57,364 bases of DNA, filler included, from Trichosphaerium sp. ATCC 40318 (GCA_038496445.1; 3 parts of 3 records of this genome joined end to end with filler, not necessarily neighbours in it); one strand, 5' to 3'; positions 1-57,364 are shown, numbered from the whole stretch's first letter. The notes: generated by a model not told the origin, from the letters alone. A program made the numbers and translations.

Positions 1-1763
1 ACTTTTGCTGTTGCTGTTAAAGCGCTCGCAGTCCAAACAACGACACAGCTGAGAGGGACAAGGTTTAGACGAGAATTTATTCTCTGACAAAACCCCCCCT
101 ACTCTTTTTCATCGCCCGACCAGGCATAAATGGCTTCGCTCAAACGCAAGGTCAGTTTAGGCTTCGGCCGCTATGCCACCCACCAGCATCCTGGAATTGG
201 GCTTTAAAAAAACAAAAAACAACACTTTACCAAGTGCGACGCTCAAGTCTCATTTTTTACTAAGTATGAACAATATCCTAAGATGCAAGTCAGAGTGAAA
301 ACTCATGTTCTTCATTAAGGGAATAAAAACATTGTGAACTACATAAAAGTATTTTTTGAGATCAAACTTGAGTTAGTCTTCACACTAATAAAGAACACAC
401 GATTACTAGGTGCGTACGGGGTAGAGAGTGTGGTATCAGCGAGGAGTGAAATCTTTTGACCTGATCCAAACTACCCGAAGCGAAGGCGCTCTGCAAGGGC
501 GTGGCCGGTGATCTAGAACGATGGTGGAGGGAGCGAAGCGGATTAGAGACCCGTGTAGTCTCCACAGTAAACGATGCCGACTGAATGGGCGCCGGGCAAA
601 CCAAGGCTCGGGGCCCGTTCCCACGGGAAACCGAAGTAATCGGGCCCAGGGGGGAAGTATGGTCGCAAGGCTGAAACTTAAAGGCATTGACGGAGCAACA
701 CCACCAGGCTCTGGAGGCTGCGGCTCAATTTGACTCAACGCGCGACAACTTACCGGGATCGGACGCTCTAAGGGGACGAACAGACTGAAGGGTCTTTTCC
801 GAGTTAGCTAACGGTGGTGCATGGTCGTTTTAGGCTCGTGGACTTATCTGTCAGGTTTATTCCGATAACGGGCGAGATCGCTACTGTCACATTGATTCCC
901 CCGCCTCGTGCGGGACCCCTGTGCAGGACTGACGGCGAAAAGTCGTAAGAAGCGGCGGCTATAACAGATCCGGGATGCCCCCAGATATTCCGGGCCGCAC
1001 GCGGCCTACACTGCTTAGTTCAACGGGTTCCTGGGCCGAACAGGCATCCGGGCAAGCCCTGAAACCGCCAGAACACTTCTTCACGACAGCGAGTTAAACC
1101 TCAGATTTTATTATCTAAATACGACTACACTTAAACGCACCTTCGGAAACTACCACCTTCAAAACAAAGTCTGTCCTGAACCTAATATAAAGAGTTAACC
1201 CCCTCGTCGAGGCTTTTTAGGAAGTTAAATTCCTTTAATGTTAAGACGAGAAGCGCTGTTAGATGAAATTTATATCTTTGGACTTTGTTTCCTTAGTATA
1301 AACATTGAAAGAGCTGTGGATCGTTTCAAATTAACAAACAAAAGGTTTCTTCTTCACTTAAATGCTTTGACCTGGAAGATTATATCTTTACCAAGGCAAA
1401 CTTTATTATGAAGTAAGTTTCTGCAATGTTCATAAAAAATACATGAAAGCGCACCGTGTGGTCGATTTGGATGTTAAGTGTGCTCAATGCTGCTTCTCCG
1501 AAAAGACACATGCGTGCTTAGGGACTGGTTGCTGTAACTGTAGCCACGAACGCGGAATGCCTCGTACAGGTGTGTCATCAACGCACCTGGAATCTGTCCC
1601 TGTTGCTTGTACACACCGCCCGTCGCATCGACCGATGTGGGTGCGAGTGAGACCAGGGGGGACGACCGGCTTGCCGGTTATCGAACCTGCTCGAACTTGC
1701 GCTCATAAAGGATGATGAAGTCGTAACAAGGTTTCAGTAGGTGAACCTGCTGAAGGATCAATA
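1..1763 (+). rRNA. SSU (18S-like) rRNA, unit A, 5'-truncated by window edge
   Basis: Conserved motifs GAAACTTAAAGGCATTGACGG (673-693), TTGTACACACCGCCCGTCG (~1607-1625) and GAAGTCGTAACAAGG...GGTGAACCTGCTGAAGGATCA (1717-1760); AU-rich inserts at ~35-400 and ~1068-1511. Confidence 0.97.
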
Positions 1764-2000
1764 CTATTGGTATTAAACCCTTAGAAGCAATTAAACCAAC
1801 TTTTAACCAAGTTTAAAAGAAAAATTGGAGTATCAGCTCTGGTTTGGTAAATCTAATCTTACCTCGGTAAGTGAAGATGTAATCATCCTCTGCTGTGGTG
1901 ATATCTTGTATATCTGCCAGCTCCACAACTGCCATTTTGGCAAAACAAAACACAGTCGTGGCACGACTATAAAGAACGTCAAGATTTTCGAAAGAAACCA
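1764..2000 (+). other. ITS1, unit A
   Basis: AU-rich spacer between the SSU 3' end and 5.8S, built of short hairpins (CTTACC-TC-GGTAAG, TGCCA-TTT-TGGCA). Confidence 0.8.
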
Positions 2001-2168
2001 AACCTTGTCGGTGAACGGTTAGGCACCTCCCCCGAAGAAGGCCATGGATCACTATGAAACCAGCCACCGGAATCGCTCTCATCTGAAGGTGGCATTGCCG
2101 AATGCCTCAGGCCGCGTTCTGTATTCTCACGAATCACAGGCAAAGGAGCGTGACTCAGCGACGCCAGC
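2001..2168 (+). rRNA. 5.8S rRNA (divergent), unit A
   Basis: GC-rich island between two AU-rich spacers; AACCTTGTCGGTGAACGGTTAGGC..CCGAAGAAGGCC aligns by eye with the 5.8S 5' region (CGATGAAGAACG equivalent); ends approximate. Confidence 0.8.
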
Positions 2169-2366
2169 AAAACAAACACTAAATTTATTTGGTGCTGCGT
2201 ATGGTGTACACACTTAATCTTCTAAAAAAAGAAAGTGGTTGCCACAACTAATTAAATAAATTGCCGGAAGTGACGTTCCTCCAGAACTCATGCCTAGCTT
2301 ACTTAAGCGAAGCTTCAGAGGGAAGGTTGGTTCTATACATTGAAAGCATATAAAAAAACACAACTT

Positions 2367-4983
2367 GCGTCCTGAGTTACACTTGGCGACCTGCCTAAGT
2401 TAAGCATATCATTGGGGCAGAGGAAAGGAAACCAAAAGGGACTCCCTGAGTAGCGGCGAGCGAAAGGGGACAAGCTCAAGCCTGAATCCGAGCCTAGCAT
2501 CGGAGTTGTGGGCTAAGGCGTGGTGGCTCTTCCAGACGTTGACGGGAATTACGCACGAGTCGTAGCCGTAGAGGGTGCGAGCCCCGTACGCTGTCAACCG
2601 AGGAAATAGAGTCCCATCGTCCAGGAGTAGTATGGTTTGGCCGTGCCATACGAAGTTACCGGGAGGTTACCCGGCAAGGCTAAGTATCGGGAGGTGGCCG
2701 ATAGCGCACCAGTACCGTGAGGGAAGACTGAAACAGCACTCCTCGATAGAGGGTTAAAAGACCCGAAGCCGGCAAGGGTACAAATGGCACGGAGTACGTA
2801 GGTGCCCTGCACCTAATCTGCACATGGCAGACGCTCTTGTAGCGAGGGAAAAGCGACCGGGGCCTTGTGCCCTGGAAGATTATAATGAAACAAAACGTCG
2901 AGGGGAAGGTAATAGAAGTGACCAACACAAAAAAGTCATACTGGCTAATTGTGCTGTCCACACCATCCTACAAGCTGAAAAGCATAAAAACGTGGGTTTG
3001 GTTGAAAGGACATCAAAAAGCACTTTTTCAAACCTTTAAATGGCGTTGGTTCACTGAAATCACTGAAACCTCCGAATGTACGTCTTCTTCCGAAAGGAAC
3101 GAAGTTCGTCATTCATCGTCCACAACCTCAATGAGGCTCTATGCCCTTATTGGGCCATGGCCTCCGTGTATCCCGTCTTGAAACACGGATCAAGGAGTTC
3201 GCCGAGCGTGCGAGGGTGAGAGATCAAACCTCCAACCCGCACAGAAATGAAGCCAAGGATAAGCTCCTAGGCCGTCAAGTTCTTTATAAAAAAACAAACG
3301 TATTACATTACATGTATAAGTTTGCAAAGATCGACATAAAAAACCGACTATGCTATTATCATGTTTTTATGTTACGCAAGTAATTAAAAACACGTCATAC
3401 CAAAGTAGATACACTTTGCCATCTCCGGCGTTGTTCTCTTGGCAGGCGATAGTACGTTGGGCGATACCCGAAAGGTAGCGATCTATACCCGAAAAGGGGG
3501 AAGGCGGGAGAAATCCCGCTGGACGCCCGTAGCGTTGCTGACGTGCAAATCGCTCGCCGGACATTGGGTATAGGGGCGAGAGACCAAACGAGCTGCCAAC
3601 GTAGCTGGTACCGTTCGAAGTATCCCTAAGGATAGAGGGGGTCCGTGACGCCGGTCTCGTCTCGTAGAGCCACTGGAAAGAGGTATCGGAGGCCAAAGTT
3701 GCCATCGACCTATTATCAAACACATAAGAGGCGACCGATCACAGGCCGAATGGCTGTGATCACCGAGACGGTGGACCCCTATTGGGCCGGTCTTGATAAG
3801 CAGGACTGACGAGACGGTTTTAAACGCGAGCAGCAGCAAAGGCGCCCGAATAGGCAGTAACCAAGACAACGAAGGCGGTGTTCCAGTTTAGACAGCTGGA
3901 AGGTGGACATGGAAGTCGTCATCCTCTAAGGAGTGAGTAACTTCTCACCAGCCGAATTGGGACGCGCCGAAAATGGATGGCGCTAAACTGCCTTAGCCGC
4001 CGCTGCGCGATCGCCCCGGCTCGGCCCAGGGTGCGGTAGGACGGCGTGCTGGTGGCGTAGAAGGGGGGCGGTGGCGTCCACCCGGAGCCACCAGCAGTGA
4101 TGATCTTGGTGGTAGTAGCAATTGGAGCCTGGTGAAACAGTGTTTATCACAGCCAGGTCGCCCAAGTGGGGAAGGGTTTCGCGGTGATGGCATTCAGCTG
4201 CGAGTTAGCCGGTCCTAAGCCAGCTCCTAATAGAGTATACTGTTTGATGCTGGCAGACGACACTTTGTTCGGACGAAACTTTACTGTTTCTGATGACTGG
4301 TGGAAGTCTGCGATGCTTTCAACTCGGCGAAAGGCAACCTGGTGAGTAATCCAGGGCATGGGTAAGGAGGATGCATTTGCTTTAGAAGTGGCAACACTGA
4401 GAGAGAGAGCGCACGCGAGCAACCACACTTCTGCGGGGCCTTCTCCCGCGCCTAAGCTATTCGAGGGAAACTCCCCGGAGCCACGTAAAGCGGCGAAGGG
4501 AAAGAGTCGAGGGTAGCTAATGGGAAAGCACTTTTGCTTTCTAGGGGTGTTGGTGAGCTCGTTCTCACGAGGCTGCTCCTCTCCGAAGCCGACACTTTCG
4601 GGTGTTCAGTGTCCTCCAGGCTCATACCGTACCGAAAACCGCATCAGGTCCCCTAGGTTAGTCACCTCTGGCGCTGCACGGTGTAAACGGCGTAAGGGAA
4701 GTCGGCATACGCGGCCCGTAACTTCGGGAAAAGGGCTGGCTCTGCTGACCGGGACCCGGGACGACGTGCGTCTGCGCTACTTCAGTGTAGCCCCTTCGGG
4801 AATGGCGCACAGTCCCTGCAAAGAGGTCCACAAGCGGATCATGGCGGAACTCTCAGAAGCTTAGAGAACCCAACTGTTTACTTAAAACTTAGCCCTTTGA
4901 TACCTCCTCTGAGGTCTGACAAAGGGTGACTCCTGCCCAGTGCTTTGAAAGTTGCGGTGCTTAATTTCACCCAAGCACGGGTT

Positions 4984-5033
<50 letters not shown>

Positions 5034-5750
5034 GTAACTAATGACGCGCATGAATGGATGAATGAGGTTCTCGCTGTCCCTACGCCGACCGTGGCGAAAC
5101 CACAGAGTCGCGAACGGGCGACTTTTCTACCAGCGGGGAAAGAAGACCCTGTTGAGTTTGACTCTCACCACGCTTAGGGGCTTGGCACTGGAGGTATAGG
5201 GTAGGAAGTAGTTTTTTACGAAAGGTGTAACACTTCTACTCCGGAGGTCGGGCCCCAGACGCATTCAAAACGGGCGAAAGCGCCTGCCTCTTCGGAGGAC
5301 GTGGCGCTGCTCGAACCATACAAGTCGGTTCTTAGGATGAGGCGGGCCCAATCGAAAGTGCGGATTACCTTCCAATTTCGGAACTTTGACAAGCATTAAG
5401 GCGGACAGCGCGTGGCCGGGAGTTTGGCTGGGGCGGCACATCCGCTATAGGGTAACACGGATGACCTAAGGGGAGCTCAGTGGGGACAGAAACCCCACGT
5501 AGAGGCCAAGGCTAAAAGCCCCCTTGAGCAAGAGTGGAGCCATCGCTCTTGCACCCTAACGGGAGGCCTAGAGATCCCTCGTGACTAGTCATGTAACCTG
5601 ACACTGGGGTGACAGAAAAATTACCATAGGGATAACTGGCTTGTGGTCGCCAAGCGCTCAGAGCGACGCGACTTTTTGATTCTTCGATGTCGGCTCTTCC
5701 TATCCAGGTGTAGCAGAATGCTCCAAGGGTTGGATTGTTCACCCACTTAC

Positions 5751-5794
<44 letters not shown>

Positions 5795-6200
5795 TTACCC
5801 TACTGGTGGGCCTATTTTATTAACATGCGCGTCGTCGGTAGCGATGCCTCAGTACGAGAGGAACGGGCATCGGTGGCCTCTAGTGTCCGCGGACGTCCGA
5901 GAGGGCGGTTCGCGAAGCCACGCCATTGGGAGTACGGCTGAAGGCCTCTAAAGTCGGAAACCCAGCCGCCAAGAGCCGCGCGGCGACATTGTCGTTGCTG
6001 CGCCTCCTCGAACGAAAGGCTTCGGCCCGCAAAGGTTCTACACTATGGCACAAGTAGCACGTCTTAGCAAACGCCCGCAGGGGCCCCGTAAACCACGGGA
6101 ACTCGAACAGGGTCTTAGGGCATTTACTGTTGTAAGCTAGGGAGTCGCTCAAGCCTTCGGGTGCGACGACCTGCTGAGGCAGAGGCCCGACTAAATTGTA
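2367..6200 (+). rRNA. LSU (28S-like) rRNA, unit A
   Basis: TTAAGCATATCA...GGAAAGGAAACC 5' motif, CCCGTCTTGAAACACGGA (3172), H69 GGCGGGAGTAACTATGACTCTCTTAAGGTAGCC, PTC CTTCGATGTCGGCTCTTCC and GAGCTGGGTTTAGACCGTCGTGAGACAG, sarcin-ricin loop AGTACGAGAGGAAC (5851). Confidence 0.97.
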
Positions 6201-7716
6201 TTCAGAAATATTCATTGCATTCTTCATTTTTTCGTTTTCATGCCCACACTGAGACGTGATTTTTTATCTTTTTAGTATGTTTTGGTCAGCTTTACAAATG
6301 TACAAAGTTTACTTAGTCTTTACCTGCAAGCACCAAAACTTTCTCTATTTTCCGATTTTTATTTAAATCAAAGTTGATTTGTATTGATTTGACTTCATCT
6401 ACATCCTTTTTTGTCACTTGCCTCTAGTTGTGTTGTATGAGAGACCTAATCTGCAATTCATATTCATTTCTAACCAAATAGTATTTTTAAGTTTTCATAA
6501 TATACAATATCACGTGTTTGCAGCAATATTCAATGAACTACACCCAAATAGGAACCTTTTTTCATCAGTATTTTGAACATGTATTTTGTACCAAGTTGTT
6601 GGTTATCAAGTGATGGTTTTTTCAATTGTTGGTGTTGGTATTGATGAGAATGTACTTGTATAATGCATTTTTAAAATTGATCAGTCTTTAATATAATAAC
6701 AAGATTGAAACTAATTAAGCTTTTTTTTTACAAAAGCCATTTTTTTGTCACCAAATACAGCTTTATTTTTCACCAAATTGTCTTGTTTTTGCCAAAAAAA
6801 TGAGCAAATATGAGGCATTGCCTTGTAATGTTGGGCTTTGAAGCCTCATATTTGGGCCAAATAGCAAGCAACTGGTTTACTAATTAGCCTTAAAATAGCC
6901 TGCATTGTTCAGGGCTGAAACTCAGCTAGGCATTGCCTTAAAAAATGATGCATATTTCTAACATTTGGCATCAGATGGCAAAATCAAGGCATTTGCATTT
7001 GGCAATGCCCAATAAAATAAGGCATTTTTACAAAAAGGCAATGCCTTCATCAAAAAGGCATTAATACCAGGCATTTTTGGGCATCTTTTGGCATTGCATA
7101 AAATCAGGTAATGCCTTGTATTGCATTTTTTGGCATTGCATAAAATCAAGTAATGCCCTGTATTGCAAGTACTTTATGCCTTATTATGCCTTATTTTTTT
7201 AAAACAATATATGCCTTGTATTTTAATTGATATATTAGGCATTGCCTATACTATATCATAGGACTGATCACATTAAGGAAGTGGTTTAAGGTAAGTAACA
7301 GTCAAACAACTTTTACACTTTTTTTTTCACATCACCTACTGACGTTTTATATAGATAGGCACCTAGCGCTCTTAGTAATTCATGAAATTAGACGAAACCA
7401 CTGCCAAACGAACCGCAGCACCCTATTTCACCTATAATAGTAGTAGGAGTGAACTCCGCGATATTTCCAGGACCGCGGAATTCTAACACTACAAGGTAAG
7501 TTTTTTTTTTTTTTTTTTCTACACCATCTCATATTTTCTTTAAGGTTTTTTCAAATGTGGACTTAGGAGTTTTGTGTATTGTATGTGTACTGTATTATAA
7601 AATAAATAGTTGTGTTATTACCTGAAAATGCCCTGGTTTATTAGGCACTGTAGACTATGACAATGCTTTCTTTTTGCCTTCAAAATAAGGCATTGATGCA
7701 TGAGTTCAGTAGTAAA

Positions 7717-8657
7717 CAGGTCTAAAAATTAAAGTGGTATATACCAGTTTTTTTATGGTATATACCACTTTTTTCAACAAAATGGTATATGAACTGGTAT
7801 ATACCATTTTGAAATACCACTTTTTTTAAAAATTAAGTGAATAAAAAAGTGGTATATAGAAGTGGTATATACCACTTTTCATTCACATAATGAGACCTTC
7901 TAAAAATGGTATATAAAGTGGTATATACCACTTTTTTATGGTATGTGGTATATACCACCTTTTTATTGGTATATACCACTTTTATGGTATGCTTCAAGAA
8001 GGTCATTAAGGAGCTTTTTGGTAATGGGTTTTCTTGTTGAACGATCATGGACGTCATACATTGAACGGTGCATAGGGACCTTATTATATCATAGAATCTA
8101 ACCAAACCAAGCTCATTCGGACCGCAGGACCTGATTCCAGTACCAACATTGAGGAAACTATATTGCAGGTATTATACAGACGTTCGTGGGTACCAGACAA
8201 AGTTTTATTTTATTTTCGTTTGATATACATTAACCGACCTCCGTAGGCCTTAGTAATTGATGGATTCAGGTGGAACCACTTTCATTAGGTGCGCAGCATG
8301 GTTTTACAGTAGGCACAGCAAGCTCATGGAGATGGACGAATTTTCCAGACGCCCATAGTAATGTAACTGTAGTGGACATTGTCCAAAACTTGTAACTCAC
8401 AAACTGTGCATTAAATAAAGTGTATTTTCTGGAATTGCAGGTGTACTATAAGTAAGCATAAAGTGGTATATAAGAGTGGTATATACCATGAAAAACTGGT
8501 ATAAAAAAGTGGTATATAACTGGTATATACCTAAAAAAAGTGGTATAAAAAAGTGGTATATTTTTTTTTTTCTGGTGAAAAAAAGTGGTATATTTTCTGT
8601 TTTTATACCTGTTTTTTTTGGTATATTGTTGGTATATTTGGTCAATATACCACCCTG
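7717..8657. repeat. Two arrays of palindromic GTGGTATATACCAC motifs (~7730-7990 and ~8460-8657) flanking a ~450-bp unique core; probable nested TIR element
   Basis: About 20 full or half copies of TGGTATA(TACCA); bounded by AAACAGG...CCTGTTT. Confidence 0.75.
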
Positions 8658-9378
8658 TTTTCCTATGGGAAAAGTAGACGGAAAAACTCTTCCTTAATTC
8701 TCATTGAATTTATATGAAATTCCGTAAGTATTACTCATAGAATTCTTAGAGTATTACTTTTGGAATTGTGTATGTATTTTATATAGAATTCTCTATGTAT
8801 TTTTTATAGCATTTTTTAATGTATTTTTTGTAGATTTCAATAAAAAATACTTTATAAATTACACAAAATATTATTCGATACTTTGGTTCAGATTTAATGC
8901 AAAGTCATTTTATTTATTGATCATTACAAAATACAAACATCCTAAATAATACGTACAAGTTAAATACATCGTGTCTTCATAAACGAAAGAAGTAATTTGA
9001 TTGCATTTGGTTTTGAGAGCCTGAACAATAATTAATGCGTTTGTAAACGCTAAATTAAGAACGCGTAGGGTTTTTTGATAAATTAAGTGGAAATAAGCTT
9101 TAAAAACAACGTACTTGGAGTTAATGCTTTAAATACATTCTTTAATGGTGTAATAAGGCTGTTGCAATGCTTTAATCATCCTAAAACAGATAAGTAAGAG
9201 ATATTTATGTTTAAGTGATTTTCCAAACCACCTAAAATGCATTCTCTGTTACTTTTTGGATTAACGCACTTTAACCTGTACCATTGGTTTTTTCACCTTT
9301 AATAATAGCATGTGGATATTGTTTGCTAGAAAAACCTATGTACCTAAGGTGTCAATGGTTTTTTGCAAATATAAAACT

Positions 9379-9447
9379 AAACCCTAACCCTAACTTAATT
9401 TCTACTTTCATAAACCTCAACCCTAGCCCTAACCCTAACCCTAACTA
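9379..9447. repeat. Interstitial telomere-type (CCCTAA)n repeats
   Basis: AACCCTAACCCTAAC (9380-9394) and AACCCTAGCCCTAACCCTAACCCTAAC (9419-9445). Confidence 0.8.
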
Positions 9448-10324
9448 AATTAGTACATTATTTGGTGGATTTTGTACAATAATTCTGAAAATTCCGTATT
9501 TAAGGGAATATTATGGTAATTCTATCAAAAATCCTGCCATAAAAAAAAATAAAAATAAGAATTCTTCACAAATTACCTTAAAAATCCCTAAAACAAAGGA
9601 ATTTAGTGGGATTTATATCCAAAATCCCGTTTTCATTTTACCACTGTTATGCTCTAATTTGAAGGCATAATTCCTTAAAATATGCAGGCAAAACCATTGC
9701 AATCTTGTGTACCAGATGCAAGCATTTTTCATCAAATATAAGGCATTTTTGGAGCAAAAAATAAGGCATTGCCTTGTATTTGCCTTTTTGAATGAGGCAA
9801 AAACTAGGCATTGTCCAAAAATGCCTTGTTGAGTTTCAGCCCTGTTGGTCCAATAATGCCTCAATTTTTGTGCAACAATAAGGCATTTTTGCCCTCAATT
9901 TTTGGGCATAACCCAGGCGCCATATACTCATAAAACAAGGCTTTATATAAACATACAATAGTGATTCATTTATTAAAGTACAGTACACAAAACACAAAAA
10001 ACTGCAATGTCCTCCATGTAAAAAAACCCCTTTAGCTTAAAAAAAAAACTAACAAATTATTGGTATAATTTTCACAGACTGGAAAAATGGTTTAAAGTAC
10101 CTCTACTCCAATTGTAGGTGACTTTGGGTGCTGTGGTTCAAATATGAGTGGTTTTGTTAGAATTCATAAAATACTAAAAGTGTGGTGCCATAGTCTATAT
10201 AAAACATCAATAGTAAATGAAAAAAAAAAGTTTGAGAAGTGTTGGTATGGTGGAAACTTACCTTAAACCAATGTATCCTTAATGTACAATGTGTATGCAA
10301 CCAATACCTAATTGGTGCTTGTAA

Positions 10325-10692
10325 ATTTAAGGCTGGCAATGCATAAAAAAACTAAGGCAAGCATTGTCTAAAAAACAAGGCATTGCAACAATTAAGACAT
10401 TGCCCAACAAAGTTTTATTTCAATGCCTGATTTTACAAAAATTTCTTTGTATTTAAGACAAAACCTTGTTTAGTTTCAACCTTGTAAATACTCACAATAC
10501 AGAGCATTATTTGATTTTATTGCCAAAAAATGCCTTGTTTTAATGTCTTTTTGATGGAAGCATTGCCTTTTTGTAAAAATGCCTACTTTATTGAACAGTG
10601 CCAAATGCAAATGCCTTGATTTTGCTATTTGATGCCAAATGTTAGGAATATGCATCATTTTTAAAGCAATGTTTACTTGAGTTTCAGCCTTG
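10325..10692 (-). mobile_element. Degenerate inverted copy of the left arm of the 6910-9844 element
   Basis: Reverse complement reads CAAGGCTGAAACTCA...TGATGCATATTCCTAACATTTGGCATC...AAGGCATTTGCATTTGGCA, matching 6910-7085 with about 19 substitutions by manual alignment. Confidence 0.8.
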
Positions 10693-12548
10693 AACAAAAT
10701 ATTCCAAACTAACCTTCACTTATTGCCACTTTAAAGTTTGGTTTGTTTAGTGGATTGTAAGCATTTTCTTTCATTTTTAATAGCAAAATAAAAGAGTGTT
10801 TTTCTTTTATACTCAGCACATTTTTGTTGGTTTGAAACAAACTGTAAATTCTTTCAAAATACATAACCTTTGTTTGTGCAAAAGCTTTTATGTTTGTTTT
10901 ACAAGTAAAATATCTCCATCCAACCTTTACAAATAAAAATTAAACATTATAAGCTTTATGTTTAATTTTTATTTTAATATTTAATTTTACAACAACATTG
11001 GTTGGCTGAAAAATGAGTAATTTATCAATTGGTTTTCCTGTTTTGTCTTTAATTCTTACTTTACCAAATTGGTGTGTAGTGGTACAATAGATTTAAAAAC
11101 ATGCAATATTGTTTAAACACAATGCATTTGTTATGTGGTTGGTAAATCAAATAATTTTGTTAAAACAGCTTTATTGATAACCACTTTGGAATTTAAATTT
11201 ATCAAAAAAATCCCATAAAACCCCAAAACTAGTACTTTTATAAAGCAACTGTGCTGTTTCAAGCTTGAATCATTGTATAATGTCCAAGTTAGAATAAAAG
11301 TATCTAACAACATGACTATTAGTAAATCAAACATTGTTGTTGTACTTTTTATAAACACATTCACTTTTTACAATCACTTTTATACCTACACTTTCTCTGT
11401 TACAACAACCTCCAAACATGCAACAAAAAACATTGGTTATCAATTGTAATCATTTGAACTTAATAATTCTTAAAACTTTAACACAAAGAGAATCTTACAC
11501 AAATTTGTCAGTTTATCTCCACTTCCAATCTGTAAATATTTCCTATGTTTAGTTTGTATCACTGTGTTAGTATGTGTTTGAGCAAGTATAAAGCTAAGTT
11601 TAGTCTCCACTTAAGGTTGAGATATTGGAAAAGCAATTTATGAAACCATTTTATCTGTTGTGATGGTGGGTGTGTCATAATTGCATTAACTTATTTAGAA
11701 TACTCATTTTTCTTTTGATGTTGTCATCCATTTTATAATCAAAGTTCCATGATTAAAATTCATTAATGAGAAGTAAAATAATGTATTAACATGCTTCATT
11801 GTTTTTGATGACTGTTTGTTACTTAAATGTTGTTTAAATTGATTTTTTTGTCATATAAACCAATCTTTTTCAAACTCGATAAAACATCCCTTTCATTTAA
11901 TGCTACAACTGCACAAATAAACCCATTGATGATGTCCATGGCTCCATTTGTTTCATCACAAAAAGTACCCCACTCAGCCTTTTTTTTTGACCAATCTTAC
12001 AGCTAAAAGAAAGAGATTTTTTTGTTCAATGAAATTGTTAAATTAAACAGGTACTTTGATTTCCACATGTAAAGTAACACAAGAGTTATAGTTTGTATCA
12101 TGTAAAGAACTTCATTTGGTGTGTAAATCAATCAAAGACACCAAATAAGTTATAAAAGCACATGTATCATCACAAAAATTGTTGTCTTTGCTTTTGCCAA
12201 ACACATTAAGGTGTTATAAACATGATAACAATGCTTGTTATGAATTTTTTGGAATATTTTTTTAAACATATTAATACAGAATCTACACAAATTTTCTATT
12301 TTTGTTTGAGTAAAATGCTTTGTATTATTGAATAATGTGAATGAGCAAAAAAGATTTTACAATTTATTTAAAATAAAAATGTTGCAGAGATTGACAAAAA
12401 TGTTTGTAAACTCTTTTACTGCAATTGAAATTTTAAAAAAAAATTCAAACATTTGCTTTCAAACTTTGTTTTTGGGTAGATAAAAAATTACATCTCAGCA
12501 CATGGAGATGAAAAAGGAGAAGAATGAATAACACTGAAGATTTCTGAA

Positions 12549-12954
12549 TACAATTTAGTCGGGCCTCTGCCTCAGCAGGTCGTCGCACCCGAAGGCTTGA
12601 GCGACTCCCTAGCTTACAACAGTAAATGCCCTAAGACCCTGTTCGAGTTCCCGTGGTTTACGGGGCCCCTGCGGGCGTTTGCTAAGACGTGCTACTTGTG
12701 CCATAGTGTAGAACCTTTGCGGGCCGAAGCCTTTCGTTCGAGGAGGCGCAGCAACGACAATGTCGCCGCGCGGCTCTTGGCGGCTGGGTTTCCGACTTTA
12801 GAGGCCTTCAGCCGTACTCCCAATGGCGTGGCTTCGCGAACCGCCCTCTCGGACGTCCGCGGACACTAGAGGCCACCGATGCCCGTTCCTCTCGTACTGA
12901 GGCATCGCTACCGACGACGCGCATGTTAATAAAATAGGCCCACCAGTAGGGTAA

Positions 12955-12998
<44 letters not shown>

Positions 12999-13715
12999 GT
13001 AAGTGGGTGAACAATCCAACCCTTGGAGCATTCTGCTACACCTGGATAGGAAGAGCCGACATCGAAGAATCAAAAAGTCGCGTCGCTCTGAGCGCTTGGC
13101 GACCACAAGCCAGTTATCCCTATGGTAATTTTTCTGTCACCCCAGTGTCAGGTTACATGACTAGTCACGAGGGATCTCTAGGCCTCCCGTTAGGGTGCAA
13201 GAGCGATGGCTCCACTCTTGCTCAAGGGGGCTTTTAGCCTTGGCCTCTACGTGGGGTTTCTGTCCCCACTGAGCTCCCCTTAGGTCATCCGTGTTACCCT
13301 ATAGCGGATGTGCCGCCCCAGCCAAACTCCCGGCCACGCGCTGTCCGCCTTAATGCTTGTCAAAGTCCCGAAATCGGAAGGTAGTCCGCACTTTCGATTG
13401 GGCCCGCCTCATCCTAAGGACCGACTTGTATGGTTCGAGCAGCGCCACGTCCTCCGAAGAGGCAGGCGCTTTCGCCCGTTTTGAATGCGTCTGGGGCCCG
13501 ACCTCCGGAGTAGAAGTGTTACACCTTTCGTAAAAAACTACTTCCTACCCTATACCTCCAGTGCCAAGCCCCTAAGCGTGGTGAGAGTCAAACTCAACAG
13601 GGTCTTCTTTCCCCGCTGGTAGAAAAGTCGCCCGTTCGCGACTCTGTGGTTTCGCCACGGTCGGCGTAGGGACAGCGAGAACCTCATTCATCCATTCATG
13701 CGCGTCATTAGTTAC

Positions 13716-13765
<50 letters not shown>

Positions 13766-16379
13766 AACCCGTGCTTGGGTGAAATTAAGCACCGCAACTT
13801 TCAAAGCACTGGGCAGGAGTCACCCTTTGTCAGACCTCAGAGGAGGTATCAAAGGGCTAAGTTTTAAGTAAACAGTTGGGTTCTCTAAGCTTCTGAGAGT
13901 TCCGCCATGATCCGCTTGTGGACCTCTTTGCAGGGACTGTGCACCGTTCCCGAAGGGGCTACACTGAAGTAGCGCAGATGCACGTCGTCCCGGGTCCCGG
14001 TCAGCAGAGCCAGCCCTTTTCCCGAAGTTACGGGCCGCGTATGCCGACTTCCCTTACGCCGTTTACACCGTGCAGCGCCAGAGGTGACTAACCTAGGGGA
14101 CCTGATGCGGTTTTCGGTACGGTATGAGCCTGGAGGACACTGAACATCCGAAAATGTCGGCTTCGGAGAGGAGCAGCCTCGTGAGAACGAGCTCACCAAC
14201 ACCCCTAGAAAGCAAAAGTGCTTTCCCATTAGCTACCCTCGACTCTTTCCCTTCGCCGCTTTACGTGGCTCCGGGGAGTTTCCCTCGAATAGCTTAGGCG
14301 CGGGAGAAGGCCCCGCAGAAGTGTGGTTGCTCGCGTGCGCTCTCTCTCTCAGTGTTGCCACTTCTAAAGCAAATGCATCCTCCTTACCCATGCCCTGGAT
14401 TACTCACCAGGTTGCCTTTCGCCGAGTTGAAAGCATCGCAGACTTCCACCAGTCTTCAGAACAGTAAAGTTCATCTGAACAAAGTGTCGTCTGCCAGCAT
14501 CAAACAGTATACTCTATTAGGAGCTGGCTTAGGACCGGCTAACTCGCAGCTGAATGCCATCACCGCGAAACCCTTCCCCACTTGGGCGACCTGGCTGTGA
14601 TAAACACTGTTTCACCAGGCTCCAATTGCTACTACCACCAAGATCATCACTGCTGGTGGCTCCGGGTGGACGCCACCGCCCCCCTTCTACGCCACCAGCA
14701 CGCCGTCCTACCGCACCCTGGGCCGAGCCGGGGCGATCGCGCAGCGGCGGCTAAGGCAGTTTAGCGCCATCCATTTTCGGCGCGTCCCAATTCGGCTGGT
14801 GAGAAGTTACTCACTCCTTAGAGGATGACGACTTCCATGTCCACCTTCCAGCTGTCTAAACTGGAACACCGCCTTCGTTGTCTTGGTTACTGCCTATTCG
14901 GGCGCCTTTGCTGCTGCTCGCGTTTAAAACCGTCTCGTCAGTCCTGCTTATCAAGACCGGCCCAATAGGGGTCCACCGTCTCGGTGACCACAGCCATTCG
15001 GCCTGTGGTCGGTCGCCTCTTATGTGTTTGATAATAGGTCGATGGCAACTTTGGCCTCCGATACCTCTTTCCAGTGGCTCTACGAGACGAGACCGGCGTC
15101 ACGGACCCCCTCTATCCTTAGGGATACTTCGAACGGTACCAGCTACGTTGGCAGCTCGTTTGGTCTCTCGCCCCTATACCCAATGTCCGGCGAGCGATTT
15201 GCACGTCAGCAACGCTACGGGCGTCCAGCGGGATTTCTCCCGCCTTCCCCCTTTTCGGGTATAGATCGCTACCTTTCGGGTATCGCCCAACGTACTATCG
15301 CCTGCCAAGAGAACAACGCCGGAGATGGCAAAGTGTATCTACTTTGGTATGACGTGTTTTTAATTACTTGCGTAACATAAAAACATGATAATAGCATAGT
15401 CGGTTTTTTATGTCGATCTTTGCAAACTTATACATGTAATGTAATACGTTTGTTTTTTTATAAAGAACTTGACGGCCTAGGAGCTTATCCTTGGCTTCAT
15501 TTCTGTGCGGGTTGGAGGTTTGATCTCTCACCCTCGCACGCTCGGCGAACTCCTTGATCCGTGTTTCAAGACGGGATACACGGAGGCCATGGCCCAATAA
15601 GGGCATAGAGCCTCATTGAGGTTGTGGACGATGAATGACGAACTTCGTTCCTTTCGGAAGAAGACGTACATTCGGAGGTTTCAGTAATTTCAGTGAACCA
15701 ACGCCATTTAAAGGTTTAAAAGTGCTTTTTGATGTCCTTTCAACCAAACCCACGTTTTTATGCTTTTCAGCTTGTAGGATGGTGTGGACAGCACAATTAG
15801 CCAGTATGACTTTTTTGTGTTGTCACTTCTATGTTACCTTCCCCTCGACGTTTTGTTTCATTATAATCTTCCAGGGCACAAGGCCCCGGTCGCTTTTCCC
15901 TCGCTACAAGAGCGTCTGCCATGTGCAGATTAGGTGCAGGGCACCTACGTACTCCGTGCCATTTGTACCCTTGCCGGCTTCGGGTCTTTTAACCCTCTAT
16001 CGAGGAGTGCTGTTTCAGTCTTCCCTCACGGTACTGGTGCGCTATCGGCCACCTCCCGATACTTAGCCTTGCCGGGTAACCTCCCGGTAACTTCGTATGG
16101 CACGGCCAAACCATACTACTCCTGGACGATGGGACTCTATTTCCTCGGTTGACAGCGTACGGGGCTCGCACCCTCTACGGCTACGACTCGTGCGTAATTC
16201 CCGTCAACGTCTGGAAGAGCCACCACGCCTTAGCCCACAACTCCGATGCTAGGCTCGGATTCAGGCTTGAGCTTGTCCCCTTTCGCTCGCCGCTACTCAG
16301 GGAGTCCCTTTTGGTTTCCTTTCCTCTGCCCCAATGATATGCTTAACTTAGGCAGGTCGCCAAGTGTAACTCAGGACGC
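12549..16379 (-). rRNA. LSU rRNA, unit B
   Basis: Near-identical reverse complement of 2367-6200. Confidence 0.97.
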
Positions 16380-16575
16380 AAGTTGTGTTTTTTTATGCTT
16401 TCAATGTATAGAACCAACCTTCCCTCTGAAGCTTCGCTTAAGTAAGCTAGGCATGAGTTCTGGAGGAACATCACTTCCGGCAATTTATTTAATTAGTTGT
16501 GGCAACCACTTTCTTTTTTTAGAAGATTAAGTGTGTACACCATACGCAGCACCAAATAAATTTAGTGTTTGTTTT

Positions 16576-16743
16576 GCTGGCGTCGCTGAGTCACGCTCCT
16601 TTGCCTGTGATTCGTGAGAATACAGAACGCGGCCTGAGGCATTCGGCAATGCCACCTTCAGATGAGAGCGATTCCGGTGGCTGGTTTCATAGTGATCCAT
16701 GGCCTTCTTCGGGGGAGGTGCCTAACCGTTCACCGACAAGGTT
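16576..16743 (-). rRNA. 5.8S rRNA, unit B
   Basis: Reverse complement of 2001-2168. Confidence 0.8.
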
Positions 16744-16980
16744 TGGTTTCTTTCGAAAATCTTGACGTTCTTTATAGTCGTGCCACGACTGTGTTTTGGT
16801 TTGCCAAAATGGCGGTTGTGGAGCTGGCAGATATACAAGATATCACCACAGCAGAGGATGATTATATCTTCACTTACCGAGGTAAGATTGGATTTGCCAA
16901 ACCAGAGCTGATACTCCAATTTTTCTTTTAAACTTGGTTAAAAGTTGGTTTAATTGCTTCTAAGGGTTTAATACCAATAG

Positions 16981-19622
16981 TATTGATCCTTCAGCAGGTT
17001 CACCTACTGAAACCTTGTTACGACTTCATCATCCTTTATGAGCGCAAGTTCGAGCAGGTTCGATAACCGGCAAGCCGGTCGTCCCCCTGGTCTCACTCGC
17101 ACCCACATCGGTCGATGCGACGGGCGGTGTGTACAAGCAACAGGGACAGATTCCAGGTGCGTTGATGACACACCTGTACGAGGCATTCCGCGTTCGTGGC
17201 TACAGTTACAGCAACCAGTCCCTAAGCACGCATGTGTCTTTTCGGAGAAGCAGCATTGAGCACACTTAACATCCAAATCGACCACACGGTGCGCTTTCAT
17301 GTATTTTTTTTATGAACATTGCAGAAACTTGCTTCATAATAAAGTTTGCCTTGGTAAAGATATAATCTTCCAAGTCAAAGCATTTAAGTGAAGAAGAAAC
17401 CTTGTTTGTTAATTTGAAACGATCCACAGCTCTTTCAATGTTTACACTAAGGAGCAAGTCCAAAGATGTAAGTTTTCATCTAACAGCGCTTCTCGTCTTA
17501 ACATTAAAGGAATTTAACTTCCTAAAAAGCCTCGACGAGGGGGTTAACTCTTTATATTAGGTTCAGGACAGACTTTGTTGTGAAGGTGGTAGTTTCCGAA
17601 GGTGCGTTTAAGTGTAGTCGTATTTAGATAATAAAATCTGAGGTTTAACTCGCTGTCGTGAAGAAGTGTTCTGGCGGTTTCAGGGCTTGCCCGGATGCCT
17701 GTTCGGCCCAGGAACCCGTTGAACTAAGCAGTGTAGGCCGCGTGCGGCCCGGAATATCTGGGGGCATCCCGGATCTGTTATAGCCGCCGCTTCTTACGAC
17801 TTTTCGCCGTCAGTCCTGCACAGGGGTCCCGCACGAGGCGGGGGAATCAATGTGACAGTAGCGATCTCGCCCGTTATCGGAATAAACCTGACAGATAAGT
17901 CCACGAGCCTAAAACGACCATGCACCACCGTTAGCTAACTCGGAAAAGACCCTTCAGTCTGTTCGTCCCCTTAGAGCGTCCGATCCCGGTAAGTTGTCGC
18001 GCGTTGAGTCAAATTGAGCCGCAGCCTCCAGAGCCTGGTGGTGTTGCTCCGTCAATGCCTTTAAGTTTCAGCCTTGCGACCATACTTCCCCCCTGGGCCC
18101 GATTACTTCGGTTTCCCGTGGGAACGGGCCCCGAGCCTTGGTTTGCCCGGCGCCCATTCAGTCGGCATCGTTTACTGTGGAGACTACACGGGTCTCTAAT
18201 CCGCTTCGCTCCCTCCACCATCGTTCTAGATCACCGGCCACGCCCTTGCAGAGCGCCTTCGCTTCGGGTAGTTTGGATCAGGTCAAAAGATTTCACTCCT
18301 CGCTGATACCACACTCTCTACCCCGTACGCACCTAGTAATCGTGTGTTCTTTATTAGTGTGAAGACTAACTCAAGTTTTTCTCAAAGTACTTTTTGTAAT
18401 TCACAATGTTTTTATTCCCTTAATGAAGAACATGAGTTTTCACTCAGACTTGCATATCAGGATATTGTTCATACTTAGTAAAAATGAGACTTGAGCGTCG
18501 CACTTGGTAAAGTGTTGTTTTTGTTTTTTTAAAGCCCAATTCCAGGATGCTGGTGGGTGGCATAGCGGCCGAAGCCTAAACTGACCTTGCGTTTGAGCGA
18601 AGCCATTTATGCCTGGTCGGGCGATGAAAAAGAGTCGGGGGGTTTTGTCAAGAATAAACTCCTATCTAAACCTTGTCCCTCTCAGCTGTGTCGTTGTTTG
18701 GACTGCGAGCGCTTTAACAGCAACAGCAAAAGTATAAGCTTTCGGAGTGGGTGTTACCGCGGGTGCTGGCACCCAACTTGTCCTCCAATAGTTTCTCAGG
18801 GCGACATTCAGTTGCCCCTCATTGCGACGACCGGTTTAAATGCCGGCCTCGTTACACTCAGTCGCTGGCTCGATTTGCAATCAATGGCCAAGTTACGCGC
18901 CTGCTGTTACCCGTAAGTACAGGGGCCGTATCTAATGCCCCTTCTCCGGGAACCGAACCCTAGTTCCCCGTTACCCGTCACTGCCGCGGTAGGCCGTTAC
19001 CCTACCGCCTGGCTGATAGGTCGGCCGCCCTTCCGACTCGTGGAGGGGAGAACTCTCAACTTTATATCGATATGATCTTTATGAAAAAGCACATTCAGCG
19101 AAGGATCGAGATTTGAACAATGTTCATTTTTCTTTCACCTAGTTTCACTTGTGTAAACTTTACATTTTTTTTGAAACATGTCTAGTCAGAGAGAACTCCT
19201 CATAACTCCATCGCATGCCCCAACGCCGCTCTTCCCGACGGAGTACGGACGCCGCTTCCTAAGGGGAGGCTGCTTCCCTTGGCGAACCAAGATGGGATCG
19301 GGTGATCGTCCGCTCCTGAGCGTTGGATGCGACCGATGGGTCCTTGCAGCAGAGGGGCCCATCGGCAGCGCTAGGCGCATTACGTATTAGCCGCAGGTTT
19401 CCTTTAATCCCGGTTATCCGCGGGGGAGGCCACGAGTTTTGGTTATAGTGCGTTTAGGAAACAAGTTCCTGTGTGCAAAATGACGTGACCATTATTAGTC
19501 TTGTCGGGTGGGTTACGACCGTTTTAAGGAGCCGTTTGCGGCTCCGAGGATACCTCTTTGCTGAGCTTGCATGGCTTAATCCTTCGAGAAAGCTTATCAC
19601 TCCTGGCAGGCTCAACCAGGTA
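16981..19622 (-). rRNA. SSU rRNA, unit B, complete (~2.64 kb including insertions)
   Basis: Starts TACCTGGTTGAGCCTGCCAG at 19622, then GATTAAGCCATGCA, 530 loop GTGCCAGCACCCGCGGTAA; ends GAAGGATCAATA. Confidence 0.97.
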
Positions 19623-20057
19623 CCTTTTGCATCAGAGTTTTAAAGCAGATAGCTGCATTTAAAATAATTTCTCATCAGACCAAAGGTGGTTGAGGTTTTT
19701 AGGTGGTTTTTTGAAGAATGAACTTCATAAGAAACCATTCAATCTACATTCCTATTCTCTTTCAAGGAGGGTATATAGATGAAGGTCTTTTTGATGAACA
19801 TCACAAATACCTGGTGCCGGACAACATCAGCCTTTCTTGTTGGAGAAGAAGCTGATGTGTCTTGGTTATGGTTTTTATGGCAAGAGATGCTCATAGAGCA
19901 CATTGCCACAACAGCATAGGGTTGTGTCTTTTTAAAGGACTACTTTTCTTGATGAGTCATGCCTATTTTTTACTGAGTAGCCCTTGAGGCATCGTCGGTA
20001 ATAGCTTGCAACTGCATCATTTTTCATACACTCTTTTTTTTTTTTTTCTTTACTATT

Positions 20058-20290
20058 CAAGTACTTGGACTGTGCCTTTCCTTGTAAGCCTTCAAGTTGT
20101 AGCAATTAGCTACACTTGCTTTTATTGATGTACTTGGCTTGTGTGCCTTTCCATCAATTTGCCTTTCACATTTCTGCTTCAGGCTCACATCTATTATTAC
20201 CCAAGTACTTGATACTTGTCTTTCCATTGGGTTTTTGGATGTGAATACAACTTTGTGAATTATTGGAGCACTTTGACTCCTTTCATCCAC
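20058..20290. repeat. Three to four spaced copies of GTACTTG...(C/T)CTTTCC upstream of the SSU
   Basis: Copies near 20058, 20128 and 20202, weaker at 20268; ~70-nt spacing. Confidence 0.55.
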
Positions 20291-20297
20291 CTAAGCA

Positions 20298-21080
20298 TGT
20301 GACTTTGCACATACTTAGAGCTGTATTGCGTATAACTCTGAACTCGATTAGCATTTCTACACCTTTTTTTGGAGTGTTATAATGTTAGAAGAGCATGTGT
20401 TCATACATTGGCAGTTGTTGCCCACTGAGGGCTTCAACTTGATTTACATACTCCTGGTGGTGTGACTTGCACATACTAGGAACTGTGAATTTGCCTAATC
20501 TTGCATTCGATTAGCATTTCTACACCTTGTGTAAAGTGTTCTAATGCTAGAAGAGATAATCAGTTTCGTTCATGACTCGATTAGCATTTCTACACTTCAA
20601 ATGAGTGTTCTAATGCTAGAAGAGCACATGTGGTTTGTACACAAGTGGTTTTGCCCACTAAGGGCTTCAAAACTCATGTTTTCATGTACATTTAACTGTT
20701 TGCCCACTGAGGGCTACAAAGCTTAATACAACATTTGTGTATTGACAATAACTCGATCGACATCTCTTTATCAATCTGTTAATTTAATGACAGAGATAAG
20801 ATGAAGGAGGAGTATAGTGTCTATTTATTGTAAACAATGCATTGGTCCACTGAGACAATGATTTGTAACAAAGTGTATTTCTAATGATACAAGTAACTCG
20901 ATTAACACATTTTACATATGCAAGAAGATACTTTGGGTCACTGACAACATGCCACTATTGAAGTGAAATTGTTGCTTGTGTCATTGAGAGTACAGTTTTC
21001 TTTTTGTTATGATCCCAAGACTCGATTAACATTTCTACGCTCCGTACTAAAACTGCGTTATAATGATAGAAGAGAACTCT
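20298..21080 (-). repeat. rDNA upstream repeats with conserved hairpin ACTCGATTAGCATTTCTACAC-N-GTGTT(C/A)TAATGCTAGAAGAG and TTGCCCACTGAGGGCT motif
   Basis: Full copies near 20342, 20506, 20575 and 21020, half copies near 20751 and 20896; GCCCACT(G/A)AGGGCT near 20420, 20653 and 20702. Confidence 0.8.
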
Positions 21081-21956
21081 TCATTCTGGGGGGGTGGACA
21101 CAGTATTAAAGCTGCAATGTTACACATACAACAAACAACCAACGGGCATCGTCATCGATGGATATACTAAGAGACGAGCTTAACTCGCCCTTTCTATCAC
21201 ATAAAAAGCTAGAGAGAGTACCATACTTGGGGTTTTGTGTTGTTTTTTTATGTGTGCATAAGCGCAACTAGAATGCTCATGTCCAACTTCCAGTAGGAAA
21301 GAACGGATCGCGTAGCAAACAGGATTTACAGCCATGTGCTCAAAAACGCTCAAAACTCAATAGAACCACTGATTGTTCCATGTGTTTTTTGTTGCAATAG
21401 AAGAATACAGACCACCCTTTTCACTACGTTTTGAGCCACAAGTCGATTACCACTGCCTATGTGCTTTGTTTTTTACGCATTTTTCATAGGGGCTTTACGT
21501 GGTAGAAGACGACAGCATCATTCTAGGTCCTCGCGCTTACCGTCGCACCCGATCGCACTCCTGTTTTTGTTTTGGAATGTTGATCAGGCGCGATAGCAGT
21601 CACCGTAAATGTGCTGCACGATGGGCGGACCCATATCACCGTGCACTCCCTGTGGGCTCTTTCATCGGTAAAAACAAAAGGTTTTGCAGCATTGTCGCAT
21701 CTTTTCTTTCAAGAAGAAAAACGCTTTTGCGTTCGACCGATTATTTTTTGTTTTCTCGATTGTGCCAAGGGAAAGAGATCCGATTTCTGCAGGCGTTTGT
21801 CCGCTCAAAATTTTCCTTGTCTTTCTGCGCAGGCAAATCGCCTGGCAGTTGATGGAATTTGATTTGGTTTATGCCTCGTAGCCTTTTCTCCATTTACGCC
21901 GCCATTAGGCTACACGGTTGTAAGACTGCCTCCCTTTCCCGAAAATATCGAGTTTT

Positions 21957-22056
21957 NNNNNNNNNNNNNNNNNNNNNNNNNNNNNNNNNNNNNNNNNNNN
22001 TTAATTAATTAANNNNNNNNNNNNNNNNNNNNNNNNNNNNNNNNNNNNNNNNNNNN
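21957..22056. other. Artificial contig linker
   Basis: N-run/TTAATTAATTAA (stop in six frames)/N-run, 100 nt. Confidence 0.97.
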
Positions 22057-23442
<1,386 letters not shown>

Positions 23443-23759
23443 AATACACTTTTTTGTAAAAAAAAAATAAATAAAAAGAAAAACGCAAAGTTTTTACATT
23501 TAACTATCCGCAAAGGAGAAAATAGATCAAAAAATATCCAGATAATAAAATAATCTAAATTAGCGCTATCAGATAGCTTGTAAAAATTTGTATTTGTTAC
23601 AACTAAAGAAATGGAGCAGAGCTTGCACAAAAAGTTTCCTGTTTTGGTTTTGTACTATTGCATCCAAACACTGAAAGCTAGTTCAACCTCACCCCCTCCT
23701 GCCATCGCATTTGCGTGCACTAAACTGCACTAGGTGTATTGTCTATCCAACGTTGTTGT

Positions 23760-24643
23760 TCAACCAAACATCTTAACCTTTGATTCTTTGACACGTCTTA
23801 ATTTATACCGTAATGGGTTTTCTGTTTGGTCTACTTTTTTCTGGGCTTCTAAGTTACGTATAACAACATCCACATTTGATTCAAATAGTAAACCACCTTG
23901 AATCATCTCATCAATAACAAAATGTACCTTTAAAATCGTTAGAGCTCATTGGTGAAAGAAATTTTGGAAAAAAAAAATTGAAAAAAAAAAAATGAGTTTT
24001 TGATGACACGTGGTTTGGAAAGTTACCTTCTCTACGTTGAGTTCTATATCCAGCTCGCATACATCTTTGAATTGTTTATCAAGGCATTGCATCTAATAAA
24101 AAATATTAGGTCATCTCTAGGAGAAGGAAAATGAAGAAAATTTCTGATGTTAGTACCAAAGTGTCAATAATTTCTAGAATCCCCAATTCTGGCTCGCTAT
24201 CATCAACAACGAATACAATAAACAGTCTAGCGTACTAAAAAGTATTGTTAGATGTATGACATCCCTGACAGCTATCGTTATGGATGTAGAGCCGGTTTTA
24301 ACTTTAAACGTTGGTAACCTTTTTATATATGAGTTTCGTCCCTTTTCCCCCTTCTCTTGCGCGTGAGAAAGTAATATAAACCAATATAAAAGGGATTTGT
24401 ACTTACATTTTGTCAATTCGCCATCTATGAAACTAGATAGTATTTTACGCTTACTCAGTAGAGATATAACATCGTGGAGGTATTCTTTTTTTTTCTCGTC
24501 GTCCTTTGGTTGTAGTTGATTAATTCACGTTTGTTGTAACACAAAACAGCGTAAGAGCTCATAATTTGGCGTACAAGAAGAGAATAGAACTTTGTTAAAC
24601 GCACTTGGCGCTCTTCGTTAAAGAATAGAATAGCATGTATCAT
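23760..24643 (-). CDS. Clathrin adaptor small chain, AP-3 sigma-like (spliced)
   Basis: MIHAILFFN..RLTKFY, YARLFIVFVVDDSEPELGILEII, LDKQFKDVCELDI, VHFVIDEMIQGGLLFE. Confidence 0.85.
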
Positions 24644-25001
24644 GTGAACCTATTTAGCCAATTGGAAGTAATAATGACGCTTTTTAACGGTTGGCACAAC
24701 GGAAATAAAAACTCACAATTTTTTTCTTGAATGTGTTGGACTGTAAGATCCTAGGGTGCAGCTCCATGTAGGCGTAAATTTGTCTTTACGTTGTAAACTG
24801 ACGCAAGACCATTTGCTTCGCTAGATGGTTAACTAACTGGGAAAGATTCTTTGCTAAAAATACCTTCATCCTAGTCAAGTTCCTTCTCACTTTCAAACGT
24901 TTTGCTCGAGAGACCACGTGCATTCGAAAGGTACTTCATCTTACAACATACCACAAATACCTTTTGCGCTTTCCACCCCAAGACGTTGTAATATCGACAT
25001 C

Positions 25002-25676
25002 ATGAGTTTATTACAGCTACTTACAGAGATAGTAGCGCATATCTTACGCCTGACACAAATCGCGATTTTCCGCTTGTCAAACTTGCCGTTTCCTTGCTTT
25101 TATTGTTCACGACGTAATTGGATACGACGCTATTTATATTACAAAAGTAGCTCTTGTACAAGTCGTAAAACACGCTGGTATTCTAAAAAACACATATATC
25201 AATGTTAACGGTGCATGTTGTTCTGATGACAACTGCATCAAACAATTTGCAGGTGTTCAAACGATTGATGTTGGGTATTCTTTAATATCAGATGAAGGTC
25301 TTAAAGCACTTGCTGGTGTTCATACTGCTAACATTAGTGAAACTTCAGTAGCTGATGAAGGTGTTAAAGCACTAAAGGGTGTTCATGAGATACAGCTGTA
25401 TCAGTGTAAGAATGTAACAGATGAAGGTCTTAAAGCACCTGCTGGTATTCATAAGATAGACTGTATAACTGTAATAATATAACAGATGAAGGTGTTATCA
25501 CACTTGCTGGTGTTCATACTATAACCCTCAGCGGCAATGCAGTAACATTTAAAGGTATCAAAGCGCTTGTGGGCGTTCATACTATTTACCTCAATCGCAA
25601 ATTAATAACTGCTGAAGTTGTTAAAGCACTAAAGGGTGCTCACTTTTGTGCAATTGAATTAAGTACACTCATTTGA
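25002..25676 (+). pseudogene. Intronless F-box-like + LRR protein, frameshifted
   Basis: N-terminal MSLLQLLTEIVAHIL; repeats such as SDEGLKALAGVHT, ADEGVKALKGVHE and TDEGVITLAGVHT in shifting frames. Confidence 0.7.
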
Positions 25677-25880
25677 CACTAACTATATAATGAGAAGCAC
25701 ATCGGTGCATCTAGAAGGGCACACCAAATCAATTTAGCAATTAAATAACGGTTATTTTTTTGTAAATTACTTTCTAATTTCTATTGTACATTAACTTATT
25801 CTTACAGCGGTGAAATCACGTAAGTATTGTAAAAAAAAAACACCCTGACAATTGTCAGGTGTGGTTAAAAACTATGAATA

Positions 25881-28052
25881 CTAACTCTCTTCTTCATCAA
25901 TTTCACGTGGTTTAGACGTATTGCCTTCCATCTTTAGTAGTTTAGCCTCTACCACAGGCGTAGCGAGTATAGGTTCATCCTTAACTATCTCTCTCCTCTC
26001 AACATTTGCTGCAGATGCTTCAGGAATCACTGCACGTGCCATTAGCGGCTGAGAACTGCATTCATTTCTTTTCACAAATTAATTACACAAATTCATAATT
26101 TTCAACGTACGTCAAGGGCGCTACAGCGCTTGCTAGAGAAAGTAAGGGAGATTGAGCATTTCCTGAATCCGGCGATGATGTAATATTGTTTACTAACGAA
26201 GAGTGAGAAGATTGGTTAAAACAAGAAAGTTAAAGGAAAACAAAAAAAATTACAAAAAAAAAGAAATGTGTTGAATTTACCGTTGTGATACATACCAGTC
26301 TTATTCCTCCTTCGCTTTTTTCGTTTGCGCTTAGTATAAACATAGTCCGGATGCTTTTTAGAGAAGTCTTCTTTAATTTTTTCAGCTTCAATAATATATT
26401 TTTTCTTTCGCTCTGGGTCCATATTGTGCCATTGCTCGCCAATCAACTTTGAAATCTGAGCATTTGATCTGTCTAGTTTAAAAAGCCATAGTTAGAAATT
26501 ATAACCTTTCTCAAAAATCCTTTCTAACGACAAAATAATTTTCACGTGGCGACAATGAACCAAAAGAAAAAAAAAAGGCAAGTTGTGAAAAAATAAAAAA
26601 ACGAAAAGAAAACTACAAGTGTACCTTTATATTTGGCTTGAAGGTGAGGCCTCACCTCGTTCGAGAATATCAAGAAGCTATTCATTGGCCGTTTAACCCT
26701 ATAGATTAACTAAGAAAACAATCACAGCATTATAACTGAGCCAACATCGTTTGCAAAAAAACAAAAAAAAAAATGAAAATAGAGGTTATCAATGGTCTCT
26801 CACCTATCCTTTTCATTTCTCTTACGTCGCCGCAAACGCGTTGGAGTATCCTCCTTCTCTTTTTGGTCATACGCAGTGAATTGTTGGGCTGGGAAAGGTC
26901 TAGCCTCATATGGCTCACGAACACGTCTACGACTTGGATCATAGTACCCTGTTGGAGATAGTATCAGTATTAAACGAGAAAAATATCGGAGAGAAGATCC
27001 GAAAACCTCTAAAGCACACGATCAAATATACAAATACAAGAGCTTCAGTAGCACACTCTTGATCTTGTGGTTTTTAGTTACAGTCGCGAAAAAAAAATAA
27101 ACGAAAACTCGGTGGCAGTTTTAACTCACCACAAACTGAAATGTTGGTTAAAACGTACCACGCATTTGCCTGGCTGCGGGCATTTTCGTTGGGTAGAACC
27201 CTGCGTTTGAAGGATGGTACCTCGCCATGTGAGGGTGTGTAGGATATGTGGGACAACGCAGAGATTCTGGGTAAGGTTGTGGACGCACAGGAGGTGCATG
27301 GGAAGGTTTAAGCCAAAAAGAATTTGGCACTGTACACCAATCTATTTGTAGGTTAGAATAAACAAACAAAAGCAATGGAGTAGACAGAGAACTAAATGAA
27401 CAAACAAAGGAAAAAAAAAAAAAACAATAACTGTCCATACAAAAAAAATACGCCAAACGGCACCTCCACGTGTGCTCATATCCATCGCGTATTTAAAAAA
27501 AACCACGTGGTTTGGACTGAGGTAAGAAGAAGAGAGAGAGAGAAACAGTTTATGGTACAAAAAAACAAAAAAAAACAGTGCACGATTAAAATAGTTTTTC
27601 TAATTTGTAAGGCAGAGCAGTTTAATTAAACTGCGCGATTTAAAATGAATTTAATTTGTGGGTTTTTTAATTTCGTGCACAAGGTCAGTCGCCTTGTAAA
27701 GCATTCAAACGAAGACAGACGGATTAGTTTAATCAAATACGGGCATTAAAGCGTTCCCTGGTTAATTAACAAATTGAAAATCTTTTGTAGTACCTTCAGA
27801 ACCTCCCCTGCGCATCGCGTATAATGAATACGGGTCACCGAAGTCGGTTGAATGCGCATAAGGTATTAGACCAGGTGTCATTGCGTTTGGAGCACCAGCT
27901 TGCGGTGGTAGCGCACCATCTGATTGGTGGGCGTAATGATGCTCGTAATCAACCATATACGCTGGTGGGGGCAGTGTAACATCTGCAGCGTGACCTGCAT
28001 ACGCAACTTCGTTCATCCAGTCCCAATACGCACTATCAGTATTCGTTGCCAT
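25881..28052 (-). CDS. Sequence-specific HMG-box transcription factor (SOX/TCF/MATA type), spliced
   Basis: RVKRPMNSFLIFSNEVRPHLQAKY|..SNAQISKLIGEQWHNMDPERKKKYIIEAEKIKEDFSKKHPDYVY plus basic tail; Pro/Tyr-rich N-terminal exons. Confidence 0.85.
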
Positions 28053-28984
28053 TGTACCGACACTTTTAAACCTGTGTGATGAGGTTTTGGTTTTGTTTTT
28101 TTTTTTCCTTGTTGGTTGGCCGTTTGGTAAAGGCGTTTTGTTGTACGTTGTTTCCAGAAGTAAAAGCGCTCACATTTTAAAAATACAAATTACTATCTCC
28201 TTATGTTCTCAAACGCAGCAACAGGTGTAGTTTGCCCATAACCTTTACAAATCGCGTCATATGGGTGGTATTACTGCCGCAATAGGTTGTAAACTAGGAT
28301 TGACTGAGGTACAACAAATTTCAACAAAGCGCATACAAAAACGCGTTGTTTCCGTCCAGCGTTGATGAGATGTTGTAGAAGTTATGCTTTTGAGCCACTA
28401 AAGGTCTACTGTCGAATTCCAGTATAGGTTTTAGCGAGGCTAAACTGTTGTTACATTAGAGTCAGCGTAAGACGAAAGGTGTATGACTAAGTATTTTGGA
28501 AGGTTGGCGAGGCTTCATGAAAAAAATATGATAGCGTCTATAAAGCTGCGTGGCACCCAACGCTACGTTCGTTCAGAAAAGGCGGTAATGGGCAATAATG
28601 GGCTAACGACAGCACCGCTGACATCATCACAGCGAACCTGCTTGCCCATTAAGAACCAGAAGCATGTCACTTTACGAAATAGAGCCTGGTAATTCGTGTT
28701 CCTTGAACCTGGGCAAAATTAGAGTTTATATGTCCGTCCGGTATTTTTGCGAGAACCGTTTAGAAAGTAAAATTTTTTGTTGGTGCGTTACATGTCTGTT
28801 AGCGTAAATTGAGTGTGTCGTATAGCGCCAAAAAGATCCCCCGGGTTTTGGGGTGAGTATTTTGGAAACGCGTTTGGGGCAAAAACTCTGAGGAGGAATT
28901 TGAGTGGTAAAATTCTTTTTGTTTTCAGGCATAAGGTGCTCGGATCGATTACCCGACGAACTCAAAAAAGAATATAATCCTATC

Positions 28985-30347
28985 ATGACCAGTCTGAAGA
29001 CGTTAAAGCAAACCGAGAACAACCAAGTTCTAGATATAATCAGTGGGGTGTCACCTGCTGAGTCGGTTTGCCCATCAGAGGGAACGTGGCTCCTAAGAAT
29101 TTCCTCGGTGATAAAACGCTATGAGGAAGCGCTACAATCAGCATGGGCCTTCCTGCAAGCTTGGGGACCTAAAATCGCTGCCGCTGGCGCTCTTTTGCTA
29201 TTCTTCATATTGTTCCCTACAAAACAGTATTTCGAGACAGTACTCCTATGGGTGGAGTCTTTGGGTCCTATTACCGGCGCTTTGGTGTTCATAGCCATTT
29301 ACACTGTAACGACCAGTTTACTCGTACCTGGTGTTATCTTGACGATATTCGCTGGATACTATTATGGCATTGTGTGGGGCAGCGTTGTGAGTTGGGCGGG
29401 GAGTATTACCGGTGCTATTCTTTCCTATTGGGTTGGTAGAAGTCGTACGTATATTTATTTATCACTCCTATCACTCTCAGAACATCCTAAAACAAAAAAA
29501 ACCTGACGAAAAACCTTTTTTAACCAGCCGAAAAAAAAAAAAAAACTCCTTCCAACGTTACTCTCCTTGCCGTTACTCCAAAACAAGGCCTTGTTTAATT
29601 TTTTTTTGGTTTTCAGTACCGTCGCTTACTCGTTTTGGCAAATAGCTTACGTTATCCCGGCTTCTTTGTTTTTTGTCAAATTTTATTGTAATCGACTATT
29701 GACGCCGTTCTTTAGTGTTACACTCATCCGTAATGTCTTGGGTGTCCAAATACCCAATCTTGCAGGCAGTAAACAACATCTTGGAGCGTAAAGATGGTTT
29801 TAAATTGATTCTTTTGCTTCGACTATCTCCTATCACACCTTACGGCGTGCTTAATTACATGTTGTCAACCACTAAAATACGTACGTGCATACTATATTAA
29901 AGGTTTTTTTTCAATTAAAAAAAGCTAACGTCGTGCAAAAAAAAAAATTGTTTTCGTCACTACGCGCTTGAACTCATATTTTTGGGTTTGTTTTGTTCGA
30001 ATGCTAACAAAGCGTTAGAATTTTGGCCATACACACTATCTACAGCGATTGGCGTTATGCCTGGTACAGTCATGTACAACTGGCTTGGAACATCTACAAA
30101 GGGTATTGCAGATATATTCAGTGGGTCTGTTGATGCCGATGCATCTCAACAACAAGTCAGAGGATGGATTTTTTGCTTGAGCATGATACTATCCGTATTC
30201 GTTGTTATACTTGTTGGCGTTGTTTCTGCAAGAGCTCTTAAACGAGAGCTTTCCCTCACAAAGAAGCCCAAAGAAATAACAGAGGAAGAACTCTACGAGG
30301 GAAACAAATCGGATACAACAAAAGAGAACGCGAAATTGGTGGTGTGA
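28985..30347 (+). CDS. TVP38/TMEM64-family (VTT/SNARE-associated domain) membrane protein, spliced
   Basis: LVPGVILTIFAGYYYG..GAILSYWVGR, GFKLILLLRLSPITPYGVLNY, TAIGVMPGTVMY. Confidence 0.88.
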
Positions 30348-31244
30348 GCTAAAAACGCTCAACAAACTTTTTTGCGGTCCAATCTTGGACAAACAAAAAT
30401 TTTGGGGAGCTTTTTTGCCCTTGGAAGTCCGAGTGGTAGCTGTCGCGATTTTTCACTTACCCAGCGTCAGTTTTTGGAATATAACCCCAAAAAGATTCAA
30501 AAAAAAAAAAAAAGAACCAAAGTGGTGGTCAGTAATGGATGTATAAAGTGTATGAGTAAAGATATATTATGCTCGTAACAACGTTTTGTTTTACTTTTTT
30601 GTTGTTCTTGTTGTTCTTGACTAACCCCTTGTTTTATATATTTACTGGCGTGTTTATTTTTAGTGGTTACTGCACGCGTCAGTTTTTTGTAGTGGTTGTT
30701 AGAAAATCAGGTATTGTGACAGTTTACTGGCTTTCTAGACTAGCCACATGTGCAACAGATAAAGTATTGTGTGATATACTCGAAAGCTGCAGCAGTTTAT
30801 TGGTAGTATTATGAAATACTGCATTAGCTTTCTTGTAGCTCGTACTCAGAGCGCTAGGGGCAAAGTGAGTGGTGCAATGAGCACATTGTTCGTTGTGTCG
30901 CGTGTAATAGCGTAAGATTGTTAGTGTTAACACTATACGCGTCAATAAGGCAAATACGGCGGGAAGTATGTTCTAGCCGTTCATCTGTCACAGCTCAATT
31001 TCACTTAGTATGGGTGAAACAATACAGCGTATATTGTGCAACTGTGAGGTATCGTATATGTTAGGACAAACGCAGATGTCACAACGCTGACAGTTTGCAT
31101 AATGGGTTGGCAGCAATGGAGCGTAAGAGTGATGCCTATGTAGTAACTAACTAGCTTTGCTTCGATGTTTTTATTCGCTTGGACCTTCAAAAAGTCAAAG
31201 TAAGTTTAGAGATAAAACCAACAACTAAGCACCCACCGCCTGTA

Positions 31245-31894
31245 ATGTTGCGCGCATTCTCCTCGAGGTACGATAGATCACACTAAATGCCACAGCTAGT
31301 TATTGTGAGTTAAAGGCGTCATTCTAGGTCGAGTAGCTCTATTAACATGGGTGGGCATAGTACTGCTTGCTCAACGAAGCCTCAGTCGGTATGTTGGCTT
31401 ATACACTAACACCACGAATTAACTCTTTAAGCTTGCTTCATTTGAGCGCTACAGGCATAAAAAGAAGCCTACAGTAGGGCAGAAGAAATCAGCAAAGAAA
31501 CGATTTAGGTACGTCTAATACACTAACGATCGCTCTAAATGTTACAAAGAGTCACTGGTAAGGGTAATCTGAAGTTCCACCCTTCAAGCAGGTACAAAAT
31601 CGCTTTTGAGAACAGAAAACAGAAATCAAGCAACCTACAGCGCATCACTGATATCATTGTAGCAAAGGATATGTAATTATACGACGATCTGCCTTCGGAC
31701 AATCAAAAACGATGGTAGGCAATCAAAAGCACCTCGTTAATCTATTGCCGGGCTTTAAAAAAGTATTGAACCCACGTTCGGAAAAAGAGAAAAGACCTCT
31801 CGTCTCTGTGTCAATACTATCCGCTCTATCAGCTGAGTACAAACAGAAAGGGATTGAGAGCCAACAAAGTCAAGAAAAGGAAGAGACAGCTTAG
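31245..31894 (+). CDS. Putative mitochondrial ribosomal protein bL35-like, spliced
   Basis: Manual splice gives MLRAFSSR presequence ... KKSAKKRFR|VTGKGNLKF ... HLVNLLPG, resembling bL35 K-x-A-x-KRF-x-VTG and terminal LLP. Confidence 0.55.
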
Positions 31895-32450
31895 ACTTTA
31901 GTCGAAATACAAGAGAATCACCGTCGCCAAACAAGAAACTTTGCTTTGATTGGGACCATCTGTCTTCTTGTTTTTTTTTTGTAAAAAGTTTCTGCCTCTG
32001 TTCCATTGCAACTCCCAACGTGATGGCAAGGAAATCATCTTCTGTTTTTAATTTTGAACCGTAAAAAAGCGGTTTTGAAGGTCAGTTGTAATATTTATGT
32101 ACATTATAAACAATCTTGCTATGCAACTTTCTGTCTTGTTTTTTGATATATACAACAGGAGTAAACAGAAACATATTCTGTAGTTCGCTACTTACAGAGC
32201 ACATTAAGTCAATCAAGGTTAGTGGAGTCCACATGAAGTAATTGTGACACGTGATTGAATGACTTGGAATATAAACTTTTTTGTACTAGCTCGACCGCAT
32301 TGGTCAATTAGGTTAAGTTTGTTTTTAGTATTTGATTTTTTATTTGTGTACATTATTAACAAGCCTCGTTGTGCATTTTTGTTTGCTTTGAGTTTAATCA
32401 GAATCAACGGAGACTGATTTTATTTTTTTGATATTGTTTTGAGGCGGTTC

Positions 32451-35400
32451 TCACTTGGCGCCATCTCCTGCCGTTGCTGGAAAGTTAGGGTTCTTTTTGA
32501 TATCGAATTTGAGACCCTCTCCATTCGTTGTAATAGTGCACAAATCGCCTTCTTTAATATCGCCCTTGATAAGTAGTTTGGCAATTGGGTTCAAAATTTC
32601 TTTCTGGATGACACGTTGCAATGGTCGAGCACCGTATACTGGATCGTAACCGCGTCTGCCAAGGTACTCTTTACTTTCTGGAGTGATTGAAAGCTCGATT
32701 TTCTTCTCTGCAAGGCGTGCAGAAACAGCTAAAAAGTGATGAGTGGGTGGTTTTTTTTGCACAAAACAAAATCATAAAAAAGGTTGCATACCACCAAGCT
32801 GGATCTCTACAATCTTGTCCATATTTTCGTGTGATAGCCTGTTAAAGAGTACAAGGTCGTCGATGCGATTGATAAACTCTGGTGCTAGATGCTGTCTCAC
32901 AACTTGCATGACGCCCGCTTTGCCATCTTGGCTGTTTGTTCCTTCAGGAAGGCTGGCAAGAACATTTGCACCCAAATTGGATGTCATGATAATCATTGTG
33001 TTTCTGAGGTGATGTCATTGTTAGCCAACACGGTTACATAATATTTCTTGAGCGTACCTAAAGTCTACTTTGTGACCTTGGCTATCAGTGAGCCAACCCT
33101 CATCAAGCACTTGGAGTAAAAGGTTAGAGACTTCTCTATGTGCTTTTTCGAATTCATCAAAGAGAATGACTGAGTATGGTCTCCTTCGAACAGCTACAGT
33201 TGTTGTTAGCACGCTAATGGGCATATTCATTATATACCTTCTGTCAATACACCACCTTCATCGTAACCTACATAACCTGGAGGAGCACCAATAAGCCTCG
33301 AAACTGAAAATTTCTCCATAAATTCTGACATATCAATGCGGATCAAGGCTGATTGTGTGTCGAACAGGAATGATGCTAATTGTTTGCAAAGTTCGGTTTT
33401 ACCGACACCAGTAGGTCCTAAGAAGTAGTATGGGTCAGCACAAGATTACTAATAGACAAATAAAGCGCCAAAAAAAAAGCAGAAAAAAAATTAGGAAAAA
33501 GGCACGTATCAAAAATGATCCTAGTGGTCTATCGTGACCGTGTAAACCAGCACGACTGATGCGAACTGCGTTACTTATAGCTGTTAACGCTGGCTCTTGA
33601 CCAACAACATGTTCTCCAAGAACCTCCTCCATGTTGAGAAGACGCTCTCTTTCTCCCATCAAAAGATTTTGAATTGGGATACCAGTTGTTCTAGCAACCA
33701 CTTCGGCAACATCCTTTGCAGTGACAACATCACCAAGCATAGTCAATCCCTTGGCGTCCATGCTAGAGCATACATTTAATAATATGAAAACAAAGCAAAG
33801 TAAGAAACTGTCAAATAGTGTTTTGAAGAGTTTGGCTTTTAACAGGCTCTACAAACATGCTATACGTACTGGTCAGCTATTTCTTTTTCCAGTCTTGGAA
33901 TCAAGCCATATTGGAGCTCTGAGGCTGAAGCCCAATCACCCTTTCTTTGCGCGGTTTCTAGATCAAGTCTTGCACGTTCTAGGTTCTTTTTCGCTGTCTT
34001 TCCCTTCTCAACTAGTTGTCGCTCTTCTCTCCACTTTGCTGTCAATTCATTACTCTCGACTAGAAGCTCAGCAACTTCTCCTTCTCGTTTCTTTAGCCGT
34101 TGTTTGGAGTGTGCATCGTCCTCTTTTCTCAAAGCCTCAATCTCGATTTTCTTGCGAATAATTTGGCGGTCAAGGTTTTCTATTGGCTCTGGTTTACTTT
34201 CTTGTTGTAGACGCAAACGAGATGCGGCCTCATCAATGAGATCAATGGCCTTGTCAGGTAAGAATCTATCGGTGATGTATCTGTTTGAGTTGACTGCTGC
34301 AGAAACAATAGCGTCATCAGCAATGCGCACACCGTGGTGCACCTCGTATTTGTCTTTGAGACCACGAAGCATGGTGACGGTATCTTCTACTGATGGTTCC
34401 GAAACCAGTACAGGTTGAAACCGACGAGCTAGAGCAGCATCCTTTTCAATGTACTAATGCAAAAAGTCAATGATGTTGCATTCTTGGTCAATCACGGTAC
34501 CTTTCTGTATTCATTGATAGTTGTAGCACCAACGCAATGTAATTCTCCACGTGCTAGTTGGGGTTTGAGCATGTTAGCAGCGTCAATAGCGCTAAATATA
34601 TGTTAGAATTAAACTGTTCAAAAGTAAATAGTGGAGGGTATTGCACGTACCCCTCCGCAGCACCAGCACCAACAAGAGTGTGCAACTCATCAATGAACAA
34701 GATGATTTCTCCTTTAAAGGCAGCAAGATCTTTTAGAAGCCCTTTGAGTCTGTCTTCAAATTCACCTCTAAACTTGGCACCCTAGGATACAGAAGATAAG
34801 ATTATTGTGTCACACAGTTATACACGTACCGCGATAAGAGCACCAAGATCCAAAGAGAGGACACGTTTATCTTTAATTGATTCAGGTACATCTCCTTTTA
34901 CAATGCGGTTTGCTAGTCCTTCCACAATTGCTGTCTTACCTACAAGCGGCTGTCAATAACACGCAGGATCGGATAAAACGTTCAACGCACCGACACCAGG
35001 CTCTCCAAATATGACAGGGTTGTTCTTAGTTCTTCTGCTCAATACCTGGAGTGTTCTTCTGATCTCAGCATCCCCTGTTTTACTATATTAGTATAGAATG
35101 CCAAAACGAAATTGCACATCTAGTTCTTGTTTTCAGAAAAATGATCAAATATTTGGTCTACTGTGCAGCTGCTGTTGCATTGATGCGTAGCATGATAGAA
35201 GAACATTATCTCTACGTACTTCCAATAACAGGATCGATTTTACCGTCCCTGGCTTGTTGTGTTAAATCTTTACAATATTTTTTTAACAACTCCCCTTTTG
35301 GCACTATACATCAAGTGAGTGAATGGAATGGCGTACAAGTAGCGTAGACAAAGCAACGGAAAAAAGAATAAACGCGTCATTGTCCGAGAATTAGATAGAG

Positions 35401-35775
35401 TGGCGTTGGTAGCAACGTACTTGCATCTGGGTTCTAAATAATAGTTAGATGGGTTGATGGTAAAAAGAACTCTTCAAAAAAAAAAAAAGAAACGTGCCAC
35501 CCATGAAGCCTTTTGTTGGTTCTGTTGGTCCTGCATAACGAAACCTACGCTCACGTGAGTAACCTGAGTGAGTGTGAGTTTATCTCACCTGACGTGTGAA
35601 TATATCGCTTGAAGGATAATGGTATGTTGTACGCGCTCTTCTTCACTGAGTTAGTGACCTTGGGACGCGTACTAGCAGTAACACGCGTGCGAATAGGTTG
35701 TTTTAATTTCTTTGCGTTTGAGGCAGCATTAAAACGCTGTCTGTACGCGAGGGAGCAGACCCTACGTGTGAGCAT
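32451..35775 (-). CDS. HSP78: Mitochondrial ClpB/Hsp78 disaggregase, spliced
   Basis: Arg-rich presequence [15 protein letters not shown]; no N-domain; [65 protein letters not shown]. Confidence 0.95.
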
Positions 35776-35966
35776 TTGTGTAGTGTTAAAGTAGAGGAGG
35801 TGTGGGGTGTTTCGTAGTCGGTTAAGAAATTGTTGTACTAATTTACGAGGTTTTTTTTGTGGCGAGAAAGCTGTCGAAAAATCAAAGGAATCCCAGTGAA
35901 AACCAACCCAAATACCAGCCTGGCTCACCTTTCCTCTTTTCGTTCCGTTTCTTCTTTGTTGCTGGA

Positions 35967-38582
35967 ATGTTATTTAGATTACACGCAGCTTCCACCGTAG
36001 GCGTGCGACGCGTACCATTGAGCCACCAGACGAACAAGAGCGCTGTCAAAGCTCGTACGCGGCAGAGTAAGGTAGTAAGGGATTTAAAAGGTAAATACAA
36101 CACTTGGCGGTTATTAATGTGGTGTAAACGAAAACAGGCAAAAAATGGGGAATATAACAATTTATTTTGCATCAAAAGCTTTTTATAAGCGTTTTTTGCT
36201 AAACTCAGCGCCTAGACACGCGCGGATTTGTTGTTAGACGCTGGTATTGTAGCAAAGAAGACGAAGGGCCGCGAATGACAATGCCTTCGTTTGAGGCAAG
36301 CCCACGCCTTAAAGCACCAACGTTTGGCGAAGAAGATGAGTCAGTTTTCAACAAGTCACAATCAGGACAGCTGGAGAAACAAAAACCAATTTTAAAATCT
36401 AAGAGTAGCGCAAACTTGTGCCGTCAGTTACAGCTTCACTACGAATTTGGCGAGCACCACAAAGTATTCAAAATGTTCAAGGTACGCTAAATCTAGATGA
36501 TATTACACATATTCTCTTTTTTGCAAAGAGACACGTGTCCGCTTTTAGCGTAAAATGTACTATGCCACGATTTTTTGCGGTATACGTGGCCACTAATTTG
36601 GATTTTTTGAAATAACTTTAATGTTTTTGCTTTTTTCCCTTACAATCACCTTTGCTGTTATTGACAAAATGAATCAGGAACTTGAAGATCAAGATTATCC
36701 ACTTGATGTCACATTATATAACTGGTTGCTAAGCTCTCAGCAAGCTGTTGAGGCTACTTCGAAATGTGTTGAGATTTTGGAGCAAATGGTTGAAAAAGGA
36801 GTAAAGCCAAATGTGCAAACCTATAATACAGTCATTAAGGTACGCTGTTGTATTTATGATTGACCAAGCTTCGTTATATTAAGCGCTACCGAGGCACACA
36901 GTAATCAGAAACATTTTTAGAGAAACAGAACTATTTTTTTTATTTGTTTTTTTTTTTGTTGCTCAGACATTTACTCACTTATTTTGGTAGAGTTTAACAT
37001 CAACAAAAGATGTTGAAACTGCATGGTCAATTTACCAACAGATGCGTGCAGATAAGGACGTCAAACCTACAATTCAGACATACAACGCCTTACTGAACGT
37101 ATGCTTTTTATAATTATTCAGTTTGTTATCAGCTTCCTTTTCGAGTGTTGACAATTACAACAGGTTGCTGTACGTGCACGTGATACTAAGATTGCGTTGG
37201 AATTATGGCAAGCCATTAGGCAAAAGATAGCTGCAAATGAAGGTGGCATTAGACCCAATCGTGAGACATTCGTGTTGTTCGTCCACGTCTGCGACATGGT
37301 AGATGATCCTCACGGAGCGTTGGTTGTCCTTTACTCTGCGCACAGAAATCACACTACAGTGCCTAGAGGCATTTTAGAGAATTGTTGTGACATATTTTTG
37401 CGACATGACAATATTGAAGGATTGAAGCATATTAAAGCCGCCATGACTGCAGTTCAAGAACAAGAAACCAGAGGGCGCTCATCCAGAACCTCACGCGTAA
37501 GTCTCAAGAAAGCCCGAAAATCTATCAATGGAAACTATATTTGTAGTTGTTAATGTGTTTTCTAGTCACTCCCAGAAGGTTTATTACAGCGTATGTTATG
37601 CACAGCCGCCCATAGTGCATCCTTTGTGTTTGCAGAAACTTTGTATACAGGTACAAAGTAGTTTTTGGTTTTTGAAAAACAGTCGTGTATCTAATTTACT
37701 CAAAAAAAATCGTTTGCTGACTTGCCCTTTTTTTCTTGTCTAGAAATCACAGAGTCATACAACCATCCACTATCAAATCACCAAGCATTGATGTCACTCT
37801 TGCTTTGTTATGCTAAAGGTGGACTGCTCAAACGGTCGTTCATGCACATCCATAATCAAGACCCTAAATTTATTGTTCATCCTGCTGTTCGTTATGAAAT
37901 TGCCAAGAGCGCTTCTAATTCGACGGTACCGCAGCTAGTTGGCTTTTGGGAGTTTGTGAATGGCCTTGGTGAAAAGAAGCCTCCAGTGCACTACCAGAAT
38001 TGCTTGATTATTATTCAAGCATACGTGATTAAGGGAGAACTGGACGCTGCATATTCAATTTACAGAAGCCTATATGAACAAAAATTATCTAAAACGCCAA
38101 CACCGCTTAATATTATGCTTCAAGGTTCTAAAACAGTGGGCCAAGGATTTAGGTTACTTGCTGAAGCGCGAAATGATGAAATTGAAGCGGATGCAGAGTC
38201 TTATGAGCACATGATTAACGTTTTCTTGTCTTTGGAGGAAACCAATCGCGCAGTTGACTTTTTAACAAACATTCCATCTCACATCAAGCCTACTCTACGC
38301 ACATTCAAGAACCTAGTAGAAGCTCTTTCCAAGGCTCACAACTATGGACATGCTTTGGATGTTATCAAGACTGCTAGGTCCCATGGCTATCGTGACACCT
38401 CCCTAAAGAGAATAATGACCGCACACGGTGGCGGTGACGAATATGAACCTGATCCAGTGTTCAACGAGTCTTCAAAGAGAGGCGGCGGCAATTATGGACG
38501 CAGGCAGGATAGGGAATCTGGTGGCGGCCACAAGAGCAGCAAGGCCAGTAAGGGTATGCCTAATCGTAGCGCCTACGAATAA
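35967..38582 (+). CDS. Pentatricopeptide-repeat protein, probably mitochondrial, spliced
   Basis: MVEKGVKPNVQTYNTVIK, VKPTIQTYNALLN, IRPNRETF, IKPTLRTFKNLVEAL; putative presequence MLFRLHAAS...RRWYCS (start inferred). Confidence 0.82.
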
Positions 38583-38838
38583 GCGGAACCCGCAACTACT
38601 TTTTTTGGTTTTTTTCAACTGACTGTAAAATTGTATGTTCAACAAAAAAAGTGTAAAGAGGTAAAAAAAAAAAAACAAAACAACGTTAATATCATTTATT
38701 ACACTCTGTTTATCTGTTGGAGCTATTCAATGTGTTGCTGGCGCGTGGTTTTGTTTACATTTCGATAAAAATGCAATGAGTTTTTTGTATTTCTCAATTG
38801 ACTACAGGTGATTTCAGTCACAATTTATTACCGCCCCT

Positions 38839-39295
38839 ATGGACACGAGGTATGCTGTGGGTAGTACTAACACAAGGGCCTCATTATTGTAACAGGGTAA
38901 ACGAAAAGAGCAGACAAAAGTGTTGGGAAGCACGAGACAGATATTTTGACTGCCTAGACGCCACTCACGATGATGCGGAACAGTGCAAAGCGCTTGCTGA
39001 CGATTTTGGGAAATACTGCATGAAAAGCTGGGTATGGTAACGTCTGCATCTTCGAGAGGCGATTGCAGGTCTTTTCTTGTTTTTACAACATTGTTTTTGG
39101 TTTTTTGTTTTTAGTTCAGTACAATTTTTGAGTTACCACAATATGTATGCGTAAACAACATGTGACGCTTCGACACGTGAAAGTAATTTCTTTTTTTCTG
39201 TGTTGATTGCTAACTACGTACCACAGGTCAAACACTTTATGAGTAAACGTTACTGGAAGGATCGCAAAACGCCCCGCGACGTGTACCGGGACTAA
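38839..39295 (+). CDS. Coa6/COX6B-family twin-Cys mitochondrial protein, spliced
   Basis: RQKCWEARDRYFDCLD...QCKALADDFGKYCMKSW|VKHF (CX9C...CX10C). Confidence 0.85.
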
Positions 39296-39625
39296 ACGTG
39301 TCAGTGTCACTATTTTTTTGTGCAAAAAGCGGATCAAGGGAGTATTGCTTCGTCTGTGCTTTGCACCACTGTCTGATATCAACAAATACGTATGTACAAC
39401 AATAAAACTAACGTTTGGCGTGAACTAGATTCAGCCTGAGCTGGTGACACTCATGGAATTGTAACACATTCTGACATGTGTTGATGTAAGCCACTTGTGA
39501 TGCTTTTTTTTATCTCTGGTGTGAGCGCAAGCTACTTGCACCAATAAGAGAGCTCGGTGGCACTTTTTTTCAGAAAATAGTCAAGAGTAGTCCAAACAGA
39601 AGCGACAACTCAAAAGAAAAAGACT

Positions 39626-41450
39626 ATGTTGCGCTACCTCGGCTTTGTGGCCCCTAAAACTAAGTTTGTACTCGCTGACTGCGAAAAACGTAAGCAAGTT
39701 ACAGTTCAAACAGATAAGGGTTCCCAGACTCTGTTTGTATACACTGACACTGAAGCCGTACGCGGAAAGATCCAGTGTAACGTAAAATCAGGCAAAAAAA
39801 TCGACCACCAAGGTACGAAGGCAACGTTTTTTTTGTAGTGTTGTGATATATTAAATTACACTCGTTTGAGTCGTTGTTTGTATACGAAAAGTCAAACAGA
39901 TGATAATTAAATTAAAAAAAAATTTTGGGTGGCTATTTTTTTTTGACACGGCACTCGCTTAGGTATCAAGATCGAATTTATTGGTCAAATAGGTGCGTAA
40001 ACAATTATTTGCTTTTTTTTTTTTTGGCTAAAGCGCATTCCCCCACAGAATTATTCTACGACCGTGGCAATCACTATGAATTCTTGTCCTTAGACGCCGA
40101 TTTGGCAGAACCTGGCGTGCTCACTGGAGATAACGAGTTTACGTTTGATTTTTCTAAAAGTGAGAAGAATTTTGAATCGTACAACGGCATCAACGTCAGA
40201 TTGAGGTGCGTTAATCGAAAACACGTGGTGCTACAAAAGGCCCTTTCGTTTTTTGTTTTTGCGACGTTCTCCTCGGTTCGCGTGTTTAAGCTCGACTAAA
40301 GGCGCCATGTAGTTCTTCGTGTAAATTTTCCGCGCATGGAATGTTGCCATAACCTCAATATAATTTTTTCATTGATGATTTTTTACCACGTGCTTAAACT
40401 TCACCGTTAGATATTTCCTTAAATTCACGATTGTTCGTTCCTTGGTCACAAATATTACTTCAGAACAAGATATTTGGGTACTCAACTACAACAAGCTCCC
40501 AGAAATCAACAACTCCATCAAAATGGAGGTTGGTATAGAGGATTGCCTTCACATTGAGTTCGAGTATGGTCGCTCCAAGTACGCCTTCTTTTTTTATTTT
40601 TTCATTCCGAGCTAGCCTATTATCTCGGGCCAGTATATCAAGACTCACTCACAATCGTAGGTATCATCTCAAGGATATTGTTATTGGCAAGATTTTCTTT
40701 CTTCTTGTCCGTATTAAGATCAAATACATGGAGATTGCGCTCATAAAGCGCGAGTCTACAGGTATGTTTTCTTTTGCACAAGTTGTTAAATTTAACGGGT
40801 GACATTTGTGTCAATTCAAAATACATTCATTGTTACTATTATTATCAGTAGCTTATGTGGTGTAGGGTCTGGTCCTAACCTCTATAATGAAAGCGAGACC
40901 ATCACAAAATACGAAATTATGGATGGCGCACCTGTTCGTGGTGCGTGCTGCTCAGTTTCTTGTAATTTTTTTTTATACATGTGTTGATTATATGCTGTAG
41001 GTGAATCAATTCCTATTCGATTGTTCCTTGGTGGTTTTGACTTGACACCTACATACCGTAACATACATAGCAAGTTTTCAGTAAAGTACTACCTCAATTT
41101 GGTGCTCGTGGATGAGGAAGATCGCCGCTACTTCAAGCAACAAGAGTAAGTCGCTGATGCATTGTGTACAAAAATGTTGACATTGTCTACTTAGGATTAC
41201 ACTGTGGCGTAAGCCTTCATATGGTAAAACAAACGTATGCGCAGTGTTTGTTATAAGTACCAAGTAGCTAATGTATTACTAGGTGTTGGCTATGGCTCCT
41301 GATAAACCACGAAAAAAATCAAAAAAATCAAAAAAGGCGAATGGCGCAAGTAGTGTAAAAGAACCAGAACCAACAGAAGAAACTGAAACGGAGACACCAG
41401 GCAATCCTGAAAAGGAAGGTGAGGCTGTTGAGGAACCTGCTGAATCTTAG
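39626..41450 (+). CDS. VPS26: Retromer subunit Vps26, spliced
   Basis: HQGIKIEFIGQIELFYDRG, ESYNGINVRLRYF, IKMEVGIEDCLHIEFEY, KYEIMDGAPVRGESIPIRLFL, DEEDRRYFKQQEITLWR. Confidence 0.95.
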
Positions 41451-41827
41451 TTTTTTGCTTGTGTGTTTGCAATAAATTGCATAATTTTTATTATAAATGA
41501 TTAGTTTTCTTTACTTTAAGTCTATTCCATTGCATGGAAAATACATAACATCGTGTTGCATACAGCATACTTGCATAATAATAAATGCAAAGATAAATAT
41601 ATATCTATAAAACAAGTAAAAATTGGTGGTGTCAATAGATTAACCAACAAAATTTGATCTTTTGTAGACTGTTGACTTAGACTTTTCACATAAAACATAA
41701 CAATTATAAAATTAGTTACATAATCAATGTATGTAAAGATAATGCATGTACAATGTTAGAATATTGTAAAAGAGCCATAATAAAGCAAATTTGGCATAAA
41801 CCCAAACATTAACTCATAATTTCAACA

Positions 41828-42029
41828 GCTATCCAAGCCTTAGCCCTAATTCTGAATAGGGTTCAAACCCTAACCCTGGATTTTGTTTTATAATAATTAG
41901 GGTTGTAAACCTAACCCTAGCCCTAATAGGAACTCAACGATTAAGCCCTAACCCTAATCAACAATACTATTGATTAGGGTTAAACCCTAAAAGCCAATTA
42001 GGTTAGGGTTAAGGTTACCTAAACCTCTA
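41828..42029. repeat. Degenerate CCCTAA/TTAGGG motif cluster in both orientations
   Basis: Multiple AACCCTA and TAGGGTT motifs, including hairpin AACCCTAATCAA...TTGATTAGGGTT. Confidence 0.75.
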
Positions 42030-42071
42030 CTTTTTCGATTTTATTAGATTTTGCTACTTTCATGGCTGTGC

Positions 42072-42171
42072 NNNNNNNNNNNNNNNNNNNNNNNNNNNNN
42101 NNNNNNNNNNNNNNNTTAATTAATTAANNNNNNNNNNNNNNNNNNNNNNNNNNNNNNNNNNNNNNNNNNNN
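42072..42171. other. Artificial contig linker
   Basis: Same 100-nt N/TTAATTAATTAA/N linker. Confidence 0.97.
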
Positions 42172-42220
42172 TAACAAATAGTGCACTTTAATTAACCATT
42201 TTATTGAATGTAAAAACGAT

Positions 42221-44323
42221 TTATTTATAGCTGGGATCATAGTCTTCTCCTCTATCACCACCATTTTCTGTAGGTAATTCAATTAACACGTGCCGGTTAC
42301 GGGTTATATTCTTTGGTTTACGGCGGTTTTTATCACTTTCAGTGTTCCACATAGCATTATTATCATCTGCCTCTAAAATTTCAGCTGAAAAAATTGTCCT
42401 TTCTTGGTAATCCAGTGTAGTGCCATTGCGTGTGCCTACATTAATAACTACACAATCTCTAGTGTCACCTCTACAATAGCCACATACATGATCACATGGT
42501 TTGATACAACCATGTCCACATTTTGGAACATGTTCCCTACTTTTTTTTTTGTATTTAAACTCAAAAGCATTTTGCATGAATGTAAAATTCTGCTTTGGGT
42601 TTACTACTTCTATGACTTCAGGCAAATTCAAGGTATTGACATTAAATATGTATGTGTTTTTTAAGTGCTCACAAGCATATGCCAAGTGGGGAACAGTTTC
42701 AAGCACAAAAGAACCTGCTGTATAGGCATGTTGTTTTTTTTTAATCATGCCAGCTGCTCCATCAGCTCTGTTGTGTGCCCGAAAAGGTGCCAAAAACTTC
42801 CATACCATAGGTTTCTTCATTCGTGATTGAAACAAACCCATAAAATATTGTGCTGCATATGCTTTAAAGTGTTTACCACATCCATCACTCCAAATGGTTA
42901 TATTGGAGAATTGCTCAAACACACTGTGTTCATACAATTGCTCTAACACATATTGCACAAAATCAAATGTTTGAGTAATGATTCTGGGAGTTGTATTGGG
43001 CATTTGGTGGCTAGCACCAGTATAAAATCTACTATATTCATTCCCATTCTTAGCTGAGTTGACATAAAATCAATTGTTAGTACCAACATATTAAAACAGC
43101 TTTCTAAATTGCTATGATCTAACTTATACTCAGCAATTCGAGCTTGAGCAAAGTCCTCTTGTGTTTGCAGCTTTTTAATTTTCTCTTTGAGCTTATTAAG
43201 GTGCTCTTGATCTATGGTTTCTTGTTGTTCAAGCTCTAGCAATTCACCCTTAACCTCACCAAGTTCAACAAAGTCTTTTGAGACAAATTTATCAGTGGTT
43301 TTAAAGAAATGTGCTCATGCTTCCAAACGTTGTCAAACTTACTGACACTAAAAGTTGGTAGATTTTTTGATAGGGCCCAAGAACAATAATCATTGTACAT
43401 GGTGAACCTGGTACCATGATAGCATCGATGTTTTGAACCTGATTCAACTCCACAGTTTTCAGAAATCCAAGTCAATAAAATATCTAAAGTATCTTGTTTA
43501 CGACATCGAGGAATCCCCAAGTCACGTAAATAATAATCAAGGTGTTTAACCTCACTCTTACGTGCTTTATAAATGCTCCTCTCAGTAACACCAACAATTT
43601 TCGCAGCCATAGGTACTGGTATACCTGTAAACAATGTTTGGATAGCACTTGTTCGAATAGGAGAGTTGGATGGAATAGCATCATAGAACACTTTTAAATT
43701 ATCTGCCAGTAACTTATATGGCTGAGATACACTGTTTAGATGGTCATACACTTTGTAGGTTTTGTGCCAAGTTGACACAAGGCTTGAGTCATGCTTCATC
43801 AGCACACTATCTATTGCCGAAATAATGTCTAAATGTAATTTTTCTAATTTTCTACACAACGTTAGATATGCTTGTTAGCTTGTAGCACCCTTGCACATCT
43901 ACGTCTACTTCGATGTCAGGCACTTTATATGGCCGACCCACTTTCTGGTGCTCCTGAAAAACAAAATTATTTTGTATAAATTGGATTCAAATAATGCGTG
44001 TTGTTGAATTACGCAAAGCTGTACAGGCTTGAAAATAAGTTTTATATGTGTTAAATAGATGTGAGATGCGCTAGCATAAGTTAAACGCTTGTACACGCTT
44101 GCCCTACCTTGATATATGGGATCTCAATTCTTCGACAATCAGAACACAGTAAACCAATGTTTTCAGCGTTTTCCACGCGGTAAACACCGTTTGCAGGTAC
44201 TTTGTATATGTGGTTACGTATTTTTGTGGCATAAGCTTTGTTACTGCCAACAATGCGTGTATTGCATTTCAGGCATTGTTTATTACGGTTAATTGCTTGA
44301 ATCATGAGTTTTGTAGCATACAA
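42221..44323 (-). mobile_element. Frameshifted DDD-type transposase, Sola2-like
   Basis: Consecutive ORFs carry LTIDF, IWSDGCGKHFK and FLAPFRAHNRADGAAG, matching the DF / SDGC-x-x-QFK / HGK-x-x-DG pattern of Sola2; HTH-like AAKIVGVTERSIY and CxxC pairs upstream. Confidence 0.65.
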
Positions 44324-44724
44324 AGCTCAATTGGTGCTTTTTTTGTTAAGTCATAAAAAAAAACACCGAAAAATACGTAAAAAAGTAAATAATTTATTTC
44401 ACACTTAGAACTTAACAATAGAGCCATTCGTTCTAGATATATATTTACATATGTAAAACCGTTCATATGAGAGGTGTGAACCACAACCAAAAATAGTCCC
44501 CATTGCGCTACAGCATAAAACCATAAGCCATAGGGTGGTATTAACGTACTTTGAAAGCATACAGTTCGAAGGGTTTACAAAAAAGTGTGCTGTTGGTCAA
44601 CCTGTTCGTAGACTCCGTGGTTCGCGGTTGTAGTTTATACAATGACATTTGAACGTGCCAATCACTGAAAGGCGCGTCTGGTGCCTTAAGTCTGTCAAAA
44701 CCGCTAAATAATGTTATAAGTACC

Positions 44725-46161
44725 ATGCCTTCAATTGTTATCACAGCAGGTGCGTATTCAGAGTACATATGGAGTTTCTAAAGCTCAAAAAGGCTATGAT
44801 TTGGTTATTCGCTTCTGGGAAGTGCCCTCAGGCTATTGTTATCGCCAAATTCAACACACAGACTCGGTTGGTTGTTGTAAAACGTGAATTCTCGCTGATA
44901 CGCTCAAATAGCAAGTAAACCGCATCAAAATATCCCCACGTTCAAGTGGACGTACTGTACTGGCTGCTTGTGGCAATCCCAACATTAGACTTTACGAGCT
45001 ATCTGGGAACAATACCCACCACGTACGTACAACGCCCAGATCATTATGTACCATTTTGCGCACTCTGTACTGTCGTTTTATTTCACTTTTGCCAAAAACC
45101 CTAACGTAACCCAGGTTGGCCTTCTATCAGGTCACAAAGGTAATGTCATGGACATTGGCTTTAATAAAGATGGCACTCGCATATTTTCAGCAGGAGAGGA
45201 CGGATCAGTACGCATGTGGGATCTAAGGTATGTATTAAACGCGTATCGAGAAACAGTAAAGCATTTCACGTTTATCAAAACAGTTTTTTGGCTCGAGGTT
45301 GTTTTTTGACTTTCTTTTTTTAGAACAAATTCGACGGCGAAACAATTTTCTTACTCGTCGCCATGCAATGCTTGTATTCTTCATCATAATGAAAACGAGC
45401 TTATAGGCGCTTATCAGAATGGTAACGTCAGGATACTTGATATGCGCTATGGTAAATGCGTTGCAGAGCAGGTTGGTTATTTGCACACTCAAAACCAAAA
45501 AAGAAAAAACAGAGTTTTTTAACCAACTGCTTGAGCTGTTCTGAGACTGATTTATTTGTAGTTGCCTGAGCGCAAAAAGGCTCATAATCCGTTACGTTGT
45601 ATTGCTGTTTCTACAAGCGAAAGTGAGAAACAGTATTGTACTGTTGGATCAAATAATGGTAAGCCTAATTATTTTGTTGTGTGCGGCCGTTGACTTTTCG
45701 GTGTGTAGGAAGCATGTTCGTCTACACTATGGGTCATGATAGTACTGGATCGTTTTCTTTAGATAAAATAGTAAAAGCACATGATGCACACGTGATCAGA
45801 TGTACTTTTAGTCCTAATAACAAGTTCGTCTTTTCTCAACCCTTTTCATTTTTTCTGGTTTTCAAAGAAAAATGCACTTGCGCTAACTGCTTCATATTAT
45901 AGAGATTTTGCAACTACTTCAGCGGATAAGACTTTTAAACTATGGGATACTGATACGTGGGAAGTTAAGCATTGTAAAGATAATCATAGATCATGGGTTT
46001 GGGATTGTGCATTCTCTAGAGAAGGTAAATACTTGGCTACAGCATCTTCTGATGGTTTGGCTTGCTTATGGGATGTTGATAAGTCGGTTTTAATAAGGCA
46101 ATTTAGTGGACACAATAAGCCTTTAAGTTGTGTAAATATTGCTACTGTAAGCGCAAAATAA
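44725..46161 (+). CDS. LST8-like WD40 protein (TOR complex subunit), spliced
   Basis: ITAGYDLVIRFWE..SG.CYRQIQHTDSQVNR, GHKGNV, GEDGSVRMWDLR, ATTSADKT, WVWDCAFS..GKYLATASSD. Confidence 0.85.
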
Positions 46162-46358
46162 TATTGAAAAAAAACGGAGTTTGACAACATCTTGTTTTGA
46201 TTCTTGAAAGTTACAAGGTTTGTTTATTTTAAGCATCTTGTTGAGATATATGGAACGTGCTGTATGTCTGAAATTGAGTCACACGGTAACTAGAAAACTG
46301 GTGGCGCAAGTCACAGACTCCAAGAAGACAGAATGGCGCAAAGGGGTCATATCAAGTG

Positions 46359-48452
46359 CTATCTCATGTATGATAGAAACTCAATGTACATGTTGGACAT
46401 GTATGGCTTGATATTGTACCATGTGAAAAGAAAAAGCGCTTTAAAAAAAATTGGGTTAGACACCCAGTTGTAGTAAAAAGCTGTCCAGCCAGCTGTCCCT
46501 AACAGCCATGGTGAAACAGTCAATGCTACAGGCCACCATGTACAAATCTTTTTCTTGCATCTCTCACAATCACCTTGTTTGTGTTAGCAATGTAAGCTTC
46601 GATTTAATACATACCTTGATGACAATATCTGTGGCATTTATGTTTACCACAGTTCAGTAATCTATCACAAATTCTTGAACAGCTACCACAATCACCTTTT
46701 GTTGGGGTGAGAGATAACGATTGAGAGAAGGAATTACCTTGATGACAATAGTATTCACAAGAATGTTTACCACAGTTTAGTAATCTATCACAACTGTTTG
46801 TACAGCTACTACAATCTCCTTTTTTTACAAGTGAGTGATAACGATTTACAGATGACAAGTACCTTGATGACAATATCTGTGACATTTATGTTTACCACAG
46901 TTCAGTATTCTATCACAAATTCTTGTACAGCTACCACAATCACCTTTTGTTGGAGGTGAGAGATAACGATTGAGAGAAGGAATTACCTTGATGACAATAG
47001 TATTCACAAGAATGTTTACCACAATCAAGGGTACCCTGACAAGGAATAGTACATGTGCCACAATCCCCTACATTTGAATATTAAAAGACAATGGATTTAA
47101 AAAGTGTAAAGCATTGATACCTTCATGACACATTAGCTGACAATAATGTTGTTGACAATCTAGTAATTTATTGCAAGTATTTCCGCATTCCCTAACTTCT
47201 TCTTCACCACACCTATTTACCGTTAATGAGATAATAAACAGAAATCTGTACCTCGGAATAGTTATTGTACTTCCACAGTAGCAAGTTATAGGCTCTCCTT
47301 CTATGATACACGGTGGACATGGACCAGGATGACATTTAAAGGTGCAGGTATGCGCCCAACACTCAAGGTCTTTACCACATTCTTTTCGGCATGAATGCGG
47401 CACCTGTAGGTGTCAATGCTGCGTTCTCAAAACAAGTATTTTGTAGTACTGTTTTGGAATTGGTATAAACTTGTCGTTTTACTTTACCACAAAAACATGA
47501 AGCTTTGGGATTTGATTCCAGGTCAGATTTACAGTGAGGACAGGCCCATAAGTCATCTAGTACAGTTACAAAAGTCAAAACATGCGTGTAGAGAGGAAAA
47601 CAGAATGGCAATTGGACATGGGCATGTCGCTTGAATTGGGGTTTCAAAGTTCAAACAAAACAGCGGCACAGGGAAATTTTGAGCGCTTGAAAAAGTGCCT
47701 TCTGATTTTGACTCCTTTCTCCATCTGCGTATACATTTGATATGAAAGATTTCATAGCAATTATCACAAGCCCAGATAAGATCTCTTCTTTTAATTTTAT
47801 CCAAACAAACCTCACAATCATAGTCATAGTCGATTAGTCGCTCCATTAAAGCACGAGCACGCTCTGTATGACCTTGAGCAATTTTTACCTGATGACGTAA
47901 TTTAAATTAACTTCAGCTACGAATGTTACCTTCGCATGTCGCTGGCTCGCCCCACTTCCTATTATGCGTTATGAAACTTGCAATAATGGTTGTATGTGCC
48001 TACCACTTGAAGCGCGATAGTTCTCTGCCATAGATACAAGCTGTTGTTTTAGAGGTGGTATTGAAGCGGTTTAGACACGCAAGATTTAGGTAAACTGTTG
48101 TGATTCACTTGCCAGGCACTACAATTTTTTATGAAGCGGTTGTTAAAGCCACGTGGTCTCAAAAGGTATGCCAGCGTGATAATCAACAACATTCAGTAAT
48201 CATCCTCTAACTAGTAGGAATCCACTCTTTACATATACGCAAGGACCTCAGCAGTTTTATATTGCTCGCATATTCATACGATGAGTATTCGCAGCCTTTT
48301 ATTTTCGGCACGTGACTCCAAAAACAAATTTTCATATTGGCCCGAGAGTTACATGATAAATTGTCAACACTCGAAAGTAAAGAACAAATCGCAATCAGTT
48401 GAAGTAGAACTTCATAAGGGTTACTTAGTTTTTTGGTCGGATAAGCTAACAT
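46359..48452 (-). CDS. NF-X1-type zinc finger/RING protein with C-terminal hydrophobic segment (NFXL1-like), spliced; 5' end uncertain
   Basis: CEVCLDKIKRRDLIWACDNCYEIFHIKCIRRW, WACPHC, CFCGK, repeated CDRLLNCGKHxCxxYCHQGDC. Confidence 0.8.
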
Positions 48453-48488
48453 GAATTGTATTGACTTGTACAGCTCTACCTCACCGCA

Positions 48489-50123
48489 ATGAAAGCAGTT
48501 ATTGTAAACTCTTGGAGTAATGACGGTATACGTCTAGTTACAGAGGTTGCGTGTCAAAGTTCAGGTAATTTTTTTTTGTAACGATCGTAGGTCCCAAAGC
48601 CAACCCCTGGACCACAAGACGTGTTAATCAAGTGCGAATGGTGTTATTGTACATTTTTGACTTTTATGAAGGGTAACGGCATGTTACTTATCTCAGATGG
48701 AGAAACAAGTTATAAAAGGCGAATATAGCGCTGTATGTTGCGTATTATGTACATCAGTGTCAAAATACACTAATAACGCTCCTGCATAGTTTACATCGCT
48801 TCCTGTTACCCCAGGCATTGAAATAGTCGGTATTGTAGAACAAAACGGTCAAGACGTCGACATGTTTAACAAAGGGCAATTAGTCGCCGGTACATACAAA
48901 CACACACGCATTACGCATATTTTGAGATATTTTACATCTCTATGTCAACGTCTGTGGTATTTAGTAGCTAAAACAACGTAACACAACGCTAATCACACGC
49001 AGGATTGTTATCATTGATAAATTGTGGAGGATTAGCTGAGTACGTTTGCGTACCAGCAATTTTATTGCGTACGATTTTTGCTCTCTAGAAATTTCGCTTA
49101 CAGGTGACATAAAAGATGCTATACCACCAGGAACAGTGCCTCTTCAAGTCATCGGTAAGCTTGGAGTATCGTTATCAGCATATACCGCTCTATTCACTGT
49201 TGGACATTTGTTGCGGGGAGAAAAAGTTGCTATCATTGGTTGCTCTAATGTAAGCGTTAGAATTTGCTTTCAATGAAGTGTTGACTTTCTGACTACTTAG
49301 GAAGCATGCTTTATTGCTCGTTTGGCTACCGAAAGTAATGCTTCTGTAATGGTCGTGTGTTATAAAGAAGAAGATAAGAGCACACTAACAGCAAAACTTC
49401 CAAACAAAGGTAAAATTTTGAATTTCAACAATCTTTTTCTTCTTTGGAACACGTGCTTGTTAATTTAATAATTATTATAAGTTGTTGTTATTGCTGCGGA
49501 GAATGAAGAACCTGAAGCAGCTATATTAGCACATACTGGTGGCGTTGGAGTTGATATTTTGATTGAAGTGAGTTCGTATATCTTAAGCTCGCATAATATG
49601 TTCTCGTCTGACTTTATTTGTAGTTAACTCCTCTTGAAGTACTCAATAGACGAAAAACGATAAATGTACTTGGTGCTTTTTCTCGTTGGATAACAACAAC
49701 AGACGCACAGGTACTTATTGATTTTATGAAAAAGTCAAAGAAGAATAACATAATTCGTGGATTAATTTTCTTTTTTCATAGCTTGACCCTCCTGATGCAA
49801 AACTTCTTCGTATGAAGTCAGCGTCGATATCTTTTTTATTCTCACCCACTTGGGCTTTATCAAGTACTCAAATTGGGAAATATCTACGTATCCTTACCCA
49901 AAAACAAAAAAAAACCAAGCTGTTCTTTCTTTTCCTATTTTTTCCTATTTTGATTACCATTTTTCTTTAATGATTGACACAAGACGTTATGCGTGATATA
50001 ATACAGTCTATATCTTCTCAACGTATACAACATCATGATTCTTTAAAAACAGTTACTCTAGAAAAAGTTGTTGACTTACTAACAAGTAATACACCTTTGG
50101 AACATGTAGTCGTTATAGAATAA
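48489..50123 (+). CDS. CRYZL1-like quinone oxidoreductase-like (MDR family) protein, spliced
   Basis: VPKPTPGPQDVLIK, PVTPGIEIVGIVE, AYTAL, TGGVGVDILIE, QLDPPDAKLLRMKSASISFLF, QIGKYLH. Confidence 0.78.
49888..49983 (+). other. Probable U12-type (minor) GT-AG intron
   Basis: Donor GTATCCTT; branch-like TTTCTTTAAT about 13 nt before the AAG acceptor; splicing keeps the frame (GKYL-H-VMRD). Confidence 0.7.
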
Positions 50124-50273
50124 TAAAATAAATTAGTAAATTAACTTGTCGTCTTAACTACGCGTAGTATGTGGTTTATCAGGTAACGCTGACATGACCA
50201 ATGAGTGGCGTTGGTAACGAGAACAGTGGCCATCATAAAGACACGTTGTGGAGGAAGTTTTGATAGCTTTTAT

Positions 50274-51812
50274 TCATGCCAGGCATGGTAATTTTTTGTA
50301 AGGACAACAAGATATTATACAATTAGCAATTAAACGTCCTCCATCTGTATTAGTACCCCATCCGGTAAAGTACCTAAACAAGCGAAAATAAAATAAGAAT
50401 ATTACAGCTCTAGTGCCATAGGTGGGAAAGGTGTCTTGTGGTCATAGGAAGAAGAAGGAAAAAAGTTGATTTGAACTTGTAGAACTCTTTTGAAACAAAT
50501 GAAGATTGTTTGTACCCATCAGTTGAAGCAAGGTAGTAGTTAAGACACATGACACGTCCCTTAAAGCAATCGAGTTCAATCACTAGAGGAGCTATAATAA
50601 AATTCTGTTCAGCGAAAGGAGCATCTAATTTTGCATTCGCAATCACTTTAGCGTTTGGATTTAAAGTACCACTGGGTGCTGTAAAAGGGCGTAAGTAATA
50701 ATAATATTTCAAATTGAACGTGATAGTTGGATAATAGCTGACTCTCTGTAGTAGAAGAAAGAGGCTTTGCAATGGAATACAAAAACAGTATTGAAATCTG
50801 AAGTAAAATACACATGATTTTGTTTTTCTCATTGTTTTCTTAGTACCGGTCGAATAAAATCATTTACCTGTGTAGTGAAATGTAACATTCTTTACGTTTG
50901 TCATGACAAAATGCTCTGGTATTAAAATTTCATTCATTTCATGCGAGCCTCTAAAAATAAAGTCAATAAAAAGAAAACCTTGGTAAAAAGTTATAACATG
51001 TGTTATGTTAACCTTAGCTGATGTCTACCAGACAAATGTGCCATTAAAGGAAAGAGCGGGTCATATTTTCCCGTATCCCACCTGCCTCCAACATTCTCCA
51101 GCAAGCTACAGTGTGAGAAGACCCCTTGAATAACTCCACATCCTCTATCAACCATATCACTTAACACATCGCCAATTATTGGTCTTACTATGCCAGCATA
51201 ACGCCAATCTCCATCAGCGAAGTTGACAACAACGTCATAAGTAGAAATCAGAGATGCCTGCTCTTTAGTCCTTTTAATAATTTCTTCTGTATTATATGTT
51301 GCAATAATAGGGTTGAACTCAAGAGTGTCAACGTATCTGTTTTTTAGGGTCAGTTGGTCCAACAAGATGACGTTATTTTGCGCTCGTCACGTGCCTGAAT
51401 CCATACGCAATCATACGCTGTCTCAAGTCTTCTAGTACACGATTGCTAATTGCTTTGGTGGTTAAAAACAAAACACGTGCAGACGCCATAGTACGCAATA
51501 TGTGCCACCATTTATGCTGTTAAACTACGTAAGGGCGAATTTCTACTAGTTTGATTGTACGTACAGGACCTGGTAAGCCAACATTGGGCGTTTCAAGTAT
51601 ACCAACCTTGTAGCGCTCCTTGGCGAGCCTTTTGATGAGATTTGTATTTGAGTAAACTACATCAAACCAAACTTTTGATACACTACTGAAACTAGCCATA
51701 TCAGCAATGCTACGCGCGTGTGACAGTATTTCTGATACCTAATGACGTAAATTTGGGTTAGAAGCTGGCTTCGTTATGATTCTACAACCATTTCTATTGG
51801 TAGATCCTCCAT
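50274..51812 (-). CDS. F-box protein with uncharacterised C-terminal domain, spliced
   Basis: MEDLPIEM|VSEILSH...SSVSKVWFDV; then GDVLSDMVDRGCGVI, GGRWDTGKYDPL, GRVMCLNYY, DGGRLIANCI. Confidence 0.65.
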
Positions 51813-52300
51813 AGCGTGTAATTAGTTGTTGGTCTATTATTGTCACCATAAAAGCTCAAACGTGATTGTGCAGAAAAAACAGAAGATATTTAACACGTGT
51901 AGCGACTCTTCGAAACTCTTTACGCCATTTCTCTGCTAGAGAACACGACCAGGTAAGAGCACCAAAAGGCCGTTCAACAAGTTCAAGTTCAACATGTACA
52001 GGATAGGCTCGGTGAAAGGGGAAAGTTGAAGAAAAGTGTTGATGGAAAGGCGTTTTCAAAAACTCCCAAAAAACTAAATTCGCCATAGATGTTTTATTGC
52101 TATATACACCTTTAGAATACCATTGTTAACAAAAGCAGTTGAAAGGTCAGAATTATTCACTGAATAATACTTAAACACGGGAACACAACCAATCACGCAC
52201 TGTGAACATAACGTTCTCCAACGGGTCAACATAGTTACATATCAAAAACCCTTTTGTTAAAACTGAAACACACATCACCAACAACACATCCCAAATAAAA

Positions 52301-52744
52301 ATGCAAATAGCTTTCGACATCAAGCAATCTACAATCCCAAACGCTGGTAATGGCGCTTTCGCAACTCATTTTATACCGAAGGGTACTCTAATGTGGGTTT
52401 GGAGGCCTCGAGACAACATTATCTTCAATACAAAAGAACAACTTTTGAATAAACTTAAAACAATGCCGGAGGAAGAAAGAGTTACATTCCTGGGTTACAC
52501 TTACGCTTCATATGGCATTGTGATGTATGAAAAGAACGGAAGTCGTAATATAAACCACCATGACACTAAAAATAACATTGGTCATGATGAAACTATGCCT
52601 TACGATGAGAAACTAGGACGTATGTACGCTTTGAAAGACATTGAAGCCGGCGAGGAGATATTTGAAAACTACACACGTGAAATGGAGAGTGTTGGTCCCA
52701 AATGGTGGTTGGACATTTGTGAAGCGCACGGTGTTGACATGTAA
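52301..52744 (+). CDS. Intronless single-domain SET methyltransferase
   Basis: STIPNAGNGAFATHFIPKG, NINHH, ALKDIEAGEEIFENY. Confidence 0.85.
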   Translation: MQIAFDIKQSTIPNAGNGAFATHFIPKGTLMWVWRPRDNIIFNTKEQLLNKLKTMPEEERVTFLGYTYASYGIVMYEKNGSRNINHHDTKNNIGHDETMPYDEKLGRMYALKDIEAGEEIFENYTREMESVGPKWWLDICEAHGVDM

Positions 52745-54838
52745 CGTGGAAACATCTTCAGTAGACTCGAACATCTAAACTTGTACAGAAGATGTTCGTT
52801 TTTACAAATTGTATAATTATAAATAAAGCACAAGTCCACGCACGAACTACTTATTTCTGTTTTCCAAAACTACCACTTACAAACCGGGTCAGCGCTCTAT
52901 ACTATTGTTTTCGTTTCAGACTAAACAGCGCGTACGAACAGACAAAAGCAAAACGGCGACAAAAAAATGTACAAATATACACATAGATTTTGGTCAAAGA
53001 GTCAAAGTCATACAACTTTCTTGTTATGGCACCAATCACTATCATAGTTATGTTAAATATGCAATTTAAAAGTAAATATGGTAGCAACATCTTGGGTAAG
53101 ACCACACAAATTCTGAATCAAATACAGTGTAAGTAGCGATGTTCCAAACGAATAGAATACCGAATCTATCGCCAGAACGTAAAAAGTTGGAAATAGTCGA
53201 CTCTATTCCTATTCGGTTTTCAGAGAAGAGCGACTGCGAAACTGAAAGTTGTTGGCTTTTTTTTTAATCACCAAGTGCTTTTTTTTCATCCAAACTACTC
53301 TCATATGTTTTAAAATGCATAGTTCTATACATAGAGTGGTTGAAAGCCCTATATTGAGTGAGTTTAAGATATCTACATTGTAGAGCGGTAAAACTAAGTC
53401 ACGGTAGGCCTAACCGACACTTTTGTTGTGAAATTGTGCCAGTGGTGACGTTTATTTGACAATTCGAGCCAATCTTGAGCCCGCCACGTGATCTATTTTT
53501 TTGCTGTCTCAAAACCACTTTTTAGTACTTTCCACGCGTAGAAATAGCGCAGCCGCTGGATTAAAAAAGTCTCAGACGTTGTGAGGATGTAAAGAAATGG
53601 TTTTAGTAATAAGGATGTAATTTGCGCCGTTTTGTCTCACCACAAAAGCGATAAGAATATATTCGAATAAACCAAGAAATTTTTTTTCAAATACGAATTT
53701 TGCAATATATCCGTTTGGAACATCGCTAAGTGTAACTACATGTAAAAGTTCCGCTATTCAGATCTCAAGCTCACAAAGATGCACTAGTTGCGATTAATCT
53801 TTCAACTGCCCTTGGAGATACGCTCGTAAGAAAGATATACCACAAAAAGACTGAGGCAGTAGCAAACCGAATCAGACGTGGTAGAAGGCTCAAAAATACT
53901 ATGTGATGAAAAAATGTCTAAAAATAACAAAACATTCTATCACACGTGTTTGCAAGAACTTTCTTATCTTAAAAATTAAGCAACTTTTGTTTGTTTAAAA
54001 ACACTATCACATGCTTCCACAGGTATAAAGGCGGCTGAGTAAAAAGTCCGTCCAATAAGACAATAAGCGCATTCACCAGGTTTGATAGAACACCGGCTTC
54101 CGAGAGAAGATACTTCGATGTAGGTACATGTAGCGTGCAACAGCATACGTTACTATTCTCTGATTACATTTAATCATGAGATTAATGTTATCTCAATAAT
54201 GACATTAATATGTATTCTCTGAATTATATAATGACCTTTAATAAATACGGTAATATCCACAACTAAGGCCACATCTCTTACACATATTCTCATCTTTCGT
54301 GTGCCCTTCAACGTTTCAACACAAGCCGTTCAATTTTCGAAAACAGTCAACGCTGCAAAGATTTCTTGTCAATAAAGAGCTGGAGGTCTTGTAGTGCCAC
54401 TCCTTATTGAACGTATTGTAATCGGTCCAGTAGTAATTGTGGTACGTAAAACACAGCATACAACAAGTTTAGTTGCGTTACAGTGAAATTAACAAACTTA
54501 CAAGTGGATTAGCTACAAAACAAATATTAGTTCAGGTTCGACCTGAAATAACACGATTTTAAGTAAAACATCAAATCTACTCTTTCAAAACCCACTTTCA
54601 ATGTTCGAGAAATTTAGCGACGTGTTCTATTCTCAGAAATCACGTGTTTTGGTGCCTTTTTATAAATTTTTTAACACAGACAGTGTTTGCTTCTGTATGA
54701 TTTAAATTCAAGCAAAGATAGCGTTTCACCATTTGGAGCTCTCTTGCCAACCCATAAATTATTTTTGTATTCTAACATTTATTTGTATTCAACAGTTCAA
54801 CAGCCAAGAGGTCGAAAAAATCAAGTAAATTGGGTACT

Positions 54839-55684
54839 ATGAATTTATTGGATATTCCACGTGAGCTTCAGATGTACATTTGTACTTTCAACGCTGGAGC
54901 ATTCACAAAATTCCATACTCTATCAAAGAGAGCTGCAATTAATACTCATTATGATGAAACATTACAAAAGAAAGGAATGTGGATACGATGGTACAAAAGT
55001 GGAAAGGTTCAGTTACATCAGCATGTAGTGAATGGCCCTGGCAAAGAATGGTATACAAACGGACAATTAAAGTACTCATATACGCTCATCAATGGTAAGC
55101 AACATGGTGAATGCAAACAATGGTATGCAAGTGGTGAACTTCAGACACAAATTATGTGGGCCGATAGTAAAGTACATGGTGAAAGTAAAGAATGGTACAA
55201 AAATGGTCAACTTAAGCACCAGCTTATGTGGGTCGATGGTATAAGACATGGCGAAAGTAAAGGATGGTACAAAAATGGCCAACTTGAGTACCAGCTTATG
55301 TGGGTCGATGGTAAAGTACATGGTGAAAGTAAAGGATGGCACAAAAATGGGCAACAACAGTCACAGCGCATGTGGGTAGATGATAAACAGCATGGAACAA
55401 CTACGAAATGGTACGATAATGGACAACAAAAGGAACAATCCATGTGGGTAGATAATGAACGGCATGGAACAACTACGAAATGGTACGATAATGGACAACA
55501 AAAGTCACAATCCATGTGGGTAGATGATGAACGGCATGGAACAACTACGAAATGGTACAGTAATGGACAACAAAAGTCACAATCCATGTGGGTAGATGAT
55601 AGACGGCATGGTATAACTACAGAATGGTATGAGAATGGACAACAAAAGTCACAGTGCATTTGGGTAGATGGCGAAAAAACATAG
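54839..55684 (+). CDS. Intronless F-box-like + MORN-variant (YwqK-type) repeat protein
   Basis: MNLLDIPRELQMYI then about nine 24-aa repeats HGxxxxWYxNGQxKxQxMWVD (72-nt DNA repeat). Confidence 0.85.
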   Translation: MNLLDIPRELQMYICTFNAGAFTKFHTLSKRAAINTHYDETLQKKGMWIRWYKSGKVQLHQHVVNGPGKEWYTNGQLKYSYTLINGKQHGECKQWYASGELQTQIMWADSKVHGESKEWYKNGQLKHQLMWVDGIRHGESKGWYKNGQLEYQLMWVDGKVHGESKGWHKNGQQQSQRMWVDDKQHGTTTKWYDNGQQKEQSMWVDNERHGTTTKWYDNGQQKSQSMWVDDERHGTTTKWYSNGQQKSQSMWVDDRRHGITTEWYENGQQKSQCIWVDGEKT

Positions 55685-56103
55685 TATTTGACTTCTTCAC
55701 AGTCATCTTCTATTTGGCAATTTGAAAACAATGGCAGCATAAACATTTAACAACTATGTACAAATAATTGAATTATATTGTATCAAATTTTTGTTGTTGG
55801 TTTTTCTACCAGCGATGTAACACGTGTTTCGTCAACCGTTTCAAAAGTTCCAGAATCATGGTCCAAAAGTAATTATGCCACATTTCTGTAAAGAAAACTT
55901 GGAATTGCCACTTCCACTTTCCACTATTCACCGTTTTTTCTCACACCAATACCCACTAATTCGAAAAAAAGAGTGAAATTTCCAACCCTTTGTTTTGTAC
56001 GACTTGTTTATCAAAAAACGCCGTCTCACACATGATGAACAACAAGGATATTATTCTTTGTGATGCAATGGGCTCAATGGAGTTATGGGGCATAGTAATA
56101 AGA

Positions 56104-57364
56104 TCAAATACCATGAGGTGAAAATACCCAAATTCTCCAACTTCTTTTTTTCAAGCGAAGCAATTTCTTGTTTGTTCTTTTTAACTTTTCTTTGGCTTGT
56201 TGGTACCATTTCAAATATTCCACACAATAGTCAGTTGTTATCGCCAATTCGATAGAGCAATTCACATATCGAACAATAAATATCGTTTTAGAAAGATGGT
56301 TAATCCTGTACACTTAGAGAATGCGTGCGCAAGAATTCTCTTGACGTCAGTTTTGGTTCTAAGACCTTATTTAGTTTGTGTATTTCCACATTTCTTCCAA
56401 GTCTTTAGACCCTCATAGTGCAATCAACAAAGAGTAAGAGTTCGATTGTAACAGTTCGACTAGGTTACCCTTTGCAGCAATCATGAACGTAAAATCAACA
56501 TAAAATTTGGCTGACAACAAAAACGTACACCTTAACTTAATGCTATTTGATATAAGTTCATTCATCACTGTAGAAGATCCTTATTTCGTGTGAATTCCGA
56601 ATACGATGTAATACGCAAAAAAACGAGGAGGACGTTGTACTATAAACACAAACACAAAAATGGCTCCCATGTTGTCACATGGGACTTTTTTGAAACGACT
56701 AACACAAGAAAGAAAAAAAGAGATGGGTAAATATGTTTATTAACAACTTTCCTTTTAAGGTTTCTTCAAAACATTTTCATGCGCTTCATAAATAACTTGA
56801 ACTGGATTTGTATGATTCCTATAATTGAAAAAAAAACATTGCTTTAGTGAACTATCAATCACAAAAACAATAAAATATAAAAATGACGCACTGTTTCAAA
56901 TGTTTCATGAAAGAATCCCATGCTTTATCATCAAGAACAGGTCCCTCATTGACACTTGTGCAAGCTCATTAAGTAGCAATTTATAACAGTAGATACTAAG
57001 AAAGAAATGTCAAAACACCGAAAAACAAAGCAACCAAAAAAGTTTAATTATTGAAGATAAGTATTACTTACCAGATTCAGTACTTTCTTCAACCTCACTT
57101 GCTTTCTCTTTGTACGATATAAGAATTTTATGTGCCTGATTAAAGTCCAATGTACTATAGAGATAGGATATTAGTAAACCTTTGCATGTATATAAAAGGG
57201 AACAAACTTACCGAAGAGCTAAACGGAAAACATAATCACGGTTCTCCCAATTTATAAACTTTGGATGAGAAACAAGAAGCTTCAATGCAAGCTCAGCATG
57301 TCCTTTAGTGTCCAATTCTCGAATGAAATCATAATCAACATTGCAAGCATACATAGCAACAACA
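56104..57364 (-). CDS. Fragment of an unidentified spliced gene (helical protein), runs off the window
   Basis: Exon-like blocks ending in GTAAGT donors (e.g. ELALKLLVSHPKF..LALR; LDFNQAHKILISYKE); not fully reconstructed. Confidence 0.35.

What the first reader, a model, noticed from the sequence alone, without database searches (positions are those of the whole stretch)
1..19622. Compact GC-rich rRNA core interrupted by ITS-like AU-rich modules: candidate fragmented cytosolic SSU and LSU rRNA
Seen: the complete SSU is ~2.64 kb, of which about 1 kb lies in four AU-rich blocks (unit B ~19435-19500 and ~19060-19190; unit A ~35-400 and ~1068-1511). The remainder is a GC-rich core of roughly 1.6 kb with a short h44. 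Similar blocks sit in the LSU (~2875-3140, ~3275-3420, ~4230-4320). They share with ITS1/ITS2 their composition, a string-of-short-hairpins design, A/C-rich linkers (AAAACAAA at ~209, 2169 and ~3291) and most of the indels between the two units. They lack GT-AG ends and group I cores. Known: extra excised spacers fragment the LSU in Euglena and trypanosomatids, whereas fragmented cytosolic SSU is rare. Inference: these are either extra internal transcribed spacers giving a multi-piece ribosome, or giant retained expansion segments.
Basis: partly seen in the sequence, partly recalled or inferred. Interest (0 to 1): 0.78.

Follow-up and report, generated by a model that had tools for sequence, protein, structure and literature searches.

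The report
AU-rich expansion segments in long rRNA
The AU-rich blocks in these two inverted rRNA gene copies all sit at the known variable helix tips of the ribosomal RNAs, so they are most likely ordinary, if large, expansion segments and not extra spacers that cut the RNA into pieces; no RNA reads could be examined to prove it.

Summary
The piece holds two nuclear rDNA units arranged tail-to-tail. The arms (1-6269 and 18733-12478) are 98.7% identical and flank a unique 6.2-kb AT-rich centre. The SSU is 2642 nt and the LSU about 3625 nt.

Every block lies at a canonical variable site:
- SSU: h6, V2, V4/ES6S and the tip of h41 (V8/ES10S, 457 nt against 22 in the model).
- LSU: D2/ES7L, D3/ES9L and D7a/ES19L.

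Composition does not separate insert from core. V2 also carries a 62%-GC expansion, and part of the V2 AU block is the normal h10/h11.

The blocks hold nearly all differences between the two units. V8 is predicted to fold as one closed arm, with one compensatory pair between the units. No intron signature was found, and the blocks share no sequence with the spacers.

Best reading: retained expansion segments (about 0.75). A multi-piece SSU remains possible (about 0.07), and an LSU break at D7a or D3 is not excluded (about 0.15). The organism was not identified.

The parts
1..6269 (+). Arm A of the inverted repeat: SSU (5'-cut), ITS1, 5.8S, ITS2, LSU and 277 nt downstream
   Evidence: Self-BLAST pairs 1-6269 with 18733-12478 at 98.71% over 6278 columns.
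1..1763 (+). SSU rRNA gene, unit A, cut by the piece's edge at model position 603
   Evidence: RF01960, 689.7 bits.
30..405 (+). V4 / ES6S region of unit A: 376 nt against about 238 in the model, 40% GC
   Evidence: cmscan alignment. It carries 18 differences between the units, 48 per kb. Fold z -2.6.
1033..1500 (+). V8 / ES10S: apical extension of helix h41 (457 nt where the model has 22), AU-rich
   Evidence: cmscan places it inside the terminal loop of the hairpin at model 1505-1567. The MFE fold is one closed arm, enclosed span 467 of 468, z about -2.4 to -2.5. One compensatory pair between the units, 1273/1298 U-A to C-G.
1764..1999 (+). ITS1 (236 nt, 37% GC)
   Evidence: Lies between the SSU 3' end and the 5.8S.
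2000..2163 (+). 5.8S rRNA, very divergent
   Evidence: RF00002, 27.8 bits, below the gathering score of 42, E 7e-5, full model length.
2164..2366 (+). ITS2 (203 nt, 36% GC)
2367..5992 (+). LSU rRNA gene, unit A (3626 nt)
   Evidence: RF02543, 1726.7 bits, model 1-3401.
2875..3140 (+). AU-rich part of D2 / ES7L
   Evidence: It lies between the conserved motifs at LSU 342 and 806, which are 464 nt apart. From memory, yeast has about 265 nt there. This stretch alone does not reach the Rfam threshold.
3264..3420 (+). D3 / ES9L hairpin insert (156 nt where the model has 15), 29-32% GC
   Evidence: cmscan alignment.
4230..4320 (+). D7a / ES19L insert (about 80 nt extra), the site of the insect 'hidden break'
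   Evidence: cmscan alignment: the insert lies in the hairpin loop at model 1574-1590. D7a as the hidden-break site: PMC2048585, PMC9082867.
6270..12477 (.). Unique AT-rich centre between the 3' ends of the two units (30% GC), with short GTGGTATATACCAC-type repeats and no convincing ORF
12757..16379 (-). LSU rRNA gene, unit B
   Evidence: RF02543, 1724.6 bits.
16981..19622 (-). Complete SSU rRNA gene, unit B (2642 nt)
   Evidence: RF01960, 1029.5 bits, model 1-1831.
19435..19502 (-). About 68-nt AU-rich insert near helix 6, upstream of the conserved GGAUAAC...GCUAAUAC stretch
   Evidence: The helix assignment is my inference from the conserved motif.
19209..19434 (-). GC-rich (62-63%) part of V2: the conserved h7/h8 motif plus a GC-rich expansion of about 170 nt (ES3S region)
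   Evidence: cmscan treated it as part of a 331-nt insertion. Sequence and fold, composition.
19041..19208 (-). AU-rich V2 block, partly homologous to the normal AU-rich h10/h11 region
   Evidence: cmscan aligns it to model 197-290. 35% GC.
19623..21956 (-). Upstream spacer / 5' ETS of unit B, with dispersed 25-50-nt direct repeats (20339-21081)

Best explanation
These are two real, slightly different nuclear rDNA units of a divergent eukaryote with AT-rich spacers, arranged tail-to-tail.

The AU-rich blocks are expansion segments: apical outgrowths of the variable helices. In the SSU they are h6, V2, V4/ES6S and h41/V8/ES10S. In the LSU they are D2/ES7L, D3/ES9L and D7a/ES19L.

They are transcribed with the core and most likely stay in the mature rRNAs as solvent-exposed arms. 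Under this reading the SSU is one molecule of about 2.6 kb.

Their AU-richness would reflect weak constraint in spacers that are themselves 30-40% GC, which is also why they resemble the ITS in composition and collect the indels.

Shown: the positions, sizes and composition of the blocks, the pattern of differences between the units, and the predicted folds.

Inferred: retention in the mature RNA.
For: - Both SSU and LSU align end to end to the eukaryotic Rfam models, with all conserved helices on both sides of each block.
- Each block sits in a terminal loop or variable arm. V8 is 457 nt against 22, inside the h41 hairpin. V4 is 376 nt against about 238. D3 is 156 nt against 15. D7a lies in the hairpin loop at model 1574-1590. 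D2 lies between conserved motifs.
- The whole LSU is only about 225 nt longer than the model.
- Composition does not mark insert against core. V2 carries a 62-63% GC expansion, and the V2 AU block aligns to h10/h11.
- V8 folds as one closed arm and V4 and V8 are more structured than shuffles (z about -2.5), more so than ITS1 (-1.6) or ITS2 (-0.9).
- Differences between the units include compensatory pairs in the V8 arm (1273/1298) and in LSU hairpins (3739/3759, 4770/4806).
[quoted passage not shown] Extra ITSs are described there for 28S only (PMC9082867).
- Long SSU genes with large expansion regions are known, for example Endolimax at 2.58-2.93 kb (PMC12418315, PMC10000153).
Against: - No RNA-level evidence was obtained.
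- Runs on record as RNA hold only 0.46-0.65 of the sampled words of the unit. In one sample this is 0.64 at 10 million letters and 0.65 at 129 million, though two other runs of that sample hold 0.57 and 0.48. This fits strain divergence in the blocks, and it equally fits their absence from RNA.
- By the rule of thumb in PMC9082867 (an expansion more than 4 times longer than in other species is a 'potential novel ITS'), V8 and D3 would qualify.
- Blocks at variable sites, an AU-rich make-up and structure with compensatory changes are all shared by true extra ITSs, so most of the evidence here is not discriminating.
Confidence: 0.75

Rival explanations
1. One or more of the SSU AU-rich blocks (h6, V2, V4, V8) are extra internal transcribed spacers that are cut out. 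The cytosolic SSU rRNA would then be several pieces held together by base pairing.
For: - The blocks match ITS1 and ITS2 in composition.
- They evolve at least as fast as the ITS between the two units: V4 48 events per kb and V8 26 per kb, against 12 per kb for the ITS1-5.8S-ITS2 region as a whole.
- V8 is about 20 times the model length, which meets the '>4x' heuristic of PMC9082867.
- RNA runs hold at most about 0.65 of the words.
Against: - PMC9082867 describes extra ITSs only in 28S. Even Euglena, with its highly fragmented 28S, keeps its 18S expansions.
- Cutting out all of V4 (30-405) or the V2 AU block would remove stretches that align to normal helices.
- V8 is predicted to form a single closed, structured arm with a compensatory change.
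- No read ends or depth drops were observed, because none could be examined.
Confidence: 0.07
2. The SSU is intact, but the LSU carries a 'hidden break' or short extra spacer in D7a/ES19L (4230-4320) or D3/ES9L (3264-3420), giving two non-covalently joined LSU pieces.
For: - D7a/ES19 is the insect hidden-break site. 28S fragmentation has arisen repeatedly in animals, Amoebozoa, dinoflagellates, Plasmodium and Euglenozoa (PMC9082867, PMC2048585).
- The blocks here lie exactly in ES19L and ES9L and are enlarged.
- D7a carries 5 differences between the units within 24 nt.
Against: - The D7a block is short (about 80 extra nt) and only mildly AU-rich (44% GC).
- No known cleavage signal can be scored reliably.
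- No RNA evidence was obtained.
Confidence: 0.15
3. The blocks are introns (group I, group II, spliceosomal or archaeal-type) that are spliced out with religation.
For: They are large discrete insertions relative to the models.
Against: - No intron family matched, at Rfam gathering thresholds over the whole piece or at E up to 5 over 1000-2400, which holds V8. The other blocks were scanned only at gathering thresholds.
- The insertions lie in variable helix tips, not in conserved core sites.
- They vary by small indels between the units, as expansion segments do.
Confidence: 0.01
4. The blocks or the inverted arrangement are assembly artefacts, such as a chimeric or fold-back contig.
For: Inverted duplications can arise from long-read fold-back artefacts. 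Many of the differences are homopolymer-length indels.
Against: - A unique 6.2-kb centre separates the arms.
- Differences between the arms cluster in variable regions and include compensatory pairs, which random errors would not produce.
- Both copies carry the same blocks.
- The stretch is held by 20 runs from 11 studies.
Confidence: 0.02

Closest known systems
Retained SSU expansion segments of euglenids (Euglena gracilis 18S)
   Same: Large expansions in the variable regions of 18S, in a divergent lineage. [quoted passage not shown]
   Different: The Euglena LSU is split by about 12-13 extra ITSs. Here the LSU region is only about 3.6 kb, with little room for spacers. The organism here is unidentified, and the metagenome contigs fetched by the shared 530-loop 19-mer are only about 70-80% alike in the core.
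Long SSU rRNA genes of Archamoebae (Endolimax about 2.58 kb, E. carassius 2934 bp, Iodamoeba >2.5 kbp)
   Same: Similar SSU length, 'large expansion and hypervariable regions', variation between copies within a genome including homopolymer length, and occurrence in wastewater and animal guts (PMC12418315, PMC10000153).
   Different: Published Endolimax nana primers do not match: AU15F gives no hit at 3 mismatches or fewer, AU8R has 3 mismatches and IO_LimaxF has 6. This is therefore not E. nana, and no archamoebid affinity was shown.
Extra ITSs and hidden breaks in 28S rRNA (kinetoplastids, euglenids, the protostome D7a/ES19 break, the rodent ES15 break)
   Same: AU-rich or variable inserts at expansion-segment sites. 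One block here lies in D7a/ES19L (PMC9082867, PMC2048585).
   Different: Those are proven by RNA termini. Here no RNA evidence exists, and the described cases concern the LSU, not the SSU.
Inverted or palindromic rDNA, for example the Entamoeba histolytica rDNA episome (the inverted-unit detail is from my own knowledge; episomal circles: PMC10285105 abstract)
   Same: Two rDNA units in inverted orientation separated by AT-rich repeat-bearing spacers.
   Different: Circularity and copy number could not be tested. The SSU here is far longer and richer in GC.

Membership tests
Eukaryotic rRNA expansion segments (retained) | The insert lies at the tip or arm of a helix known to vary in length (ES or V/D site), with conserved core helices intact on both sides | tested here: met
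   cmscan alignments place the blocks in V2, V4, h41/V8, D3/ES9L and D7a/ES19L. D2 was placed by conserved motifs.
Eukaryotic rRNA expansion segments (retained) | Present in the mature rRNA as one covalent chain with the core | not testable with these tools
All runs found are kept as contigs only.
Eukaryotic rRNA expansion segments (retained) | Folds as a helical extension of the host helix, with structure kept through compensatory change | tested here: inconclusive
   V8 is predicted as one closed arm, z about -2.4 to -2.5. There is a single compensatory pair between the units, 1273/1298. The pair comes from an MFE prediction on only two sequences.
Additional ITS / fragmented rRNA | The sequence is absent from mature rRNA, with new 5' and 3' termini at its borders | not testable with these tools
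   No reads could be laid.
Additional ITS / fragmented rRNA | Position matches a known extra-ITS or hidden-break site | tested here: inconclusive
   Met for the D7a/ES19L block only (PMC9082867, PMC2048585). The source read here describes extra ITSs only in 28S, so the SSU blocks have no precedent in it.
Additional ITS / fragmented rRNA | The expansion is more than 4 times longer than in other species (heuristic of PMC9082867 for a 'potential' ITS) | tested here: met
   V8 is 457 nt against 22 and D3 is 156 against 15, relative to the Rfam consensus. This is a heuristic only, and retained expansions also satisfy it.
Group I / group II introns in rDNA | A conserved catalytic core detectable by covariance model, and insertion in a conserved core site | tested here: not met
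   No intron family was found at gathering thresholds over the piece or at E up to 5 over 1000-2400. The insertions lie in variable loops.
Entamoeba-type inverted rDNA episome | Two inverted rDNA units on a circular extrachromosomal molecule | tested here: inconclusive
   Inverted units are shown. Circularity is not testable because the contig ends inside SSU unit A.

The most novel reading that the evidence does not exclude
The cytosolic SSU rRNA of this organism is made in pieces. The AU-rich h6, V2, V4 and/or V8 blocks would be extra transcribed spacers removed during maturation. The 40S RNA would then be about 2-5 fragments (roughly 120, 226, 350, 630 and 250 nt if all are cut), held together by the stems that flank each block.
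Probability: 0.07. Interest if true: 0.8.

Novelty: new member of a known kind. Interest (0 to 1): 0.25.

Why it matters
If the blocks are retained, this is one more protist with a long SSU (2.64 kb). Its unusual point is a 450-nt arm on h41, which could be of modest interest for comparing ribosome structures and as a caution for 18S barcoding and alignment. If the SSU blocks were excised, this would be a multi-piece cytosolic SSU. The source read here describes extra ITSs only in 28S, so that would be a real surprise for ribosome biogenesis. The evidence here makes the ordinary reading much the more likely.

Tried and rejected
RNA evidence.

Earlier findings.

Fetching RNA-derived contigs through mechanical ORFs in the rDNA.
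- Five exact look-ups and one homology search found nothing.

Relatives for covariation.
- The one metagenome scan used the unusual 530-loop 19-mer. It returned 120 contigs, all only about 70-80% alike in core regions and none sharing the GTAACACC variant.
- Two genome-contig scans and two viral-contig scans were blank.

Identity of the organism.
- Endolimax nana was rejected by its primers.
- Chilomastix was rejected by TN117.
- The qPCR primers for Amoeboaphelidium protococcarum FD01 found nothing at up to 6 mismatches.
- Mastigamoeba balamuthi was rejected by its genome GC of 60.7%, against 30-40% in the spacers here.
- A full-text search for six oligos from this SSU found nothing relevant.

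Other checks.
- Sequence similarity between the blocks and the ITS or IGS: none beyond a 14-mer.
- Protein genes in the spacers: none convincing.
- cmscan on 2780-3480 alone gave no hit, so D2 had to be placed by conserved motifs recalled from memory.


Full report
WHAT IS IN THE PIECE

cmscan against Rfam finds four rRNA genes:
- a 5'-cut SSU at 1-1763 (+)
- an LSU at 2367-5992 (+)
- an LSU at 16379-12757 (-)
- a complete SSU at 19622-16981 (-, 2642 nt, whole model)

A self-comparison shows one inverted repeat, 1-6269 against 18733-12478, at 98.71% identity. The piece is therefore two rDNA units transcribed towards each other. A unique 6.2-kb centre (6270-12477) separates them. It is 30% GC, with short palindromic GTGGTATATACCAC-type repeats and no convincing ORF. 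The repeat ends at 18733 only because the contig starts inside SSU unit A, so the arms are probably longer.

The 5.8S lies at 2000-2163. It scores only 27.8 bits, below Rfam's threshold of 42. This gives ITS1 at 1764-1999 and ITS2 at 2164-2366. The low bit scores of all three rRNAs point to a divergent lineage: SSU 1029 bits over 1831 model positions and LSU 1727 bits over 3401.

CHECK OF THE OBSERVATION

Along the SSU, 950 of 2642 nt lie in segments of 34-39% GC, and the remaining 1692 nt are 57.7% GC. The LSU blocks are 41%, 29% and 44% GC. ITS1 and ITS2 are 36-37%.

The two units differ by 73 events:
- 18 in V4 (48 per kb)
- 12 in V8 (26 per kb)
- 7 in the ITS1-5.8S-ITS2 region (12 per kb)
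- 1 in 919 nt of SSU core

Of the 18 indels inside rRNA genes, 17 fall in the blocks.

Some side claims are weak. AAAACAAA occurs 15 times in the piece. V8 is predicted as one arm, not a string of hairpins. h44 is only 14 nt shorter than the consensus.

WHERE THE BLOCKS LIE

SSU:
- About 68 nt lie near helix 6 (19435-19502).
- V2 holds a 62-63% GC stretch (19209-19434). It contains the conserved GGAUAAC...GCUAAUAC motif plus a GC-rich expansion of about 170 nt.
- V2 also holds an AU block (19041-19208) that cmscan aligns to the normally AU-rich h10/h11.
- V4/ES6S is 376 nt against about 238 in the model (30-405 in unit A).
- The largest insert, 457 nt where the model has 22, lies inside the terminal loop of the h41 hairpin (V8/ES10S, 1033-1500).
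- V7 is 28 nt shorter than the model.

LSU:
- D2/ES7L is about 200 nt longer than in yeast. This comparison uses motif positions recalled from memory.
- D3/ES9L has 156 nt where the model has 15.
- D7a/ES19L has about 80 extra nt.
- ES27L is short.
- The whole LSU exceeds the model by only about 225 nt.

Every block is thus a canonical expansion-segment site. Composition does not cleanly separate insert from core.

WHAT THE BLOCKS LOOK LIKE

- V8 folds as one closed arm (enclosed span 467 of 468 nt), with z about -2.4 to -2.5 against shuffles. V4 gives z -2.6, against -1.6 for ITS1 and -0.9 for ITS2.
- Between the units there are compensatory double changes: LSU hairpins 3739/3759 (U-A to C-G) and 4770/4806 (G-C to A-U), and the V8 arm 1273/1298 (U-A to C-G). 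A further pair, 4595/4602, is unpaired in the MFE fold and is compensatory only in my own reading of the sequence as a hairpin.
- These pairs show that the two copies are real paralogues and not the product of sequencing noise. They also suggest that structure in the variable arms is under some selection.
- The blocks share no sequence with the ITS or IGS beyond a 14-mer.
- No intron family matches.

WHY EXCISION COULD NOT BE TESTED

The stretch is held by 20 public runs from 11 studies, including wastewater, an invertebrate metagenome and transcriptomic libraries. All are kept as contigs only.

The only RNA-side numbers are word shares of 0.46-0.65 in the runs on record as RNA. In one sample the share is 0.64 at 10 million letters and 0.65 at 129 million, though two other runs of that sample hold 0.57 and 0.48. 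Absence of the blocks from RNA would produce this pattern, and so would strain divergence concentrated in the blocks. It decides nothing.

Attempts to fetch RNA-derived contigs through ORFs, and to find close relatives in metagenomes, genomes or viral contigs, all failed.

INTERPRETATION

The anatomy is what retained expansion segments look like in an organism with AT-rich spacers.

The literature read here supports this. Extra ITSs that fragment rRNA are described for 28S in kinetoplastids, euglenids, protostomes, some rodents, Plasmodium, Amoebozoa and dinoflagellates. The 18S expansions of euglenids are not removed in E. gracilis (PMC9082867). D7a is the insect hidden-break site (PMC2048585). 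From my own memory, not checked here because the paper was not held, the 2.7-kb SSU of Phreatamoeba (Mastigamoeba) balamuthi was shown by northern blot to be one molecule.

My estimates:
- Retained expansion segments: about 0.75.
- A break confined to the LSU at D7a or D3: about 0.15.
- A multi-piece SSU: about 0.07.
- Introns or an assembly artefact: about 0.03 together.

Most of the positive evidence is shared by true extra ITSs: a position at a variable site, AU-richness and structure. The weights therefore rest largely on precedent, on the modest LSU length, and on the fact that the V2 and V4 blocks contain homologues of normal helices.

IDENTITY OF THE ORGANISM

The organism was not established.
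- SSU length, copy-to-copy homopolymer variation and habitat resemble Endolimax or Iodamoeba (PMC12418315, PMC10000153). However, E. nana primers do not match.
- The Chilomastix primer TN117 does not match, and the A. protococcarum FD01 primers found nothing at up to 6 mismatches.
- M. balamuthi is excluded by its genome GC.
- The 530 loop reads CAGCACCCGCGGTAAC. The first 19 nt of this variant occur in more than 120 metagenome contigs, but none of them is close.

VERDICT

This is a real and correctly described compositional pattern. It is best explained as ordinary, though large, expansion segments in an inverted pair of rDNA units. The fragmented-SSU idea is unsupported but remains testable with a single RNA-coverage plot.

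Noticed in passing
window 1-6269 / 12478-18733, centre 6270-12477: The two rDNA units are tail-to-tail (convergent), with a unique 6.2-kb AT-rich centre. The repeat is cut only by the contig edge. The pair could be part of a palindromic or circular rDNA element.
   Followed up: partly
window 2000-2163: The 5.8S rRNA scores only 27.8 bits, below Rfam's gathering score of 42, although it matches the full model length. Together with the low SSU and LSU scores, this marks a very divergent lineage.
   Followed up: partly
window 18745-18770 (SSU 530 loop): The universally conserved 530 loop reads GTGCCAGCACCCGCGGTAACACC instead of ...CAGCAGCCGCGGTAATTCC. The CACCCGCGG part is shared by more than 120 metagenome contigs, but none has the GTAACACC part.
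   Followed up: yes
window 3739/3759, 4770/4806, 4595/4602, 1273/1298: Paired compensatory differences between the two units in hairpin stems (U-A to C-G, G-C to A-U). They show structural selection on the variable arms and that the two copies are real. The 4595/4602 pair rests on my own reading of the hairpin, not on the MFE fold.
   Followed up: partly
window 19209-19434: A GC-rich (62-63%) expansion of about 170 nt in V2 sits between two AU-rich blocks, so expansions of opposite composition coexist in one rRNA.
   Followed up: partly
window 20339-21081 and 7735-8560: The upstream spacer carries four dispersed copies of a motif pair of about 27-29 nt (GATTAGCATTTCTACAC / TAATGNTAGAAGAG). These may be promoter or enhancer repeats. 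The central spacer carries clusters of the palindrome GTGGTATATACCAC.
   Followed up: no
Sequencing-run result for window 12700-19700: Runs of one transcriptomic sample hold 0.64 of the unit's sampled words at 10 million letters and 0.65 at 129 million; two other runs of that sample hold 0.57 and 0.48. The missing third could be the ITS plus divergent blocks, or blocks absent from RNA. This is unresolved.
   Followed up: no
They lie in conserved LSU core. They were left out of all later searches.
   Followed up: no
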